From: an uncultured Ignavibacteriaceae bacterium
GTDB taxonomy: Bacteria; Bacteroidota; Ignavibacteria; Ignavibacteriales; Ignavibacteriaceae
Assembly: GCA_964600655.1 (NCBI GenBank)
Contig: CAZRMA010000001.1
Span: forward strand, 1-42,861
DNA length: 42,861 nucleotides
Direction of reading: 5' to 3'
Part shown: one piece after another, positions 1 through 42,861 of the stretch
How positions within the stretch are numbered: the stretch's first letter is position 1
Layout: each line of letters opens with the position of its first letter
Made by a program: the position numbers and the translations under genes
Notes under the pieces: model-generated
Told to the model about the DNA's origin: nothing
The model's database searches: none
Seen by the model: the letters and a program-made list of their open reading frames with translations, nothing else

Positions 1-2379
1 TGTTAAGAACCCGTTATCATTTCCTGTAATAGTTTTATAATCTGCCAGTTGATAACCACTCACAAGTTCCTGTTGGGATTCTCTGTCCTGAAGAACATTA
101 AACATAAGATAAGCATTCAAACTTGAACCGGCATAAACTCCTATTGATCCTTTAAATTTATCAGAAGAGTAACCTGCATCTTCTAAGGCTTCCCAGGCAC
201 ATTCAAGAAATACACGGTGCTGTGGATCTGTTTGTTCAGCTTCACGAGGAGTATATCCAAAAAAAGGAGCATCAAATTTATCCGCATCTTTTAACACACC
301 TCTTGCCATAACAAAATTTAATTCTGGGTTCAAAGCACCTTTAGGTATAAATTCAAGTTCTTCTTTTGTAAAGAAAGAAATTGATTCTACTCCATTAGCT
401 ATGTTCTGCCAGAACTCCTCAGCTGTATTTGCGCCCGGATATTTACACGAAATTCCTATAATGGCAATGTCTGATCCGGATAAATTTCTGTCTTTAACAG
501 AATAAGTCTCACTTTTTACCGATGTTCCTTTTTTCTTACTAATAAATTTTGCAAGAGCCGAAATAGTCGGGTACTGGAAAAAATCTACAATTGAAAATTC
601 TTCGTTAAAAACCTGATTAACTTTTATTTGCTGTCTGGCCATCAGAATGGAGTTCCCACCCAGATCAAAGAAGTTTTCATTTAATCCAATATCTTCAATT
701 CCTAAAAGTTCTTTCCAAATGTTCATCAGATTATTTTCAATATCATCTGATGATGATTCAATTTTAGAATTAATTCTTACGTGGGGTCTTTCACCTTGTT
801 TGGGTATAGGTAATGCTTTGCGATCCGCTTTGCCATTAGATGTTAACGGTATTTTTTCGAGTCTTACGAAATGATTTGGAATCATATATTCAGGCAGATA
901 CTGGATCAACCTGGTTTTTAATTTCTCAATATCAATTTCTTCATCGCTAACGGTATATGCTATAATGCTTACAACATCTTCGGAATATTTGTGGACGATA
1001 ACCAGACAATCTTTTATACCCTCATAGTCTCTGATTGTATTTTCAATTTCTCCAAGTTCAATACGAAATCCTCTTATTTTTACCTGGTGATCCAAACGTC
1101 CTAAATATTCAATATTACCATCGGGAAGCCACTTTGCTAGGTCGCCGGTTTTATACATTCTTTCTGAAGAATTGACAATATTTTCTACAAATTTTTCTTT
1201 TGTCAATTCCGGATTATTAAGATAACCTCTTGCCAGTCCCACACCTGCTATACAGAGTTCCCCTTCTTCGCCAATATCAGCAAGTTTATTATCTTTTATT
1301 ACAAAAAGCTGAATATTATCAATTGGTTTTCCAATTGGAATTTTATCAAAATCATTGTGAACGGAGCATTCAAAAAAACTAACATCAACAGTAGCTTCTG
1401 TCGGACCATAGAGATTAATTAATTTTGTTTTATTAATCGTTCCTAATAATGTATTAAACCTTTTGACATGTGAAGGACTTAGAGCTTCTCCACTGGCAAA
1501 AATATATTTGAGCGAAATTAATTTTTCAATGTCTTTTTCAGTTTTACTCTCAGCATAGTCTAAAAATAAATTCATCATGGACGGCACAAAATGCATTACA
1601 GTAATTTTATTTTTTCTAATACTTTCTGCTATTACAAAAGCATTTTTTTCACCACCTGGTTCTAGGAAACACATCTTTGAACCAACAAATGACCACCAAA
1701 ATAATTCCCAAACAGAAACGTCAAATGAATAAGGTGTTTTTTGCAGAATAATATCGTTAGAATTTATAGGATAAAGTTTCTGCATCCAGAATAATCTGTT
1801 AACAACTGATCTATGTTCTATCATTACCCCTTTTGGCTTACCGGTTGAACCAGAAGTATAAATAATATAAGCTAAATCTTTTGAAGAACTAATTATTGGT
1901 AAATTTTTAGAAGCACCTTTATAAACCGAACCGTTATTTAAATCTATAGATTCAACTGAATTAGCAATTTTATTTTTATATTTATTCTGAACTAATACTA
2001 TTTCAGCGCCACTATTAGAGAGAATATATTGAATCCTTTCGGAAGGAGTTTCGGGCACTATCGGTAAATATGCTCCACCGGCCTTTATTATTCCCCAAAT
2101 GCCAATTATCATTTCAAAAGATCTGTCGACAAGAATTCCGACAATTTTATTAGGACCAACACCTTTGTCACGAAGATGATTTGCTAATTTGTTAGCCTCT
2201 TGATTGAGTTCGCCATAAGTTAAGAAAGTTTTTCCATTAAATGATTTTCCGTGTTCACAAATTACTGCGATTTCTGAGGTGTGTTTTTTTGCCCTCTCCT
2301 CAAACAATTCCTGTAGAGTTATTTCTTTAGGGAAATCAACTGCAGTATCATTAAATTTTGAGATTTTTTTAGAGTGCAT
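1..2379 (-). CDS. Hybrid NRPS-PKS, 5' part (adenylation - thiolation - start of ketosynthase); gene continues past the left edge of the window
   Basis: Absent from the ORF track because it has no stop in the window. My reverse-strand translation from the ATG at 2379 is open to base 1, and the frame is flush with base 1. It begins MHSKKISKFNDTAVDFPKEITLQELFEERAKKH and then reads LTYGELNQEANKLANHLRDKGVG. Adenylation core motifs: AYIIYTSGSTGKPKGV (about 1830-1862), NLYGPTEATV, YKTGDLAKWLPDGNIEYLGRLDHQVKIRGFRIELGEIE and NGKADRKAL (about 815-840). Carrier-domain motif FFDLGGNSIL (Ser codon 649-651). KS N-terminus DIAIIGISCKYPGA...DPQHRVFLECAWEALEDAG from about 471 downward. The KS active-site Cys lies outside the window. 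Confidence 0.9.
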   Translation of the reverse strand, partial: MHSKKISKFNDTAVDFPKEITLQELFEERAKKHTSEIAVICEHGKSFNGKTFLTYGELNQEANKLANHLRDKGVGPNKIVGILVDRSFEMIIGIWGIIKAGGAYLPIVPETPSERIQYILSNSGAEIVLVQNKYKNKIANSVESIDLNNGSVYKGASKNLPIISSSKDLAYIIYTSGSTGKPKGVMIEHRSVVNRLFWMQKLYPINSNDIILQKTPYSFDVSVWELFWWSFVGSKMCFLEPGGEKNAFVIAESIRKNKITVMHFVPSMMNLFLDYAESKTEKDIEKLISLKYIFASGEALSPSHVKRFNTLLGTINKTKLINLYGPTEATVDVSFFECSVHNDFDKIPIGKPIDNIQLFVIKDNKLADIGEEGELCIAGVGLARGYLNNPELTKEKFVENIVNSSERMYKTGDLAKWLPDGNIEYLGRLDHQVKIRGFRIELGEIENTIRDYEGIKDCLVIVHKYSEDVVSIIAYTVSDEEIDIEKLKTRLIQYLPEYMIPNHFVRLEKIPLTSNGKADRKALPIPKQGERPHVRINSKIESSSDDIENNLMNIWKELLGIEDIGLNENFFDLGGNSILMARQQIKVNQVFNEEFSIVDFFQYPTISALAKFISKKKGTSVKSETYSVKDRNLSGSDIAIIGISCKYPGANTAEEFWQNIANGVESISFFTKEELEFIPKGALNPELNFVMARGVLKDADKFDAPFFGYTPREAEQTDPQHRVFLECAWEALEDAGYSSDKFKGSIGVYAGSSLNAYLMFNVLQDRESQQELVSGYQLADYKTITGNDNGFLT

Positions 2380-2448
2380 GTATTTTATAATTTAATTTAA
2401 AAATCTTTACTTTATTTTAGTTTAGTTTAAAATTATTATTTGTTTCAT

Positions 2449-3204
2449 TTAATTAATCAGCTCATTGAAGGTTAACTGTGGGAAAATCTTAACGTTCTTT
2501 TCGCCTTCATATACTACAGAGGAAACAAAACCAGATTTACTCGGAAAAGTATTAACCTTATAATTGACATTTGAATATTCTTTTGAATAAATTTTTCTAA
2601 TCTTTATCTGATTCCCGGATTCATTAGTAAGCTCAAGATTTATTGTTGGATAAGAAAATCCTTCCCCTATAGCTTTAATGAAAGCTTCTTTAATGGTCCA
2701 TATTTTGTAAAAGGCTTCTAATTTAAATTCATTATTAAGATTATCATACCATTCTTTTTCAAAGTTTGTAAAGCAAATTTCCTTTATTCCGTCAATTTCA
2801 ATGTATTCTTTAACTTTTTCTATATCTACTCCCAAATCATCATTTAGGGTAAATGCAAATATTCCAACATTTTCAGAGTGAGAGATATTAAATTTTACAG
2901 AATTAGCGACTTTATCACAAGCTATATATGGCTTTCCATAATTATTATAAATAAAATTTATTTCTTTTACGTTTTTTTCTAAATATAGTGAAAGAAGTTT
3001 CTTTAAAATAGCCTTTGACATCACCTGTCTATTCTTCAACAGTTGAGTGTTATACTTATTAATTCTGTTTTTTTCTTCAGAACTAAGAAATGAATGGCAA
3101 TTATCAACAATATTTTGGGGTTGATCTAAATTAGACCACCAAACATGAATGGATTTTTCATTCAAATTGAGATTATTCACCTTATACCTACATCTTCTAT
3201 TCAA
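2449..3204 (-). CDS. Sfp-type 4'-phosphopantetheinyl transferase
   Basis: 251 aa ORF with the PPTase motifs LGVDIEKV (G-x-D-I/V-E) and WTIKEAFIKAIGEG (W-x-x-KEA-x-x-K). It sits immediately upstream of, and on the same strand as, the NRPS-PKS gene. The track start at 3204 is a TTG codon; a GTG about 24 nt downstream is an alternative, so the 5' end is uncertain. Confidence 0.85.
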   Translation of the reverse strand: MNRRCRYKVNNLNLNEKSIHVWWSNLDQPQNIVDNCHSFLSSEEKNRINKYNTQLLKNRQVMSKAILKKLLSLYLEKNVKEINFIYNNYGKPYIACDKVANSVKFNISHSENVGIFAFTLNDDLGVDIEKVKEYIEIDGIKEICFTNFEKEWYDNLNNEFKLEAFYKIWTIKEAFIKAIGEGFSYPTINLELTNESGNQIKIRKIYSKEYSNVNYKVNTFPSKSGFVSSVVYEGEKNVKIFPQLTFNELIN

Positions 3205-3840
3205 ATATTGAATTAATTTGAAACACTTTTATTATAGTAATGCATTATAACTAAGTAGTATAAATTTTGCATTTTAGCGTATAATTTTTAAACTCCAGCT
3301 ATTTTATTGAAAATATTAAGTTATTAGAATGTTTTATTTTAATAATAATTTATGAAAATCTAATAAAATGAATGATTCATCCAATTTCGGGATAAGAAGA
3401 TCAATTACTATGCCATGTATCTTATTCTATAATATAACTTTTCCTTTGTTTATATTATTAACCATTGCAAGAAATTCCATTAGCATTACTTTTAATTCTT
3501 CAGAATATTCAAAATTTTACCAATACCTATAAAATATCCTTAATATATAGTTTAGCAATCAATTACCTAAATAGGAAATATTATTTTTAAATAAGCTAAA
3601 AACTGTACCTGCCTTACAACTAAATTATGCATTCTATTCCACTACATTTTAGGATTTTAACTCTCTCTAAATTACAATAAAAGCAAATTTTGTACAATTT
3701 TAGGACAATGGAAGCCCTTTTTATCATTTAGGATCAATAGCTATTATCTAAAATCCCTTCAGGTTAGCAAATTCTAATCATTAAATGGTATATTTATTGA
3801 TAACAAATTACTAATCCTTTTACTAAAAAAAGAAAAGTCA

Positions 3841-4554
3841 ATGACAGATTTTGAAATAAAGGTCTTAAATGATAAAACGATTGAGATAGTTTCTCAAGGA
3901 ATTATAAATGAAGCGGCAAAATGGGGATTCACCAAATCAGATTATATTAAATTAATTAATGCCATTTTAGATCTCTCATTAACGAATACTCCTATTACTG
4001 GTTTGCTGAAAAATTCAATATGCCATAAGCATACTGGAAACAAATTAGAATTTCCTTTAACAGGAGAAAATATACAAATTAGAGTATTTGACAAAGATAC
4101 TGACTATAAATTGGTCAAAAATTGGCTGGAAGATAGCTTTGGCCGTTGGTTTCTTCTCTCACGTCCATCTATAAAAGAGAATACGCTAAGCAGATTAATT
4201 AAAGATAAAAAAAATATCTTAGGCATTATAACATTACACGATTCAACTCCGATAGGATTAATGGGATTTTTGGATTATGATAAAGAAAATAGCAAAGCAG
4301 AATTAAGAAAATTAATAGGTGAAAAGAGTTACAGAGAAAAGGGATATGCAAAAGAATCAACTATGTTATGGATACAACATGGCATTAATAATCTTGGTTT
4401 AAAAAAAATATATCTAAACACAGTGGAAAATAATATTAGGAATGTAACTCTAAATATGGAAATTGGTTTCCAAATTGAAGGGGTATTGCGCAAGGAATGT
4501 CTTATTGACGATGAATATTATGATTTATTAAGAATGGGGTTAATTGTTGATTGA
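3841..4554 (+). CDS. GNAT-family N-acetyltransferase with an N-terminal extension of about 100 aa
   Basis: 237 aa. The C-terminal half has a RimJ/RimL-like GNAT pattern (...AELRKLIGEKSYREKGYAKESTMLWIQHGINNLGLKKIYLNTVENNIRNVTLNMEIGFQIEGVLRKE...). I do not recognise the N-terminal part. Confidence 0.6.
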   Translation: MTDFEIKVLNDKTIEIVSQGIINEAAKWGFTKSDYIKLINAILDLSLTNTPITGLLKNSICHKHTGNKLEFPLTGENIQIRVFDKDTDYKLVKNWLEDSFGRWFLLSRPSIKENTLSRLIKDKKNILGIITLHDSTPIGLMGFLDYDKENSKAELRKLIGEKSYREKGYAKESTMLWIQHGINNLGLKKIYLNTVENNIRNVTLNMEIGFQIEGVLRKECLIDDEYYDLLRMGLIVD

Positions 4555-4885
4555 TTAAAGTATTTAGCAATGCTATTAGCAATCTTCGTAAACCAATGTA
4601 AATTGTTATTTCATTTAGATATTATTAACAGATTTTAATAAATAAAAAATTAAGATTGAGAATTCATCTGATACTTTTTAATTTAAAATAAATAAATATT
4701 CCCTTTGAGTACTTGGATCTTGCTTTTGTAATTTCTCCGTCCTTCATAAATTAATAATAACTTAAACCTACCTGCCAGTTATATTAAGAAGATTATAACT
4801 CTCAATATAATTTATATTTTAACCGGATAGCCTAGTTAGGACAAATAGACTTTTTTAATTGAGCATATCCATTTAACTTAAAGAT

Positions 4886-5933
4886 ATTAAAATTGGGATA
4901 GTCTTTATGTTACTCGTTTGAAAGCCTTATTGGCTTTTTTGACTTACTTGCTAATCTATCTTTTTTTCTTATTTCACGGGAATACATTATTATGCATAAA
5001 TACTTCTTCTGCTACTTATGCTTGTTTATTTACTTTATCTTTCCACCTGCCTTAACCTTCTCCCAGACTAACTGGTATGTTGATAATAATGCCAGCGGTT
5101 CAAATAACGGAACTAACTGGACTAATGCCTGGAAAAGTCTTAACAATATTAATTGGAACTCTATCTCGGGGGGAGATACAATCTTTATCTCCGGTGGTAC
5201 TGACTCAACTGTTTATAATGAAACTCTGATCATAGACCAGTCTGGAAATTCAGCAGACCGGATTGTTATCACAAAAGGACTATCCACGGGGCATAATGGC
5301 AAGGTTGTTATTGATGGACAAAATTCAAGGGATTATTGTGTCGATTTTAATTATTCGCAATATATAACTCTAAGTTACATTAAATGTGCAAATGCAGCTA
5401 CTACTGAAATCCGAATGAGAGCTTCAAATTGTACGATCTCTCATTGTGAAATTTATCACACTGAAGGAATAATGTCTCTTGATATGTATGATGGTTCTAA
5501 TAACATTATTGAATATGTTACGGCAGATGAATCACCTACCCCAGTAGCAGGTTCATTTGGTGGTAATGGTGATTTTATGCAGTGTTCAGGAGGTGGTAAT
5601 AATGTATTCAGATATAATAACATAACATTGAGAGATGAGGTTACTGGTGATCATACTGATGCACTTCAGTTCTATTTTTCTAATAATCCTAATGAGACTC
5701 CAATTAATGGGGGAACCTGGGAAATCTATGGAAATATTATTCGTCACACCGATACAAAAATCTATAATGCTCAGGGAATTTACATAGAAGGCCTGGATCG
5801 TGGAATTCTGGACAACACAAACTGGTACATTTATGACAACCTGATTATTTTACCTTATGCATTTGATGGGATAGCAATAAGGAATAACAATCTTAAAGCA
5901 TATATATATAATAATACCATTTATCAGGGTAGT
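4886..5933 (+). repeat. Direct repeat copy 1 (about 1048 bp): 106 nt leader plus the first 314 codons of a beta-helix gene
   Basis: Offset of exactly 1711 nt to copy 2. The encoded 314 aa are identical, and spot-checked nucleotide lines are identical. One mismatch was seen near the 5' end (gggata vs ggaata). Identity stops abruptly after ...cagggtagt (5933). Confidence 0.85.
4921..4940 (+). promoter_or_regulatory. Terminator-like hairpin plus T-run inside the duplicated 5' leader (copy 1)
   Basis: aaagcc-ttatt-ggcttt followed by tttt, about 50 nt upstream of the ATG at 4992. It could be an attenuator or a leftover terminator. Confidence 0.35.
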
Positions 5934-6371
5934 GGCGCTGCCAGTGCTGGGTTCTGGATTTATTCCAAATTTTCATCTTCTATTGATAGTGTCATAGTAA
6001 AAAACAATGTTTTTTACTCTGCAAGCAAAAAACTACACCCGATTAATATTGGCATAAAATTAAATGCTGGAAGTGACATTAGCAATAATTTAATATTCTC
6101 TCCTAAGGATTCTCCAATAAAGTATCTGAATAACGAACTATCCTTGTCATTATGGAATTCCCTATCATTCGTTGGGACAGATTTTTCAGGTGATCCTTTA
6201 TTTAATAATATTTCTACCTATGATTTTACCTTGCATCCAAATTCGCCGGCTATTAATACTGGAGTTAATTTAGGTAGTCAATTTAATTTGGATATTCTAG
6301 GCAGACAAAGACGTCAAACTGGCAATTGGGATATTGGGTGCTATTTATGGACTATGAACAAACATGAATAG
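4992..6371 (+). CDS. Secreted right-handed parallel beta-helix protein (pectate-lyase-fold, choice-of-anchor-Q-like C-terminus), no T9SS tail
   Basis: 459 aa. Signal-peptide-like N-terminus MHKYFFCYLCLFIYFIFPPALTFSQ. Repetitive N/G/I-rich beta-helix turns (NNIIEY, NNVFRYNNI, IYGNII, IYDNLII, IYNNTIY, VKNNVFY, SNNLIFS). The C-terminus GDPLFNN..DFTLHPNSPAINTG....D..G..R......WDIGCY is typical of this family. Confidence 0.7.
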   Translation: MHKYFFCYLCLFIYFIFPPALTFSQTNWYVDNNASGSNNGTNWTNAWKSLNNINWNSISGGDTIFISGGTDSTVYNETLIIDQSGNSADRIVITKGLSTGHNGKVVIDGQNSRDYCVDFNYSQYITLSYIKCANAATTEIRMRASNCTISHCEIYHTEGIMSLDMYDGSNNIIEYVTADESPTPVAGSFGGNGDFMQCSGGGNNVFRYNNITLRDEVTGDHTDALQFYFSNNPNETPINGGTWEIYGNIIRHTDTKIYNAQGIYIEGLDRGILDNTNWYIYDNLIILPYAFDGIAIRNNNLKAYIYNNTIYQGSGAASAGFWIYSKFSSSIDSVIVKNNVFYSASKKLHPINIGIKLNAGSDISNNLIFSPKDSPIKYLNNELSLSLWNSLSFVGTDFSGDPLFNNISTYDFTLHPNSPAINTGVNLGSQFNLDILGRQRRQTGNWDIGCYLWTMNKHE

Positions 6372-6596
6372 TCTAAAAATTGGACTCTTTAAAAACTACC
6401 TTGTTATTAAAATTGAATTAGAATAAACTGATAGAATCAAATAAGAAATTAAACTGAAAAATTTATTCTGCCATGAACATTATTCATATAAAACAGCAAG
6501 TTTTTCATATAAGCATCCTTTCATCTCTAATAAAATTTTCATTTTAAATTACTTAATTATCCTTTATAAGCTCGGACAGGCCTTTAGCTTAATGGC

Positions 6597-7644
6597 ATTA
6601 AAATTGGAATAGTCTTTATGTTACTCGTTTGAAAGCCTTATTGGCTTTTTTGACTTACTTGCTAATCTATCTTTTTTTCTTATTTCACGGGAATACATTA
6701 TTATGCATAAATACTTCTTCTGCTACTTATGCTTGTTTATTTACTTTATCTTTCCACCTGCCTTAACCTTCTCCCAGACTAACTGGTATGTTGATAATAA
6801 TGCCAGCGGTTCAAATAACGGAACTAACTGGACTAATGCCTGGAAAAGTCTTAACAATATTAATTGGAACTCTATCTCGGGGGGAGATACAATCTTTATC
6901 TCCGGTGGTACTGACTCAACTGTTTATAATGAAACTCTGATCATAGACCAGTCTGGAAATTCAGCAGACCGGATTGTTATCACAAAAGGACTATCCACGG
7001 GGCATAATGGCAAGGTTGTTATTGATGGACAAAATTCAAGGGATTATTGTGTCGATTTTAATTATTCGCAATATATAACTCTAAGTTACATTAAATGTGC
7101 AAATGCAGCTACTACTGAAATCCGAATGAGAGCTTCAAATTGTACGATCTCTCATTGTGAAATTTATCACACTGAAGGAATAATGTCTCTTGATATGTAT
7201 GATGGTTCTAATAACATTATTGAATATGTTACGGCAGATGAATCACCTACCCCAGTAGCAGGTTCATTTGGTGGTAATGGTGATTTTATGCAGTGTTCAG
7301 GAGGTGGTAATAATGTATTCAGATATAATAACATAACATTGAGAGATGAGGTTACTGGTGATCATACTGATGCACTTCAGTTCTATTTTTCTAATAATCC
7401 TAATGAGACTCCAATTAATGGGGGAACCTGGGAAATCTATGGAAATATTATTCGTCACACCGATACAAAAATCTATAATGCTCAGGGAATTTACATAGAA
7501 GGCCTGGATCGTGGAATTCTGGACAACACAAACTGGTACATTTATGACAACCTGATTATTTTACCTTATGCATTTGATGGGATAGCAATAAGGAATAACA
7601 ATCTTAAAGCATATATATATAATAATACCATTTATCAGGGTAGT
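6597..7644 (+). repeat. Direct repeat copy 2 (about 1048 bp)
   Basis: See copy 1. It covers the leader plus codons 1-314 of the ORF at 6703..8367. Confidence 0.85.
6632..6651 (+). promoter_or_regulatory. Terminator-like hairpin plus T-run inside the duplicated 5' leader (copy 2)
   Basis: Same aaagccttattggctttttt element as at 4921-4940, shifted by 1711 nt. It is also positioned 261 nt after the stop of the first paralog. Confidence 0.35.
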
Positions 7645-8367
7645 AATATCGGCAGTCCAGGCTTTTACATATCAAACGATAGATTTACTAATTCAAGGAA
7701 CAATATTATAGTAAAAAATAATATTTTTTATTCAACAAGCACAGGAATAGAACCATTCAGTATTACGGACACTTTATTTCCGGGATGTGAAATAGCTAAT
7801 AATTTAATATTCTCTGCTATGAGTACGCCTGTAAGCTATCTAACAAATGAAATTTCATTAACAACCTGGAATGCATACCCGTTTGTAGGAACCGATATAG
7901 GTGAAAATCCTTTATTCAATAATATATCTAACTTTGATTTTAGCTTACAACATGGTTCCCCTGCGATTGGTGCTGGTGTTAATCTTGGCAGCCCTTACAA
8001 CATTGATTTGCTTGGTAATCCAAGACCTCAAAACAGTAGTTGGGATATAGGGTGTTATCAATCCATGGATACAGCTGATCTTTTAACAACTAATAATACT
8101 ACGACTTCGTTCAAGTTGTTGCAGAATTATCCTAATCCATTTAATCCAAGTACAACAATCCAATATACTCTTGCTAAGGATTCTTTCGTAAATATTAAAG
8201 TTTATGATGCAATGGGGAAGGAAATAAAAACGCTTGTAAATCAATTTCAACCAACTGGTAGTTATAACACAAATTTTAATGCAACAGATTTGTCAAGCGG
8301 GATTTATTTCTACAGAATTATAGCAGGGAATTTTGAAAATACCAAGAAAATGATTTTTTTAAAATAA
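6703..8367 (+). CDS. Secreted right-handed beta-helix protein with a T9SS C-terminal sorting domain
   Basis: 554 aa. The first 314 aa are identical to 4992..6371, and the next ~130 aa are homologous but clearly diverged. The extra C-terminal tail FKLLQNYPNPFNPSTTIQYTL...VKVYDAMGKEIKTLVN...SGIYFYRIIAGNFENTKKMIFLK is a T9SS type-A CTD pattern. Confidence 0.75.
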   Translation: MHKYFFCYLCLFIYFIFPPALTFSQTNWYVDNNASGSNNGTNWTNAWKSLNNINWNSISGGDTIFISGGTDSTVYNETLIIDQSGNSADRIVITKGLSTGHNGKVVIDGQNSRDYCVDFNYSQYITLSYIKCANAATTEIRMRASNCTISHCEIYHTEGIMSLDMYDGSNNIIEYVTADESPTPVAGSFGGNGDFMQCSGGGNNVFRYNNITLRDEVTGDHTDALQFYFSNNPNETPINGGTWEIYGNIIRHTDTKIYNAQGIYIEGLDRGILDNTNWYIYDNLIILPYAFDGIAIRNNNLKAYIYNNTIYQGSNIGSPGFYISNDRFTNSRNNIIVKNNIFYSTSTGIEPFSITDTLFPGCEIANNLIFSAMSTPVSYLTNEISLTTWNAYPFVGTDIGENPLFNNISNFDFSLQHGSPAIGAGVNLGSPYNIDLLGNPRPQNSSWDIGCYQSMDTADLLTTNNTTTSFKLLQNYPNPFNPSTTIQYTLAKDSFVNIKVYDAMGKEIKTLVNQFQPTGSYNTNFNATDLSSGIYFYRIIAGNFENTKKMIFLK

Positions 8368-8416
8368 GTAATAAATTCTATAATAATAACCACATAATGT
8401 TAGTTCAAAACCAGGA

Positions 8417-9244
8417 TTAATTTTGCTTATTAAGGAAATCATATGTAATAAAATTTCTTTTAGGCAAATGTTTTTCGACTAATCTTTCTAAATTTTCTCC
8501 GTTTACATAATTTACGATTTCATCTTTCTCTCCAAGAACTGGATGAACCATAACCTCAATTGGTTTGTTCAACGAAAGTAATTTTTTATCCACGGTTTTT
8601 ATTTCACAAAAACGCGAAGTTTTGGCCAAACCTGAAAGAGCTAAGCTAATATTAACTAATTTTGAATGGATTCTTTTTTTTAAAGAGTATTTCCCCCAAG
8701 TGAAACTTATCCTTACGGCTGGTATCTTATTTTTTAAAGCAATTTCTTTTATAATAAGACTCGCGCCTATATCAAGATGGAAATGATGATGAGAATCTAT
8801 GTGCGTAGGTAAAAAATGCTTACTTTTAAATTTATTTACCTGGGCTTGAAGTTCTTCATAAATAATTTCTTTCTCTTCCCTTGAATATAAATAGCCTTTA
8901 AAAGACTTATACAATTCTCCTTTATCATTAACAAATTTTTTGTATTTCTTTATTTTTTCAGTGAGGGGTTTCCCCTCGGTCATATTTAGATGTATTCCAA
9001 CCCTATCTGTTATTTTGTTTTCAAATGCCAGCTCACAAGCTTCTTCAAATCCTGGCATATTGCACATTAAAGTAGTTGTTGAATGCAAATTCATTTCAAA
9101 AGATTTAAGAATTGAATGATTTAATAAAGATGAATATCCAAAGTCATCTGCGTTAACAACGATTTTAGCATTCACAATAAAATCATCAGTCATATTGCTT
9201 TTATTTAGTTTTATTTTTTCTAAAGTTGATTCTTCAATTTTCAA
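8417..9244 (-). CDS. YdjC/ChbG-family carbohydrate deacetylase
   Basis: 275 aa with the family hallmarks VNADDFGYS near the N-terminus and THIDSHHHFH. Confidence 0.8.
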   Translation of the reverse strand: MKIEESTLEKIKLNKSNMTDDFIVNAKIVVNADDFGYSSLLNHSILKSFEMNLHSTTTLMCNMPGFEEACELAFENKITDRVGIHLNMTEGKPLTEKIKKYKKFVNDKGELYKSFKGYLYSREEKEIIYEELQAQVNKFKSKHFLPTHIDSHHHFHLDIGASLIIKEIALKNKIPAVRISFTWGKYSLKKRIHSKLVNISLALSGLAKTSRFCEIKTVDKKLLSLNKPIEVMVHPVLGEKDEIVNYVNGENLERLVEKHLPKRNFITYDFLNKQN

Positions 9245-9319
9245 AAAAATTCTCCGTTTTTATTAACCCCAAAATTATATATTGTTACTAAGTATTATAT
9301 AATAATAAAGATTATTTTT

Positions 9320-10231
9320 CTATTTATATGCTTCATCATAATATCCCAAAGCAGCTAATATGTGCCCCCAGTTAGATGCAATTTTTGTAGCCCAATAAAG
9401 TCTCCAATATTTATTTGGAAATGTACACAAAGTTAAGAAAATACTAATAAAGCCGAACAATACAGAAACAGAAATGCTTTTAATTACTGGAAATAATTTT
9501 TTATTACCATATAATTCCAGATCCCTTCTGGTAAAATTATTCCCCTTAACGAATGATCTTTTTACGAGATAATTAAAAGTTGCTCTTTGAGGTGGTACAT
9601 ATTCTGACGTATAGCCTTCAAAGCAGTTTACAAATTTTGCTCCTTGCTTTTTTAGTCTGCCAAATAAATGAGTATCTTCACCTCCTGTCGTTCCATAATC
9701 AGGATCAAAAGGACCGGTAATATTTTTAAGTATTGAAGCCTTCACTATGCAATTACCTGATCTAGTTTCAAATGCCTCGGTTCCCGTAGAAGGTGCCTTC
9801 CGGTTAAACAAGGGGTTTTTTTTAATCCATTCAGGGGTTCCATCATCAAAATAGGATATAACCCTTCCAAAGGCAGCATCCGCTTCATAATCCTGAACTG
9901 TATTAACCATAAATAGAATCCATTCAGGTGAAGCTACTTCATCATCGTCTATAAATAGAATATACTCTCCAACCGCATTTTCAACACATTTATTTCTGGT
10001 CAGACTTATATTCTTTATAGGTTGTATAAAATATTTTACACTTAATTTTTGAGTTTGATTATAATTCCTGGTTACTTCTTCAGCACTACCACCAGGATCA
10101 TTATCAACTACAATAACTTCAAAACCAATATTGTCATTAAGTTTTTGTAAGACAAGACTATTCAAAAGTTTATCAAGCAAATCGATTCTTTTATATGTAG
10201 CTATACAGACTGTAACAAGAATATTATTCAT
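9320..10231 (-). CDS. Family 2 glycosyltransferase
   Basis: 303 aa. VTVCIATYKR...VIVVDNDPGGS...ILFIDDDE (DxD) is the GT-A/GT2 pattern. Two C-terminal hydrophobic segments. Confidence 0.85.
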   Translation of the reverse strand: MNNILVTVCIATYKRIDLLDKLLNSLVLQKLNDNIGFEVIVVDNDPGGSAEEVTRNYNQTQKLSVKYFIQPIKNISLTRNKCVENAVGEYILFIDDDEVASPEWILFMVNTVQDYEADAAFGRVISYFDDGTPEWIKKNPLFNRKAPSTGTEAFETRSGNCIVKASILKNITGPFDPDYGTTGGEDTHLFGRLKKQGAKFVNCFEGYTSEYVPPQRATFNYLVKRSFVKGNNFTRRDLELYGNKKLFPVIKSISVSVLFGFISIFLTLCTFPNKYWRLYWATKIASNWGHILAALGYYDEAYK

Positions 10232-11024
10232 TTAATAATTATGTAACTCTTAAAAAGGAATTAATAAACAAAATTATAAGAAATTATTTCTTAACACCAT
10301 TATTTAGCATTATTCTTTGCGTTTATAATACATAATAATTCATTTCTTGGAAAGAAAAGTCATTTTGCTTAAATAAAATGGACTAACAATCATAAATGAT
10401 ATACATCTGAAATAATTTTCTTTTGGTATTATTCAAAAATCACAGTACTTTTAGCCTTATCTACTTCATTTCCCGGAAGAATTTGGTACTATTTTGGGGT
10501 ACTTTAATAATAGCCAAAATCAAAGTTGTTATCCTTCAACTAGCCCGTAACAATTTTCTCAAATATCATTCAGTTTTACCATATATAATGCCAAGCATTA
10601 TAACAATAGTTTAAAGCTTGAAATTCTTATTATTATTCAATATTTTATGTATATTATAGAGACACCAATATCTCTTTGTTACATTTCTCCTTTTGTTGCT
10701 TTGGATTAAATTAAAAATTATTATAAAAAATTGGCATAATACTTTCTTATTAGGGATTACAAATATTGTAAAGTGAAAAAATGCTCAATTTTTAATGTGC
10801 TGTAGGTTTGCAAATGGACCATTTTAACGAGTAATTAAGAATACCATTATTTAACATATTGATTAAATACTTAATAAAATTTTAAGAATTTCTTCCTACT
10901 CTTGTCAGGAAAGTGTACTCATTAGCAATTTGTGTGATGTTATCAGGTTAACAAAGTGTTTTTACGTGAGAAAGAAATAGGATAATAATAGTTTTGATAA
11001 AATTTTAATTAGAGAGGTAATGTA

Positions 11025-12575
11025 ATGAAAAGACTGGTTACAGTTGTTGTTTTTTTAATATTTGGTAATATAGCAAATGCTCAATGGACTTTTGTATCTC
11101 CGGCCCCAACGACCAATTATTTATATAGTGTTGCATATTCTAGTTCGTCTGTTGGATATGCTGTAGGAGATTTTGGTACAATTTTATATACAGCTGACGG
11201 TGGAGTAAATTGGAGTACTCAATCAAGTGGTGTAAGTACTTCTTTAAAATGTGTTTTTTTCCTTCCTGGAACAACCACAGGATGGATTGTTGGACAATCA
11301 CCTAATCCTGCATCAGCACTTACCATTCTTCATACAACTAATGGAACAAGCTGGTCTCCAATTACAACTACAGCAGTTTTGAATATTGTATTACGTGGAG
11401 TATTTTTTACTGATGCTAGTAATGGATGGGCTGTAGGCGATGGTGGAACCATACTCTATTCTTCGAACGGTGGAGCTAGCTGGTCTCAGCAAACATCAAA
11501 TACAACAAACGAATTGGATGATGTTTACTTTACCAGTTCTACTACAGGTTGGGCTGTTGGCAAATCCGGTACTATAGTTCAAACCACAGACGGAACTACC
11601 TGGTCTTCACAAACAGTTGGCTCGTCATCATATGATCTTCGTGGTGTTTGGTTTACTGGATCCACAACGGGTTGGGCTGTTAGTACGGGACCTGCTATTT
11701 TTTACACCTCGGACGGCTCTAATTGGAACCTTCTATCAACAGGCACCTCCGCAATAACAACACCCTTGTATAGTGTTTCCTTTTTTGATGCAGATAACGG
11801 AATAGTAGTTGGCAAGGATGGTGCTATTTATAGTACTACAAACGGAAGCAATGGAACATCATCTACTTGGAGTTCACAAACAACCTCAACTAATACTAAT
11901 TATAAGTTATATGATATCGCTATTGCAAGTTCAACTACCGAGGCAGCTGTAGGTTATGATGGAACTAATGGGTTAGTAGAATATAACACAAATGCAGGTT
12001 TGCCAGTAGAGCTAACTTCTTTTTCTGCATCGGTATTAAATAATTCTGTTAAACTAAGCTGGAAAACCGCAACAGAGGTTAGCAATTATGGTTTTGTTGT
12101 TGAACGTTCTTCAGCAAATTCCGGTTGGCAAAAAATTGGTTTTGTTGCAGGTTCAGGTAATAGCAATTCACCAAAGGAATATTCGTTTACAGATAATCCT
12201 TCGGGAGGTACGTCATTCAGTTATAGGCTAAAACAGGTAGATGTTGATGGAGCATTTAAATATTATGATGGTGTTACAGTAAATCTTACAGCTTCCACTA
12301 AGCCTCAGCTATTACAAAACAGTCCAAATCCATTTAACCCCTCTACTAATATTAAATTTTACATTCCAAATACATCGGATGTAACAATTAAAATCTATGA
12401 TATTCTGGGAAGAGAGGTAAATACATTAATAAATCAACAGACAACTGCAGGTTATCATTTAGTTTACTGGAATGGCAAAGATAGCCGAGGTGAAGCGGTT
12501 TCAAGTGGTGTTTATATTTATCGATTAACTGCCGGCAATTTTTCTGAGACAAAGAAAATGAACCTATTGAAGTAG
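11025..12575 (+). CDS. Secreted BNR/Asp-box beta-propeller protein (Ycf48/sialidase-like fold) with Fn3-like plus T9SS C-terminal module
   Basis: 516 aa with a signal peptide (MKRLVTVVVFLIFGNIANAQ). About six Asp-box-like repeats: YTADGGVNWS, HTTNGTSWS, YSSNGGASWS, QTTDGTTWS, YTSDGSNWN, STTNGSNGTSSTWS. C-terminal ~190 aa module LPVELTSFSA...WKTATEVSNYGFVVER...LLQNSPNPFNPSTNIKFY...GVYIYRLTAGNFSETKKMNLLK. An RBS-like agagagg lies upstream. Confidence 0.75.
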   Translation: MKRLVTVVVFLIFGNIANAQWTFVSPAPTTNYLYSVAYSSSSVGYAVGDFGTILYTADGGVNWSTQSSGVSTSLKCVFFLPGTTTGWIVGQSPNPASALTILHTTNGTSWSPITTTAVLNIVLRGVFFTDASNGWAVGDGGTILYSSNGGASWSQQTSNTTNELDDVYFTSSTTGWAVGKSGTIVQTTDGTTWSSQTVGSSSYDLRGVWFTGSTTGWAVSTGPAIFYTSDGSNWNLLSTGTSAITTPLYSVSFFDADNGIVVGKDGAIYSTTNGSNGTSSTWSSQTTSTNTNYKLYDIAIASSTTEAAVGYDGTNGLVEYNTNAGLPVELTSFSASVLNNSVKLSWKTATEVSNYGFVVERSSANSGWQKIGFVAGSGNSNSPKEYSFTDNPSGGTSFSYRLKQVDVDGAFKYYDGVTVNLTASTKPQLLQNSPNPFNPSTNIKFYIPNTSDVTIKIYDILGREVNTLINQQTTAGYHLVYWNGKDSRGEAVSSGVYIYRLTAGNFSETKKMNLLK

Positions 12576-12595
12576 TAAATAAAGTACAAACAAAT

Positions 12596-12637
12596 AAAAA
12601 ATCCTTTCATAAATACTTTATGAAAGGATTTTTTTGA
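12596..12637 (+). terminator. Rho-independent terminator (13 bp stem, 3 nt loop, T-run)
   Basis: atcctttcataaa (12601-12613) pairs perfectly with tttatgaaaggat (12617-12629) around a 'tac' loop. It is followed by a T-run and preceded by an A-run, 25 nt after the stop at 12575. Confidence 0.75.
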
Positions 12638-12662
12638 ATTATATTATCCTCTTTCTTTTATC

Positions 12663-12697
12663 AAAAAAAACGAAAGCATCGGAAAGGAGGTTTTCGT
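12663..12697 (-). terminator. Possible terminator for the Wzy-like gene
   Basis: On the minus strand: acgaaa - 16 nt loop - tttcgt, followed by T8 (the A8 run at 12663-12670 on plus), about 65 nt after the stop at 12763. The stem is weak. Confidence 0.35.
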
Positions 12698-12762
12698 CAG
12701 TATTTAATTCTTCAAAACAGCGATCAGCAATTTCATAAATAAAATGAGACTATAATAACAAT

Positions 12763-14031
12763 TTAAACTTCCTGCATTGCTTCAACATCTTGTTCCCAAA
12801 TTCCTGTAAACAAAAACATGTAGGCAAGAATAAATAGCCAGCCTACAAGGTGATCCAGCCTAAATAAAACTGATTCCTGCAAATTAATAACTAATGAAGC
12901 GATTAAAATCCAAACCCAGGGATTAGGATAATTCAACCTACGCAAACTTGCAAAATACCTAACTATCATAATTAAGAATATACCCAACCCTACAAACCCA
13001 ATCTCGTTTGTAATATCCAGATAACCATTATGACTTTGATTTGGAATCCAAATAAACAAATCATATATATGCTTTAGATAAGCAGAAGGGGGATTAACGC
13101 TCCAAAATGCAAGATATCCCGTTCCCTGAATTGGATGTTGCATAATGCTAATTAACATTGCTGTCCATAAGTTTGTTCTACCTGATAATGTAGGGTCCTT
13201 TCCAACCGATTCCGTAATTATATCTATTATTTCAGGTGAAACAAATATTACCAGTGCAGCCGCCAATATTATAAATAAAAAAATTGTTACAGATGCAGAA
13301 CGGCCAAGTCCAAGAGGTTTAAATATTTTATCAATCGATAATAAGGTACCAGCAAATGCCAGTAAAAGAAAAGTTGAAATTGAAGTCATACTTCTTGCGC
13401 CAAATAATAGCGCCAAAGAAAAAAGCACCGCAACAGCTGCAATAAATTTAGGACGACCTGTCTCTGTCTTGTATATAAAAAAGCTCAATAATATACATAC
13501 TACCGAGACTTGACCAAGACCATTTTTCTCGATAGAAAATCCACGCCAAGTTTGAAATGCTGGGTCTATCGCGCCAGGCACTACTAAACAAACTACAACT
13601 GAAGAAAATACATATAAATAAAGAATAGGTTTTATAATCTTTAGAATATCATTGGTGGAATTTGTATGCACAATTAACGAAAGTATAACTGCAAAACCTG
13701 TAAAGATCCTAAAAAAACGCTTTGCTGTATCAAGTGGACTATATGACCAAAGCGTACTTATTAAACACCAAAGCAAAAATATAGTTAGTAATTTTTCCTT
13801 TTTTATTATTTCTATGGCATCTGTACGCCTGAAAGAAAGCGAAATCATTGAAAGTAAAAATATCAGTGTATAGATTATTTGATTAATAATGTTGCCTCCC
13901 TCGTTCGGGACTGTATCTTTACTAGGTGGCTGGAACGGAATGCTTGTATGAAAAAACATAACAAACAAAAATATTCCAAACGTAATAATAGCAATCTTGA
14001 AAAAAATATTTTTCTCAACTCTGTTTTCCAT
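12763..14031 (-). CDS. O-antigen ligase/polymerase-family (Wzy-like) integral membrane protein
   Basis: 422 aa and strongly hydrophobic, with many predicted TM segments. It has a periplasmic-loop motif resembling the Wzy_C/O-antigen-ligase signature (...IPNQSHNGYLDITNEIGFVGLGIF...). Confidence 0.7.
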   Translation of the reverse strand: MENRVEKNIFFKIAIITFGIFLFVMFFHTSIPFQPPSKDTVPNEGGNIINQIIYTLIFLLSMISLSFRRTDAIEIIKKEKLLTIFLLWCLISTLWSYSPLDTAKRFFRIFTGFAVILSLIVHTNSTNDILKIIKPILYLYVFSSVVVCLVVPGAIDPAFQTWRGFSIEKNGLGQVSVVCILLSFFIYKTETGRPKFIAAVAVLFSLALLFGARSMTSISTFLLLAFAGTLLSIDKIFKPLGLGRSASVTIFLFIILAAALVIFVSPEIIDIITESVGKDPTLSGRTNLWTAMLISIMQHPIQGTGYLAFWSVNPPSAYLKHIYDLFIWIPNQSHNGYLDITNEIGFVGLGIFLIMIVRYFASLRRLNYPNPWVWILIASLVINLQESVLFRLDHLVGWLFILAYMFLFTGIWEQDVEAMQEV

Positions 14032-14608
14032 TTGGGGTCAATTGTACTATTTAAATAATGCTAATAAATTAAACTATTATCGACAATAATTACAGCGTAT
14101 TCTTTGTACTTATAATATTATTGCCAATAACATACTATTTAAAAAATGTTATAATTTTCAAGTATCAATTATATAATAATAATATATATATCAACTAATT
14201 TAAAATATTAAATAAACCTGAATTAAAGTAAATCTAAACCATAATATTACTTACTAATAGAATTGATTCCTTATATTTTAACAAGTCACTTAAATTTTAA
14301 AATACTCACCTTTTACATTGTATGATTTGAGCTAAAATTAGTCTCGTAAATAATAAATTGATTTAGGAAAACAAAATATGTCTATTATCGCCAAATAATT
14401 TTTTAAAGAAAATTTTATCGATATTATAGAACTTTAAGCCTATAAGAGGCTATATTTTTAGATAATATTGATGGTATTTAAGTTTAATATTGCTATATTT
14501 CCTGTTTAAGATAATATAAGTCTCTTTTTATCATTTCTTTTATTGAATGCTGACTAAAAAAATAATTTAATTACTAATTAGCAGGAATATTCTTTTACTC
14601 TTAAATTC

Positions 14609-15571
14609 ATGAAAAATTTCGCCATTACCGGGGTAGCAGGTTACATTGCTCCCAGACATTTAAAAGCTATAAAAGAAACAGGGAACAACCTCGTTTCGGC
14701 TGTAGATCCACACGATTCTGTTGGTATTTTGGATCAATTTTTTCCGAACGCTAGTTTTTTCACGGAGTTTGAGAGATTTGATAGACATTTGGAAAAATTA
14801 CGAAGAAAGGGTGAGGAACAAAGAGTACATTACTTAACAATTTGTTCTCCAAATAATTTACATGACGCCCATATAAGATTAGCTTTAAGAGTCGGTGCAA
14901 ATGCAATTTGTGAAAAGCCATTGGTTTTGAATCCATGGAATTTGGATGCCCTTCAAGAACTAGAAGCTGAAACCGGAAGCAGAGTTTATACAATATTGCA
15001 ACTTAGAGTTCACGATAGCCTTATTGAATTAAAAAAGAAATTAGAATCATTAAAATCGTCAAGTAAGTATAAAGTAAATTTAACATACATTACATCACGA
15101 GGCTTATGGTATGATTTTTCGTGGAAAGGAATAAAAGAAAAATCAGGAGGAATTGGGACTAACATTGGTGTTCACTTTTTCGATTTACTAATCTGGCTGT
15201 TCGGTGATGTTAAAAAAAGTGAATTACAATTATCCGAAGCTAATAAGATGGCAGGATTTATCGAGCTTGAAAATGCAGAAGTATCCTGGTTCCTATCAGC
15301 AGATAGAAATGATCTTCCTGCTGATCTTATTGAAAAAAAAATCCCAACCTTTAGGTCTATAGAATTTAATGGCCAGGAAATTCAATTTAGTTCGGGATTC
15401 ACAGATCTACATACCAAGGTCTACCAGGAAACTTTAGTTGGAAATGGTTTTGGTATTGAAGATGCGCGACCTTCAATAAAATTAGTCTACGATTTAAGAA
15501 ATACAAAAATAATAGAAAATAGTGCTGCACCTATTCATTCTATGGCAAAAAAATACTGTATAAAAAAATAA
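14609..15571 (+). CDS. wbpB: UDP-N-acetyl-2-amino-2-deoxy-D-glucuronate 3-dehydrogenase-like oxidoreductase (Gfo/Idh/MocA; WbpB/WlbA-like)
   Basis: 320 aa. MKNFAITGVAGYIAPRHLKAIKETGNNLVSAVDPHDSVGILD, ICSPNNLH, ICEKPLV, LTYITSRGLWYDFSWKG, TNIGVHFFDLL and GFTDLHTKVYQE closely follow the Pseudomonas aeruginosa WbpB sequence as I recall it. Confidence 0.85.
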   Translation: MKNFAITGVAGYIAPRHLKAIKETGNNLVSAVDPHDSVGILDQFFPNASFFTEFERFDRHLEKLRRKGEEQRVHYLTICSPNNLHDAHIRLALRVGANAICEKPLVLNPWNLDALQELEAETGSRVYTILQLRVHDSLIELKKKLESLKSSSKYKVNLTYITSRGLWYDFSWKGIKEKSGGIGTNIGVHFFDLLIWLFGDVKKSELQLSEANKMAGFIELENAEVSWFLSADRNDLPADLIEKKIPTFRSIEFNGQEIQFSSGFTDLHTKVYQETLVGNGFGIEDARPSIKLVYDLRNTKIIENSAAPIHSMAKKYCIKK

Positions 15572-15578
15572 TAATACT

Positions 15579-16160
15579 ATGAAATATTTTGTTCATGAAT
15601 CAGCAATAGTTGATAGAGATGTTAATATAGGGGAAGGTGCAAAGATCTGGCACTTCAGTCATGTTCAGAGTGGTGCACAAATCGGAAGTAACTGTGTCCT
15701 AGGCCAAAATGTTAACATCGGGAATAATGTAGTTATAGGTAATAATTGTAAAATTCAGAATAACGTATCAGTGTATGAAGGTGTTACTCTTGAAGATTAT
15801 GTGTTCTGTGGCCCTTCAATGGTATTCACAAATATTCTTGATCCAAAATGCAAGTATCCGCAGGTTGGTTCTAAGTTCTATGTTAAAACTTTAGTTCAGG
15901 AAGGTGCTTCTTTTGGTGCAAACTGCACAATAGTATGCGGAAACAAAATCGGAAAAAATTCAATGATCGGTGCAGGGGCTGTAGTTACAAAAGACGTTCC
16001 CGATTTTGCTCTTGTTGTTGGAACCCCGGCTAAAATTATTGGTTGGGTAAGTGAAGCTGGAAAGAGATTGAATTTTGATAAAAACGGATTTGCATTTTGC
16101 GAAAAATCAAATAAGAAATACAAAATTGAAAATCAAATTGTTACAGAAGTTAGTTTATAA
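15579..16160 (+). CDS. wbpD: Left-handed beta-helix N-acetyltransferase (WbpD/WlbB-like, UDP-2-acetamido-3-amino-2,3-dideoxy-glucuronate N-acetyltransferase)
   Basis: 193 aa. VHESAIVD...GAKIWHFSHV...IGNNCKIQNNVSVYEGVTLEDYVFCGPSMVFTN...GANCTIVCG...IGAGAVVTKDVPDFALVVGTPAKIIGW matches WbpD-type hexapeptide transferases. It starts 7 nt after wbpB. Confidence 0.85.
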   Translation: MKYFVHESAIVDRDVNIGEGAKIWHFSHVQSGAQIGSNCVLGQNVNIGNNVVIGNNCKIQNNVSVYEGVTLEDYVFCGPSMVFTNILDPKCKYPQVGSKFYVKTLVQEGASFGANCTIVCGNKIGKNSMIGAGAVVTKDVPDFALVVGTPAKIIGWVSEAGKRLNFDKNGFAFCEKSNKKYKIENQIVTEVSL

Positions 16161-16287
16161 CAAATTATTATTCTTATAATTCTACAGTTGTCTACAAATT
16201 AAATGATCGATTGAAATTGATTGATCATTATTCATTACTATATTAAATTCATATTTAGTCAAATATTAAAGGTCTTAATTAGATTAG

Positions 16288-17250
16288 ATGGAAAAAATTA
16301 AATTAGTATATATTACAGGATATGGCAAAAGCGGTGGGACACTTATAGGGCGGCTTTTAGGCGATACAAAAAACGCATTTTTTGTAGGTGAAGTAAGATA
16401 CTTTTGGAGATACGGAATTTTAAAAAACTACGATTGCACTTGCGGTCAAAAATTTGATACTTGCGGCTTTTGGAAGAATGTTAAAGATGAATATATAAAT
16501 TCATTTCCATCAATAAAGATAGAAGAAATCAGTGAAGAATTAAGAGAGTTTGAAATGCTAAAAAATTATTTCAATCTAAAACGATTTCTAAAAGATAAAA
16601 ACAACACTGCATTTCGAGAAAAATTGTCTGATTATTTAGCACATAATGAAAAATTATATGAAACAATTGCAAAGTTAAGCGGAAAGAATATACTGGTTGA
16701 TTATTCAAACATCCCTGGTCGGTTGTTAGCTCTTTCCTTTTCAGATAAATTCGAAATCTATCCAATACACCTTGTTAGAGATCCCAGGGGAGTATTGAAC
16801 TCATATATACAAGCGGATTTACGCTATTATGGGAAAAATATACACAATAATTTTTGGCAGGTTTTTGTCTGGAATATTAATACAATTTTCTCCAGAATCA
16901 TCATAAAGAAATTGAATTCGGGGGACATTCCGACTATTTTATATAAAAATTTTGTGAAAGACCCAGTTCCAATCCTAGATAAATTAACGGGATTTTTTAA
17001 TGACAAATTTAACTATGATAAAAAGGACGGAAAGACTACAGTCTATTTAGATCAGGGGCATGTTTTTTCTGGTAACAGAAGCAGGTTCGAATCAAACAAT
17101 GTCACCCTGGTTGAAGATACCAAATGGAAAAAACAGCTGAGCTGGCCGAATAAATTATTAGCAAACATAATGTCACTTCCCCTTTATCGATATATTTTGA
17201 ATTGGTCTAGAAATAAACAATTCACTATTGGATCTTTTAAATCAGAATGA
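16288..17250 (+). CDS. PAPS-dependent sulfotransferase
   Basis: 320 aa. N-terminal 5'-phosphosulfate-binding-loop-like YITGYGKSGGTLIGRLLG and a 3'-phosphate-binding-like HLVRDPRGVLNS. It lies immediately upstream of the PAPS synthesis and PAP recycling genes. Confidence 0.75.
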   Translation: MEKIKLVYITGYGKSGGTLIGRLLGDTKNAFFVGEVRYFWRYGILKNYDCTCGQKFDTCGFWKNVKDEYINSFPSIKIEEISEELREFEMLKNYFNLKRFLKDKNNTAFREKLSDYLAHNEKLYETIAKLSGKNILVDYSNIPGRLLALSFSDKFEIYPIHLVRDPRGVLNSYIQADLRYYGKNIHNNFWQVFVWNINTIFSRIIIKKLNSGDIPTILYKNFVKDPVPILDKLTGFFNDKFNYDKKDGKTTVYLDQGHVFSGNRSRFESNNVTLVEDTKWKKQLSWPNKLLANIMSLPLYRYILNWSRNKQFTIGSFKSE

Positions 17251-17297
17251 TCTAAAAAAACTATTATTAATTTTTAATATGGCTGTTTACTTAAAAT

Positions 17298-18107
17298 ATG
17301 ATTGATATTGAAAAAATTATTAACATAACTCTCGATGCTGGCAAATCAGTACTTGAAATTTACAACTCTGATGATTTTGACATTCAAATCAAAACAGATA
17401 AATCCCCTCTTACTCAAGCAGACATAGCTTCTCATAATTTGATAAAAACAGGGTTAAATAGTTTATATCCGGATATTCCGATTTTGTCTGAAGAAGGGGC
17501 TAATATTCCATATCAAGAAAGAAAGAATTGGAAAAAGTTTTGGTTGGTTGATCCATTAGATGGTACTAAAGAGTTTATTAAAAAGAACGGAGAATTTACA
17601 ATTAACATTGCTCTGATTGAAAATAATAAACCTGTATTTGGAATTATATATGCACCGGCTTATGAAGAAAAATTCGTAAATGGAGAAATTGATATTAAAG
17701 AAGAATTTAACTTTAATAAATTGGATATAACAAGGGGCTCTCTCTATTTTGCGGATGAAACACTTGGATCCTATAAAATTATTAATCGGAATAAGCCTAT
17801 AAAGCTGTCGGTTAATAAAGGCAAAAGTGAAAAAAAAATTGCAGTGAAGAGTCGATCTCATTCATCAGAAGAAGAACAAAAAGTATTAGATGAACTTGGA
17901 GTTAATGAATATATTTCTGTTGGCAGCTCACTGAAATTTTGTATGCTTGCTGAAGGTCAGGCACAAGTTTACTATCGACACGGCCCAACAAATGAATGGG
18001 ATGTCGGGGCGGGTTATGCTATTGCTAAATTTGCTGGGGCCGACATAAAGGGATTAACTTTTAATAAACAAAATTTGCTAAATGACTCATTTATCGTAAA
18101 AAGTTAA
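17298..18107 (+). CDS. cysQ: 3'(2'),5'-bisphosphate nucleotidase (inositol-monophosphatase family)
   Basis: 269 aa. LSEEG, WLVDPLDGTKEF, WDVGAGYAI and a KSDKSPLTQADIASH-type N-terminus are typical of CysQ. Confidence 0.8.
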   Translation: MIDIEKIINITLDAGKSVLEIYNSDDFDIQIKTDKSPLTQADIASHNLIKTGLNSLYPDIPILSEEGANIPYQERKNWKKFWLVDPLDGTKEFIKKNGEFTINIALIENNKPVFGIIYAPAYEEKFVNGEIDIKEEFNFNKLDITRGSLYFADETLGSYKIINRNKPIKLSVNKGKSEKKIAVKSRSHSSEEEQKVLDELGVNEYISVGSSLKFCMLAEGQAQVYYRHGPTNEWDVGAGYAIAKFAGADIKGLTFNKQNLLNDSFIVKS

Positions 18108-18196
18108 TAAAGAGCTAATACTCTGAACTAATAATTTAAAAGAAATTTTTAGCACTTTAAATAAGAATTATTCAATAATATGAAATATGGTGATTA

Positions 18197-19190
18197 ATGA
18201 ACAATAGAATTTTTAAAATTATTGCGACAGTAGGTCCTAGTTCTCTTATAGAAAATATTATAAAGGAAATGGACAGGTGGGGTACAGATATCTTTAGAAT
18301 TAATTTATCACATACTTCAATTGATGATTTAAGAGGTGTTATTGAAAAACTTAGATTATGGACCAAAAAGCCGATTTGTCTGGATACTGAAGGAGCTCAG
18401 GTAAGAACCGGAAAATTTTCAACAGGTCAAATTACTCTTCAAACTAATAGTTTAGTTGAAATAGTAGAATATAGAGACAAAAAACAAGATAACAAGCTTG
18501 CAATTTATCCAATAAAACCTGAAGAAATCTTAAAAGTTGGAGATATTTTAAGAATAGATTTCAATTCTGTGATTGTGCAAATAACTAAAATTGAAGAAAA
18601 ATTAGTTTTGGGTCGTGTAATAGAAGGTGGAGTAGTTGGCAGCAATAAAGGCATAGGTATTGATAGAATGCCATATCTGTCTCCATTTACTGAGAAGGAT
18701 CTTGCTGCTCTAAAAATTGGCAAAGAAATGAATATTGATTTTTATGCTTTATCCTTTGCATATCAAAAAGAAGAAATTATTTGGATAAGGGAACAATTTA
18801 AATATCCACTTTTTGTTATAAGTAAAATCGAGAGTTACAATGCACTTTCAAATCTAAGAGATATAGTAAAGGCTACCGATGCGATTTTAATTGATAGAGG
18901 AGATTTGTCTAAAGAAGTACCGCTTCAAAAAATAGGTGTAACTCAACGATATATTATGAACTTTGCTAATCAATTTGAAAAGCCTGTTTACGTAGCAACA
19001 AATCTTTTAGACAGTATGATTTCCGGACTACAACCAAACAGAGCAGAAATTAATGATATAACAAGTAACCTCTTTAACGGAGCGAAAGGATTAGTATTAG
19101 CAGCCGAGACAGCAATTGGCAATCACCCTGTAGAAGTTGTTCGAATGGCGGCCGGGGTAATTGAGGAAACAACAAACTATATGAGCTATT
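18197..19190 (+). other. Domain: pyruvate kinase barrel (A) plus cap (B) domain; the PK C-terminal regulatory domain is absent
   Basis: See the motifs listed for the CDS. The counterparts of the PK catalytic Lys/Glu (SKIES), Asp (DRGDL), Thr (ETA) and Arg/Asn/Ser (RINLS) are all present. Boundaries are approximate. Confidence 0.7.
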
Positions 19191-20395
19191 ATACTAATAT
19201 GAATATTCATGATTATATAGATAAAGTTTATGAGAATAGCCTGATACCACCCCATGGAGGAGAGCTCATTCAAAATTATGTAGAAGAAGATATAAAAGAA
19301 ATTGAAAGCAAAAATTACCCTAAACATTATGTTAATGAACAGACAGCCTTAGATATTGAACAATTGGCTACCGGTACTTATTCACCAATCAGGGGATTTA
19401 TGAATTTGAAAGAAATGTATTCGGTATTGGAATCAAATAAATTACTTGACGGAAATATCTGGACTCTACCTATTTTATTACAAATGAATAAGGATGATAT
19501 AGATTTTAAATTAGGCGATAAAGTTTTATTATACTCGAAAATAGATAAGCAATTGCTGGGAGTATTAACTGTAAATAATATAGAAAAGATCCAAGATTTG
19601 AATGTTTGCGCGGAAAAATGGTTTGATACGAAAGATGACAGTCACCCGGGTGTTAGCTACTTTAAAAGCAGAGGAAATTACATAGTCAGCGGTGATGTAT
19701 TTAAACTTAGACGTGGCAGCACGGAAATTCCATATGTATTGACTCCAAAACAAATAAGATCGATTTTAAGAGATCTTAACCTTGCTACTGTAGTAGGATT
19801 CCATACCAGAAATATAATACATAGAGGTCATGAATTCATTCAAAAAGAAGCATTAAAAAGGATTAATGCTGATGCATTATTTATAAGCCCTGTAATTGGA
19901 CCAAAGAAAAAGGGCGATTTTGTTTCTGACGTAATTCTCAGAAGTTATGAAAGAATGATATCTAAAGGTTTTTATGATCCATTTAAAGTCCTGCTGGGGG
20001 CTTTTAGCACATATTCCAGATACAGTGGACCTAGGGAAGCAGTTTTTACAGCATTGTGTAGAAAAAATTTCGGATGCAGCCATTTTATTGTTGGAAGGGA
20101 CCATACGGGTGTTGGCAACTTCTACAATGCAAATGCATCACAGGAAATATTTGATAAATTAGGCGATTTAGGAATTAAACCTGTATTCTTTGACACAGCA
20201 TATTATTGTAGTGTCTGCGGATCAGTTACAGATAACTGTGATCATCCTGAAGATAAAAGGACTAAAATCAGCGCTACTGAAATCAGGAATTACCTCATAA
20301 GTAATAAACGACCTCCGGAATACTTGTTAAGAACTGAAATTTCAGATGTTCTGGAGAATATGATTAATGCAAAAGAACAATTATTCATAAGTTAA
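18197..20395 (+). CDS. Fusion protein: pyruvate-kinase-like A/B domains (N-terminal) + ATP sulfurylase (sulfate adenylyltransferase, C-terminal)
   Basis: Single 732 aa ORF. PK-like motifs: IIATVGPSS, FRINLSHTS, CLDTEGAQVRTG, FVISKIESY, ILIDRGDLSKEVP, VYVATNLLDSM, PNRAEINDITSNLFNGAKGLVLAAETAIGNHPVEVV. ATP sulfurylase motifs: LIPPHGGELIQNYV, GFHTRNIIHRGHEFI, HFIVGRDHTGVG. Confidence 0.85.
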   Translation: MNNRIFKIIATVGPSSLIENIIKEMDRWGTDIFRINLSHTSIDDLRGVIEKLRLWTKKPICLDTEGAQVRTGKFSTGQITLQTNSLVEIVEYRDKKQDNKLAIYPIKPEEILKVGDILRIDFNSVIVQITKIEEKLVLGRVIEGGVVGSNKGIGIDRMPYLSPFTEKDLAALKIGKEMNIDFYALSFAYQKEEIIWIREQFKYPLFVISKIESYNALSNLRDIVKATDAILIDRGDLSKEVPLQKIGVTQRYIMNFANQFEKPVYVATNLLDSMISGLQPNRAEINDITSNLFNGAKGLVLAAETAIGNHPVEVVRMAAGVIEETTNYMSYYTNMNIHDYIDKVYENSLIPPHGGELIQNYVEEDIKEIESKNYPKHYVNEQTALDIEQLATGTYSPIRGFMNLKEMYSVLESNKLLDGNIWTLPILLQMNKDDIDFKLGDKVLLYSKIDKQLLGVLTVNNIEKIQDLNVCAEKWFDTKDDSHPGVSYFKSRGNYIVSGDVFKLRRGSTEIPYVLTPKQIRSILRDLNLATVVGFHTRNIIHRGHEFIQKEALKRINADALFISPVIGPKKKGDFVSDVILRSYERMISKGFYDPFKVLLGAFSTYSRYSGPREAVFTALCRKNFGCSHFIVGRDHTGVGNFYNANASQEIFDKLGDLGIKPVFFDTAYYCSVCGSVTDNCDHPEDKRTKISATEIRNYLISNKRPPEYLLRTEISDVLENMINAKEQLFIS
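19220..20395 (+). other. sat: Domain: ATP sulfurylase (PUA-like plus catalytic domain)
   Basis: Starts near LIPPHGGEL. Contains the HxxH-type motif TRNIIHRGH and GRDHTG. Boundaries are approximate. Confidence 0.8.
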
Positions 20396-20413
20396 AAAGA
20401 AGGAATACTTCAA

Positions 20414-20923
20414 GTGATAATTTGGCTAACAGGACTTTCCGGATCCGGTAAAACAACGCTCAGCAATTTATTAAAAGAAAAGCTAACTAAAGATGGTTAT
20501 ACTGTTGAGTGGTATGATGGAGACAGAGTTAGGGAAGAATTGAATATTGTATCAGATTTTTCAAAAGAAGGTATTCTAAAAAATAATCGTGAAATTATAA
20601 ATAGAATAAATAAAGTTAAAGAAGAAACTGATTTCATTTTAATTTCCTTAATAACTCCATATCAGGAAGTCAGGAACTATGCGAGAAAAATTTTCGGCAA
20701 GGATTATTTTGAAGTTTATATTAAATGTGATAAAAATACTTTAATAGAAAGAGATACTAAAGGATTGTATAAAAAAGCGTTAAACGGCGAGATAGATAAT
20801 CTTATAGGATTTAGCCAAAAGATCCCCTATGAAGAGCCTGCTAATCCAGATCTCATATTGGAAACAAATTTGATTGCTCCTGAAGAAGCAATAAGAAAAA
20901 TATATGAAAAGTTAACTAAATAA
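20414..20923 (+). CDS. cysC: Adenylylsulfate (APS) kinase
   Basis: 169 aa. P-loop IIWLTGLSGSGKTTLSNLL, YDGDRVRE and ISLITPY are the classic CysC pattern. GTG start 18 nt after the fusion gene, with aaagaagg upstream. Confidence 0.9.
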   Translation: MIIWLTGLSGSGKTTLSNLLKEKLTKDGYTVEWYDGDRVREELNIVSDFSKEGILKNNREIINRINKVKEETDFILISLITPYQEVRNYARKIFGKDYFEVYIKCDKNTLIERDTKGLYKKALNGEIDNLIGFSQKIPYEEPANPDLILETNLIAPEEAIRKIYEKLTK

Positions 20924-21014
20924 AATTCATAATAAATTCTTTAGGCTAAATCGAATTATAAATAATTTTAAACCGTTTGGGGAAAACAAATCTATTTAAT
21001 TATTATATCTATAT

Positions 21015-21050
21015 AAAATAAAACCTTTCATAAGAATATATTATGAAAGG
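21015..21050 (-). terminator. Rho-independent terminator (10 bp stem) for the first phosphatase paralog; may also stop the convergent cysC operon
   Basis: cctttcataa (21024-21033) pairs with ttatgaaagg (21041-21050) around a 7 nt loop. On the minus strand it is followed by ttttattttatat. It lies 30 nt after the stop at 21081 and sits between convergent genes. Confidence 0.6.
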
Positions 21051-21080
21051 ATTCAAATGTTTAGTAATATAATAATTCTT

Positions 21081-22550
21081 CTATTTCAATAAACTCATCT
21101 TCTTTGTTTCAAAAAAACTACCTGCAGTTAAACGATATAGATAAATTCCACTTACAACTGTTTCTCCTTCACTATCTCTTCCATTCCAATATATTATATG
21201 ATAGCCTGCTGTTGTTTGTTTGTTCACTAATGTTCTTACTTCCCTTCCCAAGATATCATAGATTTTTATTGTTACATCCGTTGCCAACGGTATGTAAAAC
21301 TTGATTGCTGTTGATGGATTAAATGGATTTGGACTATTCTGCATCAGTTCTGGCTCAGTGTTAGTAGTTAAATTCACGATTAAAATATTATAATATTTAA
21401 ATTTCCCATCAATATCTATTTGCTTAAGCCTGTAACTGAAAGAATTGCCCCCTGAGGGATTATCAGTATAAGAATATACTTTTGGTGAATTGCTATTGCC
21501 TGAACCAACAACAAAACCAATTTTTTGCCAGCCTGAATTTGATGACGATCTTTCAACATCAAATCCATAGTTATTTACCTCGGTTGCTGTCGACCATTTT
21601 AATTGAACAGCGGATGATTGGACAACAGTTGCTGTAAATGTAATTAGTTCTACCGGCAAAACCGACTTATTTATTGTATAACTGTCGATTAATGGATAAC
21701 CAGATGACACTGAATGAAATTCAAATCTTAGCGAATCACTTTTTTCGATAACTTTCAAGGCTCCATAATTACCAGCATATCGAACCATACTTCCGGTCAC
21801 ATATGGCTTTGAAAATCCATCATGTGAATCTCCACCCAATCCATCTATAAAATATACCAAAGTATCGCCGTCTGAATTATCATCTCTTAGGATACGTTCG
21901 TAATCATGGGCATGTCCATTTAATACCACATCAACTCCCCAATTTTCAAACGGCCACTGCATATATGAATTACTATCGTCATAACCTGAACTATAAGCAG
22001 GATGGTGAAAAAGTATAATCTTCCATTTTGCTGTCGAATTTGTTATCTGTTGATGTATCCATACAGCCTGATTAGAAGTAGAGGAAGTTCCGTCTGGCTC
22101 GCGTGTATCAGAATCTACAATAAAAAATTCAATGTCGCCTATTTGCTTAGTATAGTAATTTGGCAAATTAAAATAATTATGATAAGAATTTATGCTGTAG
22201 TCCCAATCGTGATTGCCTACAATCGGCCAGAAGTGATTGAATGTTGTTGTATCCGAGCCACCGTATGTGGACTCATGTGGATACATATACTGGTGATAAT
22301 ATAGGCCTACATCATCAGGATAGGAGTCCGTATATACATTGTCGCCTACCGTAAAAACAAAGCTGGGATACCAGGAATTTATCATTGTTGCCACGTCTCC
22401 TTCGTGAGTATCATTAGAACCCATATCCCCTACTACTGCAAAAACTGTTTGTGTTTGAGCATAGCAAATATGAGAAATCAAAAACAGGAACACAATAAAG
22501 ACTAATTGATTGAGATTTAAATAAAAAAATATATCCCTACATTTTTTCAT
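21081..22550 (-). CDS. Secreted purple-acid-phosphatase-like metallophosphoesterase with Fn3-like plus T9SS C-terminal module (paralog 1)
   Basis: 489 aa with a signal peptide. Metallophosphatase motif series of the PAP type: VVGDMGS, TVGDNVY, VGNHDW, LFHHPAYSS, NGHAHDYER. C-terminal LPVELITFTA...NNYGFDVER...MQNSPNPFNPSTAIKFY...YLYRLTAGSFFETKKMSLLK. Confidence 0.8.
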   Translation of the reverse strand: MKKCRDIFFYLNLNQLVFIVFLFLISHICYAQTQTVFAVVGDMGSNDTHEGDVATMINSWYPSFVFTVGDNVYTDSYPDDVGLYYHQYMYPHESTYGGSDTTTFNHFWPIVGNHDWDYSINSYHNYFNLPNYYTKQIGDIEFFIVDSDTREPDGTSSTSNQAVWIHQQITNSTAKWKIILFHHPAYSSGYDDSNSYMQWPFENWGVDVVLNGHAHDYERILRDDNSDGDTLVYFIDGLGGDSHDGFSKPYVTGSMVRYAGNYGALKVIEKSDSLRFEFHSVSSGYPLIDSYTINKSVLPVELITFTATVVQSSAVQLKWSTATEVNNYGFDVERSSSNSGWQKIGFVVGSGNSNSPKVYSYTDNPSGGNSFSYRLKQIDIDGKFKYYNILIVNLTTNTEPELMQNSPNPFNPSTAIKFYIPLATDVTIKIYDILGREVRTLVNKQTTAGYHIIYWNGRDSEGETVVSGIYLYRLTAGSFFETKKMSLLK

Positions 22551-22755
22551 ATAGTTAATTCCTCAATAAAATTATTTGAATACATTCAATAGAATTTATT
22601 AGATTAGATGTGATATAACAATAATGACTACTTGTTAAGATAATCAGTAAACCTAGATCCTTTAATTACACACTCCATAATTTAACGGTTAAATAATTAC
22701 TTGAATAATTCCTATTAGATTTTAGTTCTTATTTATAGATTTTGCTAAATAAAAC

Positions 22756-22769
22756 GATAGCTTTCTATC
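22756..22769 (-). terminator. Weak hairpin downstream of phosphatase paralog 2
   Basis: Minus strand gatag-aaag-ctatc followed by gttttattt, about 35 nt after the stop at 22805. The stem is short. Confidence 0.3.
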
Positions 22770-22804
22770 CTATAAATTATAAATAATTACATATCACTTC
22801 TATT

Positions 22805-24274
22805 CTACTTTAGGAAACTCATTTTTTTCGTTTCAGAAAAACTCCCTGCAGTTAAACGGTATAGATAGATACCACTTGCAACTGTTTCTCCTCCGCTATC
22901 TCTCCCATTCCAGTAAACTATATGATATCCTGGTGTTGCTTGTTTGTTGATTAATGTTTTCACTTCCCTTCCTAACATATCATAGATTTTTATTGTTACA
23001 TCTGTTGCCGCGGGTGTGTAAAATTTGATTGTAGTCGATGGGTTAAATGGATTTGGACTATTTTGCAACAATTGGGGCTTAGTTGTAGCTGTTAAATTCA
23101 CAGTTATCGTATTATAATATTTGAATTTTCCATCGAAATCTATTTGTTTGAGCCTGTAACTAAATGATGTTCCTCCGGTAGGGTTATCTGTAAATGAATA
23201 ATTTTTTGGTGAATTACTGTTTCCTGAGCCCGATACAAATCCTATTTTCTGCCAGTCTGAATTTGATGACAATCTTTCAACATTATATCCATAATTATTT
23301 ACTTCTGTAGAAGTGGACCAATTTAATAATACTGATGATGGAGGAACGAATCTTGCAGTGAAAGCGGTTAATTCTACAGGCAAAACGGCTTTATTTATGG
23401 TATAACTGTCCAGTAATTTGTAACTGGAAGTAACTTCATGAAATTCAAACCTAAGAGAATCATCCTTTTCAATCACTTTTAATGCGCCGAAATCATCAGC
23501 ATCTTGATATTGGCTTCCAGAAACATGGGGTGTGTTAATTACACCTAAATCGTCTCCTCCTGTTCCGTCCACAAAATAGACCAGTTTTTGACCGTCTGTA
23601 TTATCATCTCTCAGTATTCGCTCATAATCGTGGGAATGTCCGCTTAATACAGCATCAACTCCCCAATCTTCAAATGGCCACTGCATACGTGGATTACTAG
23701 GATTATCCCCGGAACTATAAGCCGGGTGGTGGAAAAGCACAATCTTCCACTTTGCGATTGAATTTGAAATTTGTGTATGTATCCAATTAGCCTGTGTTGA
23801 AGTTGAAGAAGTGCCATCTGGCTCGCGCGTGTCAGAATCTATAACAAAAAACTCAATGTCGCCTATTTGCTTGGTATAGTAATTTGGCAAATTAAAATAA
23901 TTTTGATATGCGCTTATGCTGTAGTCCCAATCGTGATTACCTAATATCGGCCAAAAATGATTGAATGTAGTTGTATCTCCACTTCCATATGTGGACTCGT
24001 GGGGATACATATACTTGTGATAATATTGCCCATCATCATCAGGATAAGAATCTGTATAAACATTATCGCCGACCGTTAACACATAACTTGGATTCCATGT
24101 GTTGACCATCGTAGCCACATCTGCTTCATCTGAGTTATCCGATCCCATGTCTCCAATAACTGCAAAAACTGTTTGAGTTTGTGCATAAGAAATATGCATA
24201 GCCGCTGATACAAAAATTACAAAAACCAGAAGACCAAATTTTTTATAAAACACAATCCTTCTTTTCATATACAT
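22805..24274 (-). CDS. Secreted purple-acid-phosphatase-like metallophosphoesterase with Fn3-like plus T9SS C-terminal module (paralog 2)
   Basis: 489 aa. VIGDMGS, TVGDNVY, LGNHDW, LFHHPAYSS, SGHSHDYER and the same C-terminal module. By eye it is roughly three-quarters identical to paralog 1. The true start may be the second Met (MKRR...). Confidence 0.8.
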   Translation of the reverse strand: MYMKRRIVFYKKFGLLVFVIFVSAAMHISYAQTQTVFAVIGDMGSDNSDEADVATMVNTWNPSYVLTVGDNVYTDSYPDDDGQYYHKYMYPHESTYGSGDTTTFNHFWPILGNHDWDYSISAYQNYFNLPNYYTKQIGDIEFFVIDSDTREPDGTSSTSTQANWIHTQISNSIAKWKIVLFHHPAYSSGDNPSNPRMQWPFEDWGVDAVLSGHSHDYERILRDDNTDGQKLVYFVDGTGGDDLGVINTPHVSGSQYQDADDFGALKVIEKDDSLRFEFHEVTSSYKLLDSYTINKAVLPVELTAFTARFVPPSSVLLNWSTSTEVNNYGYNVERLSSNSDWQKIGFVSGSGNSNSPKNYSFTDNPTGGTSFSYRLKQIDFDGKFKYYNTITVNLTATTKPQLLQNSPNPFNPSTTIKFYTPAATDVTIKIYDMLGREVKTLINKQATPGYHIVYWNGRDSGGETVASGIYLYRLTAGSFSETKKMSFLK

Positions 24275-24540
24275 AATCCTCCAATTTAATTAAATAGAGA
24301 ACACATAACAATTTTTAACTTTCTTTTATATACACAAAGGTGGTAAGGGCTACAATATTTGCTAACTATTAATTACAAAATACTTAATCCCATTCAAACT
24401 AATGTCATCCAACAACATTTTAAGAGATACCTTTTCTGCAATTAATTTCAACTCCAGGATTAGGTTTATTTCTTTCCTAAATAAAACAATGTTATATAAA
24501 TAATATTTTAACATTGTACAATAAATTTTCGACAAAAGGC

Positions 24541-24586
24541 AAAAAAAACCCCATCCCGTAATCCTATGTTATGAAAGAGATTGCGG
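24541..24586 (-). terminator. Possible terminator downstream of phosphatase paralog 3
   Basis: Minus strand ccgcaatc - 15 nt loop - gattacgg (7 of 8 pairs), then gatgggg and T8 (the A8 run at 24541-24548 on plus). The left arm ...aatctctttcataa resembles the left arms of the terminators at 12601 and 21024. Confidence 0.4.
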
Positions 24587-24608
24587 CATACAAAGTATTC
24601 CAAAGTTA

Positions 24609-26132
24609 CTATTTAAGTAGGTTCATTTTCCTGGTTTCGGAATAACTACCCGCAGTTAAGCGGCAAAGATAGATACCGCTTGCCATCTCTTCTCCTCTGC
24701 TATCTTGTCCGTTCCAGTAAACTATATGATAGCCTGCGGTTGTCTGCTGGTTAATTAACGTTCTTACCTCTCTTCCCAAAATATCATAAATTTTAATTAC
24801 AACATCAGACGTACTAGGAATATAATACTTAATAGTTGTTGAAGGATTAAACGGATTTGGCTTATTCTGAAATAATTGTGCCTTATTGGACTCTTCAAGG
24901 TTTATTGTTATTGCATCATAATATTTAAATTTTCCATCAACATCTATCTGTTTGAGTCTGTAACTGAATGAACTTCCGCCCGAAAGGTTATCAGTATAAG
25001 AATAATTTTTAGGTGAATTACTGTTGCCCGAGCCCGGAACGAATCCAATTTTCAGCCAGTACGAATTTGCTGATAATCGTTCAACAACAAAACCATAATT
25101 ATTTACTTCTGTAGAAGTAGACCAGTTTAATTGCACAGACGATGGTTGAATCAGTCTTGCTGTAAATGTTGTTAATTCCACTGGCAATACGGGTTTATTT
25201 ATTGTATAACTATCTATCAAAGGATAACCGGTTCCTAAAGAATGAAATTCAATCCTTAGTGAATCGTCCTTTTCAATTACTTTCATTGCACCCCAATTAG
25301 CATTGTATCGAACTACGCTACCCGGATCATATGGCGTAGCGAAACCATGCTTGCTTCTGCCGCCAAGCCCATTTGTAAAATACGGCAAATAAGTACCATC
25401 ATTGTTTTCATCTTTCAATATTCTTTCATAAACGTGAGCATGACCATACATTACTACATCTACACCGTAGTCTTCGAAAGGCCAGGTAATATAAGTTGTA
25501 TAACTCCCAGTCAAGTCGCTTGATGTATAAGTTGGGTGGTGATAAATAACTATTTTCCATTTTGCAGTTGAATTTTGAATTTTGGGTATCATCCAATTTG
25601 CCTGGGTAGAATTTATAATTGTACCATCAGGTTCATAATTTTTGTCAGAATCAATAAGAAAAAATTCTATATCACCGATTTTAATAGTATAATAGCGTTT
25701 ATTATTAGGTAGATACCAGAAATAATTGTAATAAAGATTAATATTATATTCCCATTCATGATTACCTAAAGCTGGCCAAAAATGATTTTCTGTAGTTGTG
25801 TCACCATTACCATATTCTGTATCATGAGGATACATGTATTGATGAAAATATTTCCCAACTGCGTCATTGTAACTGGTTACAGCATCATCGTATATATTAT
25901 CCCCAACAGTCATTACAAAAGCAGGAGCCCATGAATCTACCATCGCAGCTACAGCTGCTTCGTGTGAATCATTGGTGCCCTCGTCTCCTATCACTGCAAA
26001 TGTAACATTTTGACCAAATGTAAAATGTGAAGAAACAAGAATTTGAATAAAGATTATATAATAAAAGGCTTTGTACTTAAATTTTGTATTAACGCTTCGT
26101 TTGATAAGCAAATAAATATTATTCAAATACAT
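24609..26132 (-). CDS. Secreted purple-acid-phosphatase-like metallophosphoesterase with Fn3-like plus T9SS C-terminal module (paralog 3)
   Basis: 507 aa. VIGDEGT, TVGDNIY, LGNHEW, IYHHPTYTS, YGHAHVYER and the same C-terminal module. It is more diverged than paralogs 1 and 2. Confidence 0.8.
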   Translation of the reverse strand: MYLNNIYLLIKRSVNTKFKYKAFYYIIFIQILVSSHFTFGQNVTFAVIGDEGTNDSHEAAVAAMVDSWAPAFVMTVGDNIYDDAVTSYNDAVGKYFHQYMYPHDTEYGNGDTTTENHFWPALGNHEWEYNINLYYNYFWYLPNNKRYYTIKIGDIEFFLIDSDKNYEPDGTIINSTQANWMIPKIQNSTAKWKIVIYHHPTYTSSDLTGSYTTYITWPFEDYGVDVVMYGHAHVYERILKDENNDGTYLPYFTNGLGGRSKHGFATPYDPGSVVRYNANWGAMKVIEKDDSLRIEFHSLGTGYPLIDSYTINKPVLPVELTTFTARLIQPSSVQLNWSTSTEVNNYGFVVERLSANSYWLKIGFVPGSGNSNSPKNYSYTDNLSGGSSFSYRLKQIDVDGKFKYYDAITINLEESNKAQLFQNKPNPFNPSTTIKYYIPSTSDVVIKIYDILGREVRTLINQQTTAGYHIVYWNGQDSRGEEMASGIYLCRLTAGSYSETRKMNLLK

Positions 26133-26301
26133 TTATTTTTCCCTCAAATTTGATTTAAACTCAAAACTATTTTTATCTAAATGAAATAATTTATTTGCAC
26201 TAGCATATCTATAGATATAATAAGCTATAATAATTTTTTTTAACAAACGATTTAGGACTATTAGTGAGGATAGCTATGTATTAGAGAAATAATCTAAAAT
26301 A

Positions 26302-27957
26302 TTAATTAATATTTTTTTTTAGGGCTTTCCGCAAAACATTTTTAATCAAAATTGTACCCGGTATATCAATTAATAGTGATCCTCCAAATGTTATAGAAGA
26401 TGCAGAAAACATCAAATTTCCATTCGCACTTTCCCTTATAATCATATCCGCTCCTCCCTTATGTTTATTAGTTCCTTTTGCCAAAAGGATAACATCATTT
26501 GGAGCGCTTTTGGTAATCTTATCTGTTTCCCAGCCTGAACCGCCATCGCCTTTTAATGGCGCCATTCCAGGATTTGAAGCTGGCTCAACATTAAAATTTT
26601 TATTTAAATTTGCTTTATAGTTATTTAAACTTTTTTGAGCAAATAATTCCCCCTTCTTTAAATTAGTTCCATTAAAAACCCAGTGATCTGGGGTGATAAC
26701 TTTATAGGAAGCGCAACTACCGTAGCCACGCATATCAAATCTAACACCGATTAATTTTGATTCGTCTTCGGCAGATTCTGCAAATCTTAAACTAACACAG
26801 TGCAAACTACCATCATCAAAAAATTCAATTTCGCGGTATATAGAATTGCCTGATAAATTTAATATTGAACCTCCATCATTATGAAATTCTTTCAAGCCAT
26901 CGAACATCTCTTTACTCCAATATTCACAATGAGTACTTAGTATTATTACATCATAAGTCTTCAAGATATCTGGTTTGGAATGTAATTGATATCCACTAAT
27001 TAAGTCATATTTATAACCTTCCCTCTCAAGCCATGCAAGAATTCTCCATTCACCTGCTGCTAAATGGCTGGTAAATGTTGCTTGCACTGATTCTCCATTA
27101 ATGCTGGCATTAGGATGCGGTCTTTTGATAGATAATCTTTTGAATTGAAAATCTTCCGGGTGATCTTTAATTGTTACAACAGCCTTATCTTTTAATGACT
27201 TTTTCACTAATGATTTTATCGATTCAGGTACAAACCTTAGAGCAAGGACTCTTAATTGACCTAATAATTTATTTGATTTTGGATTTTCAAAATTTCTGTA
27301 CCTGCTGCGTCCACCCCAAATATTATATGTCTGCCAATTATTTGTACTGGCTAAAACCAGAATTTTCGCATTTTTACCGGAGTTTTGAATTGGAGGAGCA
27401 AGAACAAAAGTCATTGAATAATAGAGTGCTTTATTATCACTTTTCAAACTAATGGTATACATTCCGGATCTAAGATTTTCAGGAATAACATAACTAAATG
27501 TTTCTTTCCACGATAATCCATCAGTTACAAAAAAGCCGTCAGGTATATTCTGCGTATTAGGTTTGAAAACACCCAATTCGGTTATTACCTCGGATTTTAG
27601 ACCATGTCGTATTAATTGGGCACGAAAAGGTTCATTAGAATGTATATAAGCTTTAATATTTTCCCCGGGCCTGTATGCGAGTTTATCTAAATAGCCAATT
27701 ATTGAATCTTCCAATAGCCTAACTATTGTTGGCAGCCCATTATTTATCGTTAATGATTTTGTTGAATAACCAGTTTTCTCAAAAACCAAATGATCTGCTT
27801 TTTCATCAATATTTATAGACCATCGACCTTTTTTATCTGTATGCATCAATCCTATTAATTTATCTTTACCATCAAACAAATTAATTTTAACTTCAGCAAT
27901 AGGGGAACAAGTAAATGCTGATTTGACGTATCCTTGAAATATTTTGTTAGCAATCAT
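26302..27957 (-). CDS. N,N-dimethylformamidase-beta-subunit-like (DmfA2-like) domain protein with N-terminal carboxypeptidase-regulatory-like domain; function unknown
   Basis: 551 aa. ILVLASTNNWQTYNIWGGRSRY, YDVIILSTHCEYWSKEMFDGLKEFHNDGGSILNLSGNSIY and GSGWETDK resemble the conserved blocks of that family as I remember them. The N-terminus has a G-x-V...TDKKGRWSI beta-sandwich pattern. No signal peptide is evident. Confidence 0.55.
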   Translation of the reverse strand: MIANKIFQGYVKSAFTCSPIAEVKINLFDGKDKLIGLMHTDKKGRWSINIDEKADHLVFEKTGYSTKSLTINNGLPTIVRLLEDSIIGYLDKLAYRPGENIKAYIHSNEPFRAQLIRHGLKSEVITELGVFKPNTQNIPDGFFVTDGLSWKETFSYVIPENLRSGMYTISLKSDNKALYYSMTFVLAPPIQNSGKNAKILVLASTNNWQTYNIWGGRSRYRNFENPKSNKLLGQLRVLALRFVPESIKSLVKKSLKDKAVVTIKDHPEDFQFKRLSIKRPHPNASINGESVQATFTSHLAAGEWRILAWLEREGYKYDLISGYQLHSKPDILKTYDVIILSTHCEYWSKEMFDGLKEFHNDGGSILNLSGNSIYREIEFFDDGSLHCVSLRFAESAEDESKLIGVRFDMRGYGSCASYKVITPDHWVFNGTNLKKGELFAQKSLNNYKANLNKNFNVEPASNPGMAPLKGDGGSGWETDKITKSAPNDVILLAKGTNKHKGGADMIIRESANGNLMFSASSITFGGSLLIDIPGTILIKNVLRKALKKNIN

Positions 27958-27975
27958 TAAAAATCTAAAAACTCA

Positions 27976-29328
27976 CTAATTATTTTTATTATACAAACCG
28001 ACTAATTTCCTGTAAAGATCTAAAGTGTAAATTTTTTTATCAAAATAAGAATTATGGAAGAGAAATACGAAATTGCCTCCATATTTTTTGGTCGTTTTTA
28101 TTAAATTATCCATACGCGTTAGGAACTCATTCGGGCTAATGTTCTTTTGATATCTCATTAAGGCAAGTTCCATTAATGTTAGAGGCATTTCTTTTAATTT
28201 TAATTTTTTTCTTGTTAATATATTGTAAGCGGAATAAACAGAACAAGTCCCACATCTGAAACCTTCTTTCTCAGCATATCCTACAGTTGAGTCATATTCC
28301 ATATTATTATCATCCCATATTTGCCAGGTTGTTGGAACTTCAAACCTTAAGTAGTGCTGCCTACCACTATTGATTTTTACTCCTGTTGCTTTACAAAGCC
28401 CGTTGTATTCTTCCTGCCACAATTCCGGATTATCGTATGTGTAATAGCTGGGATGAAACCCAATAATATGTCCTCGTCTCTTTATATTATCAAATATTCC
28501 CTGAACTAGTTTGGAATTTACATCAAATCCCCAATCATATTCTGTTTTTTTTGCATTTTGAAAATAAAATTGTGACTTAACCCCTGCCTGTTCGGACAAG
28601 TCCATAAAATAATCATAAACATTTGCGGGATCATATTTATTATTAAATTTATTTATAAAATAAATAAATACATACAATACTGCACCAAGGAAATCTTTAA
28701 ACATTAGTAGATCCCGTCCTGCAGTTTTCGCCAGCATTTTAAGACTAACCAATCTAAGCGGCTGATCAATATCATGAGTAATAGAAAACTCAGGTTTGTT
28801 AAATTTCCTTTCTCCCTTATAGCCTAAAAATTTTAGCATATTCCAAAACATTTCTACATACTCATTTACAAGCGGACGATGCAGAATATTCATTTTACTT
28901 GTTAATGAATTGCTGGCTATAAATCTATTATTTACATCTCTTTCTTTGATAACATATTCCTCCCATCTTGATAAAAGGAAAAATGCCGAAGAAAATATAT
29001 CAAGACCGCAATCTATTTTTTTTTCATCTATCACAAGCTTGTCATCTCCCCAAAGAACAGGAATATCATCTTCAGATGTAAAAGAGTTATTATATTTTTT
29101 AATAGTATCAGGAATATTTTTTGCAGATAAATATGTCAAATCACCAGGGAAATGCTTAAAAAAATGGTCTTCAATTATAATTGTTTTGTCATCAAAAGTT
29201 ATCTCATAATTTGGTTGATCACCTTTTGCTTCCAATGTATATTCAATCCCCAATATCTCATTGAGCATTACAAACAAAGTATATGATTTTTCTTCAACAT
29301 ATTTTGGTGAAATGGATATTATCAACAT
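27976..29328 (-). CDS. Polysaccharide-deacetylase-like protein (divergent NodB/CE4-like C-terminal half, unknown N-terminal domain)
   Basis: 450 aa. SITHDIDQP and IIGFHPSYYTY loosely resemble CE4 motifs 1 and 2. Assignment is tentative. Starts 18 nt after... precisely, its stop lies 18 nt upstream of the next gene's start on the minus strand. Confidence 0.45.
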   Translation of the reverse strand: MLIISISPKYVEEKSYTLFVMLNEILGIEYTLEAKGDQPNYEITFDDKTIIIEDHFFKHFPGDLTYLSAKNIPDTIKKYNNSFTSEDDIPVLWGDDKLVIDEKKIDCGLDIFSSAFFLLSRWEEYVIKERDVNNRFIASNSLTSKMNILHRPLVNEYVEMFWNMLKFLGYKGERKFNKPEFSITHDIDQPLRLVSLKMLAKTAGRDLLMFKDFLGAVLYVFIYFINKFNNKYDPANVYDYFMDLSEQAGVKSQFYFQNAKKTEYDWGFDVNSKLVQGIFDNIKRRGHIIGFHPSYYTYDNPELWQEEYNGLCKATGVKINSGRQHYLRFEVPTTWQIWDDNNMEYDSTVGYAEKEGFRCGTCSVYSAYNILTRKKLKLKEMPLTLMELALMRYQKNISPNEFLTRMDNLIKTTKKYGGNFVFLFHNSYFDKKIYTLDLYRKLVGLYNKNN

Positions 29329-29346
29329 AAAATTAAATTATAATTA

Positions 29347-30036
29347 TTAGATTTTATTAAGTGCGGCAAGTGCTAATCCTTTAGCAATCCCCTTTAGGTT
29401 TTTCTTTTTAACATTCTTAATTGTTTGGCTCATCCAGTAGTTTCTTTTAGAAGTATACTTGGTTTGTTTATCTTTTAATTCTAAATTTTCATTAAATATA
29501 AAAAAAGTATTTAATAATTCTTTTTTTAAATGAGCGTCTGTACCAATTATTTCCTTTTTATCGGTTAAACTATCCGCTAATTCTTGAGCAAAACCATTCA
29601 ATTTTTCATTTAATCTAGCATTAAATATTTCAATAAAATCAATTTTTTTTAAGAAATTGGATTCGTGAATCTTAAATAAGTTATGATATTTGTAAGGATG
29701 AGGAATACATACAAAGCCACCTTGATTTTTAATTTTATCAATAACCTTTATATGATCATAATCCTGAATTTCTTCTTTTAAAGGAAACCCAATTATATCA
29801 CCAATATCCGTATATACCTCTTCCCCAATAATGACATTTATTTTATTATCATACTTGGTCCTTGCATATTGTTTTGCCTCTTTTGCTCCGCGAATGGAAT
29901 TATGATCAGTAATAATAACATTATCTATATTCGCTTTAACCAAGATATCAATTATAGCTGAAGGCTCCAAAAAGGAATCCTGGGAATATTTTGTATGTAA
30001 ATGAAAAACTGTTTTTGAATTAATTAATTTTTCCAT
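29347..30036 (-). CDS. PHP-domain metal-dependent phosphoesterase
   Basis: 229 aa. FHLHTKYSQDS (HxH), IITDHNSIRG, GEEV, IPHPY and GTDAH form the PHP histidine/aspartate pattern. Its start overlaps the ATP-grasp gene's stop by 17 nt. Confidence 0.75.
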   Translation of the reverse strand: MEKLINSKTVFHLHTKYSQDSFLEPSAIIDILVKANIDNVIITDHNSIRGAKEAKQYARTKYDNKINVIIGEEVYTDIGDIIGFPLKEEIQDYDHIKVIDKIKNQGGFVCIPHPYKYHNLFKIHESNFLKKIDFIEIFNARLNEKLNGFAQELADSLTDKKEIIGTDAHLKKELLNTFFIFNENLELKDKQTKYTSKRNYWMSQTIKNVKKKNLKGIAKGLALAALNKI

Positions 30037-31225
30037 GTGGATATCTTTTTTCTGTTAATACTTTAAAAATAGTTAACAATAAATTGAAAATTATAGTTAA
30101 CGGATCGGTCCAATATAAGTTATTATATATTTTAATTTTCTTTTTAATAAGCCTGAAATTTTCTCTTTGTTCTTTAGAAGTAAATAATTTCCATAGATAA
30201 TCATCAGGTAAAATCCATCTAAAGTAAACATTTTCCTTGTAAGTCTGTGGTGGCGCTTCAAGTGGTTTATCCATTGCAATCAAATAATTAATGTAAGGAA
30301 AATTTATACCTGCCCGATAGCTTAACTCAAGGGATCCCCAGTACTTAGGATTAATTTCCATTAATTTATAGGTTTCATTAATGATATCTTTTTTAAATTC
30401 GACCATTGCGACGCCTTGCCAATTTAGTCCTTCAAGTACCTTTGTACCCATTTCTTTTAATTTATCATTATAAATACTTTTAGCAAATGAACTTGATCCT
30501 CCTGTTACAGGATATTCATGAATTCTTTCATGGATAAAATAATTAATGCACTTACCATCTTTAAAAATGCCATAAAATCCGGTTCCAGGCCCGGAGACAT
30601 ATTCCTGAACTATCGGATACGATGCATTTGAAGCACGGGAAGCCATAATAATTTTAAGTTTATTAGTTAATTCATCTTTATTGTTGCAATAAACCACGCC
30701 GGCTTCAAAAAAATTTGTTTTTTTAACCACACAAGGAAAAGTAACTTTCACTACTATCTTTTCAATATCATCAACAGAATTTAAATAGTACGTCCCTGGA
30801 ATTGGTACGCTTATTTTTTCAGCAAATTTAAAAGTCATTTCTTTATTTTGGGCAACCTGCATGCAATCCTTATCCACAACTAATAATCTTGTGTGTTTTT
30901 CCAATTCATCTTTATAATTTGACGCAAAATGAAATGACATATTACCGACCGGAATAAAAACATCGATTTTATTGCTTTTTAAAATACTAATAACTTCATT
31001 CTTATAAGATTCTAATTCTTCGACGGAAGAATTTTTTAACAAATTAGATTTTATAAAAAATCTTTTGTCAACAAACCTTGAATAGATGGACATCGAATGC
31101 AGAGAATTAAATATTATGCCTACTTTTAATCCCTTTTCTTTAAGCGCTCTTAAAATAGCATAAGTATTTTTATATTCTCCGTCCGTTAGAAGCACATCCA
31201 ATTTTACCATTAATAAACCTGACAT
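30020..31225 (-). CDS. ATP-grasp domain ligase (substrate unknown)
   Basis: 401 aa. Pre-ATP-grasp Rossmann-like N-terminus. FPCVVKK, VQEYVSGPGTGFYGIFKDGK, HERIHEYPVTGGSSSFA and GVAMVEFKKD....YKLMEINPKYWGS are typical of ATP-grasp folds. Confidence 0.75.
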   Translation of the reverse strand: MSGLLMVKLDVLLTDGEYKNTYAILRALKEKGLKVGIIFNSLHSMSIYSRFVDKRFFIKSNLLKNSSVEELESYKNEVISILKSNKIDVFIPVGNMSFHFASNYKDELEKHTRLLVVDKDCMQVAQNKEMTFKFAEKISVPIPGTYYLNSVDDIEKIVVKVTFPCVVKKTNFFEAGVVYCNNKDELTNKLKIIMASRASNASYPIVQEYVSGPGTGFYGIFKDGKCINYFIHERIHEYPVTGGSSSFAKSIYNDKLKEMGTKVLEGLNWQGVAMVEFKKDIINETYKLMEINPKYWGSLELSYRAGINFPYINYLIAMDKPLEAPPQTYKENVYFRWILPDDYLWKLFTSKEQRENFRLIKKKIKIYNNLYWTDPLTIIFNLLLTIFKVLTEKRYPHGKIN

Positions 31226-31287
31226 TATTTAAAACTAACTTTTATTTAACCGATCAATTGTAAACTAAACAACTAAATAGTTTTAGT

Positions 31288-32451
31288 TTATTGAATCGAT
31301 TTTGTACAATCAATAAGTACTCCCTGATACTTTTCAGTAATATAATTTGAATTAAAAATATTAAATTCGCCGGCTTCCTTTAATTTTTTAATGTGTTGTC
31401 TATACTTATCCCCATTTTTAATGAGATCAAGAATTCCGTCTTTTATAGATACTATCGATTTGGGATCCACACCGACACCGACATTATCAAAAAAACCATC
31501 GAAGCCCAGATATCCCCGGGAGTACATAATTGGAGTACCGTTCTGCAAAGCTTCAGCATATACCATACCAAAAGACTCGCTAAGACTTGGAAGTAGGAAA
31601 GCTTCAGTATGCGCATAGTATTTATCTATATTACTATTTTCAATTTTCCCGAGGAAAGATATTCGGTTAGCAAGTTCCATTTCATGAACCAATTGTTCGA
31701 CAATTGGCCTGTGTGCTCCATCGCCAATAATTTTTAGTTTAATCTCATTATCATTTATTAACTTAAATGACTCCAATAACCTCTTAATATTTTTTCTTTT
31801 AACAATTTTTTTCTCCATAATCAAAATTGTTAAGAAGGTTTTCTTTTCGACTTTCGACTCGGAAATATTTCCACCCTTATCTATTGGATTGGGTATTAAT
31901 ATTGTTTTGGGTTTAATGTACTTTTCATAATAATCTTTACCCAGATATTTTTCAATTTCTATCAGCATTTGTGGGATTAGGTAAATTACCTTATTACAGT
32001 CAATCAATATTTGCTTAAAATATTTCCTCAGCAATATCTTGTATTTCAAAACTCCAATATCAGTTTGTCTTAAAGTAACGATGAATGGCTTTTGAATTAA
32101 CTTTGCAATTTTATATCCGATGGAACCGTCAAAAGTTAATTTATGTGAATGAATAAGATCTATAGTATTTATATTAAATTTCCCTTCGTCAACTACTTTT
32201 TTTATTTTCTTGTAAGCTCTGTTTTGGGTTAAATTAAAAAATAAGCCAAAAGGTAAGCCAAAAGAATTTATAATTAAATAATTGGGTGATTTTAATTCTA
32301 CCTTCTCTTCCTTAAATGTTGAAACTCTTACTATATCAACTATCCATACCTTGGCAAATGACTTGTTGCATTCGATTAATCTTTTAACTGCTGTAGTTTT
32401 ATCCCTGTTATATCTATCTCTAAGATCATAAGAAACATGTAAGATATTCAT
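31288..32451 (-). CDS. Family 4 (GT-B) glycosyltransferase
   Basis: 387 aa. The C-terminal FLLPSLSESFGMVYAEALQNGTPIMYS is the GT4 E-x7-E region. Confidence 0.8.
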   Translation of the reverse strand: MNILHVSYDLRDRYNRDKTTAVKRLIECNKSFAKVWIVDIVRVSTFKEEKVELKSPNYLIINSFGLPFGLFFNLTQNRAYKKIKKVVDEGKFNINTIDLIHSHKLTFDGSIGYKIAKLIQKPFIVTLRQTDIGVLKYKILLRKYFKQILIDCNKVIYLIPQMLIEIEKYLGKDYYEKYIKPKTILIPNPIDKGGNISESKVEKKTFLTILIMEKKIVKRKNIKRLLESFKLINDNEIKLKIIGDGAHRPIVEQLVHEMELANRISFLGKIENSNIDKYYAHTEAFLLPSLSESFGMVYAEALQNGTPIMYSRGYLGFDGFFDNVGVGVDPKSIVSIKDGILDLIKNGDKYRQHIKKLKEAGEFNIFNSNYITEKYQGVLIDCTKSIQ

Positions 32452-32647
32452 AATAAATTTGCTTATAGTAAAGAAAAATCAATTTCAGGTTAAATTATTA
32501 AATTGCTAATTATTTGTACGGGAATATTTATGATCAATTATGCTCTATAATAATATTAATAATTATTCTATAAAAAATATTTTATATATCTGTTATGTTA
32601 AGTTATAAGTTAATTGTAATTATATTCTTATGAGTAAATATACAAGA

Positions 32648-32664
32648 GCAGAATTTCATTCTGC
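32648..32664 (-). terminator. Perfect 7 bp hairpin between wzx and the downstream GT4 gene
   Basis: gcagaat-ttc-attctgc. On the minus strand it is followed by a T-rich stretch (tcttgtatattt), 114 nt after the wzx stop. It may be a partial terminator or an RNA processing site. Confidence 0.35.
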
Positions 32665-32777
32665 CAGTCTTTGTCAAAATCACTTTACTCATGCGTCCTA
32701 CATAAATAAGAGCATTAGGGGATTTACACGAATAATGTATTTTTCATCGCTTAAAAGTGATTTTATGTATTCATTTA

Positions 32778-34229
32778 TCAAACGGTCCTTTTTCTCAATT
32801 TAAAATTCCTAAGAGTGAATAAAAATAATTTTTTGAATTCTTCAACTACATACCAATTAATTATTATAAATAATACAGCAATTGAGATTTTAATTAAAAT
32901 ATTATTTGTAGGAATAATTAAATAAACTCCAATTAAAGTGAGAGCAATTATTAATGGGGTTAGATACTTTTTAACATTTACATTAATATTTTCTTTTCTA
33001 AGGTACATATAGGAAAGGATTTGAGAAGTAATATTCATAATCATTAATGAACTGACAGCTCCTAATACACCATACGCTGGAATTAATAAAATTCCTCCAC
33101 CGATGCTTAATATACTTGAAATAGTTCCAACTTTTACAGGTGCTGATGAATTACCGGCAGAGATTAAAGAAGAACCCATGATATGGGAAATTGAACTAAA
33201 ATAGAAGACTAAAATCATCAGTGAAAATGGAAGCGCGGTTGCAAGATATCTCACTGAAAAGAATAATGTCACAATTTCTTCCTTAAAAAGAAATGAGATA
33301 AAAAACAGAGTACTAACAACCAGTGATAAACTGGTTATCGATTTGTTAATTAGCTGAACTGCCTGACCCTTTTCACCCTTAGAAAACAAAGTTGATAAGT
33401 TGGGAAAATACACAAATGTAAATGATAAAAATATCTTTCTGCAAGCTTCAGAAATCTTGCAAGCAACATCATAATATGCTATGCTAATCGGTGTTAGGAA
33501 AATTCCTATAATAAAAACGTTAATTCTATCGTATATTGAGTTTAAAATATTATTTAAGTAAAGTGGCAAACTAAATTTTATTATTCTTAAATAATTTTCC
33601 TTAGTAGATTTGTAAGCTGTTAACGACTTAAAAGGAATGACAATTATCTGATGAAGTAATGGCTGAACAGTGCATAATATTTCAATAAAAATAAGGTTAG
33701 TTAAATCAAGCTTATTTAAATAATAGTACAAGAAAGTAATTATTATTCTGAAAAATGATGAAAATGCATTTACATACGCATATTGCCTGAAATATTTCAG
33801 GCCTTGCAATAATTTATAAAACAAATCTCTATAATTGGAAAATATAATAAGAAGGATAATAGGGAAAAGATACTTGTTCAAATCATCGTTGAAGAAGTGA
33901 AGTACGAAATCTCCCAATAGATAGAATATAATACAAATAAAAAATAGCTGGACTGACCTTAATAATAGAACAGGTATAAGCGTGCTTCCCTTTTCCTCTT
34001 CGATTGCGCTTGAAATAGATTTAACCAGCGTTAGTTCCAACCCAAAACCACCCAGTATATTGAATAAGTTTACAACTGCAACTATCAGAATATACAGTCC
34101 ATATTCTCTGGCCGGCAAAAACCTGGTGAGAATAATGATCGTTAAAAATTGAAAAAACATACTTATAAAAGTACCGAGCGAGGTTGCGACTGATCCTTTT
34201 ACAAAGTCTTTTTTAAATTGATTATCCAT
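32778..34229 (-). CDS. wzx: Wzx-type polysaccharide flippase (MOP/PST family)
   Basis: 483 aa with about 12-14 hydrophobic segments. The N-terminal FKKDFVKGSVATSLGTFISMFFQFLTIIILTRFLPAREYGLY pattern is typical of PST-family flippases. Confidence 0.8.
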   Translation of the reverse strand: MDNQFKKDFVKGSVATSLGTFISMFFQFLTIIILTRFLPAREYGLYILIVAVVNLFNILGGFGLELTLVKSISSAIEEEKGSTLIPVLLLRSVQLFFICIIFYLLGDFVLHFFNDDLNKYLFPIILLIIFSNYRDLFYKLLQGLKYFRQYAYVNAFSSFFRIIITFLYYYLNKLDLTNLIFIEILCTVQPLLHQIIVIPFKSLTAYKSTKENYLRIIKFSLPLYLNNILNSIYDRINVFIIGIFLTPISIAYYDVACKISEACRKIFLSFTFVYFPNLSTLFSKGEKGQAVQLINKSITSLSLVVSTLFFISFLFKEEIVTLFFSVRYLATALPFSLMILVFYFSSISHIMGSSLISAGNSSAPVKVGTISSILSIGGGILLIPAYGVLGAVSSLMIMNITSQILSYMYLRKENINVNVKKYLTPLIIALTLIGVYLIIPTNNILIKISIAVLFIIINWYVVEEFKKLFLFTLRNFKLRKRTV

Positions 34230-34481
34230 ATTCGATAAAATCCAGCTAGTAAACCCTAAATATAATTTTTATAATTTCTTGTTATTAAATTTACTCTTTA
34301 ATAGAACGCTTAACTAATAATAATTTTTATAAGAAAATAATCTTAATTTATTAATTTGATGCAGACGGCATTAGTATATTCCTGCACTGCTTAACTAAGA
34401 TTATATTTAGTTCTTTTGGTTTTGGAATAACTTAAATATTGATTTTTGCAGAAAATATTTAAAATGCTTCAAATGGGATTC

Positions 34482-35675
34482 TTATGTTGTTAAGATTAAA
34501 TTATCAATTAAATTAGTATATCTTGTACCCATAATCTCCCAGGAAATTTTTGAAATGCTAGAATAGGCTTCATTTATTCTTAATTTTCTTAATTCAGGAT
34601 ATAAACATAATTCAACTATTTTATCTGCGAATTCCTCCGGTTTTCCGGAATTAACATAGCTAATGCTATCTCTACTGAATGACAATGCAACTGTATTTAA
34701 ATATGTGCTGACAATGGGAATTCCAACTGCTGCATATTCACAAGCTTTTGTTGGCAGTGCCAAATGCATATATAAACTATTGACATAAGGAACTACTCCA
34801 ATATCAGAATCGCATAAAATTTCAGGAATTGCATGGCCATCAAAGTCACCATTTAGTTTAACATTTTCTTCTAATTTTAATTCACTGATTTTATCAGTAA
34901 GATAGCTTTTATAGCCGCTGTCATAATCTCCAAATACATTAAATACGCTGCCGGGTATTTTTTCTTTTACAAATTTCATTGCTTCAACTATTAAATGAAC
35001 ACCAAACCTATAAGCAACCGTACCAGGATAAACAATTTTAGCTCCTTCATTAATTACCGAGAAGTTATTTTTTGATTGAAATTTAAAAACATTCTGATTG
35101 GGAGTATTTAAAATTAAAGTAATTTTATCCGGTGAAACACCTCTTAAAACCAATTTTTCTTTGCAGCCTTCCGTAACAGTAATAATATGATCGGCAAAGG
35201 AACAGGAAATCTTTTCAACTATTGCAACAATTTTTTTTATTAACATATGCCGTGAACCCGGCCATTTTTCTTCAAACAATTCTAAAGTAAGATCATGAAT
35301 ATCCAATATAATAGGTATTTTCAAAAATTTTTGAACAATCGTTACAAATATTAAATGATCCGGCATATTATGAATCTGAATAAGCGAATATTTCTTTTTG
35401 AAATGAAGTTGCTGCAATTTGAAGAACGATTTAATCATAAATAAAGTGGAATAAAATAAATAGCTAAAAAGTTTCTCTTTAGTCAGGTATTTTTGAACCC
35501 TATATGCAGTAACATTACCTAATTTTTCAACCTTGCTTAAATTATCTAGTTGCACAGATATAATATCAATTTCATACCCTTTTTTTTCTAACTCTTCCGC
35601 TTCTCTTCTTACTCTCACATCCGCCGGGTAGGCAGACATAGTCACCATACAAATTTTTTTTTTCTTAATTGCCAT
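34482..35675 (-). CDS. Family 4 (GT-B) glycosyltransferase
   Basis: 397 aa. KICMVTMSAYPADVRVRREAEEL is a GT4 N-terminal pattern, and GVVPYVNSLYMHLALPTKACEYAAVGIPIVST is the C-terminal nucleotide-sugar-binding region. The start may instead be the downstream Met (MVTMS). Confidence 0.7.
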   Translation of the reverse strand: MAIKKKKICMVTMSAYPADVRVRREAEELEKKGYEIDIISVQLDNLSKVEKLGNVTAYRVQKYLTKEKLFSYLFYSTLFMIKSFFKLQQLHFKKKYSLIQIHNMPDHLIFVTIVQKFLKIPIILDIHDLTLELFEEKWPGSRHMLIKKIVAIVEKISCSFADHIITVTEGCKEKLVLRGVSPDKITLILNTPNQNVFKFQSKNNFSVINEGAKIVYPGTVAYRFGVHLIVEAMKFVKEKIPGSVFNVFGDYDSGYKSYLTDKISELKLEENVKLNGDFDGHAIPEILCDSDIGVVPYVNSLYMHLALPTKACEYAAVGIPIVSTYLNTVALSFSRDSISYVNSGKPEEFADKIVELCLYPELRKLRINEAYSSISKISWEIMGTRYTNLIDNLILTT

Positions 35676-35694
35676 AGTTATGTTAATAGACTTA

Positions 35695-36621
35695 TTAAAT
35701 GATTAATTTATTTTTGGGACAATGGTTTTCTAAATACACTGCCAATTCATCAGGAAGTGGATTCCAGAAAATACCATTATATTTGTCTTTAAAATACTCC
35801 AGCAATTCAACATAGTATTTTTTAGAGAACTCTTCATTTTTGTTTTTTCCATTACCCAAATTGATATAATCCGGATGTACATTCAATAACACCATTCCCT
35901 CTTTTTCAACTATCCAATCGACTTTCTTTTTCCATATATCAATATTTTCTTTCATAAGTATCAATAGTGTAAAATCCTGAACTAGTGTATAAGGTAATTC
36001 CCAATATCCTTGATCGCTTCCATCTTTAGAAACAAAAAAAGGGAAAATGGTTTCCACGCCATCAGATTGAGGCTCGAAAGGATCTGTATCGAAAGTTGAA
36101 AGATCATATTTAATATTAAGGTCCTGAATCCACTCGAGGTTATGGTGCATTGCGGGAGCTCTAAAACCAGTTACATTCCATTGTTTTATATACTCGTTAA
36201 TTTTTTTTGCTCTTTCATCAAATATTTTTTTAGTTGAAAAAAGCTTCCCATCATGATTTAATCCATGCATTCCCACCTCAAAGCCGCGCTTTACCAGCTC
36301 ATCCCTAACTTCAGGAGAAACATTATATCTCTCAGGCACAAAGTTAAATGAAGAGCGAAAACCCAATTTATTTTCGAGTTCACTTAGCTGAATGCATTTA
36401 TCATGTCCACCCTGGTGCTCAACATCATGTGTTAAAACTACTGCAAACTTCTTATTATCCGCCCAGCCCGGCCATCCATCAGGTTTTTTACCGGATTTCT
36501 CAAGTATTGGCCATATATCTTTATATTTTTTTCTTTGGATGGCAACAAGCCTTCTTCGTAAAAAAACTTGAAACGCTCTTGGCAATATTGGTTTTAAAAT
36601 GTAAAATATTTTTTTAGTCAT
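35695..36621 (-). CDS. Polysaccharide deacetylase-like protein (CE4/NodB-like)
   Basis: 308 aa. VVLTHDVEHQGG and GFEVGMHGLNHDG resemble the metal-binding Asp/His motifs of CE4-type deacetylases. Confidence 0.6.
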   Translation of the reverse strand: MTKKIFYILKPILPRAFQVFLRRRLVAIQRKKYKDIWPILEKSGKKPDGWPGWADNKKFAVVLTHDVEHQGGHDKCIQLSELENKLGFRSSFNFVPERYNVSPEVRDELVKRGFEVGMHGLNHDGKLFSTKKIFDERAKKINEYIKQWNVTGFRAPAMHHNLEWIQDLNIKYDLSTFDTDPFEPQSDGVETIFPFFVSKDGSDQGYWELPYTLVQDFTLLILMKENIDIWKKKVDWIVEKEGMVLLNVHPDYINLGNGKNKNEEFSKKYYVELLEYFKDKYNGIFWNPLPDELAVYLENHCPKNKLII

Positions 36622-36659
36622 GGTTGATTATTTAATTTTTTAAAAGCTTAAAATGAATA

Positions 36660-38246
36660 TTATTGCAGTATGATCATTTTTCTTGAAACAATAAAATTGT
36701 CCGACGCGAGAACATAGAGATACATGCCGCTCGCCAGATTTGAACCATTAAATTCAACAGAATATTTGCCAGCAGCCTGGAATTCATTTTTCAATGTAGT
36801 CACCTCTCTGCCTAATAAATCATAAACTTTTAATGATATGTGACTTCCTTTTGGCAATGAGTATTCAATTTTTGTTGTGGGATTAAATGGATTTGGATAA
36901 TTTTGATTTAATACAATATTTGATGCAGTAGAAAAATCAAAATTAATTGCATTTGAATATTCTATTTTACCATCATTATCCACCTGTTTTAATCTATAAT
37001 AAACTTTCCCCAAAGGTGGACCATTATCAATGTAAGAATAATTTTTTGGTGCATTGCTATTACCATTGCCATTTACAAACCCAATTTTTTTCCAGTAATT
37101 ATTATCTGTTGATCGTTCTATTTCAAATCCGTAATTATTTAATTCAGTCTCAGTTCTCCACTTTAAGAGAATTTTATCATTCTCCATTGTCCCGGTAAAT
37201 AGGCTTAACTCAACAGGCAAAAGTGATTGGAAATCATAAAACAAGGCAAAATTGCTATTACTACCGCTCTTAAACGCACCGAGAGAAGGAGAATAAGTGC
37301 TGACATATATTGAATCTTTAAGAGGCTTAAATTTCATAACTCTAAAATAACCGTTACCTCCATTTGCAAAGTCCTGATAATCAGACAATAGAATATGAAC
37401 TGGTTTACCAGCATCATTATAATCAATTCTTCTACCATCCTGTGTATAGTGACCGCACAACATTAAAAAGAGATTTGAATTACTTTTTAGAGAATCAAAA
37501 ATAGCCTGTCCTTGAGAAGAAAAAGCAACATTTGTACCACTATCATTATCAAGTATTTTGTGACTAACAATTATCCCCAACCTATCGATATGAGCAGATA
37601 GAAGACTATCAGCCCAATGCAAAGCATCCGGATTATAATCGTGTTCACCATACTTTATATAAATAACAATAAATTTCAATAGGCCAACTTGAAAAAAATC
37701 ATAATGATTATCATTATTACTTCCATAATGGCCTGCATAATAATTACGACCGTTAAATCTGTCTACGCCGAAGTAAGTATTATATAGTACTGTTGTACCA
37801 TGATCCCAGGGAGTCATATCGTGATTGCCAACAGCAATGCCATATGGTATACCATCAGTCAAACCTGTTGTAGAAGGATTTTCAAGATATAACATCGCAC
37901 CCGACGCATTTATCCATTCCTGCTCAACATCATCACCATTTTGAACACAATCACCAAGATGGGCAACGTACACAATACTTGAGTCCACACGATTATTTAC
38001 AATCCAGTTTGTCTGGGCAATAAAAGTTGAAATACTCCCGCTGCCTTGCCCTGATCCTGATTCTTGTAAATTCTCCGAATAAAACTGTGTATCAGGCAAG
38101 CCAATTATTGTGAATTGTGATTGCGAAAAAATTGGCGAAATTGATAATAAGAAAATCACCAAAATGAAAAATTTTAATTTCAGAATAATTTTCTGGCTAA
38201 CTAGATTCATTTCTACCCCCATATAAAAATTTGTAACAGATTTCAT
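36660..38246 (-). CDS. Secreted metallophosphoesterase-like protein with Fn3-like plus T9SS C-terminal module (distant fourth member)
   Basis: 528 aa. IIGLPDTQFY, HLGDCVQNGD, VGNHDM, VSHKIL and CGHYTQDG. C-terminal LPVELSLFTG...LNNYGFEIER...LNQNYPNPFNPTTKIEYSL...GMYLYVLASDNFIVSRKMIILQ. The real start is probably the internal Met (MNLVSQK...), which would give a signal peptide. Confidence 0.65.
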   Translation of the reverse strand: MKSVTNFYMGVEMNLVSQKIILKLKFFILVIFLLSISPIFSQSQFTIIGLPDTQFYSENLQESGSGQGSGSISTFIAQTNWIVNNRVDSSIVYVAHLGDCVQNGDDVEQEWINASGAMLYLENPSTTGLTDGIPYGIAVGNHDMTPWDHGTTVLYNTYFGVDRFNGRNYYAGHYGSNNDNHYDFFQVGLLKFIVIYIKYGEHDYNPDALHWADSLLSAHIDRLGIIVSHKILDNDSGTNVAFSSQGQAIFDSLKSNSNLFLMLCGHYTQDGRRIDYNDAGKPVHILLSDYQDFANGGNGYFRVMKFKPLKDSIYVSTYSPSLGAFKSGSNSNFALFYDFQSLLPVELSLFTGTMENDKILLKWRTETELNNYGFEIERSTDNNYWKKIGFVNGNGNSNAPKNYSYIDNGPPLGKVYYRLKQVDNDGKIEYSNAINFDFSTASNIVLNQNYPNPFNPTTKIEYSLPKGSHISLKVYDLLGREVTTLKNEFQAAGKYSVEFNGSNLASGMYLYVLASDNFIVSRKMIILQ

Positions 38247-38535
38247 TTTATTATTATAAAGATATAAAAAGCCACACTTAAGGATAACATTTCTTAAACG
38301 GTTAAATTCACTATAAAAATTTTAGAGCATTTAGTGTACTAACAACAATGCATAATTTTATTTATTTATAAAAAAATTTATGCTAATTCAATTTACCTAA
38401 CACCAGTCTGACCCACAAAAGTGTGACTACTTTTTTATTACTCCTTATTTAAAGAGATAAATGGTGAAAGATTAATTAAGCCTTTATGTTTATGTGAGAT
38501 CACCTAAAATATTGTTAAAAACCTCTACTAATTTT

Positions 38536-38575
38536 TTTAAAAAAAACACTCCATTATTAATTCTTCTTGGAGTGT
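38536..38575 (-). terminator. Rho-independent terminator after the Wzc-like gene
   Basis: aacactcca (38544-38552) pairs with tggagtgtt (38567-38575) around a 14 nt loop. On the minus strand it is followed by a T8 run. It lies about 60 nt after the stop at 38638. Confidence 0.6.
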
Positions 38576-38637
38576 TATTTCAATAATAATTTTTTTTGAA
38601 TTAAAGTATTTAAATAATACTTATTACTGACAATAGC

Positions 38638-41217
38638 TTAGGACTCATCTTTATTTAACTGCAAATGATTAAGAATCCTACTGATTTTAATTTTTTTATA
38701 AACTGTTTTGCTAAAATTAGGATTTTTACTTTTACCATTTTTATTATTATAAGAGTATTCATAACCATATCCATAGCCATATTTGTACTTGAATGATGTT
38801 TTCTCAATTTCACAAGCATTAACTATAGCCCCGGAAATATTTATATTTTCGTTTCTTAATTCCTGCAAACCTGCTAAAGCAGTATCTTTTAATGTATAAT
38901 TATACCTCGTAATCATAATAACATTTTCAACCATTCTACTTAGTATTAATGTATCAACTACTCTAGTAACAGGAGGCGTATCAATCAAAATATAATCATA
39001 GAAACTTGATTTTAAATCATTAATTAAATCACTTGCTTTTTGAGATTGAAATAAACTGCTAGATTTTTCACTTATTTCACCAGATGGCAAAAAGCTAATT
39101 TCACCAACTTCTGACAAATCTTTAGTAAATCCGTTTAATTTAAAGATAGGTAACCTTCTTAAATCTTCATCTAAAAAAGTACTTAGTCCGGGGTTTTCTC
39201 TCGAAACCTCAAATAAGTCAGTTAATCCACATCTTTTTAGATCAGCGTCAATAATTAGCACTTTTTTATTAGAGCTGGCTAGAGTAATTGCCAAATTAGC
39301 TACAATTGTTGTTTTTCCACTATGTTCTTCCGGGCTGGTAAATAAAATAATCTTACTATTATTTTTAAGTGAAAATAATAGCTTTGTTTGAAGAACTCTA
39401 TATGACTCAATTATGCCAAAATTCTCCTTTTGTAATACTGCAAACTTATCTTCTAAAGTCTCGGAATTATTTATCTTTTTTTCCAATTCCTTTGGAAATT
39501 TAGGAATTATTGAAAGGATGGGTAATTGCAATTCGTTTTCAATCTCACTGAGCTTGAGCAATCTTCTTTCCCCGAATTCACCAATAAACACATAACCTAT
39601 TACGAATGCCCCCCATAAAAATAGACATATAACAAAAATAATTTTGAGATTAGGTGAAATTGGAAGTAATGGAAAATCAGCCGGATCTACTATAAGAATA
39701 TCCTGTAAATGTGATATCTCTTTAACTCTCAGCTCTTCCCTTTTATTGAGCAAAATATTAAACATTTTTTCTGCACTTTCTGCATTTCTCGCAAGACCAG
39801 CAAGTTCAGTTTCTTCCTTAGGGACACTATGAATCTTTGCCTGATATTTAGCAATTAGACTTTCCAAATTCGCTTTTTTATCTTTCAAAGTATTGATAAT
39901 TATTTTATAAGAAGCTAAAGTGTTTTTATTATAGGATTTTAATTTAACTTTTAACTGTTCAATCTGTTGATTAATGTTAATAATATCTGGGTGATTTTCG
40001 CTCTTCTTTTGAAGTTCAACTATTTTTTTTACCTCCAAGTCAGACAATTTTTTTAATGTTTCAGAGAATGGAGATTGTGACTGACTTTGGTTATCTGGTG
40101 TTAAAAATGTTTGATCAAAATAACCATTGTCTTTATAGCTGCTTTCAATTTCCTTTACTTTCGCTTCATATTCACTTAATTCAAGGTCATTGGCTATCTT
40201 CTGGGACTGCAATCCTGACAGGAAACTTACAAGATCAGCAGAACCTTTATCCAAATCTGTTATTCCAGTTCTTGACTTATATGCACTTACCTTATCTTCC
40301 GCATCCTTGAGTTGTTGGGCCATATCATTTAATTGTTTATCCACAAACTTGTAGGATTCCTGAATATTTTTTCTTGCAAGTTCGGTTCTTGTCTTTATAA
40401 ATTCCTGAATTAGGGTATTTGCTATTAATTGAGCCATTTCAGGTGATTTATCGTCTACCTTAATTTGAATTATGTTAGTTTTATCAACCTGGGATATTTT
40501 TAACTTTTTATTTAATGCGTTTGTTGATGCAAGAGAACCGGAAACAGCAAAAAATAACTTTGTTCCAGGAATACATCTTTGCCAATCGATTTTTAAATGA
40601 AAAGCATTAGAACTTATTTCTGTTGGATTGCCAGCTTTTTTTGAATTAACCAGTTTATTTGTTTTTGCATTATATAACTCTATATATCCAGAATTAATAA
40701 CAACATAATAACTATTATTTGCGGCATCATCCAAAGAATCAACCTGGGCGTCCAGAATTTTCGGGTATTTTAGGCTGTCTATTCCCTCATCCATTAACCA
40801 CCGATGATACGCAGTAAGTTCTAAATTTAAGTCGATTTTTTTGTCATCAGGAAATTGAATCTCATTAATTAAGAAATTTAGTTTGAGCCGATTTACTACG
40901 TTAGATAAAACGACCCTTGTATTTATTAGTTGTAGTTCGGTTTCAATATCATCTAATGATTGATTAGCAATCAACTTTAAATATTGATCCTCGGCATTTT
41001 GATTTTTGGGTTGTTCTTCTTTTTTCAATAAAATTGTAGATTCATAAATTGGGCTTTTGGTTTTATAAAAAATTCCCCCGAATATAAATATTATTACAAA
41101 CGCAATTGCTATAGGCCATTTTCGTTTGTTAAAGGCAATAATTAAAGCATCAATATTTGTCTGACTTGCAGATTGAGCATTTGAATTAACCGACCTATTG
41201 CTTTGTCTTTCACTCAT
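38638..41217 (-). CDS. wzc: Polysaccharide co-polymerase / bacterial tyrosine autokinase (Wzc/GumC-like)
   Basis: 859 aa. N-terminal TM segment, a long coiled-coil periplasmic region and a second TM segment. Cytoplasmic P-loop kinase domain (FTSPEEHSGKTTIVANLAITLA, VLIIDADLKR, ILIDTPP) and a C-terminal Tyr cluster YKYGYGYGYEYSY. Confidence 0.85.
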   Translation of the reverse strand: MSERQSNRSVNSNAQSASQTNIDALIIAFNKRKWPIAIAFVIIFIFGGIFYKTKSPIYESTILLKKEEQPKNQNAEDQYLKLIANQSLDDIETELQLINTRVVLSNVVNRLKLNFLINEIQFPDDKKIDLNLELTAYHRWLMDEGIDSLKYPKILDAQVDSLDDAANNSYYVVINSGYIELYNAKTNKLVNSKKAGNPTEISSNAFHLKIDWQRCIPGTKLFFAVSGSLASTNALNKKLKISQVDKTNIIQIKVDDKSPEMAQLIANTLIQEFIKTRTELARKNIQESYKFVDKQLNDMAQQLKDAEDKVSAYKSRTGITDLDKGSADLVSFLSGLQSQKIANDLELSEYEAKVKEIESSYKDNGYFDQTFLTPDNQSQSQSPFSETLKKLSDLEVKKIVELQKKSENHPDIININQQIEQLKVKLKSYNKNTLASYKIIINTLKDKKANLESLIAKYQAKIHSVPKEETELAGLARNAESAEKMFNILLNKREELRVKEISHLQDILIVDPADFPLLPISPNLKIIFVICLFLWGAFVIGYVFIGEFGERRLLKLSEIENELQLPILSIIPKFPKELEKKINNSETLEDKFAVLQKENFGIIESYRVLQTKLLFSLKNNSKIILFTSPEEHSGKTTIVANLAITLASSNKKVLIIDADLKRCGLTDLFEVSRENPGLSTFLDEDLRRLPIFKLNGFTKDLSEVGEISFLPSGEISEKSSSLFQSQKASDLINDLKSSFYDYILIDTPPVTRVVDTLILSRMVENVIMITRYNYTLKDTALAGLQELRNENINISGAIVNACEIEKTSFKYKYGYGYGYEYSYNNKNGKSKNPNFSKTVYKKIKISRILNHLQLNKDES

Positions 41218-41237
41218 TTAATTTCCTTATTTTCCCT

Positions 41238-41852
41238 TCACTTTTTGCTTGTATAAATTATTGCAACTATTAATGCTGTCAAAGTGCTCAACGCAGCAAT
41301 AAGAATTGCTTGGTTTGCACCACTAAACCATTTTCTAGGCACATAAACTTGATCACCTGACTGCAATCCAATATCATTATCTTTATTCCCACTTTCAATT
41401 ATTTTTTCTCCATCAATACTGATTTCTTTTCCATTTCGAGTCAAAGTTATATTACTAACTTTGGCATCGGGAGTTGGACCTCCAGCCATTGCAATTAAAT
41501 CTGTTAATTTATCTGTCCCAGTAGCATAATAATATCCTGGCTTAAAGACCTCACCAAATATATTAACTCTAACTACTGGTAAAATAGTTAATTCTGGATT
41601 CCTGTAAATATTACTATATTTATTATGAATTTCTTGCTTGATACTATCGATATTACGGTTAGCAACCTTTATCTCTCCCAAGTAAGGAAGTGAGACATAT
41701 CCATTTTCCTGAATATTATATTGCCCTGATAGCGAATCTGAAATGTTATAAAATACTAGTCTTAGTCCATCCCCAGGATTTAATGACTGTGCCTCTACAT
41801 TTATTCCAAAAAACATTACCAATAAGAATATTCTTGATAACAATCTTTTCAT
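41238..41852 (-). CDS. Polysaccharide export protein (Wza-like Poly_export plus SLBB domains)
   Basis: 204 aa with a signal peptide. LNPGDGLRLVF near the N-terminus and LQSGDQVYVPRKWF near the C-terminus are typical of the family. C-terminal hydrophobic helix. It ends 20 nt before the wzc start. Confidence 0.75.
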   Translation of the reverse strand: MKRLLSRIFLLVMFFGINVEAQSLNPGDGLRLVFYNISDSLSGQYNIQENGYVSLPYLGEIKVANRNIDSIKQEIHNKYSNIYRNPELTILPVVRVNIFGEVFKPGYYYATGTDKLTDLIAMAGGPTPDAKVSNITLTRNGKEISIDGEKIIESGNKDNDIGLQSGDQVYVPRKWFSGANQAILIAALSTLTALIVAIIYTSKK

Positions 41853-41954
41853 TATAACCTCATTAAGGGATGATTTTTAGAATATTAAAGAGCATTTCAA
41901 ATTTAATATATAAATTGAAATTGTCTTAAGTATATAAGATAATATCATTTTGGA

Positions 41955-42431
41955 TTATAAAACAGGGATTTCTTTAATCACATGTGCGGGTACACCTGCA
42001 ACGATTGTATTTGGCGGAACATCTTTAGTTACGACAGCTCCTGCTCCAACAACGGCATTTTCACCAATTGTAACCCCACACAATATAGTTGCCGAGGAAC
42101 CTACTGAAGCGTTCTTTTTGATAAATGTTTTAACCACTGCCCAGTCTTCCTCTGTTTGTAACTCTCCACCATCATTAACTGAATGAGGATATTTATCATT
42201 AATAAATGTAACATTGTGCCCTATAAATACATTATCTTCTATATGAACTCCTTCGCAAATAAAAGTATGTGATGAGATTTTACATCTTTTTCCTATTGTT
42301 ACATTTTTCTGGATTTCGACAAAAGAGCCAATTTTTGTATTATCATCGATGGAACATCCATATAGATTAACAAAATTGAATATTTTAACATCTTTACCAA
42401 GCTTAACATTATTTATTATCTGGTTTTCCAT
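41955..42431 (-). CDS. Left-handed beta-helix (hexapeptide) sugar N-acetyltransferase
   Basis: 158 aa. Imperfect hexapeptide repeats (VKIFNFVNLYGCSIDDNTKIGSFVEIQKNVTIGKRCKISSHTFICEGVHIEDNVFIGHNVTF...VGSSATILCGVTIGENAVVGAGAVVTKDVPPNTIVAGVPA). Confidence 0.8.
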   Translation of the reverse strand: MENQIINNVKLGKDVKIFNFVNLYGCSIDDNTKIGSFVEIQKNVTIGKRCKISSHTFICEGVHIEDNVFIGHNVTFINDKYPHSVNDGGELQTEEDWAVVKTFIKKNASVGSSATILCGVTIGENAVVGAGAVVTKDVPPNTIVAGVPAHVIKEIPVL

Positions 42432-42466
42432 TTACCACTCCGGGTGATTTACTCTTATTATAATTT

Positions 42467-42861
42467 CTATTGAATATACTCTTCTATCTTTATTTTCGAC
42501 TTTATTTGTTTTGGTTGCTGTTTATTTATTGCCACATAGGCGCCGGTATTTTTGATTGAAACATCCGAAGCTTCCAAGATTTTTACAATTTCCAAACCAT
42601 CGTAAGCATTTGTTAAAGGTTGTCTGTCATTAATTATGCAACTTACAAATTCTGTAGTTGCAGCACTTAGAGCTTCAACCTGTTCTATTTTAGGTGAACA
42701 CATATCACCTGTCCTATATTGAACTAATGTATCATGCAAACTCTCCGCTGTAGAAACATCAACACTGCTGTTATAAATTTTTATTTTTTCAGAATTTTCC
42801 ATATCATCATAAACCAGCATTTTCTTGTTACCAGCAATTATCATTTTCCTTATTTTAACAG
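42467..42861 (-). CDS. Gfo/Idh/MocA-family sugar oxidoreductase, C-terminal part (gene start lies beyond the right edge)
   Basis: The reading frame is open to the window end. ...KKMLVYDDMENSEKIKIYN...YRTGDMCSPKIEQVEALSAATTEFVSCIINDRQPLTNAYDGLEIVKILEA is a typical C-terminal alpha/beta domain of this family. The Met at 42844 is probably internal. Confidence 0.7.
   Translation of the reverse strand, partial: VKIRKMIIAGNKKMLVYDDMENSEKIKIYNSSVDVSTAESLHDTLVQYRTGDMCSPKIEQVEALSAATTEFVSCIINDRQPLTNAYDGLEIVKILEASDVSIKNTGAYVAINKQQPKQIKSKIKIEEYIQ

What the first reader, a model, noticed from the sequence alone, without database searches (positions are those of the whole stretch)
14609..20923. Self-contained sulfation operon inside a Wzx/Wzy polysaccharide locus predicts a sulfated diacetamido-uronic-acid glycan
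Seen in sequence: six same-strand genes with short gaps (7, 127, 47, 89 and 18 nt). They encode a WbpB-like dehydrogenase, WbpD-like N-acetyltransferase, sulfotransferase, CysQ, PK-ATP sulfurylase and CysC. The group is bounded by a 577 bp AT-rich promoter region and a convergent terminator.

Established knowledge: Sat plus CysC make PAPS, sulfotransferases consume it, and CysQ removes the inhibitory product PAP. WbpB and WbpD act in UDP-2,3-diacetamido-2,3-dideoxy-uronic acid synthesis.

Inference: the locus makes its own PAPS pool to O-sulfate a sugar of the exported polymer. Sulfated bacterial polysaccharides are comparatively rare. A dedicated PAPS/PAP cycle wired into a capsule/EPS locus is a strong, testable prediction.
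Basis: partly seen in the sequence, partly recalled or inferred. Interest (0 to 1): 0.6.

Follow-up and report, generated by a model that had tools for sequence, protein, structure and literature searches.

The report
Sulfation cassette in Ignavibacteria glycan locus
An uncultured salt-marsh Ignavibacteria bacterium carries, inside a large cell-surface sugar locus, its own kit for making the sulfate donor PAPS, using it and clearing its by-product, so it most likely makes a sulfated surface product; this kind of locus is already published, though the enzymes here are unusual.

Summary
WbpB, WbpD, CysQ, APS kinase and the pyruvate-kinase::ATP-sulfurylase fusion are firmly identified. The 320-aa protein misses Pfam's sulfotransferase cut-off, but fold, PAPS-binding motifs and closer relatives show it is a sulfotransferase.

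The genome (92.7% complete) has no CysH/CysD-type gene. A 100%-complete relative carrying the same module has none either. The only other ATP sulfurylase sits with aprBA (dissimilatory). So the PAPS is made for sulfation, not for cysteine synthesis.

The fusion, CysC and a sulfotransferase travel together in many glycan clusters of other lineages. Among 400 sampled class genomes, the one other genome with the fusion is also the only one with this sulfotransferase family.

Three corrections apply:
- wbpBD and the sulfation genes are separable modules.
- The acceptor is not shown. A second paralogous sulfotransferase lies beside an NRPS-PKS about 25 kb away.
- A VimE-like deacetylase suggests the diacetamido sugar is remodelled further.

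PAPS genes plus sulfotransferases in capsule loci are already published (Vibrio KMM 8419), and this scan has noted the PK-Sat fusion before on other DNA. Verdict: new variant of a known kind, moderate interest.

The parts
14032..14608 (.). 577-bp, 20% G+C intergenic region between divergent wzy (-) and wbpB (+); presumed promoter region, not verified
   Evidence: Sigma-70-like matches are not clearly above shuffles.
14609..15571 (+). WbpB-type UDP-sugar 3-dehydrogenase (GFO/IDH/MocA family)
   Evidence: PDB 3oa2 WbpB E 1e-101 and 3o9z E 3e-100. Pfam GFO_IDH_MocA.
15579..16160 (+). WbpD/WlbB-type 3-amino-sugar N-acetyltransferase (left-handed beta-helix)
   Evidence: PDB 3mqg E 2e-60. Hexapep repeats.
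16288..17250 (+). Cytoplasmic PAPS-type sulfotransferase of an uncharacterised, mostly 'hypothetical protein' family. It has a 5'-PSB loop (S15 G16 T18), a 3'-PB motif (R164 D165 R167 S172), a near-invariant E35, and an invariant C50/C52/C59/H258 set.
   Evidence: Pfam Sulfotransfer_3 gives 23.2 bits, below the cut-off of 27. Homologs at 41-60% identity carry PF13469/PF00685. Invariant residues come from alignment A1. AF2 model pLDDT 87. Foldseek and VIA top hits are all sulfotransferases, Z 16.6.
17298..18107 (+). CysQ, 3'(2'),5'-bisphosphate nucleotidase (removes PAP)
   Evidence: TIGR01331 267.3 bits against a cut-off of 228.8. Pfam Inositol_P.
18197..20395 (+). Fusion of a pyruvate-kinase A/B barrel (no C-terminal regulatory domain) to a PUA-like domain and an ATP sulfurylase
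   Evidence: Pfam PK 191 bits, PUA_2 119 bits, ATP-sulfurylase 234 bits. PK residues R34 N36 S38 D63 R70 K210 E212 D236 T268 E304 and Sat motifs HTRN 536-539, H542/H545 and GRDH 633-636 are invariant in 22 fusions. Alignment to PykF.
20414..20923 (+). CysC, APS kinase (GTG start)
   Evidence: TIGR00455 155.2 bits against a cut-off of 138.7. It is the only full APS kinase in the genome.
21024..21050 (.). Palindromic hairpin between the convergent cysC and metallophosphoesterase genes. It has a T-run on the minus strand only.
27976..29328 (-). VimE-family (DUF7033) deacetylase homolog; candidate de-N-acetylase of the WbpB/WbpD product. It is the only such gene in the genome.
   Evidence: NF053580 VimE 150.8 bits, E 4e-44, full length but below the equivalog cut-off of 440. 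Pfam DUF7033.
12763..14031 (-). Wzy-type polymerase of the surrounding Wzx/Wzy locus
   Evidence: Pfam Wzy_C
32778..34229 (-). Wzx-type flippase of the surrounding locus
   Evidence: Pfam Polysacc_synt
34482..36621 (-). GT4 glycosyltransferase plus CE4 polysaccharide deacetylase. This pair lies next to the sulfotransferase in related loci L036 and L039.

Best explanation
The block is two adjacent modules inside a surface-glycan super-locus of about 55 kb.

Module 1 is wbpB-wbpD. It supplies two steps of a 2,3-diamino-uronic-acid nucleotide-sugar pathway.

Module 2 is sulfotransferase-cysQ-PK::sat-cysC, a dedicated sulfation unit. Its steps are as follows:
- The Sat domain makes APS from ATP and sulfate.
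- CysC phosphorylates APS to PAPS.
- The cytoplasmic sulfotransferase passes the sulfate to an acceptor made by this locus. The most likely acceptor is a nucleotide sugar or an undecaprenyl-linked repeat unit, sulfated before Wzx flips it.
- CysQ hydrolyses the inhibitory PAP.
- The fused pyruvate-kinase barrel most likely uses PEP to turn CysC's ADP back into ATP on the spot. This would relieve ADP/APS dead-end inhibition and pull an unfavourable reaction.

Shown here: the gene identities, intact catalytic residues, the lack of an assimilatory route for PAPS, and the linkage of the module to sulfotransferases and glycan genes.

Inferred: the acceptor, the position of the sulfate, the role of PEP, and co-transcription.
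For: Gene identities.

Sulfotransferase:
- Fold Z 15-16.6 to TPST and CurM ST, with all top hits being sulfotransferases.
- PAPS-binding motifs are invariant in 26 family members.
- There is no signal peptide or TM segment; the protein starts with strand 4-10 and then the P-loop.

No assimilatory use for PAPS:
- The PAPS_reduct family is not found in G000, while all 14 control genomes ring.
- It is not found in G299 either (100% complete). G041 has only a marginal 22-bit hit.
- The second Sat is sat-aprB-aprA, and a dsrAB-like pair lies on C137.
- The cassette holds the only real APS kinase in the genome.

Linkage of the module:
- PK-Sat is followed by CysC in 16 of 22 loci that have downstream sequence.
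- In seven distant loci it is followed by an unrelated Sulfotransfer_1 gene and then GT4, GT2, methyltransferase or epimerase genes.
- In Ignavibacteriaceae loci it sits with this sulfotransferase family inside the same Wza-Wzc-...-CE4 deacetylase-GT4 locus.
- Among 400 sampled class genomes, the only other genome with PK-Sat (G299) is the only other one with this sulfotransferase family, and the two genes lie 661 bp apart there.

PK and Sat domains: catalytic residues are invariant across 22 fusions that share a mean column identity of 42%.

ATP regeneration: in vitro, PK-driven ATP regeneration is needed for PAPS synthesis because APS kinase forms a dead-end E-ADP-APS complex (PMC9885120).

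Published precedent: PAPS genes plus sulfotransferases in a capsule cluster accompany a chemically proven sulfated CPS (PMC11641403).

Expression: a weak hint only. Two error-free contigs from a salt-marsh metatranscriptome lie in wbpD and cysQ.
Against: - No chemistry exists and the acceptor is unknown.
- The nearest solved structures are tyrosylprotein and acyl-ACP (CurM) sulfotransferases, not carbohydrate ones.
- A 43% paralog of the sulfotransferase sits next to an NRPS-PKS/thioesterase set in the same super-locus. The family may therefore act on a lipid or peptide.
- wbpB/wbpD are not linked to the sulfotransferase in other loci.
- The sulfotransferase scores below Pfam's cut-off.
- The genome is a 773-contig MAG at 92.7% completeness and 6.2% contamination, so absences are not proof.
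- The PEP-recycling role of the PK barrel is untested. Some PK motifs differ from the canonical form (DTEG for DTKG, LAAE for LSGE).
- The RNA evidence cannot show an operon.
Confidence: 0.7

Rival explanations
1. The PAPS is made mainly for a non-glycan acceptor: the lipopeptide or polyketide product of the adjacent NRPS-PKS (a CurM/OLS-like use of sulfate, or a sulfated lipid). The position next to wbpBD would then be incidental.
For: - Top sequence and Foldseek matches are the CurM and olefin-synthase sulfotransferase domains.
- Contig C66 abuts the window's left end. In the relative G041 a single 2685-aa A-PCP-KS-AT-PCP-aminotransferase-C protein equals the window's 793 aa plus C66's 1892 aa.
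- That gene is followed by A-PCP-TE, a 309-aa protein and the 43%-identical paralog ST2.
- A PPTase lies at 2449-3204.
Against: - The cassette sulfotransferase is about 25 kb from the NRPS-PKS, while ST2 is the copy next to it.
- In L036-L049 the family sits in glycan loci with no NRPS-PKS in 15-20 kb.
- In distant lineages PK-Sat-CysC sits with Sulfotransfer_1 and glycosyltransferases.
Confidence: 0.13
2. The locus makes a Wbp/Vim-type linking glycan for type IX secretion cargo, as A-LPS does in Porphyromonas, and the sulfate provides its anionic character. A variant is that the sulfotransferase sulfates the cargo proteins themselves.
For: - WbpB and WbpD occur with a VimE-family deacetylase. 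FemAB/VimA-like genes occur in related loci (TIGR03019 128 bits).
- A CE4 deacetylase plus GT4 pair is present.
- The genome has a PorU sortase (966 bits).
- T9SS-tailed phosphoesterase genes flank the sulfotransferase/PK-Sat in nearly every related locus.
- The Wbp/Vim pathway makes the cargo-linking sugar in P. gingivalis (PMC7468200).
- The best structural matches are tyrosylprotein sulfotransferases.
Against: - The VimE-like gene is found in only 1 of 40 relatives of the same genus, family or order. It is therefore not a core part of T9SS anchoring in this lineage.
- Its score is far below the VimE equivalog cut-off (150 against 440).
- No FemAB gene lies in the window; one lies on C425.
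- T9SS cargo genes are very numerous in this genome (45 CTD-type hits), so adjacency is weak evidence.
Confidence: 0.1
3. Housekeeping sulfate assimilation for cysteine synthesis, with the genes merely lying in the glycan locus.
For: Sat, CysC and CysQ are also the first enzymes of PAPS-dependent assimilation in E. coli-type organisms (established knowledge).
Against: - No PAPS_reduct family gene is found in G000 or G299.
- The NIR_SIR genes found are a dsrAB-like pair.
- The module is missing from 40 of 40 close relatives and 399 of 400 sampled class genomes.
- A sulfotransferase is embedded in the module.
Confidence: 0.03

Closest known systems
Sulfated capsule cluster of Vibrio sp. KMM 8419 (PMC11641403), and the related Cobetia marina KMM 1449 cluster (PMC11766843, listed, not read)
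   Same: Second-copy PAPS synthesis genes and sulfotransferases lie inside a polysaccharide gene cluster. The authors call this combination a hallmark of sulfated polysaccharide synthesis.
   Different: - Vibrio uses CysD/CysN (GTPase-driven) plus CysC and ABC-transporter export.
- This locus uses a homomeric Sat fused to a pyruvate-kinase barrel, adds CysQ, and uses a Wzx/Wzy route.
- This sulfotransferase family is different and uncharacterised, and the host is an Ignavibacteria MAG.
- The Vibrio polymer is chemically proven to be sulfated. This one is not.
Bifunctional PAPS synthases (ATP sulfurylase fused to APS kinase; e.g. human PAPSS1/2) - from established knowledge and PMC9885120
   Same: A fusion protein dedicated to making PAPS for sulfotransferases. 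A few members of the present family even add an APS-kinase domain (P0145, P0164, P0210).
   Different: The fusion partner here is a pyruvate-kinase A/B barrel at the N terminus, and CysC is a separate gene 18 nt downstream. No paper on a natural PK-Sat fusion was found.
Canonical pyruvate kinase (e.g. E. coli PykF, PDB 1pky/4yng)
   Same: The barrel and lid domains align over residues 6-332 (E 1e-43). The PEP, metal and phosphoryl-transfer residues are kept.
   Different: There is no C-terminal allosteric domain. Identity to the genome's housekeeping-type PKs is about 30%. Several motifs are altered (DTEG, LAAE).
Wbp pathway of Pseudomonas aeruginosa and the Wbp/Vim pathway of Porphyromonas gingivalis (PMC7468200)
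   Same: WbpB and WbpD are close homologs of the solved enzymes. A VimE-family deacetylase homolog lies in the same locus.
   Different: - WbpA and WbpI are not in the locus.
- A WbpE-like gene is seen only in the relative's flank, and it is closer to QdtB.
- There is no VimA in the window; an ATP-grasp ligase sits next to the VimE homolog instead.
- The VimE homolog scores far below the equivalog cut-off.
Rhizobial NodPQ-NodH, Xanthomonas RaxPQ-RaxST and the Bacteroides BT0412-0416 sulfation clusters (recalled from own knowledge, not checked here)
   Same: A dedicated extra PAPS supply is encoded next to a sulfotransferase for a secreted or surface product.
   Different: Those clusters use CysDN-type sulfurylases. 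Their acceptors are known: Nod factor, RaxX peptide and cholesterol. They have no PK fusion.

Membership tests
PAPS-dependent sulfotransferase superfamily | 5'-phosphosulfate-binding P-loop near the N terminus | tested here: met
   G11-x-G-K-S15-G16-G-T18 follows strand 4-10. S15, G16 and T18 are invariant in 26 family members.
PAPS-dependent sulfotransferase superfamily | 3'-phosphate-binding motif (RDP...S after a central strand) | tested here: met
   R164 D165 P166 R167 ... S172 are invariant. They align to the same segment of CurM ST.
PAPS-dependent sulfotransferase superfamily | Sulfotransferase fold | tested here: met
   AF2 model pLDDT 87, pTM 0.87. The Foldseek top 12 are all sulfotransferases, with CurM ST at E 1.4e-6. 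VIA gives Z 16.6 (rmsd 3.7, 240 aligned) to TPST1 and Z 15.0 to CurM ST.
Pfam Sulfotransfer_3 (PF13469) | Score at or above the gathering threshold of 27 bits | tested here: not met
   This protein scores 23.2 bits. Relatives at 41-60% identity do carry PF13469/PF00685 in precomputed hits. I file it in the superfamily, not in this Pfam family.
PAPS-dependent sulfotransferase superfamily | Sulfate transfer from PAPS to an acceptor | not testable with these tools
   Needs an enzyme assay.
CysQ 3'(2'),5'-bisphosphate nucleotidase | Equivalog model score above cut-off | tested here: met
   TIGR01331 267.3 bits against 228.8.
APS kinase (CysC) | Equivalog-domain model score above cut-off | tested here: met
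   TIGR00455 155.2 bits against 138.7; PF01583 138.7 bits against 21.1.
Homomeric ATP sulfurylase (Sat) | PUA-like domain plus catalytic domain with the (Q/H)xRN, HxxH and GRD motifs | tested here: met
   PF14306 and PF01747 are above cut-off. HTRN 536-539, H542/H545 and GRDH 633-636 are invariant. NCBIfam equivalog scores are just below cut-off (TIGR00339 294.6 against 322.95).
Pyruvate kinase | Catalytic barrel with PEP, metal and lysine residues | tested here: met
   PF00224 191 bits. R34 N36 S38 D63 K210 E212 D236 T268 are invariant in 22 fusions.
Pyruvate kinase | C-terminal alpha/beta regulatory domain and full-length equivalog score | tested here: not met
   There is no PK_C hit, and Sat domains follow from residue 350. 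TIGR01064 scores 252 against a cut-off of 306. It is not a canonical pyruvate kinase.
Wbp pathway (UDP-2,3-diacetamido-2,3-dideoxy-uronic acid synthesis) | WbpB dehydrogenase and WbpD N-acetyltransferase | tested here: met
   PDB 3oa2 E 1e-101 and 3mqg E 2e-60. The substrate itself was not tested.
Wbp pathway (UDP-2,3-diacetamido-2,3-dideoxy-uronic acid synthesis) | WbpA 6-dehydrogenase, WbpE aminotransferase and (for the manno form) WbpI epimerase present with them | tested here: inconclusive
   - None lies in the window.
- A QdtB/WbpE-clade DegT lies beyond the right end in relative G041.
- A UDP-sugar dehydrogenase lies next to a 76% WbpB paralog on C127, and an Epimerase_2 lies next to a WbpD paralog on C663.
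- At least seven DegT genes lie elsewhere in the genome.
Sulfated-polysaccharide gene cluster (as defined in PMC11641403) | PAPS synthesis genes and sulfotransferase gene(s) inside a polysaccharide assembly/export cluster | tested here: met
   Sat, CysC, CysQ and the sulfotransferase lie between Wzy (12763-14031) and Wzx/GT4/Wzc/Wza.
Sulfated-polysaccharide gene cluster (as defined in PMC11641403) | Polymer shown to carry sulfate | not testable with these tools
   The organism is uncultured and no chemistry is available.
VimE (UDP-GlcNAc3NAcA deacetylase) | Equivalog score of at least 440 bits | tested here: not met
   NF053580 150.8 bits, E 4e-44, over 65-427 of 431 positions. It is a homolog of the family, not an equivalog.
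Assimilatory sulfate reduction | APS/PAPS reductase (CysH) to use the activated sulfate | tested here: not met
   PF01507 has no match in G000 (92.7% complete) or in G299 (100% complete). All 14 control genomes ring.

The most novel reading that the evidence does not exclude
The sulfate is placed on an amine rather than a hydroxyl. The locus's deacetylases (the VimE homolog at 27976-29328 and/or the CE4 enzyme at 35695-36621) would strip an N-acetyl group from the WbpB/WbpD-derived diamino-uronic acid. The sulfotransferase would then N-sulfate it. This is the N-deacetylase/N-sulfotransferase logic of heparan sulfate, and it would yield an N-sulfated bacterial surface glycan, fed by a PEP-driven PAPS synthase. 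The evidence does not exclude it:
- The sulfotransferase lies directly after wbpD here.
- It lies directly after the deacetylase-GT4 pair in L036 and L039.
- NDST sulfotransferase domains are among the structural matches (Z 12.5).
Probability: 0.1. Interest if true: 0.75.

Novelty: new variant of a known kind. Interest (0 to 1): 0.5.

Why it matters
Sulfated polysaccharides are valued biomaterials and are still considered uncommon in bacteria, and none is described for Ignavibacteria in the papers I could search.

This locus adds a compact, transferable four-gene sulfation unit to the known design. Its sulfate-activating enzyme carries a built-in pyruvate-kinase barrel. If that barrel recycles ADP with PEP, it is nature's version of the ATP-regeneration trick used in enzymatic PAPS synthesis, and it could be useful for engineering sulfation in microbes.

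The uncharacterised sulfotransferase family has a conserved Cys3-His set. It also co-occurs strictly with the PAPS module. Both features make it a clear target for finding new acceptor specificities.

The locus also shows that Wbp/Vim-type sugar remodelling genes occur outside the oral Bacteroidota.

Tried and rejected
Neighbourhoods came from the search for related loci and the genome search instead.
- The search for related loci with the wide alignment A1 found no usable conserved stretch. The narrower alignment A2 worked.
- Sequence-only evidence for the sulfotransferase was weak: no NCBIfam hit and a best PDB phmmer E of 0.29.
- Promoter search gave nothing usable. Sigma-70-like hits were 54 against 39 +/- 6 in shuffles. 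No Bacteroidota-type TAnnTTTG motif lies in any gap.
- Co-transcription could not be tested. The one RNA run held only two short contigs, in wbpD and cysQ. All runs were contigs, so depth, ends and strand are unreadable.
- The second APS-kinase hit on C434 is a 25-residue fragment in a HepT-like frame and was dismissed.
- Is C207 (sat-aprBA) contamination? Its G+C is 36.6% against a genome median of 33%, and its tetranucleotide rank is 480 of 537. However, relatives G004, G012 and G022 carry the same stand-alone sat. The question is left open; either way it is not an assimilatory set.
- Is the VimE-like gene a core T9SS-anchoring gene? It was found in only 1 of 40 relatives, so that idea was marked down.
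- Searches for a paper on PK-Sat fusions and on Ignavibacteria sulfotransferases found nothing relevant.
- Complex prediction, the PADLOC and PHROGs libraries, and the phage, plasmid and E. coli collections were not used, as they have no bearing here.

Full report
**Observation.** The six plus-strand ORFs lie exactly at the coordinates given. The gaps are 7, 127, 47, 89 and 18 nt, and a 577-bp stretch at 20% G+C lies upstream.
- Five products are firmly identified:
  - WbpB: PDB 3oa2, E 1e-101.
  - WbpD/WlbB: PDB 3mqg, E 2e-60.
  - CysQ: TIGR01331, above cut-off.
  - APS kinase: TIGR00455, above cut-off.
  - A 732-aa protein with a pyruvate-kinase barrel (6-315), a PUA-like domain (350-503) and an ATP-sulfurylase domain (513-720).
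- The hairpin at 21024-21050 is scored as a terminator only for the convergent minus-strand gene.
- No promoter could be verified.
- A close relative's 333-kb contig carries the same six genes in the same order at 91-98% amino-acid identity (L033).

**Is the 320-aa protein a sulfotransferase?** By sequence alone the case is weak. Sulfotransfer_3 scores 23.2 bits against a cut-off of 27. There is no NCBIfam hit, and CurM ST in the PDB scores E 0.29. Other evidence settles it:
- The protein has 91 relatives, nearly all unnamed. Several relatives at 41-60% identity carry PF13469/PF00685.
- In an alignment of 26 of them, the 5'-phosphosulfate loop (S15 G16 T18) and the 3'-phosphate motif (R164 D165 R167 S172) are invariant. 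So are C50, C52, C59 and H258. E35 is nearly invariant.
- An AlphaFold model (pLDDT 87, pTM 0.87) finds only PAPS sulfotransferases at the top of Foldseek.
- The same model gives Z 16.6 to TPST1 and Z 15.0 to CurM ST.
- The protein has no signal peptide or membrane segment, so it acts in the cytoplasm.

**Housekeeping or dedicated?** The window lies in a 4.57-Mb MAG of 773 contigs (92.7% complete, 6.2% contaminated). Names of homologs place it in the Ignavibacteria. Salt-marsh metagenomes hold the stretch.
- The PAPS_reduct family (CysH, CysD) was not found, although all 14 control genomes ring.
- A second ATP sulfurylase exists, but it is followed by aprB and aprA. A dsrAB-like pair lies on C137. 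That set is dissimilatory.
- The cassette holds the only real APS kinase in the genome.
- G299, a 100%-complete relative that carries the same module, also lacks any PAPS_reduct gene.
- PAPS therefore has no reductive outlet here and must be made for sulfotransferases.

**Comparative evidence.**
- The PK-Sat architecture is found in more than 120 protein clusters at 45-93% identity. Source names place them in Ignavibacteria, Parcubacteria-type candidate phyla, Bacteriovoracia and Promethearchaeota. A few add an APS-kinase domain.
- None of 40 genus, family or order relatives has it, and only one of 400 sampled class genomes does. It is an accessory trait.
- In 25 metagenome loci, PK-Sat is followed by CysC in 16 of the 22 with downstream sequence.
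- In seven distant loci, a Sulfotransfer_1 gene follows (PF00685, 93.9 bits in L052). GT4, GT2, methyltransferase or epimerase genes come next.
- In Ignavibacteriaceae loci the order is:
  - Hexapep, Wza, Wzc, FemAB-like, ATP-grasp, two unknowns and a T9SS-tailed phosphoesterase.
  - Then [CysQ], PK-Sat, [CysC], [TauE permease] and this sulfotransferase family.
  - Then a T9SS-tailed phosphoesterase, FemAB-like, CE4 deacetylase and GT4.
- wbpB and wbpD are not next to the sulfotransferase in any of these loci.
- In the class sample, the only other genome with the sulfotransferase family is the only other one with PK-Sat. The two genes lie 661 bp apart there.
- The sulfation module is thus a unit that associates with glycan loci, and wbpBD is a separate module that happens to precede it here.

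**The fusion.** All pyruvate-kinase residues for PEP, metal and phosphoryl transfer are invariant in 22 diverse fusions (R34 N36 S38 D63 R70 K210 E212 D236 T268 E304). So are the Sat motifs (HTRN 536-539, H542/H545, GRDH 633-636) and a C671/C674/C681/H683 set.
- The C-terminal regulatory PK domain is missing.
- APS kinase makes ADP and is blocked by a dead-end E-ADP-APS complex. Adding pyruvate kinase and PEP is needed for good PAPS yields in vitro (PMC9885120).
- The most economical reading is that the fused barrel regenerates ATP from ADP with PEP beside Sat and CysC. This is inference.
- I found no paper on such a fusion.
- This scan has noted the same fusion with the same reading on at least seven other genomes. 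Those are unchecked AI notes, not independent support.

**The wider locus.**
- *NRPS-PKS flank:*
  - Contig C66 abuts the window's left end.
  - In relative G041 one 2685-aa A-PCP-KS-AT-PCP-aminotransferase-C protein equals the window's 793 aa plus C66's 1892 aa.
  - It is followed by A-PCP-TE, a 309-aa protein, a second sulfotransferase (43% identical to the cassette's) and a T9SS-tailed phosphoesterase.
- *Third sulfotransferase:* it lies on C228, next to an IS110 transposase and another wbpB copy.
- *Right flank:* beyond the window's right end the relative has DegT, a Bac_transf initiating transferase, a GFO oxidoreductase and a hexapeptide acetyltransferase. The DegT belongs to the QdtB/WbpE clade (QdtB E 3e-98, WbpE E 1e-71).
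- *VimE-like gene:*
  - The DUF7033 protein at 27976-29328 is a full-length homolog of VimE, the deacetylase of UDP-2,3-diacetamido-glucuronate (150.8 bits, below the 440 cut-off).
  - It is the only such gene in the genome, and it sits beside an ATP-grasp ligase.
- *Link to type IX secretion:*
  - In P. gingivalis the Wbp/Vim pathway makes the sugar that links type IX cargo to LPS (PMC7468200; PMC13086638).
  - This genome has a PorU sortase.
  - However, the VimE-like gene occurs in only 1 of 40 relatives, so it is not a core anchoring gene. I keep the T9SS link as a minor rival.

**Verdict.**
- The link to a diacetamido-uronic acid, the single-operon claim and the glycan acceptor remain unproven.
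- The design (PAPS genes plus sulfotransferase in a polysaccharide cluster) is published (PMC11641403), and the scan has met it many times.
- New relative to the literature I could search are the PK-fused sulfurylase, this sulfotransferase family, the Ignavibacteria host and the Wbp/Vim-like context.
- I rate it a new variant of a known kind, interest 0.5.

Noticed in passing
G000 contigs C207 (L001:432-3103) and C137 (L025/L026): A stand-alone sat is followed by aprB and aprA, and a pair of adjacent NIR_SIR (dsrAB-like) genes lies on C137. Together they form a dissimilatory sulfur set in an Ignavibacteria MAG. C207's composition is somewhat atypical (36.6% G+C), but relatives G004, G012 and G022 have the same type of sat.
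   Followed up: partly
window 1-3204 plus contig C66 (L032); relative L068:3917-19489: C66 joins the window's left end. The edge gene is one 2685-aa A-PCP-KS-AT-PCP-aminotransferase-C protein (iturin/mycosubtilin-like loading logic). It is followed by A-PCP-TE, an unknown 309-aa protein, a second sulfotransferase (43% identical to the cassette's) and a T9SS-tailed Exo_endo_phos protein. This could be a sulfated lipo-amino-acid pathway.
   Followed up: partly
window 26302-31225: The DUF7033 gene of the four-gene cassette (DmfA2-like, DUF7033, PHP, ATP-grasp) is a full-length homolog of VimE. VimE is the deacetylase of UDP-2,3-diacetamido-glucuronate. The gene is the only one of its kind in the genome. 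The adjacent ATP-grasp ligase could replace VimA in re-acylating the freed amine.
   Followed up: partly
window 36660-38246 and 21081-26132; L035, L037, L038, L040, L043-L049, C66: T9SS-tailed, purple-acid-phosphatase-like metallophosphoesterase genes flank the sulfotransferase/PK-Sat genes in almost every related locus. The 528-aa protein matches such phosphoesterases only by language-model features (0.88, a lead only). The reason for the association is unknown.
   Followed up: partly
L041:3460-4203, L042:4218-4961, L055:1884-2636: In some relatives a TauE/SafE-type (TSUP) permease sits between cysC and the sulfotransferase and may be the sulfate importer of the module. It is absent from the window's cassette.
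   Followed up: no
L037:18075-19965, L046, L038:3912-5780: Related loci that lack an adjacent cysC carry a roughly 228-aa P-loop kinase-like gene and a 376-aa gene with a faint FomB-kinase match. L037 also has a PEP mutase and a 2-hydroxyacid dehydrogenase, so phosphonate decoration may accompany sulfation in these glycan loci.
   Followed up: no
G000 contigs C228, C376, C127, C663, C425: The MAG holds further copies of wbpB (76-87%), wbpD (72%), the CE4 deacetylase (65%, next to a FemAB/VimA-like gene) and a third sulfotransferase beside an IS110 transposase. These are either several glycan loci or strain variants collapsed into one bin (6.2% contamination).
   Followed up: partly
window versus G041:C26 (L033, L068, L069): Conservation between the two close genomes is mosaic:
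- cassette genes 91-98%;
- glycosyltransferases, Wzx, VimE-like and ATP-grasp 91-97%;
- Wzy 75%, Wzc 72%, Wza 69%, PHP 76%;
- BNR/T9SS protein 58% and phosphoesterases 73-81%.
   Followed up: no
window 16435-16464 and 17059-17061 (protein residues C50, C52, C59, H258): The sulfotransferase family has an invariant CxC-x6-C motif plus a distant His. This looks like a metal site not described for sulfotransferases that I know of. The spatial clustering in the model was not checked.
   Followed up: no
window 15803-15969 and 17807-18044: Two error-free contigs from a salt-marsh metatranscriptome run (X14) lie within wbpD and cysQ. This is a weak hint that the genes are expressed in situ, and DNA carry-over cannot be excluded.
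   Followed up: partly

What the first reader, a model, noticed from the sequence alone, without database searches (positions are those of the whole stretch)
18197..20395. Pyruvate-kinase-like domain fused in-frame to ATP sulfurylase
Seen in sequence: one uninterrupted 732-codon ORF. Residues 1 to about 330 carry the pyruvate kinase A/B-domain motif series: IIATVGPSS, FRINLSHTS, CLDTEGAQVRTG, FVISKIESY, IDRGDLSKEVP, VATNLLDSM, PNRAEINDI..., LAAETAIGNHP. The usual PK C-terminal regulatory domain is missing. It is replaced, from LIPPHGGEL onward, by a complete ATP sulfurylase (TRNIIHRGH, GRDHTGVG).

Established knowledge: in pyruvate kinase, the Lys and Glu of S-K-I-E, the Asp of R-G-D-L, the Thr of E-T-A and the Arg/Asn/Ser of R-x-N-x-S are catalytic or metal ligands. 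All have counterparts here, so the domain looks active rather than decayed. The ATP sulfurylase reaction is strongly unfavourable and is normally pulled by APS kinase and pyrophosphatase.

Inference: the fusion may couple phosphoenolpyruvate to sulfate activation, for example by locally regenerating ATP from the ADP released by the adjacent CysC. Alternatively, the PK-like domain may have a new phosphotransfer substrate. I do not recognise this architecture as a characterised enzyme.
Basis: partly seen in the sequence, partly recalled or inferred. Interest (0 to 1): 0.75.

Follow-up and report, generated by a model that had tools for sequence, protein, structure and literature searches.

The report
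Pyruvate kinase fused to ATP sulfurylase
One gene in a glycan-sulfation operon joins a trimmed pyruvate kinase to the enzyme that activates sulfate; the same uncharacterised fusion occurs in hundreds of bacterial species, so cells probably use phosphoenolpyruvate to keep ATP high and ADP low while making the sulfate donor PAPS.

Summary
Window 18197-20395 (+) is one 732-codon ORF with a pyruvate kinase (PK) A/B barrel (residues 6-315, no C-domain), a PUA-like domain (350-503) and an ATP sulfurylase (ATPS) catalytic domain (513-720). It is not an assembly artefact. More than 120 protein clusters share the architecture. At least 516 species genomes carry this PK family, and about 70 of the 80 best loci are fusions, spread over 15 or more phyla including cultured rhizobia. 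dN/dS for the PK half is 0.035.

The gene lies in the order putative sulfotransferase, CysQ, fusion, CysC, inside a polysaccharide locus. Relatives occur as PK-ATPS-APS kinase, PK-APS kinase, sulfotransferase-PK-ATPS and full-length PK-ATPS. Unfused members sit beside APS-kinase-family genes.

All PK phosphoryl-transfer and nucleotide-contacting residues are invariant. Both halves nevertheless belong to distinct subclades. The PK half has E117Q, S361A/G362A and Q328N (rabbit numbering). The ATPS half has its two sulfate-clamping residues changed, Gln to His and Ala to Thr.

Best explanation, inferred and not assayed: a PEP-driven ATP-regenerating and ADP-scavenging module built into PAPS synthesis. 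I found no paper describing it. Verdict: real and uncharacterised, a new variant of the multi-domain sulfate-activating enzymes.

The parts
18197..20395 (+). Single ORF of 732 aa: the PK(A/B)-PUA_2-ATP sulfurylase fusion.
   Evidence: The AlphaFold2 model has mean pLDDT 88.3 and pTM 0.73.
18212..19141 (+). Pyruvate kinase A (TIM barrel) and B (lid) domains, residues 6-315. The catalytic set is R34, N36, S38, H39, D63, R70, N150, K151, K210, E212, R234, G235, D236, T268 and E304. There is no C-domain.
   Evidence: Pfam PF00224, 191 bits. Alignment to E. coli PykF and M. tuberculosis PK. dN/dS 0.035.
19142..19243 (+). Linker, residues 316-349: the end of the last PK helix plus a short helix. It contains conserved aromatic positions (Y328, Y340, Y345) and has lower model confidence.
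19244..19705 (+). PUA-like domain I of ATP sulfurylase, residues 350-503.
   Evidence: Pfam PF14306, 119 bits.
19733..20356 (+). ATP sulfurylase catalytic domain plus Zn-ribbon region, residues 513-720. The RNP loop reads H536-T-R-N instead of Q-T-R-N. The HxxH motif is H542-R-G-H545. The GRD loop reads G-R-D-H-T637-G instead of GRDHAG. The Zn-type ligands are C671, C674, C681 and H683.
   Evidence: Residue roles are taken from PMC3779200.
20414..20923 (+). APS kinase CysC, 169 aa, GTG start, 18 nt after the fusion's stop codon.
   Evidence: PF01583, 139 bits; TIGR00455, 155 bits, above its cutoff.
17298..18107 (+). CysQ, 3'(2'),5'-bisphosphate nucleotidase (PAP phosphatase).
   Evidence: TIGR01331, 267 bits, above its cutoff.
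16288..17250 (+). Putative sulfotransferase, 320 aa. Matches are weak and below threshold. An N-terminal GxGKSGGT loop is present.
   Evidence: Sulfotransfer_3 E 9.5e-5 and Sulfotransfer_1 E 1.3e-3. The best PDB match is CurM sulfotransferase, E 0.29. Homologues occupy the same position in L015, L018 and L020.
14609..16160 (+). Upstream genes of the same co-directional block: a GFO/IDH/MocA sugar oxidoreductase (14609-15571) and a hexapeptide acyltransferase (15579-16160). These are context, indicating amino-sugar modification.
12763..14031 (-). Wzy_C (O-antigen ligase/polymerase-like) membrane protein, divergent from the block. Context.
21024..21050 (.). Hairpin with T-runs between the convergent genes cysC and the downstream minus-strand gene. 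It is the likely end of the block.
   Evidence: This is a consensus pattern match only.

Best explanation
The protein is a bifunctional enzyme of a self-contained PAPS-supply cassette for glycan sulfation.

Proposed cycle:
- The C-terminal half makes APS and PPi from ATP and sulfate.
- The adjacent CysC converts APS and ATP to PAPS and ADP.
- The N-terminal half is an unregulated pyruvate kinase without a C-domain. It uses PEP to turn that ADP back into ATP.
- The net reaction is ATP + PEP + sulfate -> PAPS + PPi + pyruvate.
- The sulfotransferase uses PAPS, and CysQ destroys the inhibitory PAP.

The proposed benefit is kinetic. Keeping ADP low prevents the dead-end APS kinase-ADP-APS complex and limits ADP competition at the sulfurylase site. 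Keeping ATP high pushes the very unfavourable sulfurylase equilibrium.

Shown here: the domain architecture, the intact catalytic residues, purifying selection, and the recurrent fusion and adjacency with APS kinase, ATPS and sulfotransferases. Inferred: PK activity itself, use of PEP and ADP, and any kinetic benefit.
For: 1. The PK phosphoryl-transfer, metal and nucleotide-contacting residues are invariant in 116 fused and 94 stand-alone family members. In PykF numbering these are R32, N34, S36, H37, D66, R73, N155, K156, K220, E222, R244, G245, D246, T278 and E314.
2. The PK half is under selection as strong as the ATPS half: dN/dS 0.035 against 0.047.
3. Rosetta-stone fusions link PK to each PAPS-pathway enzyme. 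These are PK-APSK (P0366), PK-ATPS-APSK (P0051, P0070, P0255), sulfotransferase-PK-ATPS (L089), and a full-length near-canonical PK with its C-domain fused to the same ATPS clade (P0292).
4. Of 110 immediate same-strand neighbours of fusion genes, 24 are APS kinases, about 15 are sulfotransferases and 6 are CysQ-type. An APS kinase lies within 3 genes in 28 of 70 fusion loci.
5. Stand-alone short PKs were beside APS-kinase-family genes in 6 of 6 loci. 'Stand-alone' ATPS of this clade were beside a PK in 3 of 3 loci.
6. There is an in-vitro precedent. PAPS synthesis by PAPSS1 practically fails without a PK/PEP ATP-regeneration system, which the authors attribute to the APS kinase-ADP-APS dead-end complex (PMC9885120). 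That dead-end complex, and ADP binding to ATPS in the same way as APS, are documented in PMC3734648.
7. A residue other than Glu or Lys at PK position 117 is compatible with activity (PMC4374775).
Against: No enzymology exists for any member.

The PK subfamily carries invariant substitutions at otherwise near-universal active-site positions. In rabbit numbering these are K114E, P116A, E117Q, A292D, G297S, Q328N, S361A/G362A and K366I. They could signal a changed substrate or changed chemistry. From my own recollection of the PK mechanism literature, which I did not check here, Ser361 lies on the face where enolpyruvate is protonated.

Free ATP and ADP diffuse quickly, so a purely 'local' regeneration benefit is hard to justify without channelling or complex formation. 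From general knowledge, which I did not check here, cultured hosts such as the rhizobia probably also encode a canonical PK. That leaves open why a dedicated PK is needed.

The ATPS sulfate pocket is also altered (Gln to His, Ala to Thr), so even the anion is not proven to be sulfate.

About 40% of fusion loci showed no APS kinase within 10 kb in my screen.
Confidence: 0.6

Rival explanations
1. The PK-like domain has acquired a new function. It keeps PK-type phosphoryl-transfer chemistry but acts on a different donor or acceptor tied to sulfonucleotide metabolism. Examples would be a different nucleotide, or an ATP-dependent kinase reaction that needs no enolate protonation. On this view it is not a pyruvate kinase in the EC 2.7.1.40 sense.
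For: Family-wide invariant replacements occur at positions that are near-universal in PKs: E117Q, K114E, Q328N, S361A/G362A, A292D, G297S and K366I (rabbit numbering). The allosteric C-domain is lost. The score falls below the TIGR01064 equivalog cutoff, 252 against 306. The family also accompanies APS-kinase homologues in MeOPN-like phosphoramidate clusters that have no ATPS.
Against: Every residue known to bind the PEP phosphate and carboxylate, Mg2+, the monovalent-cation site and the ADP phosphates is invariant. P0292 keeps the canonical S-G-E motif, Lys117 and the C-domain, and is still fused to the same ATPS clade. That points to ordinary PK chemistry as the coupled activity. The only metabolites shared with all fusion partners are ATP and ADP.
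Confidence: 0.2
2. The PK-like domain is mainly a scaffold or sensor. It would drive oligomerisation or bind PEP, ADP or APS as an allosteric signal for the sulfurylase. This would parallel the catalytically inactive APS-kinase-like regulatory domain of fungal ATP sulfurylase (recalled from my own knowledge, not checked here).
For: Helper domains on ATPS can be regulatory. The stand-alone homologue most similar to the ATPS half is a homodimer (PMC10322725), and PK A-domains also self-associate. The PK C-domain, which normally builds the tetramer, has been lost.
Against: A non-catalytic domain would not keep K210, E212, D236, T268, R34, R70 and K151 invariant across about 210 sequences at about 45% identity, nor show dN/dS of 0.035. 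The family also exists as free-standing proteins of about 335 aa and as PK-APSK fusions without any ATPS.
Confidence: 0.07
3. The cassette activates an anion other than sulfate, or makes a product other than PAPS, because the sulfate-clamping residues of the sulfurylase are replaced. The PK would then serve that different chemistry.
For: Gln to His (H536) and Ala to Thr (T637) co-vary and are essentially fixed in this clade. Searches found 136 and 76 H/T sequences. No canonical Q/A sequence occurred among the 110 nearest relatives. PMC3779200 states that sulfate is sandwiched between exactly these two residues, and that these loops are strictly conserved in known ATPS.
Against: The context is consistently APS kinase, sulfotransferases and CysQ. 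The remaining APS- and PPi-binding motifs (T-R-N, HxxH, G-R-D-H) are intact. His and Thr can both still donate hydrogen bonds to sulfate.
Confidence: 0.06
4. The finding is an artefact: two adjacent genes (pyk and sat) merged by a sequencing error or a chimeric assembly. A related version is that a housekeeping PK became fused by accident, with no functional link.
For: None was found. A few database entries show the two halves as separate or overlapping genes (L097, L101).
Against: The same in-frame fusion appears in more than 120 clusters at 90% identity and more than 60 clusters at 50% identity, from independent samples and assemblers. These include complete replicons of cultured Ensifer and Sinorhizobium. 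Composition is uniform across the junction. The PK clade is specific to sulfation loci.
Confidence: 0.01

Closest known systems
Canonical pyruvate kinase (EC 2.7.1.40; e.g. E. coli PykF, M. tuberculosis PykA, rabbit muscle PK)
   Same: It has the A-domain TIM barrel with the inserted B-domain lid. It shares about 35% identity over 320 residues. All residues for the PEP phosphate and carboxylate, Mg2+ (E212, D236), the catalytic Lys (K210), the Thr proton donor (T268), the monovalent-cation site (N36, S38, D63, T64) and the ADP phosphates (R70, K151) are conserved.
   Different: It has no C-terminal alpha/beta domain, so no known allosteric site and no C-C tetramer interface. Position 117 is Gln, neither Glu (K+-dependent) nor Lys (K+-independent). 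The 'MLSGETA' motif reads 'LAAETA', 'ATQM' reads 'ATNL', and 'ARGDLG' reads 'DRGDLS'. The domain is covalently attached to ATPS. It scores below the TIGR01064 cutoff.
Homo-oligomeric Sat-type ATP sulfurylase with a Zn site (Methanothermococcus thermolithotrophicus 8a8d; Thermus thermophilus 1v47)
   Same: It has the PUA-like domain I, the catalytic domain II with T-R-N, HxxH and G-R-D-H, and the Cys3His Zn-type motif. It shares 37% identity, TM 0.92.
   Different: The sulfate-clamping Gln of the QxRN loop is His, and the Ala of GRDHAG is Thr. The Pro of 'RNP' is not conserved. It carries an N-terminal PK. It scores below the NF003166 and TIGR00339 cutoffs.
Multi-domain sulfate-activating enzymes: ATPS-APS kinase (animal PAPS synthase, Aquifex 2gks) and ATPS-inorganic pyrophosphatase fusions of stramenopiles and haptophytes (PMC2275785)
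   Same: The design logic is the same. ATPS is fused to an enzyme that shifts its unfavourable equilibrium or consumes its product. Relatives of this protein also add APS kinase at the C-terminus.
   Different: The helper here acts on the substrate side, raising ATP and removing ADP by spending PEP. It does not remove PPi or APS. I found no description of a PK helper.
CysDN sulfate adenylyltransferase (GTP-coupled)
   Same: It is a functional analogy only: an extra high-energy phosphate compound is spent to drive APS formation. This rests on my knowledge of the CysDN family and was not tested here.
   Different: CysD and CysN are unrelated folds, and GTP hydrolysis is mechanically coupled to APS synthesis within the complex. 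No such coupling is shown here, and the link may be by mass action only.
Laboratory PK/PEP ATP-regeneration systems used for enzymatic PAPS synthesis (PMC9885120)
   Same: The set of reactions is identical: ATPS + APS kinase + PK/PEP. Removing ADP is reported as necessary for PAPS accumulation in vitro.
   Different: That is an artificial mixture of separate enzymes. Here the combination is encoded naturally, fused and conserved.

Membership tests
Pyruvate kinase (PF00224 / TIGR01064, EC 2.7.1.40) | A-domain (beta/alpha)8 barrel with an inserted B-domain. | tested here: met
   PF00224 covers residues 6-315 and profile positions 4-328 of 328, at 191 bits. Foldseek matches PK structures. The DSSP pattern of the model fits.
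Pyruvate kinase (PF00224 / TIGR01064, EC 2.7.1.40) | Catalytic and ligand residues (rabbit numbering): R72, N74, S76, D112, T113, R119, K206, K269, E271, D295, T327, E363. | tested here: met
   All are present in the window protein (R34, N36, S38, D63, T64, R70, K151, K210, E212, D236, T268, E304). All are invariant or nearly so in 210 family members.
Pyruvate kinase (PF00224 / TIGR01064, EC 2.7.1.40) | C-terminal alpha/beta domain (PF02887) carrying the allosteric site and the tetramer interface. | tested here: not met
   There is no PF02887 hit. TIGR01064 aligns only to positions 4-346 of 476 and scores 252, below its cutoff of 306.
Pyruvate kinase (PF00224 / TIGR01064, EC 2.7.1.40) | Glu or Lys at position 117 with its co-varying 113/114/120 signature, plus the canonical MLSGETA and ATQM motifs. 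| tested here: not met
   The window protein has Q68 at position 117 and E65 at 114. The motifs read LAAETA and ATNL. These changes are invariant in the subfamily. Active PKs with other residues at 117 are known (PMC4374775).
Pyruvate kinase (PF00224 / TIGR01064, EC 2.7.1.40) | PEP + ADP -> pyruvate + ATP activity. | not testable with these tools
   This requires an enzyme assay.
Sat-type ATP sulfurylase (PF14306 + PF01747, EC 2.7.7.4) | PUA-like domain I plus a catalytic nucleotidyl-transferase domain with the HxxH motif. | tested here: met
   PF14306 covers residues 350-503 and PF01747 covers 513-720. H542-R-G-H545 is present. TM is 0.92 to 8a8d and 1v47.
Sat-type ATP sulfurylase (PF14306 + PF01747, EC 2.7.7.4) | RNP loop QxRN and GRD loop GRDHAG, whose Gln and Ala-NH clamp the sulfate (PMC3779200). 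| tested here: not met
   The window protein has H536-T-R-N and G-R-D-H-T637-G. The H/T pair is fixed in the PK-associated clade. T, R, N, G, R, D and H are retained. The scores of 365.8 and 294.6 lie below the NF003166 (387) and TIGR00339 (323) cutoffs.
Sat-type ATP sulfurylase (PF14306 + PF01747, EC 2.7.7.4) | Cys3His zinc site in domain III (Thermus and archaeal type). | tested here: met
   C671, C674, C681 and H683 align with the Zn-motif region of 1v47 and 8a8d. Metal binding itself was not tested.
Bifunctional PAPS synthase (ATPS + APS kinase on one chain) | An APS kinase domain (PF01583) on the same polypeptide. | tested here: not met
   The window protein has no PF01583 domain. CysC is a separate gene 18 nt downstream. 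Relatives P0051, P0070 and P0255 do carry it.
PAPS-dependent glycan sulfation cassette | Co-directional ATPS, APS kinase, PAP phosphatase and sulfotransferase genes inside a polysaccharide locus. | tested here: met
   The window genes at 16288-20923 meet this, flanked by Wzy_C, a glycosyltransferase and sugar-modifying genes. The sulfotransferase call is weak. The same pattern appears in L009, L012, L014 and L015-L094.

The most novel reading that the evidence does not exclude
PK, the His/Thr-type ATP sulfurylase and APS kinase form an obligate PEP-driven sulfate-activating machine. In this reading the fused PK does more than shift bulk ATP/ADP. It hands ATP to, and takes ADP from, its partners within a complex. 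PEP hydrolysis energy is then effectively coupled to PAPS formation, as a substrate-level analogue of GTP-coupled CysDN. The remodelled sulfate pocket (Gln to His, Ala to Thr) would be a co-adaptation that changes the sulfurylase's affinity or product inhibition. This would define a third, previously unrecognised class of sulfate-activating system, widespread in uncultured phyla including CPR bacteria.
Probability: 0.2. Interest if true: 0.85.

Novelty: new variant of a known kind. Interest (0 to 1): 0.66.

Why it matters
Sulfate activation is one of the most thermodynamically unfavourable steps in core metabolism. The known solutions are removal of PPi, removal of APS and coupling to GTP hydrolysis. 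A conserved natural fusion that adds pyruvate kinase suggests a fourth strategy: spending PEP to hold ATP high and ADP low at the point of use.

The fusion is found across at least 15 bacterial phyla, with one Asgard-archaeal record, and always in cassettes that feed sulfotransferases rather than cysteine synthesis. It therefore marks loci that make sulfated glycans in organisms that are mostly uncultured, including CPR bacteria.

It also offers a ready-made, self-regenerating PAPS synthase for biocatalysis, where PK/PEP is at present added as a separate component. Because the fusion is present in cultured Ensifer and Mesorhizobium, the idea can be tested directly.

The co-varying change of the two sulfate-clamping residues contradicts the published view that the ATPS substrate site is invariant.

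Tried and rejected
- **Artefact or chimera.** Rejected on homologue recurrence, uniform GC and purifying selection.
- **Already described.** Six full-text searches pairing pyruvate kinase with sulfurylase, adenylyltransferase or sulfotransferase terms found no paper on the fusion. The library omits many subscription journals, so this is absence of evidence only.
- **Annotated records.** tblastn against the plasmid collection found full-length copies in Ensifer adhaerens and Sinorhizobium chiapasense megaplasmids. The PLSDB feature table was empty there, so no curated name was obtained.
- **Promoter and terminator scan.** It was uninformative in this AT-rich DNA: 66 promoter-like sites against 52 expected.
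- **Model geometry.** The AlphaFold model could not be used to measure distances between active sites because the tool does not return coordinates. Foldseek only re-identified the two halves.
- **Local neighbour screen.** My phmmer and iterative screen under-detected sulfotransferases. Pfam later found Sulfotransfer_3 in loci it had scored as 'none', so the counts are lower bounds.
- **Apparent stand-alone ATPS of this clade.** One, P0384, was a gene-calling fragment of a fusion (L100 equals L031). Another pair (P0136/L097) looks like a frameshifted fusion in a noisy assembly.
- **Second PK in the host.** Whether host genomes also encode a canonical PK could not be checked, because only loci and not whole genomes are available.
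- **One bad dN/dS comparison.** The comparison with L018 was out of register because of an indel and was discarded.


Full report
**1. The observation**

Window 18197-20395 (+) is one uninterrupted ORF of 732 codons. Pfam finds three domains:
- a pyruvate-kinase barrel, PF00224, at residues 6-315 (191 bits, covering profile positions 4-328 of 328);
- a PUA-like domain, PF14306, at residues 350-503;
- an ATP-sulfurylase domain, PF01747, at residues 513-720.

The PK C-terminal domain PF02887 is not found. NCBIfam agrees. The pyruvate kinase model TIGR01064 aligns only to its positions 4-346 of 476. The sulfate adenylyltransferase model NF003166 aligns over 3-386 of 393. Both score below their curated cutoffs, as expected for divergent subfamilies.

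Sequence search of the PDB gives pyruvate kinases for the N-half and ATP sulfurylases for the C-half. The best ATPS matches are Methanothermococcus thermolithotrophicus 8a8d (E 1e-83) and Thermus 1v47. An AlphaFold2 model built on 38 homologues has mean pLDDT 88.3 and pTM 0.73. Foldseek matches its C-half to 8a8d and 1v47 at TM 0.92 and its N-half to PKs. No solved chain covers both halves.

**2. It is not an artefact**

The same three-domain architecture was returned for all 120 best clusters in the 5.8-billion-protein collection, at 45-93% identity. In the 50%-identity representative library, more than 60 full-length clusters share it, down to 36% identity.

GC content is uniform across the junction. 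Against a 93%-identical relative (L015), dN/dS is 0.035 for the PK half, 0.080 for linker plus PUA and 0.047 for the ATPS domain. The PK half is therefore at least as constrained as the sulfurylase half.

**3. Genomic context in the window**

The gene lies in a co-directional block with short gaps:

| Coordinates | Product | Support |
|---|---|---|
| 14609-15571 | sugar oxidoreductase | Pfam |
| 15579-16160 | hexapeptide acyltransferase | Pfam |
| 16288-17250 | weakly scoring sulfotransferase-like protein | below Pfam thresholds |
| 17298-18107 | CysQ PAP phosphatase | TIGR01331, 267 bits |
| 18197-20395 | the fusion | see section 1 |
| 20414-20923 | APS kinase CysC | TIGR00455, 155 bits |

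Around this block are a Wzy_C membrane protein, a family-2 glycosyltransferase, a YdjC-like protein and several type-IX-secretion cargo proteins. This is a surface-glycan locus that carries its own PAPS supply and PAP disposal. It is not a cysteine-biosynthesis operon. The closest relatives come from Ignavibacteria and Bacteroidota metagenome bins.

**4. Distribution and related architectures**

Of the 80 best loci, 74 yielded a detectable PK ORF in my local gene call, and 70 of those were PK-ATPS fusions. The taxa include:
- Ignavibacteriota and Bacteroidota;
- CPR groups (Colwell-, Nealson- and Staskawiczbacteria, and Saccharibacteria);
- Bdellovibrionota, Marinimicrobia, Omnitrophota, Planctomycetota, Chloroflexota and Acidimicrobiia;
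- Acidobacteriota, Elusimicrobia, KSB1 and Calditrichota;
- Arcobacter, Thauera, Nisaea and cultured Mesorhizobium.

One record is labelled Promethearchaeota. Full-length copies also lie on megaplasmids of cultured Ensifer adhaerens and Sinorhizobium chiapasense.

Other architectures occur in the family:
- PK-ATPS-APS kinase (P0051, P0070, P0255);
- PK-APS kinase without ATPS (P0366);
- nucleotide pyrophosphatase/phosphodiesterase-PK-ATPS (P0291);
- sulfotransferase-PK-ATPS in a single 1069-aa ORF (L089);
- PK-CBS (P0238);
- a full-length PK that keeps its C-domain, fused to the same ATPS clade (P0292).

**5. Neighbours elsewhere**

Among 110 immediate same-strand neighbours of fusion genes, 24 are APS kinases. 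Sulfotransfer_3 matched 15 neighbours and Sulfotransfer_1 matched 14, with overlap between the two sets. Six neighbours are CysQ-type phosphatases, and several are polysaccharide flippases. An APS kinase lies within three genes in 28 of 70 fusion loci. Loci that my local screen scored as empty turned out, by Pfam, to have Sulfotransfer_3 genes directly adjacent.

The PK domain alone retrieves a large family of free-standing 'short PKs' of 320-345 aa, with PF00224 only, at 43-53% identity. In all six loci I examined, these sit beside an APS-kinase-family gene, often with stop and start codons overlapping a sulfotransferase gene. Two of those loci contain no ATPS. Instead they carry homologues of the Campylobacter O-methyl-phosphoramidate pathway, whose 3'-kinase is an APS-kinase homologue; that assignment rests on my own knowledge. 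The constant partner of this PK family is therefore an ADP-producing CysC-type kinase.

A neighbour-joining tree places the fused PK domains in essentially one clade and the free-standing ones in a sister block. Only four changes of state are needed.

**6. The PK active site**

I aligned 116 fused and 94 free-standing members to E. coli PykF and M. tuberculosis PK. The following are invariant or nearly so:
- the residues that bind the PEP phosphate and carboxylate and Mg2+ (window R34, K210, E212, G235, D236, T268);
- the monovalent-cation ligands (N36, S38, D63, T/S64);
- the ADP-phosphate contacts (H39, R70, N150, K151);
- E304.

The family also carries fixed differences from canonical PKs (rabbit numbering): K114E, P116A, E117Q, A292D, G297S, I298R/K, Q328N, M329L, S361A, G362A and K366I. 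Position 117 is the known K+ switch. Glu gives K+-dependence and Lys gives independence, but crenarchaeal PKs with Ser or Val at this position are active and K+-independent, and Gln also occurs there (PMC4374775). Gln68 therefore does not argue against activity.

From my recollection of the PK mechanism literature, not checked here, the Ser361/Gly362 pair lies on the face where enolpyruvate is protonated. Its replacement is the main reason to keep a 'changed chemistry' rival open. P0292 keeps S-G-E, Lys117 and the C-domain, and is still fused to this ATPS clade. That favours ordinary PK chemistry as the activity being coupled.

**7. The sulfurylase half is also a distinct clade**

The canonical RNP loop QxRN reads H536-T-R-N, and the GRD loop GRDHAG reads G-R-D-H-T637-G. 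In known structures the sulfate group of APS hydrogen-bonds to exactly this Gln, the following Arg and the NH of this Ala. The sulfate is described as 'sandwiched' between Gln and Ala, and these loops are described as strictly conserved whatever the metabolic role (PMC3779200).

The His/Thr pair co-varies and is essentially fixed among PK-bearing sequences: 136 His/Thr, with a few mixed. It is also fixed among the 110 nearest relatives of the ATPS half, with 76 His/Thr and no Gln/Ala. The canonical Gln/Ala pair reappears only in more distant stand-alone ATPS.

All three apparent 'stand-alone' His/Thr ATPS genes that I could place were next to a PK gene or were fragments of a fusion. PK and this ATPS subtype are therefore a co-evolving pair. 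The other catalytic motifs (T-R-N, HxxH, G-R-D-H) and the Cys3His Zn-type motif (C671, C674, C681, H683) are intact.

**8. Mechanism**

ATP and ADP are the only metabolites that PK shares with ATPS and with APS kinase. The fusion pattern (PK with ATPS, PK with APS kinase, all three together, and with a sulfotransferase) is what one expects if PK closes the loop ADP -> ATP inside the PAPS pathway. The net reaction would be ATP + PEP + sulfate -> PAPS + PPi + pyruvate.

The biochemical rationale is documented:
- In an in-vitro cascade, PAPS was 'practically missing' without a PK/PEP ATP-regeneration module and accumulated with it (PMC9885120).
- Fusions of ATPS to a helper that shifts its equilibrium are known for inorganic pyrophosphatase in stramenopiles and haptophytes (PMC2275785).

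Loss of the allosteric C-domain fits a constitutive, pathway-dedicated PK. I put this explanation at about 0.6.

The steps that are shown are the architecture, the conservation, the selection and the association. The steps that are inferred are PK activity, the substrates, and any kinetic advantage or channelling. The weak points are the fixed active-site substitutions, the fast diffusion of free ATP and ADP, and the altered sulfate pocket.

**9. Comparison with known systems, and novelty**

Each half resembles a known family but fails a curated membership criterion. The PK half lacks the C-domain, the canonical 117 signature and the MLSGETA motif. The ATPS half lacks the QxRN Gln and the GRDHAG Ala. 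The whole works most like the multi-domain sulfate-activating enzymes (PAPS synthase, ATPS-pyrophosphatase). Functionally it resembles GTP-coupled CysDN and the PK/PEP regeneration systems that chemists add to PAPS syntheses.

I found no publication describing a PK-ATPS protein. Databases label members generically as 'pyruvate kinase' or 'sulfate adenylyltransferase'. I therefore rate it as a new variant of a known kind. It is real, widespread and uncharacterised, and it can be tested directly in cultured rhizobia.

Noticed in passing
window 19802-19813 (H536-T-R-N) and 20093-20110 (G-R-D-H-T637-G); also P0292, P0326 and P0473: In this clade the two residues that clamp sulfate in all characterised ATP sulfurylases are replaced together: the Gln of QxRN by His, and the Ala of GRDHAG by Thr. 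The clade is always physically associated with a PK gene or domain. The published view (PMC3779200) is that these loops are strictly conserved.
   Followed up: partly
L001 2-9514 (also L002-L005 and L065); locus of P0230: Free-standing short PKs of the same family sit next to APS-kinase homologues in clusters that lack ATPS. These clusters carry a PPDK_N/PEP-utilizers protein, a GATase and a nucleotidyltransferase. The set resembles the Campylobacter O-methyl-phosphoramidate (Cj1415-Cj1418) pathway, with a sulfotransferase-like gene overlapping the PK start. This suggests that the PK partners CysC-type 3'-kinases in general, and not only in PAPS synthesis.
   Followed up: partly
P0291 (1151 aa), P0366 (505 aa), P0238 (478 aa), L089 4106-7312: Further architectures of the same PK clade were found: type-I phosphodiesterase/nucleotide pyrophosphatase-PK-ATPS, PK-APS kinase, PK-CBS, and sulfotransferase-PK-ATPS. 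The phosphodiesterase domain might remove PPi or PAP.
   Followed up: partly
L095 (Ensifer adhaerens plasmid pCTYH.Ch1_1) 5729-15268; similar in Mesorhizobium L077, L088 and L090: In cultured rhizobia the fusion and APS kinase are followed by a Na+/H+-exchanger-family membrane protein, a PqqD-plus-P-loop protein and an NTP_transf_5 nucleotidyltransferase. They are preceded by Wzy_C and two unassigned proteins. The exchanger-family gene recurs next to fusions in Chloroflexota (L051). It may be the anion importer.
   Followed up: no
window 21081-26132 (-): Three tandem paralogous genes (489, 489 and 507 aa) encode a calcineurin-like metallophosphoesterase domain with a FlgD-Ig/T9SS-type C-terminal sorting region. 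They lie convergent to the sulfation block. A Metallophos gene also follows the short PK in the Nitrospirae locus L006.
   Followed up: no
window 20414-20923 (+): CysC starts at GTG with the P-loop at residues 8-15. It therefore lacks the N-terminal extension of about 20-30 residues found in E. coli-type APS kinases; TIGR00455 aligns from its position 19.
   Followed up: no
window 12596-12634: A perfect 18-bp-stem hairpin flanked by A and T runs lies between the convergent genes 11025-12575 (+) and 12763-14031 (-). It is a likely bidirectional terminator.
   Followed up: no
L097 7001-9171; L101 6067-8221: In some assemblies the PK and ATPS halves appear as separate or overlapping genes. L097 looks like a frameshifted fusion in a noisy long-read assembly. 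L101 has a 29-nt overlap, which could be a real split or a sequencing error.
   Followed up: partly
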